IMG/VR virus record: IMGVR_UViG_3300025913_000018
From: a virus
Taxonomy: Duplodnaviria > Heunggongvirae > Uroviricota > Caudoviricetes
Length of the DNA stretch: 64,000 bases
Strand: one strand, 5' to 3'
This document shows, piece after piece, positions 1 to 64,000 of the stretch (its first letter is position 1; each line of letters starts with the position of its first letter). The position numbers and the translations under genes were made by a program. The notes beneath the pieces were generated by a model, which made no database searches, had not been told where the DNA came from, and saw only the letters and a program-made list of their open reading frames with translations.

Positions 1-1
1 A

Positions 2-418
2 GCGGTCTCGTTCTTCCTGATCTCGATGCTGAGTTCCGCCATTGCGCCGACCGTCTCTCAGTCGATTCGATGGGGCTCTCTTCTACAGGGACCGGGGGCG
101 CGCGTTTCGATCGTCGACCTCAACACCTACCCCAGTACCTCGAACACCCGGACGGCTCCGAAGCAGTTCACGTCTCCCTTCGTCTGGAGCCGGAACCAGA
201 AGATCACCTGCACCGCCCAGTTCTATCGAGGTGCGTTCGTGATCGCAAACGCGGGTACGGGCGTCACCACCACACACGTCCTCGGGGGCGGTCCGCTCAC
301 CTGGAACGTCGGAGGCCCTCTCTACATCGCAACCACCGCGCCCGTTTCGGCCACCTCCAGTACGTTCGGCGCTACAGGTCCGGCCTGCTCCTTCGGCCGT
401 CTCATCACCAGCGCGTAA
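2..418 (+). CDS. C-terminal part of a beta-rich, Gly/Thr/Ser-rich putative virion fibre or structural protein (5' end outside window)
   Basis: Frame is open from the window edge to TAA at 416-418. Composition resembles the plus-strand fibre genes at 2853, 13848 and 34964. Confidence 0.5.
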   Translation, partial: AVSFFLISMLSSAIAPTVSQSIRWGSLLQGPGARVSIVDLNTYPSTSNTRTAPKQFTSPFVWSRNQKITCTAQFYRGAFVIANAGTGVTTTHVLGGGPLTWNVGGPLYIATTAPVSATSSTFGATGPACSFGRLITSA

Positions 419-453
419 GTAGGCTATCGGAGCGCCTCCCTTGAGGTGACCCG

Positions 454-1029
454 ATGCGTCTAGGACTGCTGTTCGTAACCCTGGTCGGGCTCGTAGGGTG
501 TATCCCTGAGGCTGGGTTCATGTCCCGTCGCGCCCACTGGGACAACCACGAGTTCCCCCTCACGGTCTGCGCCTCTCCGTACGTCGCGGCGGAAGACGAC
601 ATGCACGCGCTCGACCTGACGGACCGAGTGATTCGCCAGGTCAACGACCGCCTCGGGTTCAAGGTCTACTCGATGGGTACCACCGATTGCGAGGTGGTAG
701 CGGTGATCGGGGAGCCGGTGGACGTCAACACGACCGGGGCTCCGGACGCTGACGGCAATACGGACCCGGGCGGAGCCGCGGACGTCAATTACGTCCTCAC
801 CAGCGGGATGAGGTGCTCGGTTCACACCTTCAACACCGGTACGTCTGAGTTGACCTTCTACACGATCGAGCACGAGCTGGGCCACTGTCTCGGCCTCGCC
901 CACGACGATTGGGACGGTAGCATCATGCGTCGCGTTCAGATCCCTACGCCGTTCGAGTCGTTTCCGCCCTGGATCGACGACCACGACCGGTCTCTACTTC
1001 GCGACACGTACCTGACGCCTCAGCAGTGA
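454..1029 (+). CDS. Metzincin (matrixin/M10-like) zinc metalloprotease with lipoprotein signal peptide
   Basis: HELGHCLGLAHD fits HExxHxxGxxH. Met-turn GSIMR. N-terminus MRLGLLFVTLVGLVGC has a lipobox-like VGC. SD GAGGTG upstream. Confidence 0.85.
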   Translation: MRLGLLFVTLVGLVGCIPEAGFMSRRAHWDNHEFPLTVCASPYVAAEDDMHALDLTDRVIRQVNDRLGFKVYSMGTTDCEVVAVIGEPVDVNTTGAPDADGNTDPGGAADVNYVLTSGMRCSVHTFNTGTSELTFYTIEHELGHCLGLAHDDWDGSIMRRVQIPTPFESFPPWIDDHDRSLLRDTYLTPQQ

Positions 1030-1899
1030 TCAGCCGATTCCCGTCCAGTCCTCTTCGCCTGTAGGGGCGTCTTCCAAGAGGACCGGATAGGGCGGGTTCA
1101 ACGTACTGGCTCGGGGGGCGGCGAAGTTGTAGTCGCCCTCTTCGGTCAACGGATAGAAGATCTGATCGATCGAATTCACGATCGTCGAGAGGTTGAACGA
1201 GATCGCGAAGTCGTCTCCGTAGGGGAGGTCCGAGATCACGCCTCCAACGGCCGTCGGGAGAATCTCATCGCGCTCGATCAGAAGCTGCTCCCGTAGATCG
1301 GCGAGCTTCAGAATCCGAGCTTCGAGGTCGTTCCGCTTCGTTCTGATCTCCGCCGACACCCACTCGCGGGCCGCGTTGATCACCGGGGTCATCTCCGCCG
1401 ACTCGCTGACGTAGGTGATGTTGCTCCCGAGCTTCCGGGGTGGGTAGCGCCAAAGAGGGAGCCAGCCGCCGGTATAGAGCCCCACGGTGACCGGGTCGGC
1501 GGAGCGGGGCGATACGATGCCCCCGTAGGGCTCGGTCTCTCGAACCACGACCGTCTCGGTTCCGTCCTCCGCCGTCGTCGCCTCGATGATCTGGAAGCTG
1601 TCCGGGTGGAGGAACATCGAGATGTCGAAGGGGTTCCCCCCTTGGGCGATGTACGCTTGGAGGAGGCGCTCCATCGAGGAGTTGGGGGAGACGTCGATTC
1701 CGACCCGCTTCTCGCTCATCGGGGAGTCGACGTCGCTGAGGTCGGTCCGCGAGTAGAGGACACGAATCTCTCCGATCCTCACCAGCTCCGCGTTGATCGC
1801 GCGGATCCGGGCGAGGACGTCTCTCCGTTCGTTCAAGACGAACGAACGGAAGACCTGCCAGGCTCCCTGACGAAAGATCCCTGTCCAGCCGAAGCTCAT
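1030..1899 (-). CDS. Hypothetical protein, possibly virion-associated (289 aa)
   Basis: Long ORF with normal composition and a coiled-coil segment. Virion role is inference only. Confidence 0.7.
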   Translation of the reverse strand: MSFGWTGIFRQGAWQVFRSFVLNERRDVLARIRAINAELVRIGEIRVLYSRTDLSDVDSPMSEKRVGIDVSPNSSMERLLQAYIAQGGNPFDISMFLHPDSFQIIEATTAEDGTETVVVRETEPYGGIVSPRSADPVTVGLYTGGWLPLWRYPPRKLGSNITYVSESAEMTPVINAAREWVSAEIRTKRNDLEARILKLADLREQLLIERDEILPTAVGGVISDLPYGDDFAISFNLSTIVNSIDQIFYPLTEEGDYNFAAPRASTLNPPYPVLLEDAPTGEEDWTGIG

Positions 1900-1900
1900 G

Positions 1901-1926
1901 TATCGACTCTACGAGAGGAGTCGATA
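1901..1926 (-). promoter_or_regulatory. Perfect 9-bp stem hairpin immediately upstream of the 1899 start codon
   Basis: tatcgactc (1901-1909) pairs with gagtcgata (1918-1926); 8-nt loop; 1 nt from ATG. Confidence 0.6.
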
Positions 1927-1942
1927 GCCTACCGCGAGAGCG

Positions 1943-2416
1943 TTACGTGGTAATGGCCTTCGTCTGGAAGCTGTTCCCCTGCAGACAGAGGTTCTTGTCG
2001 AACCAGACGGCGTCCACGAAATTCCCGTAGGCCTCGGTCACCGTCATCGGACAGCCCTTCAAGAGGTCGCCACGAAGGTAGATGACGCTGCCGGTCTTGA
2101 TCTCCGAAGATCCAGGGATGTTCCTCATCCGACCGGTCTTCACTCCCTCGTGCTTCGGGAGGGTCTTCACGACTTCCGGCTTCGGATCGTCGCTCAGGAG
2201 CTGGGAGATCATCTTCGTCCTCCCCATGGAGTAGAAGCGGATCTTCTTCAGATCGGGGGAGACCGCCACCAACGCCGAATTGGCGTAGAGCTGCCTCTGA
2301 CGGATGGTGAGCTTCAGCCGAGCGTTGTAGGCGAACTTCTCGCTGGCGGTGATGTTGTTGTCGTGGTCCTTCACGGTCCACCAACCCTTGGGCGGATTCA
2401 GCTTCTTGTTCTTCAT
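1943..2416 (-). CDS. Hypothetical protein (157 aa)
   Basis: ORF with SD GGAGG upstream and protein-like composition. Confidence 0.7.
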   Translation of the reverse strand: MKNKKLNPPKGWWTVKDHDNNITASEKFAYNARLKLTIRQRQLYANSALVAVSPDLKKIRFYSMGRTKMISQLLSDDPKPEVVKTLPKHEGVKTGRMRNIPGSSEIKTGSVIYLRGDLLKGCPMTVTEAYGNFVDAVWFDKNLCLQGNSFQTKAITT

Positions 2417-2450
2417 CGATCTTCCTCCGGAGAACCACTTTACGCCGAGA

Positions 2451-2804
2451 TCAGGAGTCCCCTCGACGGATTCCTCCGTGAGGTCCCTTATGACCAGAGA
2501 CCTTCCAGCAAAGGATCATGGAGGACGGACCCGTGTAGGAGACTACGGCCCCACAGGGGGCCTGGTCTTCGGATACGCACTCGTCGTCCTCGCCCGTCAG
2601 CTCGGCGATCTTCTTCTGGGCCGCCGCGAGGATGATTCGAACCGCAGCGAGGGCGAGCTTCTCCTGTTCCTTCAGCTTCTCTCGAAGGCGGAGGACTTCG
2701 GCGGCGAGACACTCTGCGTGAGATCTCCCGGTATCCTCAGGAGAAGCCTCCATCTCGGCCAGAGCCTTGAAAGCGCGCGCCTCGGTCCACTCGTCCCTCT
2801 TCAT
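2451..2804 (-). CDS. Hypothetical protein (117 aa), C-terminal Cys/His motif
   Basis: ORF preceded by GCGTAAG 7 nt upstream of ATG. Confidence 0.65.
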   Translation of the reverse strand: MKRDEWTEARAFKALAEMEASPEDTGRSHAECLAAEVLRLREKLKEQEKLALAAVRIILAAAQKKIAELTGEDDECVSEDQAPCGAVVSYTGPSSMILCWKVSGHKGPHGGIRRGDS

Positions 2805-2852
2805 GACGTACCTTACGCGGTAGATGTGGTATGAAGCGCTAAGAACACACCT

Positions 2853-3272
2853 ATGGCCGCCCCGCGTAAACCACTCTTCCAGTCGATTGGCGCTTCAACT
2901 CAGTCGGCCCGAGAGGCGATTGACATCATCAGCGGAGTCTTCGCCCCGACCGTTTCCGTCTTCAGTGGCACCAGCGTTTCGGCGGTAACTACGCCTGGCT
3001 CTTGGCTTCGGCAGAAGGTCGGTACGATCGTGACGATCTCCGGCCAGCTCCATCTGACCGTCGCCTCTTCGGGGTTGAGCGTCATCCACGTCGACAACCT
3101 TCCGGACCACAACAGTAGCTTCCTGGGCTACTTCGTCGTGACGTCAACGGATGCCACCAAAGCGACGGGGGCTCCGGGCTCGATTCACAACAACACGTTG
3201 AATTTGGCTGCGACCGGAGTCGCCTCCGGAGCTTGCGACCTTTTCATCGTCGCTCAGTACTCGGTCGACTGA
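2853..3272 (+). CDS. Short fibre or receptor-binding-like protein, MAxPRK-LFQ family member 1
   Basis: N-terminus MAAPRKPLFQSIGASTQSAREAI is shared with 13848 and 34964. C-terminal beta domain (QKVGTIVTISG...LP) resembles tail-fibre tip domains. Confidence 0.65.
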   Translation: MAAPRKPLFQSIGASTQSAREAIDIISGVFAPTVSVFSGTSVSAVTTPGSWLRQKVGTIVTISGQLHLTVASSGLSVIHVDNLPDHNSSFLGYFVVTSTDATKATGAPGSIHNNTLNLAATGVASGACDLFIVAQYSVD

Positions 3273-3273
3273 G

Positions 3274-3456
3274 TCAAGCGGTACGGAAGAAGACGAGGTG
3301 GGGTTGATCGTTCGAGATCTTCCCCTCGTACCAGACTCGCCCCGTCTTCAGCGTGTCGATCGCGAGGTCGACTCGCGAATCGGCGGCCTGGTGGCAGCGG
3401 AGGTACTTCTTTCCGCTGCCACACCAACAAGGTTCGTTACTGCCTAGAGGCTTCAT
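3274..3456 (-). CDS. SEC-C motif zinc-binding small protein (60 aa)
   Basis: NEPCWCGSGKKYLRCH fits SEC-C. ATG at 3456 overlaps the upstream TGA (ATGA coupling). Confidence 0.8.
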   Translation of the reverse strand: MKPLGSNEPCWCGSGKKYLRCHQAADSRVDLAIDTLKTGRVWYEGKISNDQPHLVFFRTA

Positions 3457-5624
3457 CCGCCCCCCAGGCTGGAGAGGAAGTCCGCCCCCGGATCTTCCTC
3501 CTTCATCGACTCGACCTTCTCCCCTCGAATCCACGAGTTGACCTTCGCCGCGAGGCTAGCGACCGACTCCTGAGCGTCTAGCACGAGCCGTCTCTCCGTA
3601 GGGAAGTAGTTGGCGAACTTCGCGCTCTTCGTCTTCCGACCCTTCAGCCAGGTCGCGTTCTGATTCGATCCCCGCTGCTTCCGACGAGCCTCTACGACTT
3701 CCTCGGGGGCGAGGAGGAGAACCACGTACGGGTCCGCGCTCTCGTCGATCCTCGTCTTCTTGTTCATGTCCGAGAAGCGATCGCCGTCGAAGATCGTGTA
3801 GGGCCTCCAGAGGAGGTTCGCCTCCCAATACGTCAGCGTGGGGCCGACGTCGTGGCTGACCGTGTCGCCTCCGTCGAAGGTCCCGCCCGTGTAGTGACCG
3901 GCCAGGACGAAGTCCCGAGCGATCGTCCACTTCTGGTTCGGGACGAGTTCGAGAGGGACGTCTCCGACGATCGCCCGTACGAGGGTCGTCTTCCCCACCC
4001 CGGGCTCCCCTACGATCCAGATCGCCTTCGGACGGGGTCCGGTGTAGGTCGAGACTCGATGGCCGTCTGCAGCCTTCGAGGGGTCCCTATCGTACTCCTG
4101 CCCGGCCTCGACGTAGGCCTTCGCCTCGGCTTCTCTCTGCTCTTTCGAGGGCGGATTCTTCCGGTGCGAGGCGATGTTCTCGTTCGCCTTCTGGATCGTC
4201 TCCGAGGCCGGCTTCCCGGTCCACTCTTCGAGGTGCTTCATGATCCTCGCGTCTTCGGCGTCGCGAATGGATTCGACGGCCTTCGCCTCTATCTCCATTT
4301 CCGAGAAGTCTTTCGAGATCTCAGTCATCATGGACTTGAAAGCCGGGGACTTCTTGAGGGACGAGGGCTTCGAAGCCGGAACCTCTTCGGCGGGAGGTGC
4401 TTCGACCCCGAAGAAGGCCAGGAACTCGTTCTTGTGGGCCTCGTCTGCGGCGTCCTTCGCTACGAGGTTTGCGTGGCGCTCCTTCGGGTTCTTGAAGCGA
4501 GTGTCGAAGAAGTTCTTCTCGCGGACCTTCTCCTCCGAGACGGTTCCGCACTTCAGCATGTCGACTCGGACGTAGCAGACGACCGAGATCCGCTCCCAGT
4601 TGTCCTTCCCCTCGACCGCCGACTTCATCTCCGTGTTCCCGTGCCACTCGTGGACGTCCATCCCGAGGAAGTCCCCGGTCCGGAGGTCGACGGCGCAACG
4701 GTACTTCGGGAAGATCGTCCGGCCGCCCTCGTACTTGTCCTCGCCTTCGAGGACGGTGAGGTTGCCGAAGCCGTTCGGGAGGTCGCCCGCGTCCTTATGG
4801 ACGCCCGTTCGGTAGTTCTTGTTGACGGTGATCGTACTGAAGACCGTGTCCCCGATCATCCACCCCTTCTTCGTGAGGGAGTCGGTGACGATCGACTCGA
4901 CACCCTTCTGGACGGAGACCTCGTCCGAGACGAACTGGCGTTGGTTCTCCCAGCGCTCCGGGATGCACTCCTTGTACTTCACGTTGATCGCTTCGAAGAA
5001 CGGGATCGCCATCGCGAACTCGGTCACGTGTTCGCGCGTGAAGGCGGTCTGGCGGCAGTAGGGGTTTCGCGGCGTCCAGTTGAAGTTGCCGACGATCCCG
5101 CTGAGGACCTGGTTCGACTCGCTCGTGTTCGAGATGTGACCGTCTTCGGTGAGGTAGCCGGCGGTCGAGCCCCCTCGGCTGATGAAGCGAGAAGGATCCT
5201 TCCCGAGCCCTTCGGCAGTTGCGATCCCCGCGGCCATCCCGCGATTCTTCGAAGTCCCGGCGGCCCGGCGGAGGATCCCGTAGGCCGGATCAGTGATCCG
5301 CTTCGGGAAGACCTTCTTCCGGAGGCACATCAAAAGACGGCTCTCGCGATCGTCGAACGGGTTCTCTACCCCCTCCACGACCTTCTTCATCGGCTTGTAG
5401 ATGTCGACGTCCTCGTTGTGGGCGAGGATCACGTAGGCCGAATCGTCGAGGAAGTGTCCCCCGAGCTTGTCGGTCTCGACGTCGGAGAGGACTCCCTTTC
5501 CGGTGAGCTGGATCTGGAGGACGCCGTCTTCCGGACGCTTCCACTCCCACCACTCCAAGCCGTCTCGGTTCTTCAGTTCGGCGAAGTCGGGATGGGGGGG
5601 ATCGATGAACTCGTTTTCTGACAT
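3453..5624 (-). CDS. TET/JBP-family 2OG-Fe(II) dioxygenase fused to a C-terminal P-loop nucleotide-kinase-like domain
   Basis: FSTITVNKNYRTGVHKDAGD (HxD), HEWHGNTE (distal His), WERISVVCYVR (2OG Arg). C-terminal WIVGEPGVGKTT Walker A, GHYTGGTFDGGD and IFDGDRFS. Confidence 0.85.
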   Translation of the reverse strand: MSENEFIDPPHPDFAELKNRDGLEWWEWKRPEDGVLQIQLTGKGVLSDVETDKLGGHFLDDSAYVILAHNEDVDIYKPMKKVVEGVENPFDDRESRLLMCLRKKVFPKRITDPAYGILRRAAGTSKNRGMAAGIATAEGLGKDPSRFISRGGSTAGYLTEDGHISNTSESNQVLSGIVGNFNWTPRNPYCRQTAFTREHVTEFAMAIPFFEAINVKYKECIPERWENQRQFVSDEVSVQKGVESIVTDSLTKKGWMIGDTVFSTITVNKNYRTGVHKDAGDLPNGFGNLTVLEGEDKYEGGRTIFPKYRCAVDLRTGDFLGMDVHEWHGNTEMKSAVEGKDNWERISVVCYVRVDMLKCGTVSEEKVREKNFFDTRFKNPKERHANLVAKDAADEAHKNEFLAFFGVEAPPAEEVPASKPSSLKKSPAFKSMMTEISKDFSEMEIEAKAVESIRDAEDARIMKHLEEWTGKPASETIQKANENIASHRKNPPSKEQREAEAKAYVEAGQEYDRDPSKAADGHRVSTYTGPRPKAIWIVGEPGVGKTTLVRAIVGDVPLELVPNQKWTIARDFVLAGHYTGGTFDGGDTVSHDVGPTLTYWEANLLWRPYTIFDGDRFSDMNKKTRIDESADPYVVLLLAPEEVVEARRKQRGSNQNATWLKGRKTKSAKFANYFPTERRLVLDAQESVASLAAKVNSWIRGEKVESMKEEDPGADFLSSLGGG

Positions 5625-5685
5625 GGCTACCTCTTACGCGCGCGGTTTCGAAACTCTACTCACAAACAGCGAATTCAGTCGCGCG

Positions 5686-5907
5686 TTATCTCACCCTGTC
5701 GTGTTTCACCAGCTCATCCGGCTCCAAGGGACATAGAGGCGGGAAGGGGGTACGATCGGGTGTCGGATCGTCGCCCCTCTGGCCCGGCTTATTCGGACAC
5801 CAGGAGTGGGTCCTCTTTGGGTGGTTGCACCGAGGGACCTGAGGGCCCCAACCGTCCGAGGATTCGTCCGGAAAGGAACGGTACGGACAACCCTTCCGGG
5901 ACAACAC
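5686..5907 (-). CDS. Small Cys/Pro-rich hypothetical protein (73 aa)
   Basis: GTG start inferred. CPY...CNHP...C...CPL pattern fills an otherwise empty gap. Confidence 0.4.
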   Translation of the reverse strand: MLSRKGCPYRSFPDESSDGWGPQVPRCNHPKRTHSWCPNKPGQRGDDPTPDRTPFPPLCPLEPDELVKHDRVR

Positions 5908-5921
5908 TTCGAGACGAACGA

Positions 5922-6320
5922 TCATCGGGTGCTCCGGAGCTTCTTCACCACTGTTGCGTAGCCTCCGCCCTCGGCGTCCAGCTCCACGAAAGAACGCATC
6001 GTCCTCGCGAAGAACTTCCAGTCCTTCGTCCCCCACTTCTCCGATTGAGTGAGGGAGGGGCGATGGGAGAGAGGGATCACGCTCCTCGGGGGGACGTTCC
6101 GGTTCACGAACGCCATCCACGCCGATCGAAGAACCCTCCACGAGGTCTCAGGATCGTGCCCCTCGGAGAGGAGCTTGAACTCCATCGCTTGGAGGAACTG
6201 AGTCTCCACGGCGAGCGGGGTCCCGTACATCTGAGGGGTCTCGATCGCCCCCTTCAACGTCTCGTTCGCGTAGGCGAGAACGTTCGAGAGTCGTTGCTTC
6301 GCGGTCAGGCTTGAAGGCAT
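5922..6320 (-). CDS. Hypothetical protein
   Basis: ORF in coupled minus-strand array; start at MPSSL inferred. Confidence 0.65.
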   Translation of the reverse strand: MPSSLTAKQRLSNVLAYANETLKGAIETPQMYGTPLAVETQFLQAMEFKLLSEGHDPETSWRVLRSAWMAFVNRNVPPRSVIPLSHRPSLTQSEKWGTKDWKFFARTMRSFVELDAEGGGYATVVKKLRSTR

Positions 6321-6895
6321 CTCGCCCACCTCAGCCCCATCCGAAGGGCCTCCACCGCCGAAACCTCCGCCTGGGGAGGAGAGGCGATGAAGGAGGGTTC
6401 GAGCGGAGGTCCGGCCTGGATGCTCTGGATCCCTTCGAAGTAGCCGGGATCTGGTTCGTCTTCCTCGGCGAGCTTCGGGAGGGTTCCGATCGCGACCGTA
6501 GTGAATGTCACCTTCTGGCCCGACGAGACGTACACCCCCGCTTCGGAGTAGTCGGTGCCACTCACGTTGAGGAGGCGAACCATGAGATAGGGACTCACCG
6601 TTCGAAGGTCGACGACTCCCATCTGTCCGTGGATGTCGAACGTTCGGACGTACTCCAGGGACGAAGGCTTATCCGGCTTGTAAGGACACCAGAACTCGGT
6701 CGCCCGGAAAACGTTCTCCAGGGGACCGTGGTAGTCCGGACGGATTAGAATCCGATTCCCGAAGGCTTCCGGGAGACGGGGATCGATCCGATCGAAGAGC
6801 ATCTTCAGATACGAGGGGTGAAACTGAAGTGTCGCTTCGAGCGCCGTCATGAAGCGCGTGTACGAAGCCGGGTCCGGTGCAATCTCCGAAAGCAT
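6305..6895 (-). CDS. Hypothetical protein (196 aa)
   Basis: ORF in coupled array. Confidence 0.7.
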   Translation of the reverse strand: MLSEIAPDPASYTRFMTALEATLQFHPSYLKMLFDRIDPRLPEAFGNRILIRPDYHGPLENVFRATEFWCPYKPDKPSSLEYVRTFDIHGQMGVVDLRTVSPYLMVRLLNVSGTDYSEAGVYVSSGQKVTFTTVAIGTLPKLAEEDEPDPGYFEGIQSIQAGPPLEPSFIASPPQAEVSAVEALRMGLRWARCLQA

Positions 6896-7113
6896 CAGTA
6901 GTCGTTCCTGTTCCGTTCAGGGTCTTCCGATTCGACGTAGCACCCCGAGTCGCTGATGTCGTTGATGGGGTCCCTGTACGCGTCCGCGTGGAACTTCTCG
7001 ATCGAGTCCCAGCAGACGCAGTCCCCCTCCTCCGACGGAGAGACTTGGAGGAAGTCTGCCTCCAACCCTGAGCACGCCTCGATACAGGCCAAGATCAACC
7101 AGGTCTTCATCAC
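6895..7113 (-). CDS. Small acidic hypothetical protein (72 aa)
   Basis: Start and stop overlap both neighbours. Confidence 0.55.
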   Translation of the reverse strand: MMKTWLILACIEACSGLEADFLQVSPSEEGDCVCWDSIEKFHADAYRDPINDISDSGCYVESEDPERNRNDY

Positions 7114-7655
7114 CGAGGGGGGTTCTTTCGATCGTCTTCGGAGAGGATGTACTCCAGCCTCTCCCGTTCCTCGGACGTTACCCCTAGGACCTTCATCCAG
7201 GTCCAGAAGTACCAGTTCAGGGGCTCGGGGTCTATCTTGGGGAATCTCGGGAAGAGGTAGACCCGAGCGTCGCGCCAGTTGTGGACCTTGTCCGCGATGA
7301 GCATGAGGTTCACCTCTCGGATTGGACTGATCCGAGGGAGACGAGAGGAGTGAACGTCCGGAGTGAGGTACGCGTTCGCGACGGATCGATACTCCATCGT
7401 GAGGACCAGAGCGTCGGGGTCACACAGAAGGGGTCTCGGGTCGGGGAACTCCCCTTGCATGAGCGAGGTGAAGCTGTCTTCGAGCTGAAAGATGGGGTGG
7501 AGGCACCAAGCCTCCTTCGTAGCTTCCTTCGCCCCCAGGTCTTCGAGAAGGAGGAGCCCTTGGTCGATGTGCCTCATGTAGAGCAGGCACGTCCGCTTCG
7601 CTCGGCGGATCCCGTAGAAGTCCCGGATGACCTGGTAGGGGAGAGTGTCCTTCAT
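7110..7655 (-). CDS. HD-domain-like phage protein (181 aa)
   Basis: HIDQGL, CLHP, EYRSVANAYL and MLIADKVHN are reminiscent of HD-fold hydrolases. Start at 7655 by ATGA coupling. Confidence 0.55.
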   Translation of the reverse strand: MKDTLPYQVIRDFYGIRRAKRTCLLYMRHIDQGLLLLEDLGAKEATKEAWCLHPIFQLEDSFTSLMQGEFPDPRPLLCDPDALVLTMEYRSVANAYLTPDVHSSRLPRISPIREVNLMLIADKVHNWRDARVYLFPRFPKIDPEPLNWYFWTWMKVLGVTSEERERLEYILSEDDRKNPPR

Positions 7656-8041
7656 CGGGCGATCGCGTCCATCAGAGCGAGAACCCGGATCACGCCCTTC
7701 GAAGGAGTCCGAAGGTGAACGGGGACGAGAGCGTTTCGGACCTCCGCCACGAGGAGAGACCTCTGCTCTTCGGAGAGTTGGAGCTTCTCGGCCAGGTCCC
7801 TTACGTGGTCGGCGAGAGGGCGACCACCTCCGTCCACAGGACCTTCCGGGAAGGTGTCGTATCGGAGCTGGGCGCGTCGAGACAGCTCTTCGATCTGGAG
7901 CTTCGCTTCGTACCCGCATTCACACGGATGGTCGGGGTACGAAGGAGAACGAGGACAGTGCTTGTCGTGATCTACGATCCCGCACTCGTTGGCCAGCTTC
8001 AAGGCTGCGGCGGAGATCTCGTCCGCCCAATCATTCGACAT
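7652..8041 (-). CDS. Hypothetical protein (129 aa)
   Basis: GCGTAAC 7 nt upstream of ATG. Confidence 0.65.
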   Translation of the reverse strand: MSNDWADEISAAALKLANECGIVDHDKHCPRSPSYPDHPCECGYEAKLQIEELSRRAQLRYDTFPEGPVDGGGRPLADHVRDLAEKLQLSEEQRSLLVAEVRNALVPVHLRTPSKGVIRVLALMDAIAR

Positions 8042-8049
8042 GAACGGAG

Positions 8050-8667
8050 TTACGCTTTTCGGTTGGCCCGAACCTGACGAAGTCTTTCCTCCAAGACCTC
8101 CATCTCACTCCATGTGATGCTCTTGTAGAGGTTCCCGACGAAGCGATGGTAGATCCAGTAGTGACGAGCCGCGATCTGGTCCTTCAGCGTCTTCGCCGAA
8201 GCGTCGACCGGGATCTGATCCATCGGAATCAGCTCGATCTCCGATCCGTACGGAGAGGAGTTCGGCTCGATGAGGTCCAAGATCGGAGGCGCCTCTTCTC
8301 GGGGCTCGGTCTCGAACCATAGCTCCGGGTCCCAGGGAGAATCCCCGGACATCGACTGCTTCGCCTCTTCGGCGGTCAGCTTCCGGTACTCGCCTTCGAG
8401 AAAGGAATCGGGCTCCCCTTCGTAAGGAACGTGGGTCTTGTACATGCCCTCCCACATCCAGATCCCCTCGCTCGGAGGCGGATTGTCCCGAAGGAACGCG
8501 TCCGCGAGAGGCTCGACGCCCCTCAGGAATTCCAAGCCGGGTCCGATGTGCTCAAGAACCGCGATCAGCTTTCCCGTTGAATCGGCGGCAACTACGGCTC
8601 GATCCTTGGGGCAGTTCTTTCGGTACTTCAGGCGCTCCACGTCATCCTTCCGGGGGGTTAGGTTCAT
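8050..8667 (-). CDS. Hypothetical protein (205 aa)
   Basis: ORF ends GCG-TAA; GCGTAAG upstream. Confidence 0.7.
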   Translation of the reverse strand: MNLTPRKDDVERLKYRKNCPKDRAVVAADSTGKLIAVLEHIGPGLEFLRGVEPLADAFLRDNPPPSEGIWMWEGMYKTHVPYEGEPDSFLEGEYRKLTAEEAKQSMSGDSPWDPELWFETEPREEAPPILDLIEPNSSPYGSEIELIPMDQIPVDASAKTLKDQIAARHYWIYHRFVGNLYKSITWSEMEVLEERLRQVRANRKA

Positions 8668-8785
8668 CAGGTTCGAGATACTTACGCCCCCTGAATCTTT
8701 AGTCGCTACCTATGTTTCTAGTCGCTACGTCGATTTTTTTACCTCGGCGCGAGCTTCGTGTAGGGTCCCCCTTCTGGAGGTTCCT

Positions 8786-8944
8786 ATGGAGCGAACGAGG
8801 TTCATGGAAGTCTTGCTGGCAGCCCGACAGTTGGGGCGGATCGACGCTTTCACTATTCAAGTGGCTTCCCACTACGTACGTGAAGAATCACGAAACGAGA
8901 AGGAGAAGCAGGTCAGTAATGAGGGTAGGGAGCCCGCCCGCTAG
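8786..8944 (+). CDS. Small hypothetical protein (52 aa)
   Basis: Strong SD GGAGG 5 nt before ATG; 3' end overlaps the convergent 863-aa gene. Confidence 0.35.
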   Translation: MERTRFMEVLLAARQLGRIDAFTIQVASHYVREESRNEKEKQVSNEGREPAR

Positions 8945-11479
8945 GATAACGAGACCCCCAGCGTGAGCCCCGGGTCCGTCGGTCGGCTTGTTCGTCGAGG
9001 ACGTCAGGCCCGAGACGACTCCGTTCACCCCATTCGCGACGAGGGCGAGCCCTACCGCGTCGGGGATCTCGATCGACAGAGGGATCGAGAGATACGAACG
9101 GATTCGACGAATGATCTCCTGGATCTCTCGAACCCTCTGCTGGAGCATCGAGATGAAGTTCAGGATGAGATCTTCTCCGCCCTGGAGCCCGGCCGCGATG
9201 GACTGGAGGAAGCTCTGGATCATTGAGGCGACGTTCTGCGGACCGGAGAGGAGCCCGACCGACTGGAAGGGGCGGATCGCGATCCACCCTCCGACCGACG
9301 TCATGTCAGCCGCTACTAGGCCCAGGACGTCCGCAGAGATGTTGTAGATGTCCTCCGTGAAGAGGGAGCGGGCGTACCAGGCGGAGGTACCCCCGCGAGG
9401 TACGACGATCGGAGCGGCCTTTGCTACCTTGGGGATCCCCGGGACGGCGTAACCGAACCCAGAGGTGTTGTAGGTCGCGAGGACCCCGAGGTCCCGAGCC
9501 GCCGCGAGAGAGGCGCTAGGGGCCGTCTCCGTGCCGTCGAGGCTGTAGGCGTTCTTCGCGACGTAGGTCGTGAGCTGGTTCCCGTCCTCGTCGGCCGGGG
9601 TGAGGCTCTGGAGAATCGTGACGTCGAGCGCGGGAAGGTTCGCCGCCCCTTCGGTACGAGTGTCTGACCACATCCACTCGGTGAGGGTCGCGAAACGAGC
9701 CGCGCGAGCCGCCATGACCGAGTCCGGGAGGTTCCCCTGGCGCTCGATGATCTGGTCGGTGAGGACGCCGATCTTCGTGAGGAGGTCCGAACCGAAGGCC
9801 ACCGGGTTCGCCGAAGACGTGAAGTAGTCCTGAGGATTCCCGAAGAGCGGGAGGATGTTCTGGGCGAACGATTCGAGCCCCGTCGGGGCGAACGTATCAC
9901 TCCGAGTGATTGAGGTCCCGTTCGGTCCGGTAACCGGCTGGGCGAGCGTATCCGTGAGGGTCGAGTCGAGCGTCTTCGAGGGAAGGTCGAGATCCGAACG
10001 CGACAGAATCATCACGGCGAGCGCGGTACTGACGGCCTGGATGTAGTTGTTCGTGTTCGCCGAGGGGAACGAGACCTGGACCACCGAGGAGGGAAGCCCT
10101 CGATCGGAGGCCGACACTTCGCCTTTCGGCGCGACCATGACCGATACCGGGGTCTGGACCGGGAGGATGTTCCACTGGAACGAGTTCTTCGAGGTCACCT
10201 TGTTCGAGCAGGACATGACTCGAACGAAGACCGTCTGGGGCTGTACGGCGTGAGCGAAGTCCGGGGTGCCGTCTTCGAGGATCGGCGTCTGCCACGGAAG
10301 GTCGGTCTGGGACAGCTCGAACGAGAAGACCCCGCCGACGAGGCTCTGAGCGAGGACCTCCTCGTGGGGGATGTAGATCGTTCGCTGGTTGTAGAACCGC
10401 GAAGGGTCGGAACCGTCCCCCGGGCCGAAGACGTTCGACTTGATGGACTGGGTCGAGGAGAGGTTCGTGATGAAGAAGGCCGGACGGGCTCCGACCCTTC
10501 GGTTCCCGTCCGCATCGAAGGACGCGTTCCAGTCCACCCCCGAGTCGAGAGCGATCGAATCGGCGCCCCCGAAGATCTGAAGAACACGTCCCGTCCCGCC
10601 TTCCTCATAGAGGCCGGTCTGGTAGGAGGAGGGGGTAGAGGAGCTTCCTTCGTCGGGGACCCCGCCGACGCCGCCGGTGCTGCCTTCGATCGGGGCGAGG
10701 TAGCCAGCGTAGAGGCCTTCGGGGAAGACCGAGATCTCGATCAGAAAGCCGTCCGGAGGAACGACGGGAGAGGAGATCCCCGGGCTCGAACCGGCGCTGG
10801 GGGCGAGGCTCCACTGGAGGATTGTGCTAGTCCGCCCTAGGAGGCGCGAGGTGGCCGCTCGGAAGGTCGCGACGGCCGAAGGGGGCGCCCCGCCCGTCGG
10901 GAGCCTCGTAGAGCCCCCGGCGAAGTTCGCGAGAAGGCCCACCGGGGTCGGGAGGGACGAACCGTTGATGTTGAAGCCGAAGAATTGGGCGAAACCGGAG
11001 AGGAGCTGGTTGATCAGGTTGAACTGATCAAAGTTCGCGAGGCGATTCGTGAACGAGACGTCCACCCCAACGTAGAGGAAGAGGGCCAGGACGGTCGTCG
11101 AGTCGGTGAAGGTAGGTCGTTCGAGGTCGGTCCGGTCGAGGAGCCTCGAAAGCATCCGCCGCTGGTACCCTTGGTATCCGCCGCGAAGCTGATCGAACGT
11201 CGTGTCTTCGAGGAGGTACCAGTCCCCGTTCACGTAGATCCCGGCTTTCCGGAAATCCAAGACGAGGTTCTGAAGGGTCTGGATCAGTTCTTGGACGAGC
11301 GCCCGGATGGGGTTCAGGAGGCTCGAAACGAAGCTCTTGATGATGTTCAGGACGGTGAGAGCGATGTCCAGGGCGGTGATAATGAGGTCGAAGATCCCAT
11401 TGACGACCGCGACGGCATCCTGGATTTCTGGGATATTGAAGCGGACCTGGAGCCCGCCCCACTGACCGGTAGTCGCCAT
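8888..11479 (-). CDS. Putative virion structural (baseplate/tail-associated) protein, 863 aa
   Basis: Amphipathic helical N- and C-termini around a Gly/Ser/Thr/Pro-rich core; SD AGAGGAG. Function is inference. Confidence 0.6.
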   Translation of the reverse strand: MATTGQWGGLQVRFNIPEIQDAVAVVNGIFDLIITALDIALTVLNIIKSFVSSLLNPIRALVQELIQTLQNLVLDFRKAGIYVNGDWYLLEDTTFDQLRGGYQGYQRRMLSRLLDRTDLERPTFTDSTTVLALFLYVGVDVSFTNRLANFDQFNLINQLLSGFAQFFGFNINGSSLPTPVGLLANFAGGSTRLPTGGAPPSAVATFRAATSRLLGRTSTILQWSLAPSAGSSPGISSPVVPPDGFLIEISVFPEGLYAGYLAPIEGSTGGVGGVPDEGSSSTPSSYQTGLYEEGGTGRVLQIFGGADSIALDSGVDWNASFDADGNRRVGARPAFFITNLSSTQSIKSNVFGPGDGSDPSRFYNQRTIYIPHEEVLAQSLVGGVFSFELSQTDLPWQTPILEDGTPDFAHAVQPQTVFVRVMSCSNKVTSKNSFQWNILPVQTPVSVMVAPKGEVSASDRGLPSSVVQVSFPSANTNNYIQAVSTALAVMILSRSDLDLPSKTLDSTLTDTLAQPVTGPNGTSITRSDTFAPTGLESFAQNILPLFGNPQDYFTSSANPVAFGSDLLTKIGVLTDQIIERQGNLPDSVMAARAARFATLTEWMWSDTRTEGAANLPALDVTILQSLTPADEDGNQLTTYVAKNAYSLDGTETAPSASLAAARDLGVLATYNTSGFGYAVPGIPKVAKAAPIVVPRGGTSAWYARSLFTEDIYNISADVLGLVAADMTSVGGWIAIRPFQSVGLLSGPQNVASMIQSFLQSIAAGLQGGEDLILNFISMLQQRVREIQEIIRRIRSYLSIPLSIEIPDAVGLALVANGVNGVVSGLTSSTNKPTDGPGAHAGGLVILAGGLPTLITDLLLLLVS

Positions 11480-11534
11480 TTCTCCTCTGGGTCCTCAGAG
11501 GAACGGTACCGGAGCGGGCGTAACTTCGTCTTGA

Positions 11535-12392
11535 ATGACCAAGTTGATCCCAGCCTCTCCTGAAGAGACCGAAAAGGTGCTCATCGCCGCGAAGGTTCTC
11601 TTCGCCCTGAATCGGCTGGTACTTCACCCGCTGGGGTACGCGATCGCGACGAGCTATCCGGACGAGGGTCCTCACGATCTTCCCACCCACCTCATCCTCA
11701 TGAAGACGGACGACGGTTCTCCGCTCGTCTTCGAGGAGAGCCCGTTCCTCGATCAGTGCAACGCGGACCTCGCTCGGTTCGTCGAGAACGTCCGCCCCCC
11801 GAATCGGGGTGTCTTCGATTCGATCCTGCCTCACAAGGCTCGCTTCGCGGCGTTCCAGGAACGTGCGTTCGGACCTGAGGCGCCGCCGGAGACGAAAACT
11901 CTCGTCGAACAAGCTGCCAAGGTGATGGAAAAGATTCGCCTCGGGGTTCGGTTCGACGATCCCTACGACTCGATCCTCGACGATGGGACCGAAGACGACG
12001 ATGTCGCGTACGAAGCGGCTCGGGCTCGACTCGAAGCGGACGGGGTGGACGTGGAAGCGTTCCTCGTTCGTCTCCGCAAGTTCCTCGCCCTCCATCGCCA
12101 GGTCGAGCCTCCGACCGACGAAGACCGAGAGGTCATGGCCGAGGCCGGAGGGATCGCCGTCCGGGACCTTCCATTCGGAGCCGCCGAGGCCTCGCGAGAC
12201 ATCCGCCTTCGAGACGACGATCCGGTTCATCCGGATTCGGATGAACCGACTCCTCCCGAATTCAGCAAAGAGTTCATGAGTACCAACAAGATCTACCGCG
12301 AGTGTGAGCACCGTCTCTCGACGGGTCCGGGCGCGGGGAAGTCCACCTTCACCACCCCATGCGCCCAGTGCGACGCGAGGATTCGATCATGA
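11535..12392 (+). CDS. Hypothetical protein (285 aa)
   Basis: First gene of a plus-strand block; GCGTAAC 10 nt upstream. Confidence 0.75.
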   Translation: MTKLIPASPEETEKVLIAAKVLFALNRLVLHPLGYAIATSYPDEGPHDLPTHLILMKTDDGSPLVFEESPFLDQCNADLARFVENVRPPNRGVFDSILPHKARFAAFQERAFGPEAPPETKTLVEQAAKVMEKIRLGVRFDDPYDSILDDGTEDDDVAYEAARARLEADGVDVEAFLVRLRKFLALHRQVEPPTDEDREVMAEAGGIAVRDLPFGAAEASRDIRLRDDDPVHPDSDEPTPPEFSKEFMSTNKIYRECEHRLSTGPGAGKSTFTTPCAQCDARIRS

Positions 12393-13123
12393 GATACGTC
12401 GCCAGGTTCCACTTCTGGGAGGCCGGAGAGTTCGAAGCTCTTCTCGATCGGAAGAAGGCCGAGAGCGAAGCGGCGAAGCAGAAGGGGGAGAAGTTCTCCT
12501 GGGGGGACCGAGAGATCGACGAGAGTTTCTTGGCCCACACGAAGGAAGTGATCTTCACCTTCCCGGAGGAGGACTCCGAGAAGGTGTTCGAAGAGGCGTG
12601 GAGACTCTCAGGTCTCCAGCGCGAGAAGTTGGATCCGAAGATGTCTTCGATCCGCGTCTCTCCCCTTCCGTACCTCACGATCCGAGAGCTTCTCTCGGCT
12701 CCCGTCCTTCACACCGAGTACGACTTCTGGAGGATGGAGGCCTCGTCTCCGTTCCCCGAGGACCTCCGGTACGAGAGGATCGACGAGGAGAAGCTGAAGG
12801 CCTCGGGCCGCGTTCGGATCGACTACTACGCCGACCACTATATCGACGGCGAACGGGGTTGGTCGATCGCGTGCGTCTTCTGGGACAACCTCCCGGTCTT
12901 CATCTACCAGTGCGCCGGCCGAAGCGGTCGAGACTTCAGCCGTACGATCATGATCTCCTACGATCGTCTTTCGGAGATGACTCAGTTCCTCCGGACGCTC
13001 CTGGATGACTCGGAACGTCGGGTGAGGGAGACCCCTCTCGACGAGGAGAACCTCGACCTCACCTTCTTCTACAGCGACTCCATCTCGCGAGAACTCCCCC
13101 AGCCGAAAGGAGCAAATACATGA
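12389..13123 (+). CDS. Hypothetical protein (244 aa)
   Basis: ATGA coupling at 12389. Confidence 0.75.
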   Translation: MRYVARFHFWEAGEFEALLDRKKAESEAAKQKGEKFSWGDREIDESFLAHTKEVIFTFPEEDSEKVFEEAWRLSGLQREKLDPKMSSIRVSPLPYLTIRELLSAPVLHTEYDFWRMEASSPFPEDLRYERIDEEKLKASGRVRIDYYADHYIDGERGWSIACVFWDNLPVFIYQCAGRSGRDFSRTIMISYDRLSEMTQFLRTLLDDSERRVRETPLDEENLDLTFFYSDSISRELPQPKGANT

Positions 13124-13548
13124 CCTGTCGCTGCGCCTCCGCCGAAATTCACGCCCAACGAGCCCTCGACCAGGCCTACGATTCCTCGCGCGCGACTCAG
13201 GAGTCCATGAAGAAGGAGATCGACAAGCTGAAGGCGGAGATCGCTTCTCGAACGGCGGATCCAACGAAGTATGTGATCCTCGACGCCTACGATTCAGCCC
13301 CCGGGTTCCTCGTCGTGAAGGCTCAGTTCCCCTCGTGCACGAAGTGCTCGTTCGAGGGAACGAAGATCCTCGTGTACCGCAACGTTCGTCCGATCGACGC
13401 GATGAAGTGGAAGAACCTCGACCCCCACTTCCGTGAGGCGGACAAGAAGCTGGAGATCAACAGCGCCCCGAGCCCGATCGCCCGCTTCCCCGGGAACAAG
13501 GAAGGGTGGGACGACGCCATCCACTTCGCCAACTTGAAGGCGAAGTGA
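13120..13548 (+). CDS. Hypothetical phage protein (LDPHF...SPIARF motif)
   Basis: Coupled ORF with SD GGAG. Confidence 0.7.
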   Translation: MTCRCASAEIHAQRALDQAYDSSRATQESMKKEIDKLKAEIASRTADPTKYVILDAYDSAPGFLVVKAQFPSCTKCSFEGTKILVYRNVRPIDAMKWKNLDPHFREADKKLEINSAPSPIARFPGNKEGWDDAIHFANLKAK

Positions 13549-13793
13549 TGAGCGATCGGAACCGCTCCAGCGCTCGGTGGACTCGGGCTCAACGCGAGCG
13601 GGCGAAGCGCGAAGGAAAGACCCTCTTCACGATCTCCTTCAACAGCCAGTACGTGAAGCCTCCAACGAAGGGCGCGGGCGACTTCATCGAGTACAGCGGC
13701 CAGTGCGGAGAAGACTCAGCGAAGGAGATCGGAGACTTCATCGTGAAGCTCCTGAAGAAGCACAAGGCCGAGGAAAAGGCCGAGAAGACTTGA
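13548..13793 (+). CDS. Small basic hypothetical protein (81 aa)
   Basis: TGATG coupling. Confidence 0.6.
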   Translation: MSDRNRSSARWTRAQRERAKREGKTLFTISFNSQYVKPPTKGAGDFIEYSGQCGEDSAKEIGDFIVKLLKKHKAEEKAEKT

Positions 13794-13847
13794 AGGGCTC
13801 AAGACCGCAATAGGTACGTTTTCGCCCCTATCCGCCTTCTTGAGGAT

Positions 13848-14297
13848 ATGGCACCCCCTCGGAAGCTCTTTCAAGCCGTTGGCGCTACGCCTCAGAGCGC
13901 GTGCGACGCGATCGGGGCGACTTCTTCCGACGTAGTCAACAGCGGGACGTACGTCCCCAGCATCACGATCTTCTCGGGCACCGTACTGTCGATCAACGGG
14001 CCGATCTCCCCCTTCATCTACTCCCGAGTGGGGAACGTAGTGACGGTCACCGGGGGGTGTAACGTGACCTCGACCGGAGCCGGAAGCGTAACGCTTCAGA
14101 TTTCGGTTCCGATCCCCACTACCGTGGCGACGGGGTCTGGAGTCCTTACTCCCACCGCAGCCACTGCGAATCTGGGTCGGAGCGTGATCATGGGGGCGGT
14201 TTCCTTCCCTCCCGTATCGATGATCGCCAACATCACTACGGTCGGGGCCGTAGCGGGAGTGGTCGTCCAGTTCACCTTCCAGTACGTGGTGGGCTGA
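13848..14297 (+). CDS. Short fibre or receptor-binding-like protein, MAxPRK-LFQ family member 2
   Basis: MAPPRKLFQAVGATPQSACDAIGA. SGTYVPS...YSRVGNVVTVTG...VP fits a tail-fibre C-terminal domain pattern. Confidence 0.7.
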   Translation: MAPPRKLFQAVGATPQSACDAIGATSSDVVNSGTYVPSITIFSGTVLSINGPISPFIYSRVGNVVTVTGGCNVTSTGAGSVTLQISVPIPTTVATGSGVLTPTAATANLGRSVIMGAVSFPPVSMIANITTVGAVAGVVVQFTFQYVVG

Positions 14298-14304
14298 TTC
14301 GGGC

Positions 14305-14541
14305 TCAGAGACCCCCGCCTCGTTTCAGGCGGGCTCGGTTCTCTTCGAGCACAACGATCTGAGCCTGGTCGGAAGCGACCTGAGCTTCGAGGAGCAGGGC
14401 GATCTTCTCCATCGCCTCCCTCTGGGAGACAATCAGAGGGAGCTTCCCGAGGTCGACCGACTTGGATTTCTTCCACGTCGGATTCTCGGGGTCGAATCCG
14501 AGGTCTTTCAGCTTCTGCTTCAGATCGTCTTCTTCGGTCAC
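14305..14541 (-). CDS. Small coiled-coil hypothetical protein (78 aa)
   Basis: GTGA coupling at 14541. Confidence 0.55.
   Translation of the reverse strand: MTEEDDLKQKLKDLGFDPENPTWKKSKSVDLGKLPLIVSQREAMEKIALLLEAQVASDQAQIVVLEENRARLKRGGGL
14314..14333. terminator. GC-rich hairpin at a convergent gene junction
   Basis: cccgcct-cgtttc-aggcggg, 7-bp stem, 17 nt after the plus-strand stop. Confidence 0.45.
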
Positions 14542-14897
14542 CGGATCCTCACGCCCTTCTGCTCGGAGTTCCGGTAGTTGCTGAAGTACGTTACTTCGAG
14601 AGGCTTGAAGGCGAGCGCCCCCTCGTGGATGAACCACGTCCCAGGGCCGTCGTAGATGTGGTCCTCTCCGGAAGGGTCCGGAAGGAGAGCCGTCTCGTCA
14701 TCGACGAGGATCTTCATCACCCACGCCTGAGTCGACTGAGCGTCGCCGAAGACGTCCATCGAGATCCAGTTGGGGAAGACGGTCGAGACGTGGACGTAGT
14801 GCTTCCCGTTGTAGACGTTCCTCCCAGGCTGGATTCGCCACGAGAGGAGGAGAGACTCCACGGCGCGCTTCGTCTTCGTGGTGTGGTAGAGGATCAT
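14538..14897 (-). CDS. Hypothetical protein (119 aa)
   Basis: Coupled ORF. An N-terminal LYHTT is weakly ART-like but unsupported further. Confidence 0.6.
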   Translation of the reverse strand: MILYHTTKTKRAVESLLLSWRIQPGRNVYNGKHYVHVSTVFPNWISMDVFGDAQSTQAWVMKILVDDETALLPDPSGEDHIYDGPGTWFIHEGALAFKPLEVTYFSNYRNSEQKGVRIR

Positions 14898-15097
14898 CGT
14901 GAGGTGTGAAGGCTGATCGCTCGTTCGAGGGAAACGCCCGAGTTGGCTGTCTCCGCGATCGCGGTAGCCCTCTCATGGGTGTTGACGTCTGCGCACTCCG
15001 GAGCGTGGAGGACGCTCGTGTAGATATCTCCGCGACGTTGGATCCGCCACGGAAGGAAGTCGTCCCCCGAAGGGACTACTGTCCAGGGCTCACTCAC
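14894..15097 (-). CDS. Small hypothetical protein (67 aa)
   Basis: Coupled ORF. Confidence 0.55.
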   Translation of the reverse strand: MSEPWTVVPSGDDFLPWRIQRRGDIYTSVLHAPECADVNTHERATAIAETANSGVSLERAISLHTSR

Positions 15098-15362
15098 TTC
15101 GGAAGCGCCCGAGGTTCGCCGATAGGGTGAAGTTCGTCTTGATCACGCGGGCCCCGTCGTTACTCCCCACCACCATCGCCCCCGTGGGCGGAAGCTTGTC
15201 GCCGGGCCCCGAGGGGTTCGTGTAGATCCGAGCCTCGCTTCCCAGCTCGCTGTTGAGGTCCGGTTCGGATTTCCAGAGAGCTTCGAGTTCCTCTTCGGAG
15301 AGTTCGAGGCCCTCTTCGTCTTCGCCAGTAGCCAACCGGAGGTGTCTTCTGTCCACAGTCAT
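15090..15362 (-). CDS. Hypothetical protein (90 aa)
   Basis: SD GGAGG before GTG. Confidence 0.55.
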   Translation of the reverse strand: MTVDRRHLRLATGEDEEGLELSEEELEALWKSEPDLNSELGSEARIYTNPSGPGDKLPPTGAMVVGSNDGARVIKTNFTLSANLGRFRSE

Positions 15363-15395
15363 CCTCCAAGAATAGCGCCTGAGTTGGGGAATGGG

Positions 15396-15710
15396 CTAGA
15401 CGTCGGTCTCGATATTGACGGTCGTCCCGTTCGCGCTCGATTCGCTGACGAGCTTTCCATCCACGTAGACCTTCACGCAGAGGAGACCTTCCTCGTCCAC
15501 TCGCGAGACGACGCGAAGACGGCGCTTCTCGTACTCATCGGGAGGGGGCGGAGGGTCGGTGTCGTGGTCGGGGAGAGGCGCCTCCAAAAACTCCTTCGTC
15601 TTCTCGTGAGACATGGCTTCGAGCTTCTGGATCGTTTCCTTCTTCGCCTTGGGCATTGAGGGCGGTCCGCCGTACACCATACTGATCCCACGCTCCGGTC
15701 TGCGTCTCAT
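15396..15710 (-). CDS. Hypothetical protein (104 aa)
   Basis: ATGA coupling. Confidence 0.55.
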   Translation of the reverse strand: MRRRPERGISMVYGGPPSMPKAKKETIQKLEAMSHEKTKEFLEAPLPDHDTDPPPPPDEYEKRRLRVVSRVDEEGLLCVKVYVDGKLVSESSANGTTVNIETDV

Positions 15711-16168
15711 ACCCCCGATACGCCCTTCTCTGACTTGAGGCCCAACTCCTCGCCGGGCTTCAGCAGCGTCTTCGCGTACTCCACGAACTTCGGATCGTCT
15801 CCCTTCGGATCCGTACAGCGGACCGTCATCATTCGGTTGAACTCAATCGTCGCCTTCAGTTCCTCCCGAGTCTTGGGGGCGTGGTCCGCCTCTTCGTAGG
15901 GAACGAAGTCGCCGAAGGCCCTCCACTTTTGGAGGGGCTCGGGGTCACTCATCTCCCACATGAAGGCTCGCCCCGAGTTGATGTTCCTCATGTAGAAGTC
16001 GACGTCCGAGTCCCACCCGGAAGACTCCAGGAAACCGATGAACCGAAGGGCTGCCTCTTCCGACCCGTCCGCCAAGACGTAGTAGGAGATCTCGCGCATG
16101 ATGTCGGCGCCCGGCAACTTCTCTCCGAGAACCGCTACCGCTGGTGCGTAGCCTTCTTCGAGCTTCAT
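15707..16168 (-). CDS. Hypothetical protein (153 aa)
   Basis: ATGA coupling to the giant gene. Confidence 0.65.
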   Translation of the reverse strand: MKLEEGYAPAVAVLGEKLPGADIMREISYYVLADGSEEAALRFIGFLESSGWDSDVDFYMRNINSGRAFMWEMSDPEPLQKWRAFGDFVPYEEADHAPKTREELKATIEFNRMMTVRCTDPKGDDPKFVEYAKTLLKPGEELGLKSEKGVSGV

Positions 16169-19100
16169 ACCTTCGCTGTACCCTTCACCATCGCCAGTAG
16201 CCGGGCCTGCTCAGCTCGACGCCTCGGAAGTTCGGCGTCGAAGCGGCGGATCGCTTCAAGCGTACCCGTTACACGATCGGCCCGAAGGGTCAGCCAAGCC
16301 CAGCGAGAGTCGCGGAGCTTGTCACGTTGCTGGAGAGCTTCCTCGATTCGATCCGGAAGAACCGGGCGACCCACCCCATTCGCGAAGTCCGCGTACGGAA
16401 CCGCGAGCGAATGGTAGGGGGGTCGGAGGTAGTCGAGCCGGAAGTCGAGCCCCCAGAAGCGACGATCGAGGATGGAGAGACAATCCTTGTCGTTCGTGAA
16501 GGGACTGAGCTCAGTGCGACCTTCGATGTCGTCGATCAGGGCGCCTGAGAGAACCCCGAGGCCAGCGAAGGGATCGTCCGGGTCCCCGACGTCCGAGATG
16601 TGTTGGTCTCTCTGGAAGACGAAGTAGGAGCCGCCCTTCCGCGTTTCGAAGAGGAGGAGAAGCTCTTCGATCCACGAGAGGATCCTCTCCCGGTTCGCGA
16701 GGATCAGTTCTACGGTCTCGGCCGTGAGGAACGAGGTCGGCCGGATCACACGGTAGGCGAACGGCGCGATCGAGAGGAAGTTGCTCTTGAAGGAGTTGGT
16801 CGAATCGGCGAAAGCCGTCGGGCGAAGATCCATCTGACCTTCGAGACCGTCCGCCGTCCCGGAGAGGTTCGAACCGTGGACTGTCGGGTAGATCGCATAC
16901 TGGTCGTCGAACACGACGTCCCCACCCGTTCGGTTCCCGGCGAGGGTTCCGCCGTAGGTAGAAACCCCGAGCGTCGAGGGCGATACGGTCTCGATCTCGT
17001 AGTAGCCTCGATTGTCGTCGGTACGGAGGGGCGATCCCGGGTCGTAGAAGGGCGCTCCGCGGGGGAGGACGCCCTGATCGCCGAACGGCCGGGCTCCGGT
17101 CTCCGAGGTCGGAGGGAAGCCCGTAGGGCCGCGGAGGACCCCCGCCGGGTCGATCACGAGGATGTCTCCCTTTTGGATTCCGAGGGAGGCGAAGTCAATC
17201 GTGGGGTCAGTGTCTCGGAGGAGGTTGATCGACTGATCGTAAGCGACCTGTAGATCCGGGTCCGAGACGTAGTTCACCTTCCCGCCCGTCTGGGCGACGA
17301 GATCCGCTCGACGGTCGAGAAGAACCCGGTCCGTGGCGAGGGCGAGAAGCTCCTCCGCGGATTGCTCCTGGGGGATCGGAGCGGACCGGAGGTAGATCTC
17401 GAACCGGGTCCCGGGGGCGACCGAGGGCAACGAGTTCTTCGAAAGCGTCAGCGTCTTCCCGTCAGTCTCCACGACGAGGATCTCCGCTTCCGCAATCACT
17501 TCCCCCGAAACTCCGAGGAACCGGACCTGGTCCCCAGAACGGATGTTCTGATCCGGAAGAGTGAAGTCACCGAGTTGAGTGGCGGTCCCTCCGGCGAGCG
17601 GGAGAGGCGGGACACTAGAGTCCACCGGACGCGCCGTGAGGAGACCGGCGGTCCCGGTGGAAACGAAGCTGTCGACGATCCCGCGACGGATCTCATACGT
17701 GAACCGAAGACGTTCGATCGCCCCCACGACCATGTCCAACTGGACGTGGAACCGACGGATTCGACGTACCTCGACCTGAGCCACTTCGAGGTAACTGCCT
17801 CCGACTGGTCCGCCGGAGGGGAGGTACGAAGTCGCGTCTCGCGTTCCGATTTCCGAGAACGTCAGCGAGTGAGCCGCATCCACGACGTTCACTCGGGGCG
17901 CACCCAGATCGTTCCCCGAAAGAGGGAACGACGGTTCGACGTAGATCCCATTCTGAGCGTGGTAGCGGAGATCGAAGAGGTCTCCGGGGAAGAGGCAAGC
18001 TGGTCCGGCGCCGTGGATCGCGGCCCAGTTGAATCGAGTGACGTCGAGAGCGCCGGGGATGTTGTCGTAGACGGGGATGTCGAGCGAAGGAAGGAACGAA
18101 GTGGAGACCACCTTCACCTTCGAGTACACCGCAAGCGTTCCAGCTCCCGGACCGACGACACCGGAGAGGGTTCCGGCTGAGGCGTCGTACGAGACCGATC
18201 CGAACGGAGCGCGCGATCCGGTCACCGTGCGGAAGCCGAAGTAGAATTCCGAACCCGCCGGGGGCGAAGGCCAGAGCGTGACGCCTGGGTAGTTCAACGG
18301 AACGCCGGCCCCTACCGGCTTCACCGGAAGGATCGTCATGCCCGAGACGGGTGTCCCGTTCGTCGCGGCGGCCTGGAAGGCGGAGAAAGAGATCGCTCCC
18401 CCCACTCCATCTTGGAAGTTCGAAAGGCCGAGGAAGCGATTCCCCGGAAGGTCGAGGGAAGTGTACGACGCCGAGACCGCGGCTCCTGCCGTCCCTACCA
18501 CCGACTCGTCCACGATCAGGTAGACGCGTCCGGTCGCCGGGAACGCAGAGGTAGCCGAGACGGGCGTGTTGTTGAGGTCCTGGAGCGGGACGAGAGGAAG
18601 GAGGGACGTGACGGTGAGGTTCGGGGAGAGGTCGAGACCGACAACAGTCGGGAACTGGAAGTCCAACCAACCGCCCGGAGATCCTGCCGCCCCCGAGAGA
18701 TCGAGACGGTGTCCGGGAGGAGTCGAAACCGTAGCGGCGATCGCTCCGCGAACGAGGTACGTCCCCGTCTTCCCCGAGCCCACGGGGATGGAGAGACCGA
18801 GAGTGGGGTTGAACTGGCCACGGATGAACGCGACATCTCCGGGCTGGATGCGGTCCAATCCTCCCGCGTGAGTCGCGAAGGGAAGGAACGCGTTCTCGTT
18901 GAGGAACGAGAACGGAGCGCCCGGGCCTCGGATCTCTCCCGCGATCACGGCCCCGTCGTAGATGGGTCCCGCCTCATCCTGACGCGAGGAGGGAATCGCG
19001 GTGAAGAGAACCCCAGTTGCGTCGATCGGAACGTTTCCTCGACCCTCGAACCCGAGGACACGAAGCGTCCCCGAGTTGGCGGAGAAGGTTCCCACTCCGT

Positions 19101-22100
19101 TCACCGAGGGGAGGAGCGTCGAGCGCGTTGGGAAGGTGAACGGAAGGCCTGCGTTCACCGCAACGATGTCGTTACTGGTGTTGTCGAGGATCGTCGCAGT
19201 GAACGTGTTCGAGTCGATCACTGCGGAGGAGAACGCGTGGGTGGAGAGCTGGCACTCCATCAGAGATCCACCCGGGAAGGACGGGTGAGTGAACCCACGA
19301 GGGAGAGCCGTCCGGAAGTCGACACGATCTCCGAACGTCAGTCGATCTTCCCCGATCGAAGCCGTGTTCCCAGCGAAGGAGAGAACGGAGATCGTGAAGT
19401 CGTGGAACCCGTTCGTTGTCGTGACGCCGACCGGTCCGACCACCGGATCGAACGGAGTGAAGTTGAAGAAGACGTCGGGAGCGGTCGTCTTCACGACCAC
19501 CTGACTCGTCAGGAAGTAGAACCCACCCGCAACTACCGGAACGAAGGTGGCCCCGTCGTCTCCGGAAGCCTGGAAGGTGCTCCCGAGGATCCCCGAGCCC
19601 ACCCCGACCTTTCGGATGATCACGCCAGCTCCCGGGACGAATTGACCCGAGGTCTTGTCGATCAGACGGATCCTCAGCTCGCTGCCCTTCCCGTTCGATC
19701 CGAAGATGTCGTTCAGCCCACCGATCGGAGTGGGGAGGACTCCGCCGCCCAAGCCATCGTCGAAGACGATCGAGGAGGTCCCCACAGAGGTGACATCGAA
19801 GGTCGTCTCGGTCGGGATCAGCGTCGTGTCCTGCTTCACGACGATTCCCGCGGCGTACGCCGGGTACCCCACCCACGAGATCGCGTTGTCCGTGAGATAC
19901 GAGAAGGTAGAGAACCCCGCGTTCACCGGTGAGACGAAACGGGGAAGGTCGATCTGATTCGGAGCCCCCGACGTGAAGTTGGCGATCGAGTGGATGCCCG
20001 TGGCGCCGAGGGGGAAACCATCCGTGCCTGGTGTGGCCGGGTTCGGAGCCTGGATCATGAGGAGGTCGAACGGCTCGACGTTCCCCACCCCTCCGTGTCC
20101 CGGAGGAGGCGGGTAATCCCCGGAGGTCGTACCCCTCAAGAAGTCCTCGAAGGAGGCGAGGGTGGCCAGTTGGGCCGGCGCTCGGGAAACGGCCCCGTCT
20201 CCGGCCAACGTCTCGTCCGGGTAGACCGCCTGGGTCGCGTACGGAAAGACGAACGGGCTCGGCGGAGGGGGCGGAGGGTTCGGGCTGTCGATCAGAACGA
20301 GCGTCGAGAGACTCGACGAGGCCGCGCCGAGGAGTTCCAGCTCGGTGGTCGGAGATCCGTAGTAGGGCAACGAGTAGTCACCCGAGTCAAGAGTCTTCCC
20401 GCCGTCGAGCGCGGGGAAGCGAGTGGGAAGACGATTCCCATTCTGGAACCGAACGACCGCTTCCAACGTGGACAAGGGGCTCGGCGGGTTCTGGCCGGTG
20501 ATCTCCTTCAGGCCGAAGAGAGTCGGATCACTGAACGAGGGAAGCGTCGCGTCGGTCAGCTCACCGGTCCGCGAGGAGTAGTTGAGGTCGGTCCCAGTGC
20601 GATACGTCGGGGTGGTCGCGACGTACGTCTGAAGCTCGGCGATCGTGGGGGGGTCCGAAGGTGTCGCGACGACCGATCCTGTCCCCGTGACGACGAAGAC
20701 AGTATCTCCCTGCTCAGGGTCGAAGATCGAGCCCGAGGCGGGTCCGGTGAGTGAGAGAACGAGATTCGGGTCCGTCACCGGAACGTCGGCCCCTGAGAGG
20801 TCGACGCTCTTCAGCGTGATCACACACCCCTTCAGAATCGTGTCGACGAAGATCCCCGCGTAGCGGAACGCCGATCCGACCGGAAGAAGCGTTCCGCCGT
20901 AGCCGAGGCCGGCGGCGTTCCCCGCCGGGTAGCCGAGAGCCAACTGGGCTCCAGAGGCGAAGGGGGGCGTGTGGAGGTCGGGATCACCGGTGAGGAGATC
21001 GTTCAGACCCGTCGGCGTCGGAGTGACGCTCTGGGACGCGAGCTTCGAGGTGTCGGGAAGACCCGTATCCGAGAGAATCGGGAAGTCCACGAGCGAGAGA
21101 GGCGTCGCGATGATCGAGGGACGTCCCGTCGAAGCCGGGTCGACGTCGGGGAATCCAGTGGGGCTGTAGGCCCAGATTCTCGCCCGAGCGAGGCGCCCGC
21201 GCGCCTGGACACCCTGGACGTTCTGGATCGGCCCGAGGACCGGATTCTCCAGCTGACCGATCGTGGAGTTCGTCGTCGAGCGGATCGAGAAGGGGGCTCC
21301 GTAGAGGAAGCCGAGCGGATCGAAGCCGAACTTTCCGGCCGAGTAGACGCCCGGGGCGCCCGTAGCTTCGTCACCGTCGAGACCGGGGCCGAGGGTCGTG
21401 AAGCCCATCGTCTTCTCAGGGAAGAGACGGGAGAAGGGACTCGCTTCGCTCTGGCTCGCGTAGAGACCGAAGGCGGTGACGCGGAAGGTGATGAACCCGG
21501 AGAGCTTCCGTTCGACACCCGTACGGGTGAGGAGGGCGACGTCATCCACGTCGTTCTTCGCGAGGATCTCCTGGTAGTCCGTGAGCGCCGAGAAGGACGA
21601 CGGGTCCTGGTAGGTACCGACTGGGCGCCCGTTCGAGTCGAGGGACGTCGAGAGGGGGTCAGTGATGGGGTCGGTCGCGAGGAGACGGATCGTCGGAAGA
21701 CCTCGGCGGGCCGACATCCACGCGTCGAACCAGAGCACGCGCGGGTTCAACGCACCGGTGATCTCATCCTCGTAGCCCGGCGGGACCCATGGGTCGTTCT
21801 TCCCGATGTAGAAGCGAAGCTTCCCGTCTCGCTCTCCTACGAGCGCTCCGTTCAGCGTCTCTTCGATCTGTTCGAAGGAGGAGATCGTGGAGTTGTAGAA
21901 GCCGAGGAACGCTCGGGCGGCCCGATCGCGATCGAGAAGGTTCTGACGCTCGGTGACGAGGCCCGCGCGCCCGAAGTCCGAGTTGGACTTCGAGGTGTTC
22001 GAGGAGATCGTGGGACCGTTCGAGGGCTCGCTCGCCGTAGCCTGCTTCTGAAGGTCCGTCGCGACCTCTCCAACGAAGTCCAGGAACGGTTGGGCCTTCA

Positions 22101-25100
22101 CGTAGAAGGCGTCCGGGCTCTCGAACGTGTACGTGGCCTGGAGGACTCCGCCCTGACGCCCGTTCGCCTTCGAGGGCGGATCGGTGAAGTGGAACCCGCT
22201 CGACACTCTCGGGTACTGGACCTCGCCCTTGTAGAGGAAAGGTCCGATCGAGCGCGTGTCCGTACGTGAGAAGACGAGCTTCTGGTTGGAAGAAAGACCG
22301 GCCTGGCGCGGCGCCGTGAACGAGAGATTCCCATTGTTCGGGGAGACCGTGTAGTCGGGACCCTGAACGAGGGTTCGGCCCGGGAGCGCATTCCCGTTCT
22401 CGTCCTTCTCGCCGAAGAGCACCACCTCGGTCGGCTCGGTCGGAAGGAAAGGGGAAGTCCCCAAGAACGCCGTTGTGCCTTCGGGGTAGATCGGACGAAC
22501 TGAGATCTTCACCGAGTCGTTCGCGATCGTCGAGGACCAAGAGAGGTTCTCCTGGATCGGAGAAGCGACCGTCACTGTCGTGACGCGGCCGTCCGAAGAG
22601 AACTCCCCCTTCACGATCGCGAACGGATTCCCGAACAGTTCGAGCAGGTGTCCAGCGACCGCGTAGCGGGTGAGGTCCCCGTCGAACTTGATCTCAACCT
22701 GACCCTTCGTAACGGGCTCGAAGTGAGGGGTAGCGGAGAGACCGAAGGCGTCGGCCATCGTCGGAAGGAAGCCCGAGTTCGTCACGATCGGACGATCGGT
22801 GAGGAGGCTGAGCGCGTTCGCTCCGGGGTTGAGGGAACCGGCCCCGTTCGGAGGAGCCGGGAAGACCGTCACCGTTGTGATGTCGGTCGTCGAATCGTAG
22901 AACGAGGAGACGACGTAGGTCGTGAAGGCTCCGACTCGAAGCGCCTTCCCGGCAACCACTTCTGAAGTGCGGTCCGTATCGAGAAGGAAGATCGCCTGAC
23001 CCTTGTCGAGGCGGAACGGAGGACGCCAGACCGGCGGGTTCGAGACCGTGTAGGAGGTCTCACCGCCGAACGCTTCGTACACGGCATACGAGATCGTGAC
23101 CTTCGTCGCCGAGTCCACCTCGTCATTGAAGGAGATCGTGTTGCGTTCGAAGTCGACCGTACACCCCTGAGGGACCCCGTAGGTCTGCTGAGTCGCCCCC
23201 GTGTACACGGAGGGAGGGACGAGCGGATCCGTCGTTCGACCCGTGGGGTTGAACGAGTAGAGCTGGCTGGAGATCCTTGTCGCTACTTCAGCGCGGATGA
23301 AGAGCGGAAGGAACTGCTTGATCTGGACCGGGTTCCCGTTCGTGTCGCGGAAGAGGTCGCCCGTGTTCGGGACCGCTCGGAAGTAGGTGACCTCCACGAG
23401 CTGTCGCTCTCGAATCGGATTCGCGAGGAAGGTGAACGAGCCGAGGACGGGGTTGACGGTCGCGTCAGTCGTGCCCTCGACCGACAACTGTTCGACGAAG
23501 TAGACGGGCTTCCCGAGGTTCGCGTTGAGGTCGACCGCGGACAATCCGATCGTCCCGCTGTCCGGATCGATCTCCGCTTCTCCTGTCGCGAGGTCTGCGC
23601 TCGAAAGGAGCGTCTGGACGTAGGAGACCGTGGAAGCCGCGTACGAGTCGAGCAACCCGCTGTTGAACTTCAGCTCGCCGGTCGTCGTGAGGTACTCGAT
23701 CGAGACCGGATCCGAAGAGAACGTCGCGACGGGAAGGAGGTCGACGCCGTTCGCGAACTCGGTCGTACCGATTCGAAGGTTGAAAGCTCCTGACGTGAAG
23801 CGTACCCCCGTCGTCGGGACGAAGAGCTTTCCGTTTGCGATCGCCCCAATCTCCGACCGAGTGAGGACGGTGAGGGCGAGATCGACGCCAGTCTGTGTGA
23901 TCCGGGCGAAGATCGGACGGCCTCGGACGATGTCCTTCGCCGCGTCGGCATTCGCGAGAGCCCCGCCCGCGACTCCGAGCGGAGTCAGGACGCGGATCGA
24001 GAAGGGCTCCTCCGCGAGGTGGTTGAAGGTCTGGTAGACGACGTCAGCGACGATCGATGGGTCGATCTCCGACGTCGGGGCACCTCGGTAGATCTCGTAC
24101 GAGACGTTGACCCCGCCGTCCCCTTCGATGAAGTGGGGGGAGATCTTCACGGCGGAAACGAACACGTCCTCGATCTCGTACGAGCCCTGTGCGTTGCCGG
24201 AAATGACCTCCAGGCGATCTCCGACCGCGACTCCTGCCGCTACGAAATCGAGATTCGTGTCCGTGAGGACCCCTCCGCCGGACACGAAGCGACCGCGCGA
24301 TCCGGAAGCGAAGAGTTCCCCTACACGAGTGATCAGGACGGCTTCGCCGGTGGCCCCGTCCTTCGTGAGAAGGAAGTCCGACCCCGGCTCCAGGTAGGAG
24401 AACGAACCCCCGTCCTCCGAGACCCGAAGGAACCCATCCAGAGGAGCGATGAGACTCTCCGGAAGAACTCCGGCCGAGCCGAGGTTGATGCTGGCGATCG
24501 GAGCGTCAACCTTCGCCGTCCCGCCGTTCGCCGAGATCCAGGCGAACTTCTTGTCCTCGAAGAGGTACTGGACGTCTTCCCACGGCTGTAGCGGAGACCC
24601 GATCACCGGAGCGACGCCGGGAGCCCCGGCTGCGGTGAGCGAGAAGAAGACCCCCTCGTCGTACCCCGCGATGTCTTCGCGCGGGGCGTAGTCCAGGAAC
24701 TGGAACACGACGGGGTTGATGTTGTCGGTGAGCGTCTGGTCGCTGAGCCGGTACTTGTCGGAGTAGTCCGGGACCGGCTGGGAACCGTCGAGATCTCTCG
24801 GCGATCGGTAGAAGCCGAACTCGCCCCCGTAGTCCGGAAGCCAGTTCGCGTCGGATGCGCTGAAGTCGCCCGGAGGCGAGACCACCCATCCCGGAACGAA
24901 GCCGAGGGCTTCGGCTCCGCTGAGGTCGAGCGCCCCGGCGGAGCCGAAGCCGATACTGACGAAGCCTGCTTCGAGGTCATTGTGGGCGATCGTGATCCGA
25001 CCCGAAAACTCGTACGCACGCCCCGGGGCGGAAGCTGACTGGATCGCCGTGTTGACGCTCGCCGCCACGGTCGCTGCGGGGAACGTACCGGCTCCGAGGG

Positions 25101-27072
25101 CGCTCGCCGCCCATGTCACCGACGTCGCCCCGATTCGGAAGCGAAGCGATTCGGCCCCCTTCAACGTGAAGGAGTCCTGGAGACGCGAGAAGAGTCGAGC
25201 CTTCTCGCCGTAGCTCGAAGGAACGAACTCTCCTTGGCGGAAGTAGATCGGCTTCCCCGTGAGCTGCTTCCTCGGAACGCTTCCGAAGAAGACCAAGGAA
25301 CCCGCGCCGGGCCGCTTTTGGAGCGAGACGTAGGCGACGTCGCCCGGAACGCGGAACGCGTCGGTGGGCAGTTCATCTTCGAAGGAGACAGCGATCGTCG
25401 TCGTGACCGAGCGCCCCTCCGAGAAGAGGATCACGTCTCCGATTCCGGAAGAGAGCGCTCGAACGAGACCCGTGGTGCTAGGTCGAGGCGTCACCGTTCC
25501 GGGGACGGGTGCGTTTCCGACCTTGTCCGGAACGCTCAGGATGCCGGAGACCCCGAGACCGGGAAGGGTTTCCGCGTCTGGGACGAAGACCTCGTGGGCA
25601 GGATCGTAGCTCGTCACCGGAGTCCCGGACGAATCCACGAGCAGGACCGGAGCCTTCAGTGGCTGAGCGTAGAGGTTCAGCGAGACGCCGTCGTAACGAA
25701 CGACCGCGCCGAGGTAGAGCTTGTCGAAGCTCGGGTTGGGGACCGAACGCGTTCCAGGATCGGCCTTCTCGACGTCGGCGGTCGACAAGACCAACCGCCC
25801 CGTGGAGAGCGCGAAGCCGACCTCACCTTCGAGGATCGAGGCCGCGAGAAGGTCCGCCTCCGTGTCGAACGGACGAGCTACGAGGGGAGCCCGATTCCCG
25901 AGTCGAACGATCGGACGCTCACCCGGGCCCGGAACCGGAGCGAGGAAGAGGGCCCGCGTCTTCGCTTCGAGGAGACCACCCACCACGCCATTCGACTTCT
26001 CGGCGTAGACGCGGGGGACGTACCAGACCGTTTCCCCTTCGTACTTCTGGATGAAGTCCGGATTCCAAGCGATCTTCCCCGACGAGACCCCCACGACACC
26101 GGCCAGCGGCGGAGTTGCGAGAGCGAAGTTGTAGGCAGCCGACGCGAGGTCGTCCGGAACGACGCGAACCCCCGAGAAGTCCCCCGCCACTCGATCGACC
26201 ACCGGGTAGGAGTTGGCGTCTGGTTCCGGACCGAGACGGATCTGAGCGTAGGCGTCCCCCAACGAGGAGCCTGGTAGACTCATCCCTACGGCCGTCGTCG
26301 GTCTCGGGTCCAGGACGTAGGAGCCACCGCCGCTCGACAAGGCTCCGAGGCTCGTAGGAGCGCCTCCGCGGTAGGGCTCCCACTTCTGGGTAGCTCCGTT
26401 CCAACCGAAGCGACGCGAGTAGGCGTCGTTCCGCGTCCACCAGAACCGAGTCGCCGAGACCCAATAGGAGACCGCTACGATCGAATCCCCACGCGTTCTG
26501 GAGAGCGCAGGAAGCGCCGGGTTCACCGGACGCGTTGCCGCGAGCGTGTTGGCCGTCGGGAGGAGGGAGATCGACCCCGAGCCCGGACGGAACGAGAAGT
26601 CCCCTCCGGTGAGAGTCAGGACGTAGACGGTGGGGGAGTCGCCGCGACGGACCGAGAGCGAGACAACCCCCGCGAGGTCGCGCCCGCCGTCGTCGGTGAG
26701 GACGATGCGTCCGGATCCGTCCGCGTCCTGACCCGTGGGAGACGCTGGGTCGAGGACGAGAAGAGAGCCCGAAGGAATCGTCCCCGTCCCCGCGTCGATC
26801 GCCCACTGAGGGCCTTCGAGGGTCGTGATCGTACCAGTGTTCGCCGCCCAGACCAGGAACTCTTGCTCGCTTCCGAGCGCCGAGTCCAGGACGGCGACAC
26901 GGTACTGATCGGCGCGCGCTTCTACAAGAGAGGGTCCGCCAGTCGGATAGAGGGAAGGGTCGAGCGCGGTGACGTCGCGCGCAACCCCCGAGTCCGCCGG
27001 AGCGCTCGTAACAGCGTTGGAGGGCGAGGTCTTCGCCCCACGCAACACGAAACCCTCAAAGAAATCCGACAC
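16165..27072 (-). CDS. Giant putative virion protein (3635 aa; baseplate/tail-associated)
   Basis: Uninterrupted 10.9-kb ORF, Gly/Ser/Thr/Pro/Val/Phe-rich and Cys-poor, as typical of beta-rich virion proteins. No enzyme motif recognised. Confidence 0.75.
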   Translation of the reverse strand: MSDFFEGFVLRGAKTSPSNAVTSAPADSGVARDVTALDPSLYPTGGPSLVEARADQYRVAVLDSALGSEQEFLVWAANTGTITTLEGPQWAIDAGTGTIPSGSLLVLDPASPTGQDADGSGRIVLTDDGGRDLAGVVSLSVRRGDSPTVYVLTLTGGDFSFRPGSGSISLLPTANTLAATRPVNPALPALSRTRGDSIVAVSYWVSATRFWWTRNDAYSRRFGWNGATQKWEPYRGGAPTSLGALSSGGGSYVLDPRPTTAVGMSLPGSSLGDAYAQIRLGPEPDANSYPVVDRVAGDFSGVRVVPDDLASAAYNFALATPPLAGVVGVSSGKIAWNPDFIQKYEGETVWYVPRVYAEKSNGVVGGLLEAKTRALFLAPVPGPGERPIVRLGNRAPLVARPFDTEADLLAASILEGEVGFALSTGRLVLSTADVEKADPGTRSVPNPSFDKLYLGAVVRYDGVSLNLYAQPLKAPVLLVDSSGTPVTSYDPAHEVFVPDAETLPGLGVSGILSVPDKVGNAPVPGTVTPRPSTTGLVRALSSGIGDVILFSEGRSVTTTIAVSFEDELPTDAFRVPGDVAYVSLQKRPGAGSLVFFGSVPRKQLTGKPIYFRQGEFVPSSYGEKARLFSRLQDSFTLKGAESLRFRIGATSVTWAASALGAGTFPAATVAASVNTAIQSASAPGRAYEFSGRITIAHNDLEAGFVSIGFGSAGALDLSGAEALGFVPGWVVSPPGDFSASDANWLPDYGGEFGFYRSPRDLDGSQPVPDYSDKYRLSDQTLTDNINPVVFQFLDYAPREDIAGYDEGVFFSLTAAGAPGVAPVIGSPLQPWEDVQYLFEDKKFAWISANGGTAKVDAPIASINLGSAGVLPESLIAPLDGFLRVSEDGGSFSYLEPGSDFLLTKDGATGEAVLITRVGELFASGSRGRFVSGGGVLTDTNLDFVAAGVAVGDRLEVISGNAQGSYEIEDVFVSAVKISPHFIEGDGGVNVSYEIYRGAPTSEIDPSIVADVVYQTFNHLAEEPFSIRVLTPLGVAGGALANADAAKDIVRGRPIFARITQTGVDLALTVLTRSEIGAIANGKLFVPTTGVRFTSGAFNLRIGTTEFANGVDLLPVATFSSDPVSIEYLTTTGELKFNSGLLDSYAASTVSYVQTLLSSADLATGEAEIDPDSGTIGLSAVDLNANLGKPVYFVEQLSVEGTTDATVNPVLGSFTFLANPIRERQLVEVTYFRAVPNTGDLFRDTNGNPVQIKQFLPLFIRAEVATRISSQLYSFNPTGRTTDPLVPPSVYTGATQQTYGVPQGCTVDFERNTISFNDEVDSATKVTISYAVYEAFGGETSYTVSNPPVWRPPFRLDKGQAIFLLDTDRTSEVVAGKALRVGAFTTYVVSSFYDSTTDITTVTVFPAPPNGAGSLNPGANALSLLTDRPIVTNSGFLPTMADAFGLSATPHFEPVTKGQVEIKFDGDLTRYAVAGHLLELFGNPFAIVKGEFSSDGRVTTVTVASPIQENLSWSSTIANDSVKISVRPIYPEGTTAFLGTSPFLPTEPTEVVLFGEKDENGNALPGRTLVQGPDYTVSPNNGNLSFTAPRQAGLSSNQKLVFSRTDTRSIGPFLYKGEVQYPRVSSGFHFTDPPSKANGRQGGVLQATYTFESPDAFYVKAQPFLDFVGEVATDLQKQATASEPSNGPTISSNTSKSNSDFGRAGLVTERQNLLDRDRAARAFLGFYNSTISSFEQIEETLNGALVGERDGKLRFYIGKNDPWVPPGYEDEITGALNPRVLWFDAWMSARRGLPTIRLLATDPITDPLSTSLDSNGRPVGTYQDPSSFSALTDYQEILAKNDVDDVALLTRTGVERKLSGFITFRVTAFGLYASQSEASPFSRLFPEKTMGFTTLGPGLDGDEATGAPGVYSAGKFGFDPLGFLYGAPFSIRSTTNSTIGQLENPVLGPIQNVQGVQARGRLARARIWAYSPTGFPDVDPASTGRPSIIATPLSLVDFPILSDTGLPDTSKLASQSVTPTPTGLNDLLTGDPDLHTPPFASGAQLALGYPAGNAAGLGYGGTLLPVGSAFRYAGIFVDTILKGCVITLKSVDLSGADVPVTDPNLVLSLTGPASGSIFDPEQGDTVFVVTGTGSVVATPSDPPTIAELQTYVATTPTYRTGTDLNYSSRTGELTDATLPSFSDPTLFGLKEITGQNPPSPLSTLEAVVRFQNGNRLPTRFPALDGGKTLDSGDYSLPYYGSPTTELELLGAASSSLSTLVLIDSPNPPPPPPSPFVFPYATQAVYPDETLAGDGAVSRAPAQLATLASFEDFLRGTTSGDYPPPPGHGGVGNVEPFDLLMIQAPNPATPGTDGFPLGATGIHSIANFTSGAPNQIDLPRFVSPVNAGFSTFSYLTDNAISWVGYPAYAAGIVVKQDTTLIPTETTFDVTSVGTSSIVFDDGLGGGVLPTPIGGLNDIFGSNGKGSELRIRLIDKTSGQFVPGAGVIIRKVGVGSGILGSTFQASGDDGATFVPVVAGGFYFLTSQVVVKTTAPDVFFNFTPFDPVVGPVGVTTTNGFHDFTISVLSFAGNTASIGEDRLTFGDRVDFRTALPRGFTHPSFPGGSLMECQLSTHAFSSAVIDSNTFTATILDNTSNDIVAVNAGLPFTFPTRSTLLPSVNGVGTFSANSGTLRVLGFEGRGNVPIDATGVLFTAIPSSRQDEAGPIYDGAVIAGEIRGPGAPFSFLNENAFLPFATHAGGLDRIQPGDVAFIRGQFNPTLGLSIPVGSGKTGTYLVRGAIAATVSTPPGHRLDLSGAAGSPGGWLDFQFPTVVGLDLSPNLTVTSLLPLVPLQDLNNTPVSATSAFPATGRVYLIVDESVVGTAGAAVSASYTSLDLPGNRFLGLSNFQDGVGGAISFSAFQAAATNGTPVSGMTILPVKPVGAGVPLNYPGVTLWPSPPAGSEFYFGFRTVTGSRAPFGSVSYDASAGTLSGVVGPGAGTLAVYSKVKVVSTSFLPSLDIPVYDNIPGALDVTRFNWAAIHGAGPACLFPGDLFDLRYHAQNGIYVEPSFPLSGNDLGAPRVNVVDAAHSLTFSEIGTRDATSYLPSGGPVGGSYLEVAQVEVRRIRRFHVQLDMVVGAIERLRFTYEIRRGIVDSFVSTGTAGLLTARPVDSSVPPLPLAGGTATQLGDFTLPDQNIRSGDQVRFLGVSGEVIAEAEILVVETDGKTLTLSKNSLPSVAPGTRFEIYLRSAPIPQEQSAEELLALATDRVLLDRRADLVAQTGGKVNYVSDPDLQVAYDQSINLLRDTDPTIDFASLGIQKGDILVIDPAGVLRGPTGFPPTSETGARPFGDQGVLPRGAPFYDPGSPLRTDDNRGYYEIETVSPSTLGVSTYGGTLAGNRTGGDVVFDDQYAIYPTVHGSNLSGTADGLEGQMDLRPTAFADSTNSFKSNFLSIAPFAYRVIRPTSFLTAETVELILANRERILSWIEELLLLFETRKGGSYFVFQRDQHISDVGDPDDPFAGLGVLSGALIDDIEGRTELSPFTNDKDCLSILDRRFWGLDFRLDYLRPPYHSLAVPYADFANGVGRPVLPDRIEEALQQRDKLRDSRWAWLTLRADRVTGTLEAIRRFDAELPRRRAEQARLLAMVKGTAKV

Positions 27073-27130
27073 TGAGTATGTTACCGTTCGCGGAGGTTTA
27101 CCCCCGAGAGACCAAGAGGGAGATCACCGA

Positions 27131-27862
27131 TCAGCCGTACTTGCTCTCATCACCATTCTCATCGTCGGCTTTCTCATCCGCGTCTTCTCCCGAGAATAGT
27201 GGATCGGGGTTCTTGTCGAACTCTTGGAGTAGCCTCTCGATCCTCGCTTCATCATGAGCGGAGATCTTCCCCGCCAGGGTAGCTCGAAGCTCTTCTCGAA
27301 CGGGGGTGATTTGATCCTCTGCGTGACCGAGGATACGTGCCAACACCACATACCTCCTCCCCACAAGATCCAAGTCAGAGTCAATCGTGTCTTGGAGAAG
27401 TCGCTCCCGGAACTTCTCCCGGTCCGTTTTGAGATTCTTCCACTCCTGCCGTTCCTTCTCGTAAGACTCCACAGAGAAGTCCCGGCTCTTTCGTTCTTGC
27501 TTCTCCCAGACCTCGAAGGCCTTCTGTAGAAGCGGGTCCTTCTTTAGGTCGCGACCCTTTCGTCCTTGGGTTGCCCCTTCCTTCATCCCCAGCTGGGGAG
27601 AATCACCTCGTTCGAACGAGGCGTCGTTCCCCTGTTCCAACTCGAACGCAGCGTCGAGAAACATGAGAGCCATGTCTCTCAAATCTTCAGAACGAAGAGA
27701 GTGGTCATGTCTCCCGATGTGCACCTTCGTGCGAACGTCTCCATCCACATCTACTTCGATCTGAGCCTGACGGTTGTCCTCCAAAGTGCGACGAACCATG
27801 ATCCGAACGTAGATGCCGTGGTAGCTGAGAAACCGAGAAGCGAGTCGGAGTTCGTCTCTCAT
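27131..27862 (-). CDS. Hypothetical protein, tandem paralogue A
   Basis: RDMALMFLDAA block shared with the neighbour; ATGA coupling. Confidence 0.7.
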   Translation of the reverse strand: MRDELRLASRFLSYHGIYVRIMVRRTLEDNRQAQIEVDVDGDVRTKVHIGRHDHSLRSEDLRDMALMFLDAAFELEQGNDASFERGDSPQLGMKEGATQGRKGRDLKKDPLLQKAFEVWEKQERKSRDFSVESYEKERQEWKNLKTDREKFRERLLQDTIDSDLDLVGRRYVVLARILGHAEDQITPVREELRATLAGKISAHDEARIERLLQEFDKNPDPLFSGEDADEKADDENGDESKYG

Positions 27863-28569
27863 CGGGCCAACTCCTTCCCGCATACGTCGTGGTAGGCCTT
27901 GATCGCCTTCTTCAGGTGGGCGGAGGCGAGATCGAAGATCCTCTTCGCGGCGAGGTAGCGGAACCCCGCCTGAAGGATCTCCCTCTTCCGTCGACCCTCT
28001 TCCTCCGCTTTCGCGTACTCGGCGGAGAGTGCGGCTTGCTCTTGGGCGGTACGTTTCCTCCCCTTCTTCCCCTTGAAAGTTCCGGCGTCAGACTCGGAGT
28101 CTCTCTCTTCGACAATGTCGAAGAAGGCCTTCAAGTTCTTCTCTGGGTCCAGCGGCATTCCATCGTACCGACCCGGGAAGTAGCGCTCGATGGAAGAAGG
28201 CATCTTCCCCGGATTTCGACCGTTACGGATCCCCATGTAGTCAGCGATAGAGGGAGTCCCGCGATGAGACTCGAACCCAGAGAGAGGCGGATGTCCTTCC
28301 TCTCGGTAGATGTTGCAGTCGTTCTCCAGGAGATCCGCTGCGTCGAGGAACATGAGCGCGAGGTCGCGGATCTGATGGGAGGTCATCCCGTCCGAATCGT
28401 TCCCTCGAATCTCCAGAGTCGTGTTGAACGCTCCGAAGGCTCCGTTCTCTACGACCAGTTCGGCTCGGTCGACCTTCTCCACATCGCGATGGATGCTGAG
28501 CGTGACGCCGCTGTTGCCGGTGTGGATGTACCGCGAAGAGAGGCGAAGCCTCTCTGATTCTCTAGGCAT
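27859..28569 (-). CDS. Hypothetical protein, tandem paralogue B
   Basis: RDLALMFLDAA block. Confidence 0.7.
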   Translation of the reverse strand: MPRESERLRLSSRYIHTGNSGVTLSIHRDVEKVDRAELVVENGAFGAFNTTLEIRGNDSDGMTSHQIRDLALMFLDAADLLENDCNIYREEGHPPLSGFESHRGTPSIADYMGIRNGRNPGKMPSSIERYFPGRYDGMPLDPEKNLKAFFDIVEERDSESDAGTFKGKKGRKRTAQEQAALSAEYAKAEEEGRRKREILQAGFRYLAAKRIFDLASAHLKKAIKAYHDVCGKELAR

Positions 28570-28625
28570 TGTAGACTCCCGAGTAGGGTGTCCGGCGGGA
28601 CGCCGGGTTAACCACTGTCGGGACT

Positions 28626-29009
28626 CTACCGTGGTTCAGAGCTGAGGGGGCCGCGAAGGCGCTCGAAGGATCCAGGTACGTAGCGGATCGGAGTACCTTC
28701 TGGATAGACACCGTGAGGCGCGTAGTACTGAGAGACGGTCGGGTCTACGATCTCTCCGGTCTCTTGAACGACGCACCAGGCGTGTCCCCAGGACTTCCCT
28801 TCGATCTCGACGGAGCCCTCGACCCTAACCAGCTCTGGGAAGACCTCGACCATGAGCCGGGTGTGCTGATAGCAACGGGCCGCGACCGAGTAGAACCCGC
28901 TCGGAAGTAGCAGACTGTGGGTGCGATGGTACTTCTCGACCCACTGCTTGTAGCGCGCGTCCATGTCTCGGTAGATCCTCTCGAACCACTCTTCGTAGCG
29001 TTCGTTCAA
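28626..29009 (-). CDS. Transglutaminase/papain-like fold protein
   Basis: Putative Cys-His-Asp triad: ARCY, GHAW, IVDPT. GCGTAAC 9 nt before TTG. Confidence 0.55.
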   Translation of the reverse strand: MNERYEEWFERIYRDMDARYKQWVEKYHRTHSLLLPSGFYSVAARCYQHTRLMVEVFPELVRVEGSVEIEGKSWGHAWCVVQETGEIVDPTVSQYYAPHGVYPEGTPIRYVPGSFERLRGPLSSEPR

Positions 29010-29038
29010 GCCGAGAGCGTTACGCCTAGATACTGTCG

Positions 29039-29224
29039 CTACACTCTCTCGACGAGGGCTCTCACTTTTCCGTAGTGGGTATTGACTTGACCGGGAAGAG
29101 CACCCACAACTTGAACGAAACCCTCTTCCGTATCGAAGCCCACCACAAGGCTCATCAAAACCCCGTTGAGGTAGACCTTCACTCGGAAGGCTAGATTTCT
29201 CTCCGCACTTTCGTATTCGGTCAT
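29039..29224 (-). CDS. Small hypothetical protein (61 aa)
   Basis: ORF in array. Confidence 0.55.
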   Translation of the reverse strand: MTEYESAERNLAFRVKVYLNGVLMSLVVGFDTEEGFVQVVGALPGQVNTHYGKVRALVERV

Positions 29225-29239
29225 GACGACTCTACGTCT

Positions 29240-30076
29240 CTACAGGACCTCGATGCTACGGACTTTCACGTCCCTCGGGTTGAAGACGGCGACCTCGGGA
29301 ACGTCCGCGACAAGATCCGGCCCGTAGTACACGACCGAATCGAACCCCTTCGAGCGAGCCTTCCGAGCTTGGGCCTGGCTCTTCGTGATCAAGGGGTTTC
29401 GAACCGTAGCGACGACCGTGTAGACCTTCGGTCGGTAGATCTTCGAGTTGAGACCAATCTCGTCGAGCTTGTCGTACAACCAGCTCGGAGCGCCGGTGCT
29501 CTGGCTGAAGAGATTCGGGCCGTCGTCTCCCCCGAGAGGCTTTACCTTGCTCCCGATCACGTACGCGGCGACGTCGCTGATGGTGTTCGGGTCGACCCCC
29601 TTCAAGTAGGTTTCGAGCCCTACGACGTCGAGGCTGCCTTCTCCCGGCGGAGGATCTTCTCTCCAGAGACCTACGGCTTTCGGGAAAGTCTCCCACGCGT
29701 CGGTGCCCTCGTTACAGAGAGCCTCCATCATCGCTCCCGCCCCGGGGTTCTTCCGCTTCAGGTCTTCGATCAGGGAGGGATCGAAGCCGATGTTTCGGTT
29801 GGCGTTCGCATACCGCATCGCGACGCGCTTATCCGGGGTGAGGAAGATCCCCGCCCCGTAGAAATTCTTCACCAACTCTTCGCGGCTCTTCTCCAGAACG
29901 AAGGTCCGAAAGGTCTTCGTCGTGCCGTGATAGAGGGTGACGGGCTCGCCCTTCGCGAGACCCTCCAAGTTGTACTCGGAGAGATCGAAGGCGGTCTTCA
30001 ATAGCGGCAGGAGATCTCCACGAAGCTCAGGCTTCGCGTGGGCCAGTCGAATCACTCTTGAACGAAGGTCGCCCAT
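29240..30076 (-). CDS. ADP-ribosyltransferase-like protein (ART-PolyVal/HYE-type) with N-terminal IRLAH motif
   Basis: LYHGT, GAGIFLTP...AMRYA, GFDSVVY and PEVAVFNP motifs. Confidence 0.65.
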   Translation of the reverse strand: MGDLRSRVIRLAHAKPELRGDLLPLLKTAFDLSEYNLEGLAKGEPVTLYHGTTKTFRTFVLEKSREELVKNFYGAGIFLTPDKRVAMRYANANRNIGFDPSLIEDLKRKNPGAGAMMEALCNEGTDAWETFPKAVGLWREDPPPGEGSLDVVGLETYLKGVDPNTISDVAAYVIGSKVKPLGGDDGPNLFSQSTGAPSWLYDKLDEIGLNSKIYRPKVYTVVATVRNPLITKSQAQARKARSKGFDSVVYYGPDLVADVPEVAVFNPRDVKVRSIEVL

Positions 30077-30122
30077 CCTTCTCGGTTGAAGTGATAGTAC
30101 GCCTAGCGCGTAAGATAGAGGG

Positions 30123-30299
30123 ATGTCAACCGAACCCGAAGAAGAGACCCTCGACTGTATCGAGTGTGACGGCCAAGGCGCCTGCGCGAACTGTGGCGGA
30201 GTCCCCGATCGAGGTTCGGACGACGAGACCTGCGGCTCGTGCCGAGGAACCGGATCTTGTATCCGCTGCGGCGGTACGGGGCAGCTCCCGGCAGGCTAG
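30123..30299 (+). CDS. DnaJ-type zinc-finger microprotein (58 aa; absent from the ORF track)
   Basis: MSTEPEEETLDCIECDGQGACANCGG...CGSCRGTGSCIRCGGTGQ has four CxxC pairs, three in CxxCxGxG. GCGTAAG 8 nt upstream. Confidence 0.7.
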   Translation: MSTEPEEETLDCIECDGQGACANCGGVPDRGSDDETCGSCRGTGSCIRCGGTGQLPAG

Positions 30300-30472
30300 A
30301 GGTTCGGCTGAATCAGCCGGAGCTTCTTCCCGTCGAGCTTCCCGCCCTGCTGACGGACCCACTCGGAGCAGGCGCCTTTCGTCGGAGCGGAGAAGACCTC
30401 TCGGTTTCCCGCCTTCACGCGCCAGTTGTAGATCGCGGAACGTCCGCGGCCCCCTCGTACATCACTGGGCAT
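30296..30472 (-). CDS. Small basic hypothetical protein (58 aa)
   Basis: ATG at 30472 inferred. Confidence 0.4.
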   Translation of the reverse strand: MPSDVRGGRGRSAIYNWRVKAGNREVFSAPTKGACSEWVRQQGGKLDGKKLRLIQPNL

Positions 30473-30480
30473 TCCGCCGC

Positions 30481-30849
30481 CTACTGGACCCGGTAGCAGG
30501 AGACCGTGTACGCACTGCCCACGGCGCCGACCGGAGCGCACACGCTGAGGATACTGCCCCAGGTCGGCATCCCGGCCACGGATCCGACGGGGATGTAGAT
30601 GTTGGAGCCACCCCCTCCTTCCCAACCGAGACCGCAAGCCCTACCGGAATCCGGCCAAGTAGGGGTGACGGTACACCTCAGCTGGTACGGGGAGACGTTG
30701 CGGATCTGGATGAAGAACCGCCTCATCGGGGTATACCCGTCCCTCGCTTCGCTGGCTCGGATCACGAAGTCGCTGGACTGACCCGAAGCGACCCCGCTCA
30801 GCATCGAGATCAACGAGAACACGATCGCCAACATCCACTTGGTACTCAT
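30481..30849 (-). CDS. Secreted or periplasmic hypothetical protein (122 aa)
   Basis: Signal peptide MSTKWMLAIVFSLISMLSGVASG; four Cys in the mature part. Confidence 0.6.
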   Translation of the reverse strand: MSTKWMLAIVFSLISMLSGVASGQSSDFVIRASEARDGYTPMRRFFIQIRNVSPYQLRCTVTPTWPDSGRACGLGWEGGGGSNIYIPVGSVAGMPTWGSILSVCAPVGAVGSAYTVSCYRVQ

Positions 30850-30881
30850 CGATCTCTCTCCTCGGAAGATGGGTTGTACGG

Positions 30882-31094
30882 TCACGAAGCGAGGTTCTGC
30901 CCGGTGGGCTCCTTCGCCCCCGCGCTCTTCATCGCCTCGATGAAAGTGGAGGCGTTCCGCGTCGACATGGCGATCAGGGACTTGTCCCCGTTCGGAGCCG
31001 TGATCTTCACGAGACGCCCGCGGCCGTCGTCGTCCTCGGAGAAGACGATCCAGCCCTTCAGATGTTGAACTTGACCAGACGAGAGATCCTTCAT
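30882..31094 (-). CDS. Small hypothetical protein (70 aa)
   Basis: GCGTAAG 7 nt upstream. Confidence 0.6.
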   Translation of the reverse strand: MKDLSSGQVQHLKGWIVFSEDDDGRGRLVKITAPNGDKSLIAMSTRNASTFIEAMKSAGAKEPTGQNLAS

Positions 31095-31110
31095 GAACTC
31101 TCTTACGCTG

Positions 31111-31416
31111 TCAGCGATTCTCGGCTCTCTTCTCTTGCCGCGCCTGACTGAGATCTGCCGCGAGGGCGAGGAGAGCCTTCTCGTTCTGACTCACCCAATC
31201 GACGGAAGCCTGCTGAACTTCATCCTCGTAGAAGTGAAGTCCAAAGGCGCTCCACGAGATGAGACGGAGGTTCACCTCATCGACGTAGTAGACGGCGTCA
31301 TCGAAGGACCCGAAGACGTCGAAGATCTCCTCGCGAAGAAGAACGAACGAGACGAGGAAGGGGGCCCCGTCCACGCTGACGTACGGGACGTCCTCGAACT
31401 GATCGATCTTCTTCAC
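31111..31416 (-). CDS. Hypothetical protein (101 aa)
   Basis: GTGA coupling at 31416. Confidence 0.6.
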   Translation of the reverse strand: MKKIDQFEDVPYVSVDGAPFLVSFVLLREEIFDVFGSFDDAVYYVDEVNLRLISWSAFGLHFYEDEVQQASVDWVSQNEKALLALAADLSQARQEKRAENR

Positions 31417-31889
31417 GCGCCCATCCTCCGCTCCGACTCGCACTCCGCTCGGTACTGAGCGTCGTCCTTCACGATCTCTTCCCACGCCTTCATCGCTTCG
31501 GGGGTCGCCCGCGATTCGTCCGGAACCGGAACGACGCGGAGCCCGTTGCACTCGGAACAGGTCACGTCGTACCCGCCCGAGCGGTACGCTTCGCGGGACT
31601 CCTCGTCCCAATCGTTCTCCCACTCTTCGCTCGTGATGCCGTGGGCGTCGATCGACGGGTTGACGTGGGTCCCGGCCCCGAGGCAGGTTCCGCAGACCTC
31701 GAACTTCGACGGGATGCAGAAGTAGGCGCCATGATCTTCGTCGAGGCAGGGCTGACACTCTCCGCATGCCGGAAGGTCCGAGTCGCTCGCGTTCGGGCAG
31801 GGTTCCTTCTCGGACTTCTGTCCGTGGACGAAGGCCTTCAGGAAGGGGTCGTAGCGGATCCCCGTGGGGAGTCCGCCGTAGGTGGCCAT
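31413..31889 (-). CDS. Zinc-finger protein with CxxCxGxG motifs
   Basis: CGTCLGAG and CSECNGLR, plus CGECQPC. Confidence 0.65.
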   Translation of the reverse strand: MATYGGLPTGIRYDPFLKAFVHGQKSEKEPCPNASDSDLPACGECQPCLDEDHGAYFCIPSKFEVCGTCLGAGTHVNPSIDAHGITSEEWENDWDEESREAYRSGGYDVTCSECNGLRVVPVPDESRATPEAMKAWEEIVKDDAQYRAECESERRMGA

Positions 31890-31906
31890 GTGGTCTCGAC
31901 GGTCCA

Positions 31907-32245
31907 TCAGAACACCTTCTCCACTTTCCCGGAGAACCGGCAGTTTCCGTTCTTGAACTTCGTGTAGGTGCCGACGAAGCGGTAGACGCTCCCGTTTTCG
32001 ATCTTGACTCGACAGATCCGATCCTGAGCCACGAAGTCGTGAAGGTCCTCGTAGAACCACGGAGAGTCATCGATCTCGATCGTCGACCGGATCACGACGG
32101 AGTCCCCGTATTCGGCGTGCGTGAAGACGATCTCGCCGCTGTACTTCTCCTGGGGTCGAGGGGCGAGATGTCCGAACGTAGCCCCCAGGACTTCGGCTCT
32201 GTACTTCTCCGTCGCGGGAGCGAACGCAGCTTCCATGTAGTTCAC
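31907..32245 (-). CDS. Hypothetical protein (112 aa)
   Basis: Coupled ORF. Confidence 0.65.
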   Translation of the reverse strand: MNYMEAAFAPATEKYRAEVLGATFGHLAPRPQEKYSGEIVFTHAEYGDSVVIRSTIEIDDSPWFYEDLHDFVAQDRICRVKIENGSVYRFVGTYTKFKNGNCRFSGKVEKVF

Positions 32246-32445
32246 GGGCGGCCTTTCTCGGCGAGTCTCTTCGCCGCCTTCCGAGCGCGCTTCGCCTCGG
32301 CTGAGGTCTTCAACTCCGCGACCAGCTCAGGGCTCCGTTCGCGCTTCTCTTGACCGAGGGCTTCACGGCCCGAGAAGCCGCGAAGCCCGCCGTTCATACT
32401 CGCGATCCCGAGGATCGTCGCGATGTCTCGATTCACGTACGGCAT
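32242..32445 (-). CDS. Small basic hypothetical protein (67 aa)
   Basis: Coupled ORF. Confidence 0.55.
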   Translation of the reverse strand: MPYVNRDIATILGIASMNGGLRGFSGREALGQEKRERSPELVAELKTSAEAKRARKAAKRLAEKGRP

Positions 32446-32447
32446 TC

Positions 32448-32969
32448 TCAGATCTTCACGTTGTGGGACTTCGCGAGGTCGAGAGCCGCCTGGACGTCCT
32501 CCGGGATCGGGGTCGACCCGAGAAGCTCGACCAGCGTGAGGAGACCCTCGTACTGACCGCGCGCCTTCGAGTGGTAGGCCGAAGCCTCCGACGCGTGACG
32601 AGCGATCTGGGAGAGACGATCCGCGTGGCGGTCCGGATGGTCGTAGGACTCCTTCATCCAGTAGATACAGCTCTCGTAGCCGCGGAGCGTACTGCCGAGA
32701 CCCGAAGCGAGGACCATGGCCTTCAGAAGAAGCATGTCCGCCGGCTTCGGCTGATCCGGGAGAGCGACGACTCGAACCTGCGTCTGGTAATCCAGAAGGT
32801 AGGGAGTCTTCGTCTGAACGTCCCGAACCGGAACCGAGCCGAGGGAGCGATCGAATTCGCCCTCCACCTGGAAGGTCGCGACGGTCTCCTCGACCATGTA
32901 GCCCTGCGGAACGTCGCGGATCTCCGCCGTGTCGCCGACCTTGAACTCGCGCTGCGTCTTGGTGCTCAT
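32448..32969 (-). CDS. Hypothetical protein (173 aa)
   Basis: SD GAGGAG; downstream of a bipartite promoter. Confidence 0.7.
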   Translation of the reverse strand: MSTKTQREFKVGDTAEIRDVPQGYMVEETVATFQVEGEFDRSLGSVPVRDVQTKTPYLLDYQTQVRVVALPDQPKPADMLLLKAMVLASGLGSTLRGYESCIYWMKESYDHPDRHADRLSQIARHASEASAYHSKARGQYEGLLTLVELLGSTPIPEDVQAALDLAKSHNVKI

Positions 32970-32989
32970 AGAAACGTTCTCCTCGCCTA

Positions 32990-33017
32990 GTAACGAGGGA
33001 GACCGAGTCTCTTACAC
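32990..33017 (-). promoter_or_regulatory. Bipartite promoter-like motif GTGTAA-N16-CGTTAC
   Basis: One of six intergenic copies with an exact 16-nt spacer. Confidence 0.7.
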
Positions 33018-33020
33018 TCC

Positions 33021-33623
33021 TCAGACGAGGAAAGAGATCGTAGAGCCGACGCTCGAAGAAGGACCCAGGGGCCCGGCTGGGGTCACTACGCCCGTCCCGG
33101 GGACGGTTACGGCCGTCTGGACTAGGGTGGCGATTCCGGAGGCGATCGCGAGGTAGAAGCTCGGGAGACTCGAACCGGTCCCTCCGAGGGTCGCGGTAAG
33201 GGCGACGTGGGCGGCCTGAAGGGCGGCCGAAAGAGACGCCGAATTCGCTGAGGTTACGAAGGAGACGTCCAATCCCGAGCCGACTCCGGTCGAAACCCCC
33301 TGGTAGGTGAGGGTTCCGCTTAGGGAGGACATGAGCCCGGTCCCGATCGCCGTACCGACTTGAGCTACCGTAGTACCGGAAAGACCTCCCGAGGCCATTC
33401 CGGCCGGGACGAGGGCCGGACCCCCGGTGAACTGGAGGGTTCCGACCACAGTTCCCGCCCCTACGACGCCCGTAGAGACGCCTTGGACCAGGACGTTGCC
33501 CGGCGTTGAGGCCCAGGTCGAGAAGGCGTTACCGAGGGCGTCGGCGAGGAGGCCCCAGGTCTGACCTCCCGGAAAGGAGGCCGACCCTCGGATCGCGCCC
33601 GAGATCGCGGAAGCCGGGACCAC
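33021..33623 (-). CDS. Gly/Ser/Thr-rich putative virion protein (200 aa)
   Basis: Uncharged G/S/T/A/V-rich composition; baseplate or spike association is inference. Confidence 0.55.
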   Translation of the reverse strand: MVPASAISGAIRGSASFPGGQTWGLLADALGNAFSTWASTPGNVLVQGVSTGVVGAGTVVGTLQFTGGPALVPAGMASGGLSGTTVAQVGTAIGTGLMSSLSGTLTYQGVSTGVGSGLDVSFVTSANSASLSAALQAAHVALTATLGGTGSSLPSFYLAIASGIATLVQTAVTVPGTGVVTPAGPLGPSSSVGSTISFLV

Positions 33624-34562
33624 TTAGAGTTCGATCTGACAAGCGTAGTGGGAATCGAGATCGGTCTTGTCGGGCTGACCCTCGTTCCATCCGTCGTCTC
33701 CCATCGCCGTTCGGTCCGGGCTCTCGACCGGACACGAAGGACGAGCAGAGTCTGTGGTCTCTACCCCATTCGGACGACCCACAAGAACCTTCTCTACATT
33801 TCCAACCCCCGAGAGCGGTCTCGTGTAGTGGATAGAATCCGCGGAGGGATCGACATTCTTTCGAATGACCTTGTCGACGTAAGCCGCACAGACTACGGGT
33901 GGCTTCACTCCCATGACGATCTTCTCTACCGCATGAGACACTTCGCCATATCTTCCCGGAACGTCAAAGCTCCTGGTCAGATAGGTCTTGATAGCGGATT
34001 TCCCTTCGGGACTTCCGTCTGAACCCATCAACCCCAGCTTCATCCCGAAGGGAGTCTTCTTCGAGACGACGAACGCGATAGGGACCTCATCCTTCTTGAG
34101 GACTTCCCAAGCGTCGTAATCCGAGACCATTTCTGAGGGCGAAGCTTTCGACAGACCGATCTTCCGGTAGGTCGCTTCGTACATCTTCCAGATCTCGTCC
34201 AGATACGAACCCTTCGCCACTGTCTCCCAACCCCCTCCGATTGAGGACGCGCTCTTCAAGAGCGGGAGAAGATATGGGCGAAGCTCGGGCTTCTCGTGAG
34301 CGAGTCGGATCGTCTGGGATCGGAGAGGGTCCTTCTTTGTCGTCCAGGTGTTCAGGTCCGAGATGAACTCGTTCACTTCGGCGAGTTCCGCCTTCGTGAG
34401 AGGACCCTTCACGTTTCGGTCGTTGAAGAACTCCCAGGCCTTCTCCGGCTCCCCTTCGTAGGTCGAGAGGCGGATGAACCAGTTGGCGTCGTGACCTCGG
34501 GGAAGGTGTTCACGAAGGATTCTTCGCCCTGCGATCTCGTCCGCTTTCTTCATCCCAGCCAT
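33624..34562 (-). CDS. Protein with internal IRLAH motif and a C-terminal domain of possible GNAT-like fold
   Basis: LRSQTIRLAHEKPELRPYLLPLLKSA at 34248-34325. The GNAT-like call is tentative. Start at MAGMKK inferred. Confidence 0.6.
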   Translation of the reverse strand: MAGMKKADEIAGRRILREHLPRGHDANWFIRLSTYEGEPEKAWEFFNDRNVKGPLTKAELAEVNEFISDLNTWTTKKDPLRSQTIRLAHEKPELRPYLLPLLKSASSIGGGWETVAKGSYLDEIWKMYEATYRKIGLSKASPSEMVSDYDAWEVLKKDEVPIAFVVSKKTPFGMKLGLMGSDGSPEGKSAIKTYLTRSFDVPGRYGEVSHAVEKIVMGVKPPVVCAAYVDKVIRKNVDPSADSIHYTRPLSGVGNVEKVLVGRPNGVETTDSARPSCPVESPDRTAMGDDGWNEGQPDKTDLDSHYACQIEL

Positions 34563-34584
34563 CTCACGAGAAGCCAATAGGACC

Positions 34585-34839
34585 TCAATCGTCCTCGGCT
34601 TCCTCCTCTTCGTCGTCGGTCTCTTCGAGGTCGTCGTCAAGATCGTCCGAGAGACTGGTCTCGTCGTCCTCGATCTCGGCTTCCTCGGACTCTTCCTTCG
34701 CGACCTCGGCGAGGGAGAGGGCGAAGGCCTTCAGCCACTTCTCGATAGACCGGTCCCCCTTCGGGAGACGATCGAACGCTTCTTGGATTCGGGCGTAGCG
34801 CTGATCTTCGATCCAGGCTTCGAATTCTTCTCTTGACAC
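34585..34839 (-). CDS. Small protein with a highly acidic C-terminal tail (84 aa)
   Basis: D/E-rich tail; SD GAGAGAAGG before GTG. Confidence 0.6.
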   Translation of the reverse strand: MSREEFEAWIEDQRYARIQEAFDRLPKGDRSIEKWLKAFALSLAEVAKEESEEAEIEDDETSLSDDLDDDLEETDDEEEEAEDD

Positions 34840-34963
34840 GCCTTCTCTCTCCTCAATCCCGAGTTCTGACTATCGGGATGATACCGGGGAGGAGCGTTAC
34901 GCTGTCTGAGAAACTCCCGTAGAAAATCGCCTCGCTTGAGTGGTTATAGGGTCTCCGAGGGAT

Positions 34964-36400
34964 ATGGCGACCCCTCGAAAACTCTTTCAAGCTATCGGCG
35001 CCACTCAACAGAGTGCTCGCGACGCGATCGGAGCGATTTCTTCTGGAGATGTCGCCGGGATCTCTCCGGGCCCCTGGGCTTCGGTCCTCTACGTCGACAA
35101 CGTAAGGGGAAACGACTCGACAGCAGCGAGAGGCAACCAGAACCTCCCTTTCGCGACGATCCAAGCCGCGTTGAATGCTGCTCAGACCGACGACACCGTC
35201 TGGCTCGCACCGCAGCGCTTCACGCTTCTCGCATCGCTCACTATCCCAGCCACGATCGTTCGTCTCACGATCACGGGGACGACGGTCAACGCCAACTACA
35301 GCGTGGGGTCTACTCAGGTAGCCACCACGATCATCGGCGTGAGCCTTGACAAGTTCAATCTGAACTCCGCTACGCTGCTCACTCGAATCAACTTCACCAA
35401 CTTCAACTTCAGTAGCTCCAGCGCGGGGTTCTACTCGGTGAGAGCCGATAGCTCGCTCGGGGCGAACTCACAGCTGTCCCCGACGTTCAACAACGTTCAG
35501 GGACTCAATCTCTTCTTCAAGAGAATCGCGGTCGGCAGCCTCTACAACAGCCAAGGTGCCCAGCCCTGTGTGTATCAGGGTTGCCTGACAGTTCAGCTGT
35601 TCAACTCCCAGATGCAGGGAGACTGTACGAACAGCTTCGACAATACTGTCGACCCGGCCACTTACACGGGTACTTTGGTCCTTCAGTACGGTTCGACGCT
35701 CGGAAGCGTGTTCTCTCCTTTCACTCTTTCGGGTCAAGGACAGCTCTACGTAGACGAGTCTTCCACCTTGTCGGGTGGACTCAAGGGCTCAGGTCTGCTG
35801 GCCCCTGTTGGCAGCAACGCCCCTACGGTTGTATGCGCTGGTTACCTCTCTGGCACGGTCGATTTCTCAACGGCGGGTTCCGAACTTCCAGATACCGCTA
35901 CGGCCCTCGTCTTCAACTTTCAGGGCTGTAGGTTCGTGACTGGTGGGATTGCCTCCCCGGGATTCGCTCCGGCCGGGTCTTCTATCATCAAGTTCAAGGT
36001 CGGTGGGTCCGCCGTCAACGTTCAGACCGTCATCATGGAGGACACCCTTCTCCCGAAGGCGTGCGCTCTTACTGCTGGAGCCCGGGTCAACATCCTCGGA
36101 CGAGGTTCGCGCTGGCCGAGCGTGGTCCTAGCGACTCCGGACGCGACCGGCGCAATCGATCCTCCGACCCTCACCGGTGCGATCGACCTCAGCGCGGGCG
36201 GTAGCCAGGCGAAGACTTGGGCCCAGCTCGGTCAGGCATCCTTCGTCCGAACCGTTTCTCAGGCGGACAGCGTTGTCGTCTCCGACAAGGTCCAGGGAGC
36301 CAACACCGTGGTCTCCTCGATCACGTCGACCGGTATCACCTTCCTGAATACGATCCAAGGCGCGAACACAGCGGTGAACTGGCTCGCGACCTGGCGCTGA
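34964..36400 (+). CDS. Tailspike or depolymerase-like beta-helix protein, MAxPRK-LFQ family member 3 (478 aa)
   Basis: MATPRKLFQAIGATQQSARDAIGA followed by LYVDNVRGNDS...PFATIQAALNAA, the entry motif of pectin-lyase-like beta-helices. SD GAGGG. Confidence 0.7.
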   Translation: MATPRKLFQAIGATQQSARDAIGAISSGDVAGISPGPWASVLYVDNVRGNDSTAARGNQNLPFATIQAALNAAQTDDTVWLAPQRFTLLASLTIPATIVRLTITGTTVNANYSVGSTQVATTIIGVSLDKFNLNSATLLTRINFTNFNFSSSSAGFYSVRADSSLGANSQLSPTFNNVQGLNLFFKRIAVGSLYNSQGAQPCVYQGCLTVQLFNSQMQGDCTNSFDNTVDPATYTGTLVLQYGSTLGSVFSPFTLSGQGQLYVDESSTLSGGLKGSGLLAPVGSNAPTVVCAGYLSGTVDFSTAGSELPDTATALVFNFQGCRFVTGGIASPGFAPAGSSIIKFKVGGSAVNVQTVIMEDTLLPKACALTAGARVNILGRGSRWPSVVLATPDATGAIDPPTLTGAIDLSAGGSQAKTWAQLGQASFVRTVSQADSVVVSDKVQGANTVVSSITSTGITFLNTIQGANTAVNWLATWR

Positions 36401-36404
36401 GGCT

Positions 36405-36665
36405 CTACTCGAACTCGTTCGTCGCTTCGTTGCGATGGAGGTCGAGAACGGGGGTTCCCGAGATCATCTCCGGGTCGACGTGACGTCGCTTGTAGACTCG
36501 AATCCGGCTCCAGTTCCCCGGAACCGGATTCGATGCTCGACCCGCAGCCGCGAGCGCCGCCCGGAGCGTCACGAACGTTCCGTTGACCAGGTCGTCGAAG
36601 ACGAGGATCCACTTCGTCTTCGACGCCTCCATCTCGCGGAGGTCTTCCATGGTGACCTTACTCAC
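36405..36665 (-). CDS. Hypothetical protein (86 aa)
   Basis: Coupled ORF. Confidence 0.55.
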   Translation of the reverse strand: MSKVTMEDLREMEASKTKWILVFDDLVNGTFVTLRAALAAAGRASNPVPGNWSRIRVYKRRHVDPEMISGTPVLDLHRNEATNEFE

Positions 36666-36898
36666 GACCGGACCTCGACACGATCCCCTTCGTTGAACAC
36701 CCCGTAGCGGTAGCCCGGGATGTCGAAGGACCAGTAGCCCTGATGCGGGGGCCAGCGGGGGTTCCGCTTCCAGACGAGGTCGTACGGGAGGACGTAGTCG
36801 TACTTTCCGTTCCCGTGCTCCTTCATGAGGAAGTCGCCCTTCTTCGCGGGCGGAACGAGCGACTGTTCGAGGTCTTCCTTCGTGATGGTCTTGATCAT
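36662..36898 (-). CDS. Hypothetical protein (78 aa)
   Basis: Coupled ORF. Confidence 0.6.
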   Translation of the reverse strand: MIKTITKEDLEQSLVPPAKKGDFLMKEHGNGKYDYVLPYDLVWKRNPRWPPHQGYWSFDIPGYRYGVFNEGDRVEVRS

Positions 36899-36913
36899 GG
36901 GTCCCCTACCTTC

Positions 36914-37387
36914 CTACTCGAACCCGAGAAGGATCAAGATCTCGCGGAGTGTCCGCGCCCGAGCTTGAGCCGTCTCCAGGTTCGAAGCGATCGTCGAGAG
37001 AGAGTCGCCCTCCGGAATCTCCCCGGTGACGTCCCTCATCGTCTTGAAGAGAGCTTCGGAGAGCTTCTTCGCGAGACTCTTCGCCTGATTGGTGGTGTCC
37101 TCGTAGTCCTTCGTGATCATGAGGAGCGAGGCCGGGCTGATCTTCACGGGCGCGGGCTTCTCCGGGGTCGCACGCGTGATCAGCGAGTTACTCGGAAAGA
37201 GAGACGTCCACGAGTCCCCACTGTAGAGGCAGATCTCGTCCCACCCGTCGGCGAACCAGCGCTGACGCTGGGTCGCTCCCTTCGGAGTGAGGTCCATCTT
37301 CGTCTTCTTGTAGGTGTAGGTCCCGGGACGCGCACCCGATCGGCGGAGACGAACGGTGATCAAGCTGTCGGACGGTTTCTTCTTCAT
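36914..37387 (-). CDS. Hypothetical protein (157 aa)
   Basis: Directly downstream of a bipartite promoter. Confidence 0.65.
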   Translation of the reverse strand: MKKKPSDSLITVRLRRSGARPGTYTYKKTKMDLTPKGATQRQRWFADGWDEICLYSGDSWTSLFPSNSLITRATPEKPAPVKISPASLLMITKDYEDTTNQAKSLAKKLSEALFKTMRDVTGEIPEGDSLSTIASNLETAQARARTLREILILLGFE

Positions 37388-37393
37388 GTCTCT

Positions 37394-37421
37394 TTAACGA
37401 ACGGGGAAGGATTCCCTACAC
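37394..37421 (-). promoter_or_regulatory. Bipartite promoter-like motif GTGTAG-N16-CGTTAA
   Basis: The upstream box is the last codon plus stop (GTG TAG) of the preceding gene. 6 nt to ATG, so leaderless. Confidence 0.65.
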
Positions 37422-37814
37422 TTCGCTTTCGTCTGTGGGTCGATCGTCGTGGAGGTCTTGCATCCGGGGGTCGTCGCTCGGACGATTCGGACAGACCGAC
37501 ATCCCCTCGTGATCCGGGCCTCCGCATCCCGGACACTTCGCCAGTCCGACGTCGAAGCCACAGGGACGGCAGATCGTCCGACCGTCTCGGCGCTCGCAGT
37601 CGCGATGCTCGCAAGGAGCGTCTGGCTTCTCGTGAGAGAGGAACTGGTTGAGGGTCCCGTCGCTTTTGAAGAGCCAGATCGCCCAATTGGGGCGGCCATC
37701 GGGGTACCGAAGAACCACGATCGTGTCGTCCGGTCCGGTGAAGTGGTCGACGGTGTAGCGGGTCCCGTCCCTACCGATCAGCGTCTCGTTCACCCGAGGC
37801 TTCCGCGTCAGCAT
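37416..37814 (-). CDS. Hypothetical protein with C-terminal Cys/His zinc-binding motifs
   Basis: CEHRDC, CRPC, CPGC. Confidence 0.6.
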   Translation of the reverse strand: MLTRKPRVNETLIGRDGTRYTVDHFTGPDDTIVVLRYPDGRPNWAIWLFKSDGTLNQFLSHEKPDAPCEHRDCERRDGRTICRPCGFDVGLAKCPGCGGPDHEGMSVCPNRPSDDPRMQDLHDDRPTDESEV

Positions 37815-38027
37815 CTACTCCTCCTCGAAGGCGGGGGAGAGGTTCGCGATCTCGCGGTCGATCTCGCGACGCTGATGAAGAGCTGCCTCCAGCTTGTAGA
37901 GCCGGATCAACTCGTCATGGATCGCATGAGCCGAACCCTCGGAGAAGACGATGACGCGCTTCCCGTCCTTCCAGGAGCCTTCGGTGCGGATCTTCTCCGC
38001 CAGCTTCTGGAGATCGACGCGAGTCAA
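37815..38027 (-). CDS. Small hypothetical protein (70 aa)
   Basis: TTGA coupling at 38027. Confidence 0.55.
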   Translation of the reverse strand: MTRVDLQKLAEKIRTEGSWKDGKRVIVFSEGSAHAIHDELIRLYKLEAALHQRREIDREIANLSPAFEEE

Positions 38028-38263
38028 GACCGCGTTCCCGGACCGAAGCGATGGCCACAACCGTCGCAGCGGTAGACGACCTGGGAGGGCGAGTCCCCGT
38101 TGTCCTCGATCGAGGTACAGCCGCAGTGAGGACACTCGTCCCCGTTCGCGTGACGGACAGCCTGGGCGAGGGTCGAGACGCGCTTCGCGCGCTCCTTCTC
38201 GGGGATCTTCGCGAGCATGATGTCGAGGTACATCGAGTCCGCGGTCTGGGTTTCGTTTCTCAT
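38024..38263 (-). CDS. Zinc-ribbon protein (79 aa)
   Basis: CPHCG...CDGCGHRF. Confidence 0.65.
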   Translation of the reverse strand: MRNETQTADSMYLDIMLAKIPEKERAKRVSTLAQAVRHANGDECPHCGCTSIEDNGDSPSQVVYRCDGCGHRFGPGTRS

Positions 38264-38269
38264 GTTCGT

Positions 38270-38297
38270 ATAACGGAAGCGACGGGAGTTTCTACAC
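38270..38297 (-). promoter_or_regulatory. Bipartite promoter-like motif GTGTAG-N16-CGTTAT
   Basis: 6 nt to ATG at 38263. Confidence 0.65.
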
Positions 38298-38684
38298 TCA
38301 CTCGTCCGATTCCGAACCTTTCGCGTCGAGCGCGGCAAGGGCGTTCGAGAGGGCCCGCCACTGCTGAGCCGTGACCACGTACTCTTCCCCTCCACCCGAC
38401 CCGAACGCGGTGACCCCCTTCGCGCGCTCCATTCCGGACAGGAAGACTTCCGGCATGAGGAACGCCCGGGCCGCCTCGACTACGGCTGCGCGCGCCGTCT
38501 CGACCGGGGAGAGAGATTCCTCGATCGTTCCCCTCACGAGAGCGGCGGCCCGCTGGGCGCCGAACTTCGTTCTGTAGATCATCGCGCTGTAGCCGCCAGG
38601 GCCGATCTGAACCTCCGGCTTGAACCCGCCGTTGCGAGTCAGGATCATCTTCGGGTTCGACCCGCTGCGTACGATGTAGTTCAT
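38298..38684 (-). CDS. Hypothetical protein (128 aa)
   Basis: SD GAGGAG. Confidence 0.6.
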   Translation of the reverse strand: MNYIVRSGSNPKMILTRNGGFKPEVQIGPGGYSAMIYRTKFGAQRAAALVRGTIEESLSPVETARAAVVEAARAFLMPEVFLSGMERAKGVTAFGSGGGEEYVVTAQQWRALSNALAALDAKGSESDE

Positions 38685-38694
38685 GATTCTCTCC

Positions 38695-39015
38695 TCAAAA
38701 CGGAATGTCGTCCGAGTCGTCCACCGGAAGGGCCGGAGCCGAGACGACGAAGACCGTCGGCGGAAGACCCGCAGCGATCCGAGCCGCTTCCTCCGCCTCC
38801 CACTCTTCCTGCTCGTACGCTGCTGCGCTCTCGAAGAAGAGATCCGCGTCCGCGATCGTCGCCGCGTAACGCTCGTGGTTGTCGTCGTAGGCCGCGCCCG
38901 CCTCGTGATCCTCGTGCTCACGACGGTGGTCGCCCTGGTAGGGGTCCTGAGTCGGGCAGATGAGGTAGCAGGGGCTCGCTCCGCAAGTACCGCAAACCGT
39001 CTTTTCGTTCGTCAT
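38695..39015 (-). CDS. Acidic hypothetical protein with N-terminal CxxC motif (106 aa)
   Basis: CGTCGASPCYLIC; ends DDIPF, an SSB-like acidic tail. Confidence 0.6.
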   Translation of the reverse strand: MTNEKTVCGTCGASPCYLICPTQDPYQGDHRREHEDHEAGAAYDDNHERYAATIADADLFFESAAAYEQEEWEAEEAARIAAGLPPTVFVVSAPALPVDDSDDIPF

Positions 39016-39034
39016 GTTCGCCGTCTCCGCCCAT

Positions 39035-39062
39035 GTAACGAACGAGTCCGAGACGTCTACAC
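39035..39062 (-). promoter_or_regulatory. Bipartite promoter-like motif GTGTAG-N16-CGTTAC
   Basis: Exact spacer; extended CGTTCGTTAC is shared with the 58298 copy. Confidence 0.7.
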
Positions 39063-39066
39063 TCCA

Positions 39067-39153
39067 GAAACTACACTCGTCCCGGGAACGGACGTCTTCG
39101 CACCCAGAGCTTAGAACCGGGGCTCGGCCCGTCCCCAGGACGAGTGTAGTTTC
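39067..39153. repeat. 25-bp inverted repeat (23/25 identical) with a 37-nt spacer
   Basis: gaaactacactcgtcccgggaacgg (39067-39091) versus the reverse complement of ccgtccccaggacgagtgtagtttc (39129-39153); outer 16 bp perfect. Confidence 0.85.
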
Positions 39154-39166
39154 GGGTAGTTACGGC

Positions 39167-40108
39167 TCAGCGGGCCTTCTTCGGGACCGAGATCCAGCCC
39201 TTCGGACCCCTCGCGAAGTTCTCGGTCTCCCACTCTCCACGCGTCTTCACCCGGAGGTAGACCGCGCTGGCGAAGATGTTCTCCGACAGGGCGTCGTACT
39301 TCTCGAACGTCTCGGTCATGAACTTCGTGACCTCGTCGCGGGTCTGGAAGTAGCGCTCCATGGTCTCCGTCCCGTCGGCCGCTCGGAGGTGGACCGAGAT
39401 CGTCCCCATGTCGATCGCGACCTTCCGAGCGGCCTCGATCCGGAGCTTGTTCACGGTCGGCGAGATCCCCCCGTCGTACGTCCGCTTCAGGCGATCGAGC
39501 GTCTCGTAGAGCCACGGATCCGAGACCTTGTTGTCCTCGCGCTTCTCCATCGGGTGGTGGTGACGCGTCTCCTTCTCGATGATCGCGTCGATGATCGCGT
39601 CGAGGACGGCCGTCTTGTCGGCGAGTGAGGCGTCGCTCTGAAAGAGCTGGATCGCCTTCGCGATGTCGTCCTTCCGCTTCGCGCGGCCCTCCTCCTGCTT
39701 CTTCCGTTCGAGGTCCTTCTGCTCGATCCGCTGGTACGAAGCTTCGCGAAGCTCCCCCGGGTCGAACCCGGCCGACCGGATGATGTTGTTGATCACTCCC
39801 TCGAACTCGCGCCCGAAGTGCTTGTCGCCCATCGCGTACGTCCACGGCTGGGTCCCGAAGAAGGGGGTCTTCTCGAACTCCTGGCCCTTCTCCAGCCAGC
39901 CTTCCTTCTCGCCCGCCTTGTGCATGGCCTTCTGGACCTCGGGGTAGAGATGGAACTCGGGAACCCACGAGAGGAACTTCAGAAAGGCTTCGCGAAGCTC
40001 GGAGCCGGTCGAGTCGTTGCACTTGTGGTGCAGCTCGTCCCCGCACTCGGGGCACATGATCTTGAACTCGACGGGGCGGTGGTAGGGGCGTTCGTAGGTC
40101 ATGGTCAC
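39167..40108 (-). CDS. Hypothetical protein (313 aa) with N-terminal CPEC motif
   Basis: Long coupled ORF. Confidence 0.75.
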   Translation of the reverse strand: MTMTYERPYHRPVEFKIMCPECGDELHHKCNDSTGSELREAFLKFLSWVPEFHLYPEVQKAMHKAGEKEGWLEKGQEFEKTPFFGTQPWTYAMGDKHFGREFEGVINNIIRSAGFDPGELREASYQRIEQKDLERKKQEEGRAKRKDDIAKAIQLFQSDASLADKTAVLDAIIDAIIEKETRHHHPMEKREDNKVSDPWLYETLDRLKRTYDGGISPTVNKLRIEAARKVAIDMGTISVHLRAADGTETMERYFQTRDEVTKFMTETFEKYDALSENIFASAVYLRVKTRGEWETENFARGPKGWISVPKKAR

Positions 40109-40473
40109 TTCACTCCGTTCACGAGGTTGCAGATCAGGCGAGCGTCGGCGTTGGACGCTTCGTTGAGTATCGAACCGCTCATCTCGCAGACGACGGTCTG
40201 ACGATCGTCATCGGCGACGATCCGAAGGCGACCCGTGCTCCGGTCCTCGCGCCAGGGACGCTGAGAGATCGTCGAGGGCAGGAGAGGCGCCATGCCCATG
40301 AGAACCGGCGCGACCTCGGCCTGCCTGTACTCCAGGTGCGAAGCGAGGAAGGCGATGGCTTCCGCCTCGCTCTCGAAGATCAGCGGAAGACCTTCGAGGT
40401 AGTAGAGACGATCTCGAAACTGAGCGACGGCCAGAGACGCCGGCATGACGAGCGCGAAGAACTTGGACACCAT
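40105..40473 (-). CDS. Hypothetical protein (122 aa)
   Basis: SD GGAGG; downstream of a bipartite promoter. Confidence 0.65.
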   Translation of the reverse strand: MVSKFFALVMPASLAVAQFRDRLYYLEGLPLIFESEAEAIAFLASHLEYRQAEVAPVLMGMAPLLPSTISQRPWREDRSTGRLRIVADDDRQTVVCEMSGSILNEASNADARLICNLVNGVK

Positions 40474-40491
40474 CTTGGAACCTCCAAGCTC

Positions 40492-40519
40492 GTAACGGAC
40501 GAGCCGAGGATCCTTACAC
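40492..40519 (-). promoter_or_regulatory. Bipartite promoter-like motif GTGTAA-N16-CGTTAC
   Basis: Exact spacer, intergenic. Confidence 0.7.
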
Positions 40520-40982
40520 TCAAAGATTGAGAAGACGAACGGCGCGCTCGACGTGCACTCGAAGAAGCCCAGTCTCAAAGTCCGTTTTCACCAGGAAGGG
40601 CGGGAAGTTACCCAGCTCGCCCCAATCCAAGTCCATGTCGTCCAAGACGACGAAAGAATCGGGGTGGTACTGGAGAAGAACCTCTCGGATCTCATCGACC
40701 CGCGTGTAGGCTCGGTAGTCGAGACCTCCGGATCCCGAAACGACTTCCCACTGGAGGATGGGGGTGACTCCTCGGATCTTCGGCCTCAGCCCGGCCTGAG
40801 CGAGAACGACGCTCATCCTCGGGTCCGACCGAGTACTGGAGGAGAGGAACACCTCCGCGCCCGTACGCTTGACGATCTCGTTCACGAAATCGACCCGCTC
40901 GGGATCGATCCACCTCACGAGGTGCTCGATCGTAGGCCTTGTAGTTGAGGACCCCGTCTACGTCCAGGAAGAGGATCTTCAC
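40520..40982 (-). pseudogene. Swiss-army-knife RNA-repair-type HAD phosphatase split by a frameshift
   Basis: ILFLDVDGVLN (from GTG at 40982) is in a different frame from IDPERV...FLSSSTR...GVTP...FVVLDD...KTD...GL. Total span is 463 nt (3n+1). Confidence 0.7.
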
Positions 40983-41479
40983 GGTCGCGGCCGGCGCTTC
41001 TCTCGCTTCGTCTCCGTCAGTACCTCGACGGCGAGGCGGAGAAGCTCGGCGTTCGCCTTCCAGTTGTCGAAGGCCGACTGGTTCACCGCGACCTTCATCT
41101 GGCTCTCGCAGGCAATCGCCATCGCCTCGATGTCTCCGATGACGATCGTCTTCATCGTCCTTCGACGATCCTTCCGCCACCGCTCGACCGCTGAGTCCAC
41201 CTTCGGGACGTGTCGACGCCTCAGCCGGGGCTTCGGGTACGGGGGCTCCCCCTGAGGCGCCTTCTGGTTTGAGGAGACCGAGAGAGTCGACGTCGCGACC
41301 CACTCCGACTTCCCGTTCGCCCAAGTGACCTGGACCTCGTTGTACCGAAGAGGGTCAGTAGGATCGGAAGAAGAACGATCGAGACGAAGGGCGGTGATGG
41401 AGCCGCGGTGCTTCTCGGAAGACCCGTCGCACGACGGTCCGCACACCTTCATCCCTATCCTCGGAACCGTATTGAGCAT
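40979..41479 (-). CDS. Hypothetical protein (166 aa)
   Basis: Coupled ORF. Confidence 0.6.
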   Translation of the reverse strand: MLNTVPRIGMKVCGPSCDGSSEKHRGSITALRLDRSSSDPTDPLRYNEVQVTWANGKSEWVATSTLSVSSNQKAPQGEPPYPKPRLRRRHVPKVDSAVERWRKDRRRTMKTIVIGDIEAMAIACESQMKVAVNQSAFDNWKANAELLRLAVEVLTETKREKRRPRP

Positions 41480-41482
41480 GAC

Positions 41483-41938
41483 TTACCTCAGGACTTGGGC
41501 GAGAACCGCCGTGTAGCTGATGTGTTCGACGAAGGCGGCCTCTTGGATCCACTTCGCCTTATCTCCACGCGCGAGAGTCAACGCGATACTCCGACGGCCA
41601 GAAGGATTGTGGCTCCAGATCAGCGCGGGAACGTTGAAGGGCTCGACCTCGTGGGCGGCGTCGTGGCCCGTCTTCCCCTCCGAGTCATACTTCATGAGCA
41701 TGTCGTTCTCCGACATGTACATTCCCTCGGGAGGCTTCTGCTGACCGAGGTCGTGGTCGAAGATCACGAGCTTCAGGTTCGCTCGGTTCTCGGAGACCGC
41801 CGCCACGAACTCCTTCACTTCCGCGAAGGCGAGGATCTTGTACTGAGGGAGAACCTTCCTCAGCCAGACGACCCGAGTCTCGGAGTCCTCAAGAACGACG
41901 ATCGTTCCTTTTGTCGGAGTGGCGACCTTCTTCTTCAT
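41483..41938 (-). CDS. Cyclic-phosphate-processing receiver-domain protein
   Basis: VVLEDS, IFDHDLG, KTGHD and WSHNPSG motifs. Confidence 0.7.
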   Translation of the reverse strand: MKKKVATPTKGTIVVLEDSETRVVWLRKVLPQYKILAFAEVKEFVAAVSENRANLKLVIFDHDLGQQKPPEGMYMSENDMLMKYDSEGKTGHDAAHEVEPFNVPALIWSHNPSGRRSIALTLARGDKAKWIQEAAFVEHISYTAVLAQVLR

Positions 41939-42039
41939 CGTCCTTACTTACGCCCAAGAGGCGAGCAATTCGGATCAGAAGTCTTCCGATGAAGCTGGCC
42001 TTGAAGTCGGGGAGGGAACTGTAGCCCATGGGAGATCTC

Positions 42040-42390
42040 CTACGCCGCACCTTCGAGGGCGACGCTCCGAAGAAGCTGAATCACTTCTTCACGGTTCCGG
42101 TATCGACCCTCATCGTACTCCCACATGTGGGGAGCCCCGTAGGAGAGCTTCCGACAGATCGCGGCAACGGCCATTCGGAAGTCCGCCGAGGTCGTGGGGT
42201 ATTGATCCCCGTCCGCCGCCTCCAGGGCCCCTTCGATATCGCGAGCCCCGTTCAGGACCTTTCGCTTCATCGGGTTCCACCCGTACGTCTCCATGTACAG
42301 GACGGCCCTCAGGATCAGAGCGCAGCACCCCGGACTCGGCACCCCGCCCCGAACGATGAACTTCGACTCGACGTTGTCTCGTTCACTCAT
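42040..42390 (-). CDS. DUF6197-like helical phage protein
   Basis: YGW...IEGAL...WEYDEGRYRNREEVIQLLR pattern. Confidence 0.5.
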   Translation of the reverse strand: MSERDNVESKFIVRGGVPSPGCCALILRAVLYMETYGWNPMKRKVLNGARDIEGALEAADGDQYPTTSADFRMAVAAICRKLSYGAPHMWEYDEGRYRNREEVIQLLRSVALEGAA

Positions 42391-42601
42391 GCTTCTTCAT
42401 GAACTCATCGACCATGTCGAAGTAGTCGCGGAGAGCGAGACGAGCCTTCTCGCGGGCCGCCCACAACGCCTTCGCGTCGCTACTACCCCGAAGATTGGCG
42501 TGTTCGAGGACGTCGACCACCACACTATGGGCGAGATCGAGAGCTGCTTCGCTAGAGGCGCGAAACTTCTCTCGGAGGTTACGGGAGTTGACGTAGATCA
42601 T
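42383..42601 (-). CDS. Small hypothetical protein (72 aa)
   Basis: ORF in array. Confidence 0.55.
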   Translation of the reverse strand: MIYVNSRNLREKFRASSEAALDLAHSVVVDVLEHANLRGSSDAKALWAAREKARLALRDYFDMVDEFMKKHE

Positions 42602-42602
42602 G

Positions 42603-42959
42603 TCAACCGAATCCGAAGTTGATGGTCTGGGTGAGGCTCGAAGGCTTCTTCACTTCCTTCACGAGCGGGTTGTTCCCACGCTTCCGTGAGTAGGAGGCCT
42701 TGAACCAGCGTTCGGACTTCGCGAGCGCGATGAGACCGGAGGGAACCTCCTCGATCACCGCGTGGGTGTAGTAGCCCGCCTCGAAGAGGTCGGTGTGGTT
42801 CTCGATCACGGCGGTCGCCGCGTCCTTCGCGTTCGGGTACCAGCCCCACGCGCGGGTTCGTTGGATCTCCTCCCCGTGAAGGGAGAGAGCCGTCACGAGG
42901 AAGATGTTCTTCCCCTTCGGTCGACGAATTGGGAAGCTTTGGAAGTGAGTTACTTTCAC
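42603..42959 (-). CDS. Hypothetical phage protein (RAWGWY...AVIEEV motif)
   Basis: ORF in array. Confidence 0.65.
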   Translation of the reverse strand: MKVTHFQSFPIRRPKGKNIFLVTALSLHGEEIQRTRAWGWYPNAKDAATAVIENHTDLFEAGYYTHAVIEEVPSGLIALAKSERWFKASYSRKRGNNPLVKEVKKPSSLTQTINFGFG

Positions 42960-42969
42960 AGAGAGGTCC

Positions 42970-43293
42970 TTACTCCGAACGGCGTTTCCGAGTTCCGCCT
43001 CGTTGATACTCGGAGAGAGGAATGAACAGCCCGCCCTGGCGTTCAGCGACGACGAACGTGTCTTCCGGGGTTTCGTTCGGGGCGAACCCTTTCAACCCTG
43101 CGGCTCCTGCGAGCGGGCCCGCATAAGACCCGTTGTCCTCCCAGATGAGCTTGTAGTCGCCCTTCCGGGTCGTCGGGACTGGACATACGAGGAGACCGGT
43201 CTCCACATGCCGGTACATTCCGAGTCCGGGCGCCCGAGGCTCGTATTTCCAGGTACCTCCGTGGTAGTCGCGGAGGATGTCGATCACTCTCAT
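42970..43293 (-). CDS. Hypothetical protein (107 aa)
   Basis: ORF in array. Confidence 0.55.
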   Translation of the reverse strand: MRVIDILRDYHGGTWKYEPRAPGLGMYRHVETGLLVCPVPTTRKGDYKLIWEDNGSYAGPLAGAAGLKGFAPNETPEDTFVVAERQGGLFIPLSEYQRGGTRKRRSE

Positions 43294-43294
43294 C

Positions 43295-43600
43295 TCACTC
43301 CTCGACCTTCACTAGCTTCCCGAAGATCTGAGCCGCGGAGGTCCAGCCGTTGACGTGGCCGCGGTTGTTCCCGATCTGGAAGTGGCTCTTCGAGATCGCG
43401 CGGATAAGGTGGAGGTACTGAGAGCCCTTCACCTTGCACAGGACGACGTCCCCGACTTCGAGCTTCGAGTGATCGGGGATCGGTTCGACCGTACAGAGAT
43501 TCCCTGAGCTGATCCGACCTTCCATCGAGTGGCCCCGAGGACGGAACGAGACCATCTCGCCCTTACGAAGCCTCTCGATGTATCCGGTCGCCCAAGACAT
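43295..43600 (-). CDS. Peptidase S24/S26-like protein
   Basis: PRGHSMEGRI...GDVV...YLHLI...IGNN, matching the G-x-S-M nucleophile motif. Confidence 0.6.
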   Translation of the reverse strand: MSWATGYIERLRKGEMVSFRPRGHSMEGRISSGNLCTVEPIPDHSKLEVGDVVLCKVKGSQYLHLIRAISKSHFQIGNNRGHVNGWTSAAQIFGKLVKVEE

Positions 43601-43603
43601 GTC

Positions 43604-43786
43604 TTAAACCTTTGTCTTCTTGTGGTTTGCGTATCGGCCTCGAACCGTAACGCGCACCCGTCTCCCGCACTTTGGACAATCGGCCCTAAGATCAAGCCCA
43701 ACGTCTCCGGGAGATGGGGCCAGACGCCAGGGCGCGTCGCACGCGCCTTTCTGGAGAGCGACGAGCCGACGAATGTTGACGTCCAT
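43604..43786 (-). CDS. Small zinc-ribbon-like protein (60 aa)
   Basis: TGATG coupling to rtcB; CPKCG. Confidence 0.5.
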   Translation of the reverse strand: MDVNIRRLVALQKGACDAPWRLAPSPGDVGLDLRADCPKCGRRVRVTVRGRYANHKKTKV

Positions 43787-44994
43787 CAACCCTTCACGCA
43801 GAGGACTTGCTTGAGCTGGGCTTCGACCTCGACGAGATCCGTCTGGTTCTCCATGACGACGTCGATGTCCTTGTAGGCCGCCGGGATCTCGTCGATCACC
43901 GCCGCGTCCTTCCGACACTCGACACCGGACGTCTGAGCGATCACGTCCTCGACCTTGTAGAGCTTCTTCGCCGCCGCTCGACTCATCTTCCGACCCGCGC
44001 CGTGGGAGGCGGAGTGGAAGCTGTCCTCGTTCCCGAGGCCGCGAACGATGAAGGACTTCGTCCCCATGGACCCGGGGATGATGCCCATCTCGCCCTTCTT
44101 CGCCGAGATCGCCCCCTTCCGCGTCACGACGACGTCCTCTCCGAAGTGGCACTCCTCGGAGACGTAGTTGTGGTGACACGAGATCGGCTTCTCGAACCGA
44201 ACGGTCCGACCCTTCGCCTGGAAGAAGTCGCGGATGATGTCCTGGTAGACCTCCAGCATGACCCGGCGGTTCTCGGCGGCGTACCGCTGAGCCCAGTACA
44301 GATCGCGACGATAGTCCTCCATCTCCCTCGTCCCCATGAGGAAGACGGCGAGGTCCGGATCCAGGATTCGCGGGTCGTGGTTGTGGGTGAGCTTCTTCGC
44401 GATCGAGATGTGGATCTCGGCGAGAGTCTTCCCAATGTTCCGGCTTCCGGAGTGGAGCATCAGCCAGACCGAGCCCTTCGTATCGAGGCACAGCTCGATG
44501 AAGTGGTTCCCGCCCCCGAGCGTTCCCATCTGGCTCTGGGCGCGGCCGTAGAGGTCCTGGACCTTCGGGTGGAGGAGCTTGAACTCGGTCCACAGGACGT
44601 TCGTCTTTGCGTTGGCGTGGACCTTGTCTCGTCCGCCCTCTGGGCCATTGCCGACCGGGATCTTCGCTTCGAGGGTCGAGCGGATCTCGGAGAGCGAGAC
44701 CGGGAGATCGGAAGCGTCGAGGTCGGTCTTCACCGCCGCCATGCCGCAGCCGATGTCGACCCCGACCGCCGCAGGGGAGACCGCTCCCTTCATCGCGATC
44801 ACGCTTCCGACGGTAGCTCCGACGCCGAGGTGGACGTCGGCCATCGCCGCGACGTGATGGTAGACCCACGGCAGGGCCGAGATCTTCCGGAGCTGGGTGA
44901 GGGCCGCCGACTCGACGGTGGAGATGTCGCTCCACACCCGAACCGGAACGCCCGGGTGCTTCTCGTGGCCGCCCTTGATTTCTTGGAAAGACAT
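43786..44994 (-). CDS. rtcB: RNA 3'-phosphate/cyclic-phosphate ligase RtcB
   Basis: MADVH, VGVDIGCGM, GTLGGGNHFIE, HSGSR, HHNY, TRKGA, PGSMG, SASHGAGR and YKDI: all canonical motifs present. Confidence 0.95.
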   Translation of the reverse strand: MSFQEIKGGHEKHPGVPVRVWSDISTVESAALTQLRKISALPWVYHHVAAMADVHLGVGATVGSVIAMKGAVSPAAVGVDIGCGMAAVKTDLDASDLPVSLSEIRSTLEAKIPVGNGPEGGRDKVHANAKTNVLWTEFKLLHPKVQDLYGRAQSQMGTLGGGNHFIELCLDTKGSVWLMLHSGSRNIGKTLAEIHISIAKKLTHNHDPRILDPDLAVFLMGTREMEDYRRDLYWAQRYAAENRRVMLEVYQDIIRDFFQAKGRTVRFEKPISCHHNYVSEECHFGEDVVVTRKGAISAKKGEMGIIPGSMGTKSFIVRGLGNEDSFHSASHGAGRKMSRAAAKKLYKVEDVIAQTSGVECRKDAAVIDEIPAAYKDIDVVMENQTDLVEVEAQLKQVLCVKG

Positions 44995-45004
44995 AGCGAA
45001 GACC

Positions 45005-45178
45005 TTACGCCTCTCCTTTTGAACACGCTTGGCAGAGGATCGACAACGTCGGCTCGTTCGGCAGGAGCATCACCGTAATCCGGACCCCACAGTCGCAACA
45101 CCTCGTACACCACAGACCCCCCGTCGACCGGTAGGGCTTCGGCGGGGCCGTGTAGGTGAAGACGGTGAAGAACTTCAC
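45005..45178 (-). CDS. Small Cys-rich protein (57 aa; absent from the ORF track)
   Basis: GTGA coupling; CTRCCDC...CQAC; ends GCG-TAA. Confidence 0.5.
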   Translation of the reverse strand: MKFFTVFTYTAPPKPYRSTGGLWCTRCCDCGVRITVMLLPNEPTLSILCQACSKGEA

Positions 45179-45498
45179 GGCCCGGACCCCAAGGATTCGA
45201 AGGAGCTTCGGATCTCCGCCTCCGTTACCGGGTCGAGGAAGAGGATGCAGTCGTAACCGTATCCGTCGTCCAGCTCACCCCACTTCTTCCGGGCTTCGCG
45301 CCAGGTGAAGACCCGAACGTTACTTGGGTTCATGTGGTCCCATCCCCCACCAGAGAGGTGAGGTACGAGAACCTCAATTCGTCGGTTCGACACCTTCTTC
45401 ACGAGCCCGTAGTAGAGACAGCCTGGGATCGTGCGATGTACGAAGTAGTAGACCGCGGTTCCGACCTTCGGATTTCGAACATTCGTCTCGAAGTTCAT
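45175..45498 (-). CDS. Hypothetical protein (107 aa)
   Basis: ATGA coupling. Confidence 0.6.
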   Translation of the reverse strand: MNFETNVRNPKVGTAVYYFVHRTIPGCLYYGLVKKVSNRRIEVLVPHLSGGGWDHMNPSNVRVFTWREARKKWGELDDGYGYDCILFLDPVTEAEIRSSFESLGSGP

Positions 45499-47234
45499 GG
45501 GGAGACCATCTTCTCTGGGCCGAGGTCGAATCTCTCGACCCATGCCTCAGCTCGACCGTCCTGGACGAGCCACCAGACGTAGTCGGGGTCGGCGAGATCA
45601 GGGTACTTCTCCGCCAGCTCTCGGTACCTCTTCACCGCGAGGTGCATCCGTCCCCGAACCTCGGCGACGTCGCGGAACTGTTCACCGTGGCGAACGCTCG
45701 AACCGAACGAGATCACCGATTCGAGAACTCGGAAAGCGAGCTTCGCAAACGAGGGGGCTAGTACCTTTGGCTCGAAGAGGCCTCCGTACCTCTCCGAGAA
45801 TGGGTACCAGGAAGCCTGGAACCGGAAAGCCGGCGGATCGGTGTCGGCGACGGTCGGGTCTACCCTGGCCTGAGGAAAGCCTCGCTCGTGCCAATCGGTT
45901 CCGCTTCCGATCGTACAGAGAATCTGGTTCGCGATCTGCATCCAAGAATGGATCTGTTGGTCTTTGGTCATGCTCGACCAGGGCAGCGCCGAATCGCCGT
46001 CGCGGTCGTCAGGATCGGTACGAATCCCGTAGAGCGTCGGCCACCTCTCCACCATGGCCTGAACGTAGGCGTGGGCGTTCACCTCGATGTCCTCCCAGCT
46101 CTTCAGGAAGTCCTTCGCTGGGTCCGGGTCTCGTACCCACTCGAAAGTCGCGAACAATGTCTCTCGTCCGGCTCGTCCGTCGTCGTTGCGAGCTTCGTCG
46201 TCGTGGCGGAAGCGGTACACGCCCGGCTTCACGTCGATCACCGTCGCTCGGGCGTCCTTCAGCGAGCCCTTGAATCTCTTGGCGCGTCGATCGAACTCTT
46301 CCAGGTCGCAGAGCGAGTACCACCACAGATCGGTACAGATGTTGGCGATCTTCTCGCCCTCGAACTTCGGCCTCCGCTTGTAGGGGACGTAGTTCTTTCC
46401 GTCCCAGTACTCGTCGGGCGGTTCGTTTGCGATCTTGTACTTCCCCTCGGCCATCCGATAGACGTTCGGGCAGGTGTTTCCGACTGAGGCGTGGGACATT
46501 CCGATCGCGGCGTACGCCCAAGAGGTCTTACGGCATCCCAAAACACCGTTGACGCTCTCGATCTCGTCGTCTCCCTCAGGGAGAGGGAACCATTTGCGAA
46601 GGTCGTTCGCCACAACGATCTTCCCGCTCGGGACGTTCAATTCCCATTCGTTGGGTTCGAACCCCTTCGGAAGCGGGCAGTCCTTCCCCGAGAAGCGAAT
46701 CTTCTTCCCGTTCGTCTCCAACGTGAAACGACGCGTCCCGCAGTAGCCGCACCCGTCCGAGAAACCAGCCATGCTCGCGCCGAGGTTGATCCAGCGACGA
46801 AGGCCCTTCTTCGAGGTCAGCGCCTTCAGGAGGTCGCGCAAGTCGTCGTCAGACGCCCTCGCTCCGAAAAGGAAGATCCCGTTCGCGATACTCTTCTTGA
46901 ACTCGTCGACTCGCCCCAGGATCGATCCGTTCTTCCAGTGGCCGCGGAGATCGACGTCGAGTTTCGAAGCCTTCAGCTTATTCTCGACCTTCATCCGAAG
47001 CTCGAAGTCGACCTCGGGCTTCTTCGGGTCCTTCTTGAAGGTCTTTTCCCGGTAGGCGACCATCGGATCGACCGCCTCGGCCGTAGCGATCACGGAAGGG
47101 TGTCCCGGACGAAGCTCCGACTCCTCGAAGAGCCCGTCCGTTGTCTGAACTTTCGAGCCGTCCCGAAGGACCGCCCTCACTTCTGTACGGGCGCCTCTCG
47201 CCGAGATCACGACCAATTCACCGGGCTTGAACAT
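45495..47234 (-). CDS. Hypothetical protein (579 aa)
   Basis: Long ORF; GCGTAAG 8 nt upstream; no family recognised. Confidence 0.8.
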   Translation of the reverse strand: MFKPGELVVISARGARTEVRAVLRDGSKVQTTDGLFEESELRPGHPSVIATAEAVDPMVAYREKTFKKDPKKPEVDFELRMKVENKLKASKLDVDLRGHWKNGSILGRVDEFKKSIANGIFLFGARASDDDLRDLLKALTSKKGLRRWINLGASMAGFSDGCGYCGTRRFTLETNGKKIRFSGKDCPLPKGFEPNEWELNVPSGKIVVANDLRKWFPLPEGDDEIESVNGVLGCRKTSWAYAAIGMSHASVGNTCPNVYRMAEGKYKIANEPPDEYWDGKNYVPYKRRPKFEGEKIANICTDLWWYSLCDLEEFDRRAKRFKGSLKDARATVIDVKPGVYRFRHDDEARNDDGRAGRETLFATFEWVRDPDPAKDFLKSWEDIEVNAHAYVQAMVERWPTLYGIRTDPDDRDGDSALPWSSMTKDQQIHSWMQIANQILCTIGSGTDWHERGFPQARVDPTVADTDPPAFRFQASWYPFSERYGGLFEPKVLAPSFAKLAFRVLESVISFGSSVRHGEQFRDVAEVRGRMHLAVKRYRELAEKYPDLADPDYVWWLVQDGRAEAWVERFDLGPEKMVSP

Positions 47235-47242
47235 CGGGATCC

Positions 47243-47627
47243 CTTACGCCGTGCGAATCTCCTCGATCGCTAGTCCTCACTTGTGGCGCTTCTCGAATCG
47301 CTTCAGGATTTTCTGATTGAGATCTTCGATCTCAGATTCGAGTTTGCGGAGATCGAGATCGAAGTACGAGGAGACGACCGACTCCACGCCGGGATCCTGA
47401 AGCGGTACATATCCAGGTGGGGAGGCGCGGGTCAACGCGCAAAGAACGAGACTCTGCTTCTCCTTCGCGTGCTTCAAGAAACCGACGACGGTAAGGATTC
47501 GATCCTTGAGGGCCTCCTTGAGTCGGAGTTCCTTCGTGACCGGATCGCAACCGCAATCGCTGTCGAACTTGTGACAGACTGAGCAGACCATCTCGGATTC
47601 TTACGCCGTGCGGATCTTCTCGATCGC
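47243..47627. repeat. 28-bp direct repeat (26/28 identical) at 47243-47270 and 47600-47627, flanking one gene
   Basis: cttacgccgtgcgaatctcctcgatcgc versus cttacgccgtgcggatcttctcgatcgc. Confidence 0.85.
47277..47591 (-). CDS. Hypothetical protein (104 aa) lying between the direct repeats
   Basis: GCGTAAG 8 nt upstream; N-terminal CxxC. Confidence 0.65.
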   Translation of the reverse strand: MVCSVCHKFDSDCGCDPVTKELRLKEALKDRILTVVGFLKHAKEKQSLVLCALTRASPPGYVPLQDPGVESVVSSYFDLDLRKLESEIEDLNQKILKRFEKRHK

Positions 47628-48158
47628 CCGACGCCCTCGCTTGTCGAGCTTCTTCCACTTGATCTTGAACGAGGTCGAGGAGATCCCCCCGAACATCGCC
47701 GCGTTCGAATGAACCTCAGCGAGCGCCGAGAGAAGAAGGGTAGCGACAAACCTCGGTTCGGTACCTGCGAGGAACGCCTCGTAGTCCTCCGAGGAGGCCG
47801 AATGGGTCACCATGTCGTTCCGGATGAGGAAGGCCACGTCGAGGTCTCCTCCGGCCTCTAGCCACGCCCGGTAGCTCACCTCGGCGTGATCGGGGAAGTG
47901 AGCCCGTCCTTCCAGGTCGACCGTCTTACAGCGAGGCTTCCCGCAATCGTGGAAGATCGCGTACTCCCGAAGAAGCGCCCGAGACGGCGCGAGGCTTCGA
48001 AGAAGCTGTCGATTCTCGGGGAGCCAAGAGGGGACTCTCCACCGGCTTTCGTCGAGCGGCTTCCCGTCGAGGAAGTCCAGAAGCTCTTCGAGGTGGGACC
48101 ACACGGAAAGACCGTGTTCGTAGATCGTCTGCCCGGAAGTTTGCTCACACGAGCGCAT
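47601..48158 (-). CDS. HD-domain phosphohydrolase
   Basis: EHG, FHDCGKP, DHAE and DMVTH metal-ligand pattern. Confidence 0.7.
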   Translation of the reverse strand: MRSCEQTSGQTIYEHGLSVWSHLEELLDFLDGKPLDESRWRVPSWLPENRQLLRSLAPSRALLREYAIFHDCGKPRCKTVDLEGRAHFPDHAEVSYRAWLEAGGDLDVAFLIRNDMVTHSASSEDYEAFLAGTEPRFVATLLLSALAEVHSNAAMFGGISSTSFKIKWKKLDKRGRRAIEKIRTA

Positions 48159-48235
48159 CTCCGAGATGAGGACGTCTTTCGGGGAGGAGATCTACAGCTG
48201 AACGAAGTCGTGCATCTTGGAACCTCTCGGGGAGC

Positions 48236-48520
48236 TTACTCTTCGTTCGCGATCTTGGCGAGAACGTCCCCGTGGCAAGCGAGAGGCGCGCACCAACACC
48301 CGAGAACCTTCCCTCGAAGTTCCTTCTGGATTCGAGCTACGAGGTCCGGACGAGACAGGATCCACTTCTCGTACTTGGAGATCGCCTCTTCTCGGGTCGC
48401 GACGCGATGGGCAGCGAGGGTTCCCTTCTGATGGCTGAAAGGGTTTCCCCACTCTGAAGGCCGCCCGATGTACACGTCGTACGGGGCCTTCTTCGAGTGA
48501 ACGACGTACCGCGAGGTCAA
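48236..48520 (-). CDS. DUF4326 family protein
   Basis: VYIGRPSEWGNPF...LRGKVLGCWCAPLACHGDVL; TTGA coupling. Confidence 0.9.
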   Translation of the reverse strand: MTSRYVVHSKKAPYDVYIGRPSEWGNPFSHQKGTLAAHRVATREEAISKYEKWILSRPDLVARIQKELRGKVLGCWCAPLACHGDVLAKIANEE

Positions 48521-48948
48521 GGACGATGCGGAGGCGGATCGGTCTGCCACGAATCTTCGGGCTTCCCTCGACGTCTCCACTCCTGGTTGAGGCCGGGATG
48601 GATCTCCGCGTGGTCGCGCCAGATCATCCTGAGCGAGTAGTAGAGATGGCGATCGTCCATGTCCGAGATGTTCAAGACGACGCCCTCTCGGGTCCTCCAC
48701 TGAGAGTAGGGATCGACCCGATTCCGGGCGCGCGACGCCTCGGCCGCCCGGAGGTCCTCTACGGCTCTCTGAAGAAGACCGCCCGTCGGGCTGTGGAACG
48801 CCTCCTCCCACCCCCTAGGCATGTCCTTGGGGTCGGAATACCACTCCGGATCTCCGGGGCCCGGGTAGTTCGTCGTTCCGGGCATTCCGCCCTCTGGACC
48901 GAACGCCCCGAGCATCGGATACCAAGCTTGTCCCGGCGGGAAGTTCAC
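48517..48948 (-). CDS. Hypothetical protein
   Basis: GTGA coupling; WRTREG...ISDMDDRHL motif. Confidence 0.55.
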   Translation of the reverse strand: MNFPPGQAWYPMLGAFGPEGGMPGTTNYPGPGDPEWYSDPKDMPRGWEEAFHSPTGGLLQRAVEDLRAAEASRARNRVDPYSQWRTREGVVLNISDMDDRHLYYSLRMIWRDHAEIHPGLNQEWRRRGKPEDSWQTDPPPHRP

Positions 48949-49295
48949 GGCCCGACTCCTTCGAGGCCGCCATGTCCGTTCTCGCAGCAGGCGCCCCCGG
49001 GTGTATCGAATTGAGGAGACCTGCACTCCGGACAGTAGAGCCCGGTCGGCGGGTACTGGTCGACGGCCTTCCCATCGTCCCGCCTCGGATCTCCTCCGAC
49101 CCTCCGCAAGGCCACCTCTCCGTCGGAGATGATGACGCGAAGCTTCTCCTTCCGTTCGAGGAGCTTCTTGATCTCGTGATCGATGTCGAAAAGCTCTTCC
49201 CTGGAGTCGGCGATCCGGTCTTCGAGGAAGCGACGCATCCCCACATCGTCGGCGGAGTAGTTACGGCTCCGATCTTGGCTGCCTCCGTCACTCAC
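48945..49295 (-). CDS. Coiled-coil plus zinc-ribbon protein
   Basis: CPECRSP...CCENGH; GTGA coupling. Confidence 0.6.
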   Translation of the reverse strand: MSDGGSQDRSRNYSADDVGMRRFLEDRIADSREELFDIDHEIKKLLERKEKLRVIISDGEVALRRVGGDPRRDDGKAVDQYPPTGLYCPECRSPQFDTPGGACCENGHGGLEGVGP

Positions 49296-49570
49296 GGAGA
49301 GACCACCAGGTTTTCGAGGATGTCCGCGTAGGAACCGAGTTCCCGGAGTCCTGCCACGCTCTTCGCCCTCCGATACTTCGGACAGACGAAGGTGACGTGA
49401 GCCGGCAGCGCCCGCGGAGCTTCGTGCTTCGCGTGGGTGTAGGAGTGGAACCCGCACTCACCCCAAGACGCCTGGGGGCGGGGGAAGTTCCCATAGTCGC
49501 AAGTCGCACAGGTATGAGCGAGTCGTACCTGTTCGTCCTGGAAGACTTGGAGTTTGTTCTTGTCCGGCAC
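49292..49570 (-). CDS. Cys/His-rich hypothetical protein (92 aa)
   Basis: CATC...CGFH...CPKY; GTG start inferred. Confidence 0.55.
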   Translation of the reverse strand: MPDKNKLQVFQDEQVRLAHTCATCDYGNFPRPQASWGECGFHSYTHAKHEAPRALPAHVTFVCPKYRRAKSVAGLRELGSYADILENLVVSP

Positions 49571-49577
49571 GAAGGGA

Positions 49578-50198
49578 TTACCCCTTCGCGCACCGAAGAC
49601 CGTGATGGAGAGGTTCGTCCTTACCCGACCCGCACTCTCCGCAGGATAGGCCGCCTCCTTCGGGGATTTCCTCAGTCGAAGGACCAACCCTCCACTCATG
49701 GTGGTAGAGGTAGCACGTCGGGCACCTCTCCGTCTCCCACGGCCCTGCCAGGTCGAAGACGAACGTCTGACCGATCTCCCCCGAGTAGCTGAGGCTACTC
49801 GTCCCGTTCCGCTGGGCTCGCTCGATCCGCTTCCGAGGACCTTCGTGGTCGAGATCTCCGGCGTAGAGGATTCGAGAGTCGACGATCTCGTATCCCATCC
49901 ATCGGGTCGCCGGACGAATCGAGTGGGACGTGATGATCAAGTCGTTCCACCGAACGATCATGACGGAGATTCCGATCCGCTCGTAGTTCCCCTCGACACG
50001 CCCGAGAGTCCCCGGAGGAATCCCGGGAAGGTCTCGCGCTTCGATTAGGGTCGTAGGCCCGAGGCGGTACGGGTGCCAGTCGAGGAGATGAGTGATCAGC
50101 TCCGCCTCGGTCATCGGATCAGTCCGATAGACGTCATGACTCCAGAGACGATAGCGGAGGCCCTCGCTCGTCTTCCTACAATGGATCACTTCACTCAT
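49578..50198 (-). CDS. Hypothetical protein (206 aa)
   Basis: ORF with C-terminal CPTC and CGEC motifs. Confidence 0.65.
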   Translation of the reverse strand: MSEVIHCRKTSEGLRYRLWSHDVYRTDPMTEAELITHLLDWHPYRLGPTTLIEARDLPGIPPGTLGRVEGNYERIGISVMIVRWNDLIITSHSIRPATRWMGYEIVDSRILYAGDLDHEGPRKRIERAQRNGTSSLSYSGEIGQTFVFDLAGPWETERCPTCYLYHHEWRVGPSTEEIPEGGGLSCGECGSGKDEPLHHGLRCAKG

Positions 50199-50246
50199 GG
50201 TCTTACTACCGACCGTGTAGTGGAAAACGAACGTCGGGGCGAGGTC

Positions 50247-50417
50247 TTACGCCTCGAATCGTTCCCAATCCTGAAGAAGGTCGTCGTCCTGGACGTAGAT
50301 CGTAACCCTCGTAGCCCCTAGGCTACAAAGCCCAATCAACCCGTCCGGAGAGATGGCTACGACCATCCTCACCTCCTCCGAGCCCTTCTTCCTCCAATGC
50401 TGTCCGGTAGCGATCAT
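50247..50417 (-). CDS. Small hypothetical protein (56 aa; absent from the ORF track)
   Basis: ATGA coupling; ends GCG-TAA. Confidence 0.55.
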   Translation of the reverse strand: MIATGQHWRKKGSEEVRMVVAISPDGLIGLCSLGATRVTIYVQDDDLLQDWERFEA

Positions 50418-50626
50418 AGTTCAGTGTACCGGGCCGTCACGACCTGAGTCCCCTCGGTCGAAGCCGTGATCCGATCGCCTAGTCGGGGATATCGGTTCGA
50501 ACGGGCTCCGTGAAGACCGACGATCGAGAACGAGTAGTCCTGATCGGTCTTCGGATCCGTCATGTCCACAAGCCCCTTTCGTCGGTGGTACCGAACCACG
50601 ACGAGTTCTCGTACCTCTTGGGTCAT
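50414..50626 (-). CDS. Small OB/cold-shock-like hypothetical protein (70 aa)
   Basis: ATGA coupling; the fold call is a weak guess. Confidence 0.5.
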   Translation of the reverse strand: MTQEVRELVVVRYHRRKGLVDMTDPKTDQDYSFSIVGLHGARSNRYPRLGDRITASTEGTQVVTARYTEL

Positions 50627-51165
50627 CTTCTTCGCTTCTTTCTCTCGGGAGCCCGAGTCCCCCGAGGCTTCCGGGCAGGTGTGAGACACGCGTCTTCGAT
50701 TCCCCACTTACGAAGCCGGTACAGAAAGCGATCGTACTTGATTCGTAGCTTCCTAGCCCAAGCTCTCTTCGTGAGCCTCACTCCGCCTGCGGTGACGTAC
50801 TGATCCGCGTGGCTGTGGGCGAAGCGGTTCTGTTGAAGGACCGTCTGCCACTCACACTCCCCTGGCCCGTAGTTGTTGAAGGGGGTGAGACGTCCGAGCG
50901 TCTTCCCTGGAGGGCGAGACCCCATGTCTTCTAGGAAGTTCTCGAACCTCCGCCATCGAGGGACAACGATGATCCCGACGCCGCCGTAACCCTCGTAGGA
51001 AGGGTGCTTCTTGTCGTGACACCTCTGGATCATCGCCCTCCACGTCGTGTACGTGGGGGACTCCCTTCGCCCGTCTCGGCGCATCGTTCGATGGCCGTGG
51101 ACGCGCTGACTCTTCCCACGCTCCGATAGGGGAAGGTGGGGAAGGTCTAGTTGGGACCCGTCCAT
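50623..51165 (-). CDS. HNH homing-endonuclease-like protein with a degenerate active site
   Basis: YTTWRAMIQRC...YEGYGGVGI...WRRFENFLEDMGSRP...NNYGPGECEW, followed by a C-terminal HTH-like segment. Confidence 0.75.
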   Translation of the reverse strand: MDGSQLDLPHLPLSERGKSQRVHGHRTMRRDGRRESPTYTTWRAMIQRCHDKKHPSYEGYGGVGIIVVPRWRRFENFLEDMGSRPPGKTLGRLTPFNNYGPGECEWQTVLQQNRFAHSHADQYVTAGGVRLTKRAWARKLRIKYDRFLYRLRKWGIEDACLTPARKPRGTRAPERKKRRR

Positions 51166-51167
51166 CT

Positions 51168-51416
51168 CTACTCGTCGAGACGTTCGATCCGACGAGCGAT
51201 CAGGCGAAGCGTCTCGGCGACTTCCTTGTTGCCCTGAGGGCTGGTCGCCATGGTGCTCTCGTTCACCTGATCGTCTCCGATGAGGACGATCTTCCCGGTC
51301 TCGTCGAAGGCGATCGTCAGATCGAAGCGATGTCCGGCTTCGACACGGTCGTTCACCATGTGCAGGACGGGGATGTGACGGGGCTCGATGTAGTCGCTCA
51401 TCTTGTTCTCCTTCAA
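51168..51416 (-). CDS. Small hypothetical protein
   Basis: Coupled ORF. Confidence 0.6.
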   Translation of the reverse strand: MKENKMSDYIEPRHIPVLHMVNDRVEAGHRFDLTIAFDETGKIVLIGDDQVNESTMATSPQGNKEVAETLRLIARRIERLDE

Positions 51417-52249
51417 CCGATTCCGAAGAGACCTTCGAGAGCCGAGGTCTCTCGAAGAGGAAGCTGAACCTCGACTCCGAGGGGAGCGAGTCGTTCCCGC
51501 GCGCGGGCGATCGAGAGGTCCGAGATGTCACAGCCCGCGAAGTTCCGACCGGACTTCATCGCAGCCTCTCCGCACGAAGCGCTCCCCATGAAGGGATCGA
51601 TCACCAGCTCGCCGGGACTGCTGGAGTTCGCGATCAGGGTCGCGAGGAGAGAGACCGGCTTCTCGGTCGGATAGGCGTGATCGACTCGCGGGGCGGTCAG
51701 TACGTCCGGCCACCCGAGCTGGAGGAGCTTCCGCTTCCCCTTCTCCAGGAAAGAGATCTCCTCCTTTGAGTTCCGCCAGTGGTACCCCATCCCGATCCGA
51801 ACGTCTTCCTGGGCGAGGTCTTCGTCGAGGACAGGGATCAGACCCGTGTCCTTCCCCTTCACCTTCACCCACGTCAGCGACTTCCAGAACTTGAATCCGG
51901 CGGTCCGCCCCATCGGACGGACCACGTCAATCATCGTCTCCTGGTCCGTGATCATGTAGAGGTGAGCGTTCCGCTTCAGGACGCGGTAGATCTCCGAGAG
52001 AAGCTCCGGGACCCTCTCGTTCTTGAAGATGCTGAACCAGGCGTTGCTGGAGCCGTCGCTCTGCGACAGGCGCGTAGTCGTCCCGGTCGAGCGGTGCTTT
52101 TCCAGGCTCTCGTACGCGTAGTCCGTGACGCACAGGTCGACCGACTCGTCCGGAAGCGTCTTCAACCAAGCGACGCTATCCATCTGGGCGAGGGTGAACC
52201 GAGGCGTGTAGGCCTCGGGGGTCGCGAGGGTATCTGTAGATGACGTCAC
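51413..52249 (-). CDS. N6-adenine/N4-cytosine DNA methyltransferase (beta class) with atypical DYAY motif IV
   Basis: LPDESVDLCVTDYAY, YPTEKP, VIDPFMGSAS and FAGCDI. Confidence 0.85.
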   Translation of the reverse strand: MTSSTDTLATPEAYTPRFTLAQMDSVAWLKTLPDESVDLCVTDYAYESLEKHRSTGTTTRLSQSDGSSNAWFSIFKNERVPELLSEIYRVLKRNAHLYMITDQETMIDVVRPMGRTAGFKFWKSLTWVKVKGKDTGLIPVLDEDLAQEDVRIGMGYHWRNSKEEISFLEKGKRKLLQLGWPDVLTAPRVDHAYPTEKPVSLLATLIANSSSPGELVIDPFMGSASCGEAAMKSGRNFAGCDISDLSIARARERLAPLGVEVQLPLRETSALEGLFGIG

Positions 52250-52521
52250 GGGATCTCTTCCGGGAGGGGTTGGTCGAGGCGGAGGTAGCGACCGGTGTGG
52301 AACCAGTGAATCCGCCTCTTCGCGTAGGGGGCGCTCCTGGGGTCCTGCTCCATCACCCGAGTCCAGTAACGGACGACTTCGATTTTCGGTTGGGCTGGGG
52401 GTTTATCGAAGTCCAGGCCTGTATGTCCGAACTCGGGGCACGTAGCGCAGACCCAGAACCAACACCCTGGCATGCAGTGCTTTTCACCGCTGAAGATCTT
52501 CTCGTGGACGTGGTCGCTCAC
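52246..52521 (-). CDS. Hypothetical protein (91 aa)
   Basis: Coupled ORF, Cys-rich N-terminus. Confidence 0.55.
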   Translation of the reverse strand: MSDHVHEKIFSGEKHCMPGCWFWVCATCPEFGHTGLDFDKPPAQPKIEVVRYWTRVMEQDPRSAPYAKRRIHWFHTGRYLRLDQPLPEEIP

Positions 52522-52868
52522 AGGACTGCTCTACAGGTTGGACAAGGGAGGGTCTGATTCCCCGGAATCCCGCCCGGCCTCGGAATCAGGAAGAGAACCT
52601 CTCCTCTTCCGCGACACGTCTCGCAGTTGGGGTCGTTCGAGGGCGGAGGCTCGGAGGGAACGAAGGTGAACGTACTGGTGGTCGGATTGACACCCAGTTC
52701 TCTCTTCATCCGTTCGATACGGTCTTCCTGAGACTCGTTCTTCGCGACCGTCCGATCCCAATCGGGTTCGCCGACCACGAACTCCGCGCCCGCCTTCACG
52801 CTCTCTTCACTCATCCCGACCTCCGCCGAAGGGACCTTACGTCGGAGTTGTTCGGTTGAGTAGGCCAC
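52518..52868 (-). CDS. Protein with C-terminal DnaJ-like CxxCxGxG motifs
   Basis: CETCRGRG...CPTC; GCGTAAG 8 nt before GTG. Confidence 0.6.
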   Translation of the reverse strand: MAYSTEQLRRKVPSAEVGMSEESVKAGAEFVVGEPDWDRTVAKNESQEDRIERMKRELGVNPTTSTFTFVPSEPPPSNDPNCETCRGRGEVLFLIPRPGGIPGNQTLPCPTCRAVL

Positions 52869-52884
52869 CTCGGCTTCTTACGCC

Positions 52885-53610
52885 TCAGTCCAGATCGTCC
52901 GCGTGAGTCTCCGGCCACCCTCGCTTTTCGCGGAAGCGGATGTTCACCGGAGCACCCGTGAGATCTGACGAGGCAAGCGTGATGCCGTCTTCGGCGAGCC
53001 GGGCTTCCAGACAATCCCAGTGGAGCTGAAGATGACGCTCGGAGGGCTCGGTCGCCGTTTCCCACAGATGATTCTTCACCATGTAGTAGTCTCGAACCGG
53101 CTTCATACAGTGGAAGCAAGCGGTCTCGTACGTGGAGTAGTAGATGTTCTCCTCGACGATCCAAACGTCTTCCGGATCTTCGCGACTTCGGAGAACGAAG
53201 TCTCCCGGCTTCCCGGTCTGGTAGTAGGAACCGTCGTCGGCCAACGTCCCCCACTTCCCCTTCACCTCGAAAGGTTCTTTCGAGGTGCCTTGGGAGTTGC
53301 CGATCCGAACCGAGTCCACGACGTTCCCCGGCTTCGGTACGGCCGTCCACCACCCGTCTGCGTCGCACTCGGTGATGTCGTACTTCTTGAAGAGGTTCTT
53401 CTTCTCCTGCTGCCACATCTCCCCGGCGTGACCAATGGAGACGAAAGCGTCAGGACGAACGGTTTGATCTCCTTCGAGGGTTCGAACCAACATCGAGGGA
53501 CTGACCTTCATGTCCGAGAGGATCGCGGTGATGTGCTTCACCCGAACCGGCCTCGTCTTCGAAGAGAGGTTCCACTCCGCGATCGAGGTGAGGTCTACCC
53601 GGACGGTCAT
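52885..53610 (-). CDS. PGDYG-like domain fused to a small Cys/His domain
   Basis: GKPGDFVL...VWIVEENIYYSTYE followed by CFHC...YMVKNHLW...HWDCLEARL. Confidence 0.5.
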   Translation of the reverse strand: MTVRVDLTSIAEWNLSSKTRPVRVKHITAILSDMKVSPSMLVRTLEGDQTVRPDAFVSIGHAGEMWQQEKKNLFKKYDITECDADGWWTAVPKPGNVVDSVRIGNSQGTSKEPFEVKGKWGTLADDGSYYQTGKPGDFVLRSREDPEDVWIVEENIYYSTYETACFHCMKPVRDYYMVKNHLWETATEPSERHLQLHWDCLEARLAEDGITLASSDLTGAPVNIRFREKRGWPETHADDLD

Positions 53611-53632
53611 CGGTCCTATCTTACGCTCTCCC

Positions 53633-54211
53633 TCACGAGGAGAAAGCGGGGTTGTCGTCGACCGCCCACCCCTCTCGGTTTTCGAGAAGCGTCTCTCCGA
53701 TCGGAAGAGCGGGGATCTGTCCGTCCCGGTGCTTCTTCATCATACGATCGTAGAGCATGAGGTAGACGGCCGCCCCGAGGTTGACGCAGTGGCGTGTCGG
53801 GATGAAGACGCGACGGTGGCAGAGCTTCCGAATCACCGGTGGGATCGAACCGTCCTCGGGGCCGAACACGTAGATCGCGTTCTCCGGGTGCTCGAATAGA
53901 AGGAGGTTCTCGCTGCTGTCGAGTAGCTCGACCGCGACCGGGACGGCGGTCTTCGGGAAGTTCTCGAAGGGACGATCGTCCAGAACCATCTGGACGTCCG
54001 AGAACCCCTTCATCCGCTCCTCGCGAGGGAGACGCTTCGCGTCGATCACCTTGTCGGCTACACGACGACCGGTCAGCCAGACCTGCTGGATGCCGAAGCA
54101 CGAGCTAGCCCGTACTGAGGCCCCCACGTTGTGAGGGTAGCGCGGGTCGAGGAGCACGATGCTGGGGGCGACGGCCTGAACGTCCCGAGCCTTCTTGAAC
54201 GGATCTGACAT
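53633..54211 (-). CDS. TrmH/SpoU-family (SPOUT) RNA 2'-O-methyltransferase
   Basis: Motif 1 PHNVGASVRAS, motif 2 VFGPEDGSI, motif 3 CVNLGAAV. Confidence 0.9.
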   Translation of the reverse strand: MSDPFKKARDVQAVAPSIVLLDPRYPHNVGASVRASSCFGIQQVWLTGRRVADKVIDAKRLPREERMKGFSDVQMVLDDRPFENFPKTAVPVAVELLDSSENLLLFEHPENAIYVFGPEDGSIPPVIRKLCHRRVFIPTRHCVNLGAAVYLMLYDRMMKKHRDGQIPALPIGETLLENREGWAVDDNPAFSS

Positions 54212-54218
54212 CAAGCCC

Positions 54219-54935
54219 TTACGCGGCTTGTGGGTCGGACTCCTTCTTGGAAGCCCCTTCCCATAGGATCTCGACGCCGCAGAACGGACAGTGGTTCATC
54301 ATGAGTCCGGTGTCCGAGGCGCTCTTTCGATAGGCGACCCCGATCAGGCGGTCCTTCCCCGTCGTCATGTTCGTGACCACGATCGGAACGAATCCCTTCC
54401 GGTGCTCGTTGGCCATCGAGGAACCGAGAGCGTTCTCCATCGTCTTACAAAAGACGCGGCGTTCTCCGTCGCACTTCAGCGGAGCTTCCTTCATCCTCGA
54501 CGTCACCGTCTTCCACTCGCTCTTCATGAGATCCTCCGTTGGAATTCGCTTCTCGAACCCGAGGGCCTGGCCCACGGTCCACTTACGCTTCAGTCGATTC
54601 CGAATGCATTCGGTGGGAAGACCCGTCTCCGCTTCCCACTGGGAGAGTCGGAGACTCCTCCCCATGTACGAGAGTCTCAGCCCGGGGATCTTCCTAGGAG
54701 GCCTCGGGAGCCTCACCTTCGGGACTTTCGGTCGGAAGGCCGCCGTCTCCCTACGCTCCCGGTTCGAGCAGTCCTCGCACTGCCTAGAGCGACCGGCTGC
54801 CAGGTTGTTCCTGAGGACCGTCCGAGTGTTTCCGCACTCGCACTGACACTCCCAACGCGAGTTGTTGTTGCGGTCCTTCGGAGCCGGGCTCAGAAGGACC
54901 CATCGACCGATTCGAAACCCGGCCGAGAATTCCAC
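54219..54935 (-). CDS. Chimeric protein: homing-endonuclease N- and C-terminal modules lacking the HNH core, fused to a CPFCG domain
   Basis: IGRWVL...WECQCECG...LAAGRSRQCEDC, then LSQWEAETG...IRNRLKRKWTVGQAL, then MKEAPLKC...NHCPFCG. Confidence 0.65.
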   Translation of the reverse strand: MEFSAGFRIGRWVLLSPAPKDRNNNSRWECQCECGNTRTVLRNNLAAGRSRQCEDCSNRERRETAAFRPKVPKVRLPRPPRKIPGLRLSYMGRSLRLSQWEAETGLPTECIRNRLKRKWTVGQALGFEKRIPTEDLMKSEWKTVTSRMKEAPLKCDGERRVFCKTMENALGSSMANEHRKGFVPIVVTNMTTGKDRLIGVAYRKSASDTGLMMNHCPFCGVEILWEGASKKESDPQAA

Positions 54936-54938
54936 TTT

Positions 54939-55454
54939 TCAGACGGGGAACTTCAGGCCCATGTCTCTCATCGAGAGCATAGCCTCGGCGTTCCCGCGCG
55001 CGTCGTCGACCGGATCGTGGGTGTGCTTCGTCTTTCGAAGGTGCTTGAAGTTCTGGAACGTGTCCTTCACCATCCCCTTGTAGAGGGAACCGAGGTTCGT
55101 GGAAGAGTGGCCGAACGGACAGCTTCCGAGGAAGTGGTGGAAGTACCAGCACATGAACATCCAGTCGAACCCGTTGTTGTCCGAGACGAACATCGGCTTC
55201 TGAACGGTCTTCAGCCACTCGGCGAAGCGTCTCATCTCCTCAGCCGGGTCCGGGAAGGTCAGCGTCTCTTCTCGGGTGTGGCCGCTGACGGCAAGCGCCT
55301 CCGGAACCCAGCGGGAGGAGATCGGCTTCAGCTGCGCCTTGAAGGTCCGAGTCAATCCCGGCTCGACGATAATCGCGCCGAACGAGATCATCGAGTAGTC
55401 GTTCTCGCCGGGAATCGGCCCGTCGGTCTCCACATCACCCATTACGTACGTCAT
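54939..55454 (-). CDS. DEDDh 3'-5' exonuclease (Rv2179c-like)
   Basis: GDVETDGP, NNGFDW and HTHDPVDDARG. Confidence 0.9.
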   Translation of the reverse strand: MTYVMGDVETDGPIPGENDYSMISFGAIIVEPGLTRTFKAQLKPISSRWVPEALAVSGHTREETLTFPDPAEEMRRFAEWLKTVQKPMFVSDNNGFDWMFMCWYFHHFLGSCPFGHSSTNLGSLYKGMVKDTFQNFKHLRKTKHTHDPVDDARGNAEAMLSMRDMGLKFPV

Positions 55455-55464
55455 CGTTCTTCCC

Positions 55465-55965
55465 TCAGTCCCAGAGGTTGTTGAGACCGCTGAGCAGCAT
55501 CATCCAGTACCAGTACGGATCCGACCACCCGGAGTGCTTGGTGACCCTCTCCTTCTCGGAGAGCATCTTGCACAGCGCGCGAGTGACGGGGTTCAGCTCA
55601 ACGACGTCCCCGATCTTCCTCTGGTTGGAGGGATCGAACTTCGCGAGATCCGAACGACGGATCTTCAGCGTAGAAGTCCACATACGGGGCTGACCTCGCT
55701 TCGGCTTCGCCCTCGACTTCCGCTTCAACGTACCGTCGAGGTTGCGGAGATCGTCGAACGTGATGACGCTCTTCTTCGTCCGCTTGAAGGCTTCTTGGAT
55801 CCGAACGAAGAGGTCGTAGTCGGTCTGGAACTCGCTCGTGGCGGAGAAAGGGTGGGAAGTGTACTCGTCGGACTTGTACCAGGTCTCGTCGTGTTTTCCG
55901 TTCCACTGGGCTTCCCAGTAGATCGACTTCTTCTCACGATTGACCTTGTACTTGAACTTCAACAC
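55465..55965 (-). CDS. Basic hypothetical protein (166 aa)
   Basis: GCGTAAG 8 nt before GTG. Confidence 0.65.
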   Translation of the reverse strand: MLKFKYKVNREKKSIYWEAQWNGKHDETWYKSDEYTSHPFSATSEFQTDYDLFVRIQEAFKRTKKSVITFDDLRNLDGTLKRKSRAKPKRGQPRMWTSTLKIRRSDLAKFDPSNQRKIGDVVELNPVTRALCKMLSEKERVTKHSGWSDPYWYWMMLLSGLNNLWD

Positions 55966-55974
55966 TCCGAGACC

Positions 55975-56616
55975 TTACGCCTCGCGGTCGTGCTCTACGT
56001 GGTCGAAGAGTTCGTGGAGATCGTTCTCTAGGTAGATGTCGGGTTCGTGTCCCTCGAACGCTTCGCGAAGACCTCGGGGACCGATGAAGCCTGCCGAGAT
56101 CACTCCCGCCGCTCTCGCGTCTCGGACGTCGGAGGCGAGATCTCCGACGTAGACGACCTGGTGGGGTTGGAGCCCGTGGGCCTCGCACATCTTCTGGATG
56201 TCTTCGGCCTTCCTATGGGAGAGCCCGACGATGCGATCCTCGGGGTGGAAGAGGGAATCCCTCGTCACCACTCGCTCGCGGACCCGATCTTCGTAGTGGG
56301 CGCTGACGATCCCGACGTGGACCCCGAGCTTCTTCAGCTTCTGGACCACTTCCTCGACGCGATGGAGGTAGGGGGACTCGTCCGACTTCATGTCCCCGAA
56401 GTAGATCTCCGTGATCTCCTCTCGCGAGAGAGTGACACCTCGGGACATGTACCACTCCATGTAGGGGGACTTGAAGGTCTTCTGGAACTCCTCGAATGTC
56501 ACCGGGGGTCGCCCGCACTTCGCGAGGACGCGGCAGACCCCACGGTAGATCTCGGGGATGCTGTCGATCAAGGTCCCGTCGTAGTCGAAGAAGACGGCTC
56601 GGATCTTGCGCTTCAT
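55975..56616 (-). CDS. HAD-superfamily phosphatase (phosphoglycolate-phosphatase-like)
   Basis: FFDYDGTLIDS, VSA, K and YVGDLASDV motifs. Confidence 0.9.
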   Translation of the reverse strand: MKRKIRAVFFDYDGTLIDSIPEIYRGVCRVLAKCGRPPVTFEEFQKTFKSPYMEWYMSRGVTLSREEITEIYFGDMKSDESPYLHRVEEVVQKLKKLGVHVGIVSAHYEDRVRERVVTRDSLFHPEDRIVGLSHRKAEDIQKMCEAHGLQPHQVVYVGDLASDVRDARAAGVISAGFIGPRGLREAFEGHEPDIYLENDLHELFDHVEHDREA

Positions 56617-56624
56617 ACCAACCC

Positions 56625-56933
56625 CTAGAGCCGGCCCGGCCGGGCGTTGTAAGGCTTCAACAATTCGGTGATCCGACCCCTCAGCTCCCTCAGTTCTTTT
56701 CCAGGCTTTCCCTCGAACCAGAGTTCGTGGGTCGGGTTGTTGTACGTCTTCGCGAAGTACATCCTCACCACCTCCGAGGTCGAGAGGAGGCGTCGCACAT
56801 CGTCGAGCGCCTTGTTCATCTCTCTGTCGCGAAGGTAGCCCGGATCGTCGTAGAGGATCCTGCAGTGGATGATGCGAGTGTTCCGACCGTGACCGGTGAG
56901 CTTTCCATCTCCGGAGTACGGCCAGCTTGTCAC
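56625..56933 (-). CDS. Hypothetical protein (102 aa)
   Basis: GTGA coupling. Confidence 0.55.
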   Translation of the reverse strand: MTSWPYSGDGKLTGHGRNTRIIHCRILYDDPGYLRDREMNKALDDVRRLLSTSEVVRMYFAKTYNNPTHELWFEGKPGKELRELRGRITELLKPYNARPGRL

Positions 56934-57226
56934 GGGTACTCCGGAAGCTCGTACTTCTCGGGCCACGGAGGTTCGAGCTTCAGGCGTCGAACGCACCACA
57001 CGCACTCGACCGGACGCTGGGAGAGCCACGACCCTCGGATCAGACGCGCCCCCCACTTACGGCTGCAGAAGAACCCGCAGTGGACGCACTTCTCGGTATG
57101 ACCGGTGTCGCTCGGGTCCTTCCCACACCCGAGGAAACCAGGGAGGTGCTCGCGGATGTGACGGACGGCGACCGCGGGATCGTCGTCGTCCCAGCCTCGC
57201 TCCCCGAGCTTCAGCTCACGTGTCAT
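56930..57226 (-). CDS. Cys/His-rich hypothetical protein (98 aa)
   Basis: Coupled ORF; CVHC and CVWC. Confidence 0.55.
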   Translation of the reverse strand: MTRELKLGERGWDDDDPAVAVRHIREHLPGFLGCGKDPSDTGHTEKCVHCGFFCSRKWGARLIRGSWLSQRPVECVWCVRRLKLEPPWPEKYELPEYP

Positions 57227-57744
57227 GAGAACAGGAGATCCGTCTTCAGAACGATCTTCTCTCCACTCGTCACCGGAAGGCCTCCGTGAGGGATGTCGTG
57301 GGGGAAGATCAGCGCGTCTCCGATGCGGAGACGAGGAGCGACGACGCCCTTGAAGAACGTACCTCCGCCCTCGAACGATTCGCTCAAGCAGACGAGCACG
57401 CTGTACAGCGCGCGGTGTCCGTCTCGTTCCTCGAAGTCCTCGTCCATGTGAACGGGAACCGCGCCCTCGGCCCCCTTCAGCCGATAGAGCTTCATCTTCT
57501 CGGACACGCGGGAGGAGACGAGACCGCAGTAGCTCATCAGCGGTAGCCGGGAGAAGATCTCCTGGGCCACGAGGTCGAGCGAAAGGTCGGCTCCCTGGAT
57601 GTGGCCGCCCTCACCGTGACCGTGATCTCCGTGACTGGCCTGGGGAGGGAGCAGCCGTAGAGCGATCACGGTCTCGGGGGTCAACACCTCCCGGACAATC
57701 ATCGGCGAATACGACTGAGGCTCGTAAGAGAACAGTTCGATCAT
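57223..57744 (-). CDS. 2OG-Fe(II) oxygenase (prolyl-4-hydroxylase-like)
   Basis: VHMD, FEGGGTFF, IFPHDIPHGG and GEKIVLKTD. Confidence 0.8.
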   Translation of the reverse strand: MIELFSYEPQSYSPMIVREVLTPETVIALRLLPPQASHGDHGHGEGGHIQGADLSLDLVAQEIFSRLPLMSYCGLVSSRVSEKMKLYRLKGAEGAVPVHMDEDFEERDGHRALYSVLVCLSESFEGGGTFFKGVVAPRLRIGDALIFPHDIPHGGLPVTSGEKIVLKTDLLFS

Positions 57745-58280
57745 CGGAGGGGGACCGATCTGACCTCGTCGATGAAGTCGTTGACGGGCTTGTTTCCGCG
57801 CTTCGGGAGCCAGATGTCTTTCAGGCTCGCGTCGATCGTCGAGTCCCACTCTCTTCCGGAGTAGATCCGAACCGGGAGGCCCTTCGCTCGGGCCGCCTCG
57901 ACGACCCTCTGACCGGTCTCGGCGCCGATCAGGTTCCAGTCGGTGAGGACGAGATCGAAGGACGCCTCCTCCGATTCCAGCGCGTTCACCGCCTTCTGGG
58001 CGGAGGTGAAGTGGGTCGGCTCGACGTCCACCATGCCGAAGAAGCGGGTCATCGCCTTCGCGACGTCCTTGTCGTCCTCGACGTAGAGGATCTTCAGCTT
58101 CGACTTCCCGAGGTAGACCTCGTTGATGATCTGTTCGATATCCTGGACGCCGTACCCCTGACGCATCGCCATCACGCTCGCGATCGTGTACTCGTAGACG
58201 GAGACCGGGTCCAAAGGGCTCTTCAGAAGCTTCCGGACCGCGCGACGGAAGTCCATGGCGCGCTGTTCTTGACTTTTCAC
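57741..58280 (-). CDS. Orphan response-regulator receiver domain with N-terminal extension
   Basis: ILYVEDD, LVLTDWNL, IYSG and LPK are canonical REC motifs. Confidence 0.85.
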   Translation of the reverse strand: MKSQEQRAMDFRRAVRKLLKSPLDPVSVYEYTIASVMAMRQGYGVQDIEQIINEVYLGKSKLKILYVEDDKDVAKAMTRFFGMVDVEPTHFTSAQKAVNALESEEASFDLVLTDWNLIGAETGQRVVEAARAKGLPVRIYSGREWDSTIDASLKDIWLPKRGNKPVNDFIDEVRSVPLR

Positions 58281-58297
58281 TGGGGGCTCCTGAAGAA

Positions 58298-58325
58298 GTA
58301 ACGAACGAGTCGACCTACCTTACAC
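58298..58325 (-). promoter_or_regulatory. Bipartite promoter-like motif GTGTAA-N16-CGTTAC
   Basis: The upstream box is the last codon plus stop (GTG TAA) of the preceding gene. Confidence 0.7.
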
Positions 58326-58973
58326 TTCCCGTTCCTTCAGAAGCGATTCCAGCTTCTGAAGGGCTGCGTGGGCGAAGACCATTCCGAGCGAGATCCGCTT
58401 CCCGTCCGGTAGAGCCTCCGCATCGTTCAGAGCCTCGTAGAGGAAGCGCTTCACCTCGTCGTGGGTGTGATGACCGTCGACCATCTGGAGCGCTTCTTCC
58501 AGCGACAAGATCGTCTCCTCGACGTTCTCGGTGTCCTCGACCTCCATGGTCCGGTACTCCTCGATCATCTCCGCGATCTGGGCCCGGAGAACCGTGTCCT
58601 CGGACTTCATGACGGCCGCCTCGCCGCTCCCGAGGATAGCCTTGGAGATGAAGTACCCGTAATCGGGACGGGGCGTATTCGCCATCCACCTCAGGGTGCT
58701 CCGAAGGAGTTCCTCCTCAGACGTACCTGGGAGCGGGTAGTACTGAGCGAAGAGGATCGGGTCGAAGTCCCCGTGGACGAAGAGTCGGTGACCGGCGAGG
58801 ACAATCACCTCGAACCAGTAGGAGTTCGAGTTGTCCGCGGCTTTGCACAACCATCGCCCCGAGCTTTCCTTCACGATGCGGTGGGTCGCGTAAGCGTCCT
58901 TCGCGTGTTGGATCTCCAGGTCGATCTCAGCCCGAACCGAGTCGATTCGGGTCTCGCTGTAGACTTCGTTCAT
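58320..58973 (-). CDS. Hypothetical phage protein (217 aa)
   Basis: LFVHGDF...YFISK motif. Confidence 0.7.
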   Translation of the reverse strand: MNEVYSETRIDSVRAEIDLEIQHAKDAYATHRIVKESSGRWLCKAADNSNSYWFEVIVLAGHRLFVHGDFDPILFAQYYPLPGTSEEELLRSTLRWMANTPRPDYGYFISKAILGSGEAAVMKSEDTVLRAQIAEMIEEYRTMEVEDTENVEETILSLEEALQMVDGHHTHDEVKRFLYEALNDAEALPDGKRISLGMVFAHAALQKLESLLKEREV

Positions 58974-59349
58974 GAGGATCCATGACGAGCAGGAGGCGGT
59001 CGATCTGAGGTGGAAGGAGATGATCCGCGATCAACCAGAACGCACTGAGGAGCACCTTGTCGTCGTACCGGAAGGAGAACGCCTTCGTGAGACGGTGGAC
59101 CGGTTCCAGCTTGAGGATCGCCATCTCGACCTGATCGAGATACGAGGAGGCGAGGTTCGCGAAGAGACCTTGGACCCCGTAGAGACACTTCAGAGCGAAG
59201 TGGAGGTGGGTATCCATTTCGAGGAGTCGACCAGGCCACCGAGGGTCGTCCTCGGCGATGTCCTTCGTCGCGAGAGCCTCTCGGATTCCTTTCACCGCGA
59301 GTTCCAGAAGGGGGCGAGCTTCGCGGCGACGCTGTTCTTCGTTATCCAC
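58927..59349 (-). CDS. Helical hypothetical protein (140 aa)
   Basis: GTG start 7 nt after GAGTAAG. Confidence 0.55.
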   Translation of the reverse strand: MDNEEQRRREARPLLELAVKGIREALATKDIAEDDPRWPGRLLEMDTHLHFALKCLYGVQGLFANLASSYLDQVEMAILKLEPVHRLTKAFSFRYDDKVLLSAFWLIADHLLPPQIDRLLLVMDPHERSLQRDPNRLGSG

Positions 59350-59363
59350 GTCGACCCTTACTC

Positions 59364-59657
59364 TCAGCGTCGGTCCGGCTGGGGATAGGGCTTCCTCCGA
59401 CCGAATTCGTTCTCCAATTCCTTCTGTTCGTCGAGGATGACCTCCAAATTGAAGTCGTGGTTCGGAACCTCGGAGACCGAGACCCAAACGATGTGACGGT
59501 CTTGGCGAACGGAATCGATCGTCCCGAGTCCGCCGACCATGTCGTCCTCCCCACGATCGAGGTACATCCTCGACGGGACCCAGATCTTCTGGCCCACCTT
59601 CGGAAGGACGGCTTTCGGCCGGCGGTAGATCGTCGCGACTTTCTTCTTGGCGCTCAT
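59364..59657 (-). CDS. Hypothetical protein (97 aa)
   Basis: GCGTAAC 6 nt upstream. Confidence 0.65.
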   Translation of the reverse strand: MSAKKKVATIYRRPKAVLPKVGQKIWVPSRMYLDRGEDDMVGGLGTIDSVRQDRHIVWVSVSEVPNHDFNLEVILDEQKELENEFGRRKPYPQPDRR

Positions 59658-59671
59658 GATTGAGTTACGCC

Positions 59672-59851
59672 TCAGAAACGGACCGCGTCCCGTCTCTTAG
59701 GGCGAGGGAGAACGTCGTAGCGCTCCTTCCTCATGAGATTCCGGATCTCAGCTCGGTAGAGGCTGTTGAGGAGGCGCTTGTACCAAGCGGGAGACCGTCG
59801 CTCCCAGTAGAAACCGTAGTCTTGCGAGTTGTGATGGCGGGTCCTGGACAC
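59672..59851 (-). CDS. Small basic protein (59 aa; absent from the ORF track)
   Basis: SD AGGAG before GTG; VSRTRHHNSQDYGFYWERRSPAWYKR... Confidence 0.55.
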   Translation of the reverse strand: MSRTRHHNSQDYGFYWERRSPAWYKRLLNSLYRAEIRNLMRKERYDVLPRPKRRDAVRF

Positions 59852-59914
59852 GAATCTCCTGGCCCGGGAAGTGAGTTCCCAGAACCTAGAAGACCGCTCC
59901 TCGTCGCGAACCCC

Positions 59915-60088
59915 TCACGACTTCTCTTCCGATTTCTCTGGCTTCGGAACGTCGATCTCGACGACGCGAGGCTTCAGTTTCTTCGGGCCGCAAGGCCCCT
60001 CGTGACCCTCTTCGAGACCGCATTGCGGGAAGACGATCATGTCTCCAGCATGAAGAGGAGGGCCGCTGTACTTCGAACATCGTTCCAT
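59915..60088 (-). CDS. Small hypothetical protein (57 aa; absent from the ORF track)
   Basis: MERCSK...QCGLEEGHEGPC pattern. Confidence 0.45.
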   Translation of the reverse strand: MERCSKYSGPPLHAGDMIVFPQCGLEEGHEGPCGPKKLKPRVVEIDVPKPEKSEEKS

Positions 60089-60096
60089 GGATGATG

Positions 60097-60342
60097 TTAC
60101 CCCTCACCCTCCGAAACGGATTCGTCGGCGAAGAGCTTCCTTCGGAACGCGCACTCGGGGCAGATCAGGCAGCAGGCGTGCTGGTGGTAGATCGTCGTGT
60201 AGCGGTGACAGACGCACTCACATAGAATCTCTCGGTCGTGCGAAGCACACCGAGGCGGAAGGACTGCGGTCTTCTTCGTCGGGGCTTCAGAATCGAAGTT
60301 CGGGTTGAGGATCTTCTTCGTGATCTCGTCGTCGCTGCTCAT
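60097..60342 (-). CDS. Small Cys/His-rich protein (81 aa)
   Basis: CASH...CECVCH...HACCLICPEC. Confidence 0.5.
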   Translation of the reverse strand: MSSDDEITKKILNPNFDSEAPTKKTAVLPPRCASHDREILCECVCHRYTTIYHQHACCLICPECAFRRKLFADESVSEGEG

Positions 60343-60580
60343 CGCTACCCTGATCAGGGTATTGACGATGCATCGACATCGATACCGATTCGAGGGCGGC
60401 CCGAAGTAGCTTGTATGTAGCGGCACGCTCACGAACTTCGCGCGATCGCGCTCGACGCTGAGACGTACCTCGGGCGAGAAGGAACACGTCCAGTTCTGAC
60501 TTCGCGAGTCGAATTCGAGACTCCCTACAGGCGTCCCTCAAGAATTCGCGCCAAGCCTCGGCTGTCTCGATCTTCATCAT
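60287..60580 (-). CDS. Basic hypothetical protein (97 aa)
   Basis: ATGA coupling to the hub gene; overlaps the next ORF. Confidence 0.45.
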   Translation of the reverse strand: MMKIETAEAWREFLRDACRESRIRLAKSELDVFLLARGTSQRRARSREVRERAATYKLLRAALESVSMSMHRQYPDQGSDEQRRRDHEEDPQPELRF

Positions 60581-63027
60581 GTCGGAGAGAGGGTCTGGAG
60601 TCGAGGGATCAATCCCAGAGACGAGTACGCGATCCCCGTGAGCGGATCGAGATCCGAGCCACAGATGATCCCTCCGTCAGGAGTCCCAGGGGAGACGAGC
60701 TTTACGCCGAGCGTGCCCGCGACCGTAGCCGAACCGGTCAACGCTCGAACGGTGACGTTCTGCTGAGCGCTGACCGAGAAGGAGCCCGAGGAGATCGTCG
60801 TGGACGAGTCGCCAACCGGAAGAGTGGCGTCCAACCCCGAGGACGAGTCGAGGGTCAGCGTGTTCCCCAGGGCCTTCGCCCTCCACTTTCCGAGACGGGT
60901 CTCGAAGAGGAAGTCTCCCACCGTGAGGGTCGTCGTGTGGGAGCCTTGGAGCGTGAACTCCTCGACCCGATCGCCATACGTCATGACGTAGTGGTCGGTC
61001 TCGCCTCCCGAGTTGCCGGTAGCCGGGGTCGAGTTGATCTGGAACTCGTGGCTGGGACCGTTCGAGGGATTCGAATCGGCGGGTCCAGAGACCTGGACGC
61101 TCATCGAACCCGAGGCGGAGATCGCCAACTGCTGAGCCGAGAGGCTCGCTCTCTGACCCGAGGCGATCGCGACCGAGCTTTGGGCTCGGAGATCGATCGT
61201 CGTCGCGTTCGTGATCATCATCCGCGGGGAGTTGAGGGAGACCGAACCCTCGCTGCGGATTGTGACGTTGCTCGTACCGTGGATGAGAACCGAGGGAGCG
61301 AGAGCCCCGCTCGTACTAGCCGGGTCCGCGTCGGCCGCCGCCGAAGCTCCGGCGATCGTCCCGCCTCCGAAGATCGAGACGCCTCCGCCGGAAGACCCGA
61401 GAGAGACACCGACATTCCCCGGTCCAGGGGCCCCGTCGACCGAGAAGCCCTCTCCGGCGGTGATTCCGATCCCGCCCCCCGTCTCCATCCGGAGAGCGCC
61501 CTGGAGAGCTACCTCCCCTGACACGCCCGGGCCGGCGACGTACGCCTTTAGGCGGGCGTCCTTCGTCCATGATACGAACGACGCCGGACCGGGCCCGAAG
61601 GCCGGGGTGACCCGTAGGAGCGTCGCGGCGTGGTCTCGGAGACGGCTCCCGACTCCCGAGACGAGTCCGGGAGAGATTCCGCTCGTACCGAACACGACCG
61701 GTTTCAGCGGGAGCCCATAGAGCCCCGTCCCGTTCAAGGAGAAAGGGTCGTTTCCTACGACGCTCCCGAGGACCCATTCGATGAAGGGGGAGGCCGCGGA
61801 GCCCCCGAGCGGGTTCCCGTCGGTGGGGTTCTGGGTGGGGAGCCGTTCGGCGTCGAACCCGTCGGTCTGTTCAGTGACCGGAAGGAGCCCGCGAGACGAG
61901 TGGGTGACCTCGATGCGGTACTCGGAGAGGGCCTCCGGAGCCGGATCGTCGGCCGTAAGAGAGGCGAAGGCGTTCGCTACGCCGGTCGTCGGGAGATCGC
62001 CTCCCGGCACGACTCCGACGCGGTAGAGGGCCTTCCCTCCGTAGACGACGTCCGGGGTCGACCGAGGGTCGAGGCGGAACCCGGATTGGTCGACGAAGGA
62101 GCCCCACTGAAGGAAGTCGAAGGGGTCGAGACGTTCGTCGATCGCTTCGCCCGTCGCGGTCTCGAAGGCGGACTCAGCGAGAGAAGTCGGAGACCGAGAG
62201 AAGATCTGACCCGGAGTCAGGAAGCCCGTCGGAAACGGACTCGCCCCGAGGTCCTCTGCGGCGACCGGATTCGACTCGGCGTCGATCTGAGGTGAAGGAG
62301 AATCCCAGTAGGTCCCGTCCGAGAAGAGCGTGCTGGGGAGGAGGCGAGCCTCTCGTTGAACCGGACCCGAGTAGACGCGCGTCCCAGACTGAGCGTGGAA
62401 CTCGACGACGCTTCGAACAACGAACGCCGTGTCCGCATCCCGAAGCCGAAGCTCTGCTCCTCGACGATTCGTGAGAAGGACCTCCTCGTTCAGAACGAGG
62501 TCCGATCCTCCGGACGAGGACGCGAGGATGTCTCCGGGCCCCGAGTGACGGAGCTTGAAGCGAACGCGCTCAGCGAGACCCGTAGCGACCGAGCGCTCTT
62601 TCGGGGTGTCGAGTCCTTCGCCCGGGCCGAAGCGCGAGAACGGCAACCACTCTTGGCCCATCCACGGGCTCGGGGGGACCCATCCGATGATGATCGGGGT
62701 GCGAGTGCTGGCGGTACCTGAAGACTCGCGTGCCGCCCAACCCACGAGGCAAAGGTCCCCTCGCTCAGGGATCGCTCCGAAGAAGTGACGTCGTCCTCCG
62801 CCGGGGAGGGTGAGATCCACACCCGTGTACTCGTAGATGTCGCTTTCGCCGGTGAGGGCGACGAGCGTACATTTCATCTCCTCGTACTGGATCTCCTTCA
62901 CCCGGCAGACGGAGAAGGCCAGCTGAGCCCAGTTCAACGACGGATTCTGAGCCGCTACCTCGCCTTGACGAAGTCCCGCTCGAAGCTCGCCGGGGGAGAT
63001 ATGGGTTCGGAGGTTCTCGCCTGCCAT
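60577..63027 (-). CDS. gp5/VgrG-like baseplate hub or spike protein (816 aa)
   Basis: N-terminal OB-fold-like IPERGDLCLVGW. C-terminal short-period beta-strand repeats (SLNS..ITNA..IDLRA..VAIAS; GSHTTTLTVGDF). Confidence 0.6.
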   Translation of the reverse strand: MAGENLRTHISPGELRAGLRQGEVAAQNPSLNWAQLAFSVCRVKEIQYEEMKCTLVALTGESDIYEYTGVDLTLPGGGRRHFFGAIPERGDLCLVGWAARESSGTASTRTPIIIGWVPPSPWMGQEWLPFSRFGPGEGLDTPKERSVATGLAERVRFKLRHSGPGDILASSSGGSDLVLNEEVLLTNRRGAELRLRDADTAFVVRSVVEFHAQSGTRVYSGPVQREARLLPSTLFSDGTYWDSPSPQIDAESNPVAAEDLGASPFPTGFLTPGQIFSRSPTSLAESAFETATGEAIDERLDPFDFLQWGSFVDQSGFRLDPRSTPDVVYGGKALYRVGVVPGGDLPTTGVANAFASLTADDPAPEALSEYRIEVTHSSRGLLPVTEQTDGFDAERLPTQNPTDGNPLGGSAASPFIEWVLGSVVGNDPFSLNGTGLYGLPLKPVVFGTSGISPGLVSGVGSRLRDHAATLLRVTPAFGPGPASFVSWTKDARLKAYVAGPGVSGEVALQGALRMETGGGIGITAGEGFSVDGAPGPGNVGVSLGSSGGGVSIFGGGTIAGASAAADADPASTSGALAPSVLIHGTSNVTIRSEGSVSLNSPRMMITNATTIDLRAQSSVAIASGQRASLSAQQLAISASGSMSVQVSGPADSNPSNGPSHEFQINSTPATGNSGGETDHYVMTYGDRVEEFTLQGSHTTTLTVGDFLFETRLGKWRAKALGNTLTLDSSSGLDATLPVGDSSTTISSGSFSVSAQQNVTVRALTGSATVAGTLGVKLVSPGTPDGGIICGSDLDPLTGIAYSSLGLIPRLQTLSPT

Positions 63028-63029
63028 GA

Positions 63030-63050
63030 GGTCTCGCCTTCAGCGAGACC
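63030..63050 (-). promoter_or_regulatory. Perfect 8-bp hairpin 2 nt upstream of the hub-gene ATG
   Basis: ggtctcgc-cttca-gcgagacc. Confidence 0.6.
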
Positions 63051-63059
63051 ATACGAAGA

Positions 63060-63440
63060 CTAGGGCTCGTCCTCGTCCGAGGCGTCCTCGTCCGGCTCCA
63101 CCTCGCCCGTCAGTTCCAAGATCACCGCATCTCGAAGCTCGCGAACGGAGGCTGTCGGGGAAACGGGCTTCTTCAGCGAGGCGTTGATGATTCGAAGCGC
63201 TGCTGCAGCGTGGTTCCTCACGGGAAGCGTCTGGCTAGTCTCCATCGACTTCCAAGAGGCGAACCACATGAACACCGCCACCATCACAAACATGACACGA
63301 TGGTAAAGCACCACCGAGTCGTCGGAAGCGACGGCCATCCACACAAACATGAAGGGGAGTCCTGTAGTGAACCCCGACAGGTAGGCGAGCCTCTCCCGGA
63401 GGTTCCACTTGGTCTCTTGGGGCTCTTCAAACAGGTCCAT
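63060..63440 (-). CDS. Two-TM membrane protein (126 aa)
   Basis: Two hydrophobic stretches; SD GGAGG. Confidence 0.6.
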   Translation of the reverse strand: MDLFEEPQETKWNLRERLAYLSGFTTGLPFMFVWMAVASDDSVVLYHRVMFVMVAVFMWFASWKSMETSQTLPVRNHAAAALRIINASLKKPVSPTASVRELRDAVILELTGEVEPDEDASDEDEP

Positions 63441-63457
63441 CGTTCCCTCCGACCAAC

Positions 63458-63631
63458 TCAACCGCTTGTCTGTTCGTTGATGATGATCTGGCGAGAGAGC
63501 CGACGTCGAGCGCGTCTCAAGCCCTTCTTGAGACCCCATGAGGGAGGATGGCATGAGCATGAGTATCGGTTCTGGCTACCTTTCGGGTTGCCACCAATCT
63601 CAGCTCGCTTGACCGACTTCTTCGCGCCCAT
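63458..63631 (-). CDS. Small basic protein (57 aa; absent from the ORF track)
   Basis: MGAKKSVKR...KKGLRRARRRLSRQII. Confidence 0.45.
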   Translation of the reverse strand: MGAKKSVKRAEIGGNPKGSQNRYSCSCHPPSWGLKKGLRRARRRLSRQIIINEQTSG

Positions 63632-63636
63632 GGCTG

Positions 63637-64000
63637 CTAGGGGACTGTACGCTTCCAGCCGAGACCCTTCGCGAACGAGACGCAGGCGACGCGGAACAGC
63701 TCCGGGTCGTCCTGGCGAACGTCCTTCGGATAGTTCTCGTCGAGCCAGAGCTGAGCGTCCTTCGATTCATTCTGACTTGGGACGATGAAGGAGACTTTCG
63801 AGGTGAACTCGCCTTCCGGCTTCGCCCCGAGGCCGCGGATCCGTTCCATGCACAGCATGGCGGGGTTGCCTCGATCCGGACCGAGTGTCTCCCCGAGTTC
63901 CTTGCACACCTTCGCGCAGCGTTCCCGTTCGAGACCCTTGATCTCGGAGAGGCTCGCTCGAAGCTCGCGGATCTCGGCGATCAACCGAGGCACCTCCGCT
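63637..64000 (-). CDS. Hypothetical protein (5' end probably outside window)
   Basis: ERERCAKVC motif; frame runs towards the window edge. Confidence 0.55.
   Translation of the reverse strand, partial: AEVPRLIAEIRELRASLSEIKGLERERCAKVCKELGETLGPDRGNPAMLCMERIRGLGAKPEGEFTSKVSFIVPSQNESKDAQLWLDENYPKDVRQDDPELFRVACVSFAKGLGWKRTVP

Follow-up and report, generated by a model that had tools for sequence, protein, structure and literature searches.

A single open reading frame in a 64,000-nucleotide stretch of phage DNA (hereafter the window) encodes a 723-residue protein, P0001, in which a TET/JBP-family dioxygenase, a linker and a P-loop kinase follow one another in one chain (3453..5624, minus strand, ATG start). 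The fused protein is probably a bifunctional base modifier working at the level of DNA, which would carry thymine (T) to 5-hydroxymethyluracil (5hmU) and on to 5-phosphomethyl-uracil before a transferase encoded elsewhere acts. The initial annotation had proposed a fusion of this kind, and its coordinates and every motif that it quoted hold, the HKD lying exactly at 4791-4799. Third-position GC is 0.86 across the whole ORF, as expected of a coding frame in a genome of 61% GC. The source is a giant soil phage, and a megablast of 25 kb of the window against 50,697 phage records gave no match.

Profile matches and a structural model assign residues 1-390 (4455..5624, minus strand, as are all features below) to the TET/JBP (5mYOX) DNA dioxygenases. 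This module, whose N-terminal ~160 residues form a conserved extension, matches phrog_24024 at 5e-73, and its core (residues 184-353; 4566..5075) matches Pfam PF12851 (Tet_JBP) at 75.7 bits (E 3.2e-21; curated cut-off 34.9). The motifs SGIVGNF (175-181), RQTAFTREH (191-199), PERWENQ (222-228) and FSTITVN (262-268) are accompanied by the iron and 2-oxoglutarate motifs HKD (276-278), HEWH (325-328) and WERISVVCYVR (343-353), and the HxD...H iron triad is present together with the 2-oxoglutarate-binding arginine (H276-x-D278; H325/H328 at 4641-4652; R345 at 4590-4592). Alignments A1 and A6 show no variation at H276, D278, H325/H328, R345 or R353. An AF2 model of the module (pLDDT 82) has the TET-type double-stranded beta-helix fold; the top 26 Foldseek matches were all CMD1, TET2, CcTet or NgTET1 (E 3e-11 to 1e-7), and the model resembles DNA-bound TET-family structures. 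A PDB sequence search with the dioxygenase profile returned nothing. The dioxygenase is 38-43% identical to those of ParB-linked loci, and phage 5mYOXs of this neighbourhood type have been shown to be T-dioxygenases (PMC13229309).

The module is followed by an acidic, helical linker (residues about 391-530; 4035..4454) that matches no Pfam family and is poorly conserved and variable in length, being much shorter in the orthologue P0002 and longer in P0003 (alignment A1). By profile homology and predicted fold, residues 531-705 (3510..4034) form an intact P-loop kinase of the PF18751 family, 5-hmU DNA kinase-like and a homologue of M6 gp54, a validated 5-hydroxymethyluracil DNA kinase. The families concerned were reportedly defined by Iyer et al. 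in 2013. The domain carries the Walker A motif GEPGVGKTT (539-547; 3984-4010), GTFDGGD (581-587) and DGDRF (613-617); K545, D587, D613 and R647/R648/R651 are conserved, with little or no variation at the Walker A lysine, the aspartates of FDGxD and DGDR, and the arginines of the lid. Against PF18751, to which kinases of published 5mYOX clusters are assigned (bioRxiv 10.1101/2025.08.14.668559), the P0001 domain scores 24.8 bits, just under the curated cut-off of 27, and that of P0002 scores 29.2. A search of 1.84 billion cluster representatives found 951 relatives of the kinase domain at E<=0.001, and 42 of 46 relatives match PF18751 at E<=0.001 (best 4e-14). A PF18751 scan of related virus records nevertheless missed kinases picked up by a purpose-built family profile, so negative PF18751 scans are weak evidence. 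The P0001 domain (8e-11) and M6 gp54 both match phrog_800, over profile positions 30-211 in each case, and hhalign of the kinase-family profile against M6 gp54 gave 96% probability (E 3.9e-9). Direct BLASTP of the domain against M6 gp54 found no significant match, and the link therefore rests on profile methods.

An AF2 model of the kinase domain (pLDDT 92) shows the P-loop fold of kinases, complete with Walker A and a lid rich in arginine, and not that of an AAA+, GTPase or ABC protein. Foldseek returned kinases only, among them UMP/CMP, adenylate and nicotinamide-riboside kinases, all 50 listed matches being kinases of small molecules, nucleotides or tRNA, or proteins with a closely related kinase fold, which speaks against the non-kinase ATPase that the initial annotation had allowed for. 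PDB sequence searches gave Walker-A-only matches plus full-length matches to adenylate and UMP kinases. The accompanying statement that phage thymidine hypermodification uses a non-P-loop kinase was mistaken, since M6 gp54, ViI gp67, PaMx11 gp49 and other validated 5-hmdU DNA kinases belong to the P-loop type (PMC8989533, Table 1).

The fusion is genuine and conserved. The same dioxygenase-kinase order occurs in four further independent assemblies (P0002, P0003, P0004 and P0005; 46-58% identity to P0001), three of which are syntenic giant-phage contigs, and this architecture in five independent assemblies rules out an assembly chimera or a frameshift artefact. The same families are fused in other ways as well: triple fusions of kinase, dioxygenase and amino-acid:DNA transferase (AADT) (P0006, on an integrase-bearing element, and P0046) and kinase-ParB fusions (P0026, P0106) exist. 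Together these provide domain-fusion evidence that PF18751 kinases act with a DNA dioxygenase, a partnership that the papers cited here assume from gene neighbourhood only.

A GCGTAAG box (5633..5639) lies 8 nt upstream of the fusion-gene ATG and is preceded by a 298-nt gap, the sole large gap in this gene string. Downstream, a 60-residue SEC-C zinc-motif ORF (3274..3456; PF02810, E 1e-8) begins with an ATG that overlaps the TGA of the fusion gene (ATGA) and looks translationally coupled to it; the ORF is not kept in relatives, and other small genes occupy the same position in L003, L004 and L090. Neighbouring genes on both sides have no Pfam match. Three genes, encoding proteins of 289, 863 and 3635 residues, were considered as conserved pathway partners and rejected: they are 65-79% identical among relatives, as against 46-48% for the fusion gene, and they also lie beside a stand-alone dioxygenase in L007, so that we read them as core phage genes.

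Wider gene context ties the two activities to each other and to AADT. Among 83 related loci, a kinase lies beside the dioxygenase on the same strand in 37 and AADT does so in 32; starting from AADT, a kinase is found in 17 of 18 metagenome loci and a dioxygenase in 16 of 18. We hypothesize that, in replicated phage DNA, the N-terminal Fe(II)/2-oxoglutarate dioxygenase adds a hydroxyl to the thymine methyl group to give 5hmU, and that the kinase, which the fusion would hold next to the dioxygenase product on a flexible linker of ~140 residues, moves the ATP gamma-phosphate onto the 5hmU hydroxyl. The resulting 5-phosphomethyl-uracil would be the activated intermediate of phage thymidine hypermodification, whose phosphate AADT and tailoring enzymes from elsewhere in the genome would most likely displace with an amino acid or amine, shielding the phage DNA from host nucleases. 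Homology and gene context favour this order of T, 5hmU and phosphorylated 5hmU, in agreement with the initial annotation. Its other suggestion, phosphorylation of a free nucleotide, is unlikely, since PF18751 kinases are found joined to, or encoded next to, proteins that work on DNA (dioxygenase, AADT, ParB-like).

That the fusion is a complete single-polypeptide hypermodification system, as first proposed, fits poorly with the genome of a syntenic relative, where later-step genes sit elsewhere: the 233,354-bp contig that carries the P0005 fusion also encodes AADT, an Asp-decarboxylase-like protein and a DAO-type oxidoreductase, and the AADT tailoring cluster is about 130 kb from the fusion gene. 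A narrower version keeps both activities and makes 5-phosphomethyl-uracil, or a product of its turnover by something other than AADT, the final base, so that the fused enzyme would be the entire system and 5-phosphomethyl-uracil would stay, negatively charged, in virion DNA, as it would in small AADT-less phages with ParB, dioxygenase and kinase. We regard this as unlikely. It draws on searches for AADT in the window, which were all negative (tblastn with P0006 and M6 gp51, an iterated HMM from related loci and a Pfam scan of 60 ORFs), and on three syntenic relatives (L003, L004, L090) whose fusion genes have no AADT within 10 kb. In addition, none of the best 120 of 262 relatives of the closest AADT clade lies on the 472,929-bp contig, so the window's own genome may lack the gene. 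In a 47-kb phage record (G004; CheckV estimate 100% complete), neither PF18724 nor our own profile detected AADT, although ParB, dioxygenase and kinase are all present. The searches of the window cover, however, 64 of the 473 kb of this phage's contig, and the contig-wide result covers those best 120 matches. None of the 18 AADT loci of the metagenome scan lies on the 277-kb JGI contig carrying P0004, a sample that is perhaps outside the collection scanned. We know of no phage that retains 5-PmdU as its final base. It has instead been treated as an intermediate (PMC8989533), which also counts against this reading.

The remaining alternatives concern the substrate and the role of the P-loop domain. 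A TET-like oxidation of 5-methylcytosine, followed by phosphorylation of 5hmC, was raised by Burke et al. (PMC8256090) for certain phage contigs that combine TET with a P-loop kinase, and the closest solved folds are indeed 5mC enzymes, although there is no structure of a T-specific enzyme to compare. Such a route is very improbable here, given that the Pfam scan of 60 ORFs found no C5-methylase in the window, whose sole DNA methylase is of the N6/N4 type (51413-52249), that AADT, which accompanies the kinase family, belongs to the thymidine pathway, and that the ParB-linked dioxygenases related to this one act on T (PMC13229309). From the missing C5-methylase and the linkage to kinase and AADT, we infer that thymine rather than 5mC is the substrate. 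The initial annotation was also right that no glycosyltransferase is detectable in the 64-kb window. Just as improbable is a P-loop domain that is not a base kinase at all, serving as an NTP-driven activator or DNA clamp in place of ParB or as a free-nucleotide kinase feeding the polymerase. A ParB profile built from 75 ORFs of related loci found no match in the window even at E<=10; ParB is missing from L002-L008 too, so that all eight closest dioxygenase loci are without it, whereas nearly every locus farther removed (L009-L084) has one. Kinase-ParB fusions and the resemblance of the fold to NMP kinases would also suit such a role. Clusters that contain ParB hold the kinase in addition, though, and the two are thus not alternatives to each other; profiles relate the domain to a validated DNA base kinase, searches of the window showed no gene resembling a dUMP hydroxymethylase, and the fusion to AADT in P0006 and P0046 points to successive reactions on DNA.

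If thymine oxidation and phosphorylation are indeed combined in P0001, a natural single-chain thymine oxidase and kinase would turn ordinary DNA into activated 5-PmdU DNA in one step, and enzymes of this type could find use in labelling and sequencing chemistry. Were 5-phosphomethyl-uracil the end point after all, it would be a base that is so far not known as the end product of natural DNA modification. Among 224 jumbo phages surveyed in 2021, no TET/JBP enzymes were reported (PMC7824862); the present clade suggests that giant phages, too, are able to modify pyrimidines in place. The ParB activator of phage T-dioxygenases was described in 2026, and some clade C1 enzymes were inactive without ParB in the assays of O'Toole et al. 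(PMC13229309), which counts against the proposed activity of P0001, as its window holds no ParB partner. The ParB-less clade is a putative natural ParB-independent relative of clade C1 that could serve mechanistic comparison.

The initial annotation knew of no described system with this architecture, which overstates the case: clusters of TET/JBP dioxygenase, PF18751 kinase and AADT have been published, and it is the fusion alone that is absent from those accounts (PMC8989533, PMC8256090, PMC13229309). The chemistry itself is known; what appears to be undescribed is a layout in which the two enzymes are fused, the ParB helper is missing and the genes for later steps are distant. The closest counterparts are the clade C1 phage T-dioxygenase clusters with PF18751 kinase, AADT and GATase (O'Toole et al., PNAS 2026, PMC13229309; Lee et al., NAR 2021, PMC8989533, Fig. 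2, sequences 22-25), which share the dioxygenase family, the kinase family and the inferred step order, and one relative of P0001 has AADT as they do. They differ in that P0001 unites dioxygenase and kinase in one polypeptide, its window has no ParB activator gene, AADT is not adjacent to the fusion (130 kb off in the relative), and the phage is a giant one on a 473-kb contig rather than small or medium-sized.

The 5-HMUDK kinases (PF18748) of phages M6 (gp54), PaMx11, ViI, SP10 and PhiW-14 (PMC5889632, PMC8989533) likewise have a P-loop fold of about 180 residues, share phrog_800 with P0001 and are expected to catalyze the same reaction, 5hmU in DNA to 5-PmdU. They belong, however, to PF18748 rather than PF18751, show no pairwise BLAST similarity to P0001 and are stand-alone or fused to PLP enzymes or AADT instead of a dioxygenase, and in their phages 5hmU is made before replication by a dUMP hydroxymethylase. 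With kinetoplastid JBP1 and JBP2, P0001 would share the opening reaction of a two-step base modification, thymine hydroxylation in DNA by a TET/JBP-family enzyme, but in the base J pathway the second step is glucosylation by a separate enzyme, and JBP carries a J-DNA-binding or SWI2/SNF2 domain where P0001 carries a kinase. The triple fusions P0006 and P0046 join the same kinase and dioxygenase families in one polypeptide; unlike P0001, they place the kinase first and include an AADT domain, and P0006 belongs to a mobile element whereas P0001 belongs to a giant phage.

The dioxygenase–kinase fusion P0001 is encoded on the minus strand of the window (3453-5624) as a 723-aa ORF with an ATG start, and GC at third positions is 0.86 along its length. 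Its translation contains all of the motifs quoted in the initial annotation, with HKD at residues 276-278 (window 4791-4799). Upstream of the gene lie a gap of 298 nt and a box reading GCGTAAG, and its stop codon overlaps the start of a 60-aa ORF with a SEC-C motif; that ORF is not conserved in relatives. The linker between the two halves is acidic, differs in length among aligned orthologues, and gave no domain match in a Pfam scan, as would suit a flexible tether.

In four further assemblies (Logan, JGI) the two domains are fused in the same order, in proteins of 658-789 aa. Three of the four are giant-phage loci (L003, L004, and L090) syntenic with the window, sharing 3635-aa, 863-aa, and 289-aa proteins and a baseplate module. 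The fusion is real and recurrent: because it is retained in syntenic loci while its orthologues have diverged to 46-58% identity, it has persisted during divergence of the gene. Other arrangements of these domains were also observed. P0006 (L002 3662-7402) and P0046, both ~1250 aa, join the kinase, ~400 aa of unassigned sequence, the dioxygenase, and an amino-acid:DNA transferase (AADT), in that order. In P0026 and P0106 the kinase is joined with a ParB-like domain. The element carrying P0006 also encodes an integrase, RadC, a D5-type primase, and a resolvase, suggesting that mobile elements other than phages can carry the pathway as well.

The N-terminal half belongs with the TET/JBP dioxygenases. 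Residues 184-353 match Pfam Tet_JBP (PF12851; E 3e-21, with 75.7 bits where the cut-off is 34.9), residues 159-387 match PHROG 24024 (5e-73), and H276, D278, H325, H328, R345, and R353 are invariant in an alignment of 14 homologues. A sequence profile search of the PDB with the dioxygenase returned zero matches. An AlphaFold model of residues 1-400 (pLDDT 82, pTM 0.82) was compared with the PDB using Foldseek, and the best 26 matches were all TET-family DNA dioxygenases (CMD1, human TET2, CcTet, NgTET1), with FTO and AlkB ranking after them.

The C-terminal domain (residues 515-723) scores just below the threshold of PF18751 (Ploopntkinase3) when searched alone (24.8 bits, threshold 27), and the orthologue P0002 clears it (29.2 bits). 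An exhaustive phmmer search recovered 951 relatives at E<=0.001, most of them stand-alone proteins of ~180 aa, and PF18751 was matched by 42 of 46 sampled (best 4e-14). The AlphaFold model of the domain (pLDDT 92.4) matches kinases, among them UMP/CMP kinase, adenylate kinase, nicotinamide riboside kinase, and Fap7. The 50 Foldseek matches listed include no AAA+, GTPase, or ABC protein, so the match to a non-kinase ATPase that the initial annotation had named as refuting its reading was not found.

Comparison with gp54 of Pseudomonas phage M6 (L001 16686-17249), an experimentally validated 5-hmdU DNA kinase, links the domain to a known enzyme. M6 gp54 matches phrog_800 (2e-39) and Pfam PF18748 (HMUDK), and the P0001 kinase domain matches phrog_800 at the same profile positions (8e-11). 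Pairwise BLASTP between the two gave no match; hhalign of the kinase family profile against M6 gp54 gave 96% probability (E 3.9e-9, 119 columns), running from Walker A through the GHY/FDGxD segment and the DGDR strand into the beginning of the lid. M6 gp54 is mislabeled "terminase small subunit" in its RefSeq record and in PHROGs (phrog_800), and the shared profile explains the odd "terminase" label on the P0001 domain. This mislabel will propagate into automatic annotation of such kinases.

Gene neighborhoods were surveyed at 83 loci with dioxygenase relatives (80 from IMG/VR and three from assemblies). A kinase lies beside the dioxygenase on the same strand in 37 of the 83, and an AADT in 32, as detected by a profile built here and confirmed with PF18724 (8e-25). 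The genes most commonly run ParB, dioxygenase, GATase, an unknown gene, AADT, kinase. A ParB-like gene is directly upstream of the dioxygenase in nearly all of L009-L084, and none occurs in the eight closest dioxygenase relatives (the window and L002-L008). On the 266-kb virus contig L005, four separate neighboring genes encode the dioxygenase, the kinase, an AADT, and a PLP enzyme. When metagenomes were searched starting from AADTs, a kinase was present in 17 of 18 loci and a dioxygenase in 16.

This gene set is the published thymidine hypermodification module. 5-HMUDKs are P-loop kinases that produce 5-PmdU, the phosphate of which is displaced by AADTs, and a TET_JBP protein replaces the dUMP hydroxymethylase in some clusters (Lee et al., 2021, PMC8989533). 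The statement in the initial annotation that the known kinase of this pathway is non-P-loop was therefore incorrect. P-loop kinases have been described next to phage TETs (Burke et al., 2021, PMC8256090), and phage 5mYOXs are post-replicative T-dioxygenases, clade C1 being linked to ParB, P-loop kinases, AADTs, and GATases (O'Toole et al., 2026, PMC13229309); the preprint methods of O'Toole et al. assign the clade C1 kinases to PF18751.

We hypothesize, with good confidence, that the tethered enzymes act in succession on DNA: the dioxygenase half would convert T to 5hmU, the kinase would phosphorylate it to 5-PmdU, and a distant AADT cluster, if one exists, would complete the base. The 64-kb window contains no AADT, ParB, glycosyltransferase, C5-methylase, or dUMP hydroxymethylase, and no AADT lies within 10 kb of the fusion in L003, L004, or L090. 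Alternatively, and less probably, the pathway may end at the kinase step, since the 472,929-bp contig containing the window is not represented among the 120 AADT relatives listed, and a phage record estimated to be 100% complete (G004, IMGVR_UViG_3300021185_002216, 47,128 bp; L087-L089) has ParB, dioxygenase, and kinase genes beside the terminase (22369-24567, minus strand) and no AADT by two profiles, making it a candidate for kinase-terminated modification.

One relative has an AADT far from its fusion. The AADT P0288, 67% identical to that of L005, shares the 233,354-bp contig SRR6262212_3773 with the fusion P0005, ~130 kb away, so the pathway can be split over two loci in this phage clade. 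In the cluster at L091 10001-13352, the AADT gene is followed by genes for an Asp-decarboxylase-like protein (a PanD-like pyruvoyl decarboxylase, PF02261), for an unknown protein of 316 aa, and for a FAD oxidoreductase of the DAO type. The combination of AADT, PanD-like decarboxylase, and DAO oxidoreductase was not found in published clusters, and could thus give an uncatalogued thymine derivative. No orthologue of this AADT region lies within the 64-kb window. Short N-terminal peptides of two window proteins, an ART-PolyVal ADP-ribosyltransferase-domain protein (29240-30076, minus strand, E 1e-10) and the 33624-34640 product, recur in several proteins of that region.

Other genes in the window include a predicted N6/N4-type DNA methyltransferase (51413-52249, minus strand, PF01555, E 1.6e-22), a second, independent DNA modification activity of the same phage. 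An RtcB RNA ligase (43786-44994, minus strand, E 2e-121), together with matches elsewhere in the window to HAD "Swiss Army Knife RNA repair", SpoU methylase, RNase_T, and a cyclic-phosphate receiver (cREC_REC), suggests an RNA-repair module. The 3635-aa ORF (16165-27072, minus strand) has no Pfam match and may encode a virion or injected protein; its product is 71-77% identical to the partial giant proteins that L003 and L004 encode next to the fusion gene, and its identity to a giant protein in L007 is 39%.

In the literature consulted, no published description was found of the dioxygenase–kinase fusion itself, of its ParB-less form, or of its presence in giant phages, and TET/JBP was reported absent from the 224 jumbo phages of a 2021 survey (PMC7824862). 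Both the chemistry and the set of genes belong to systems already known.
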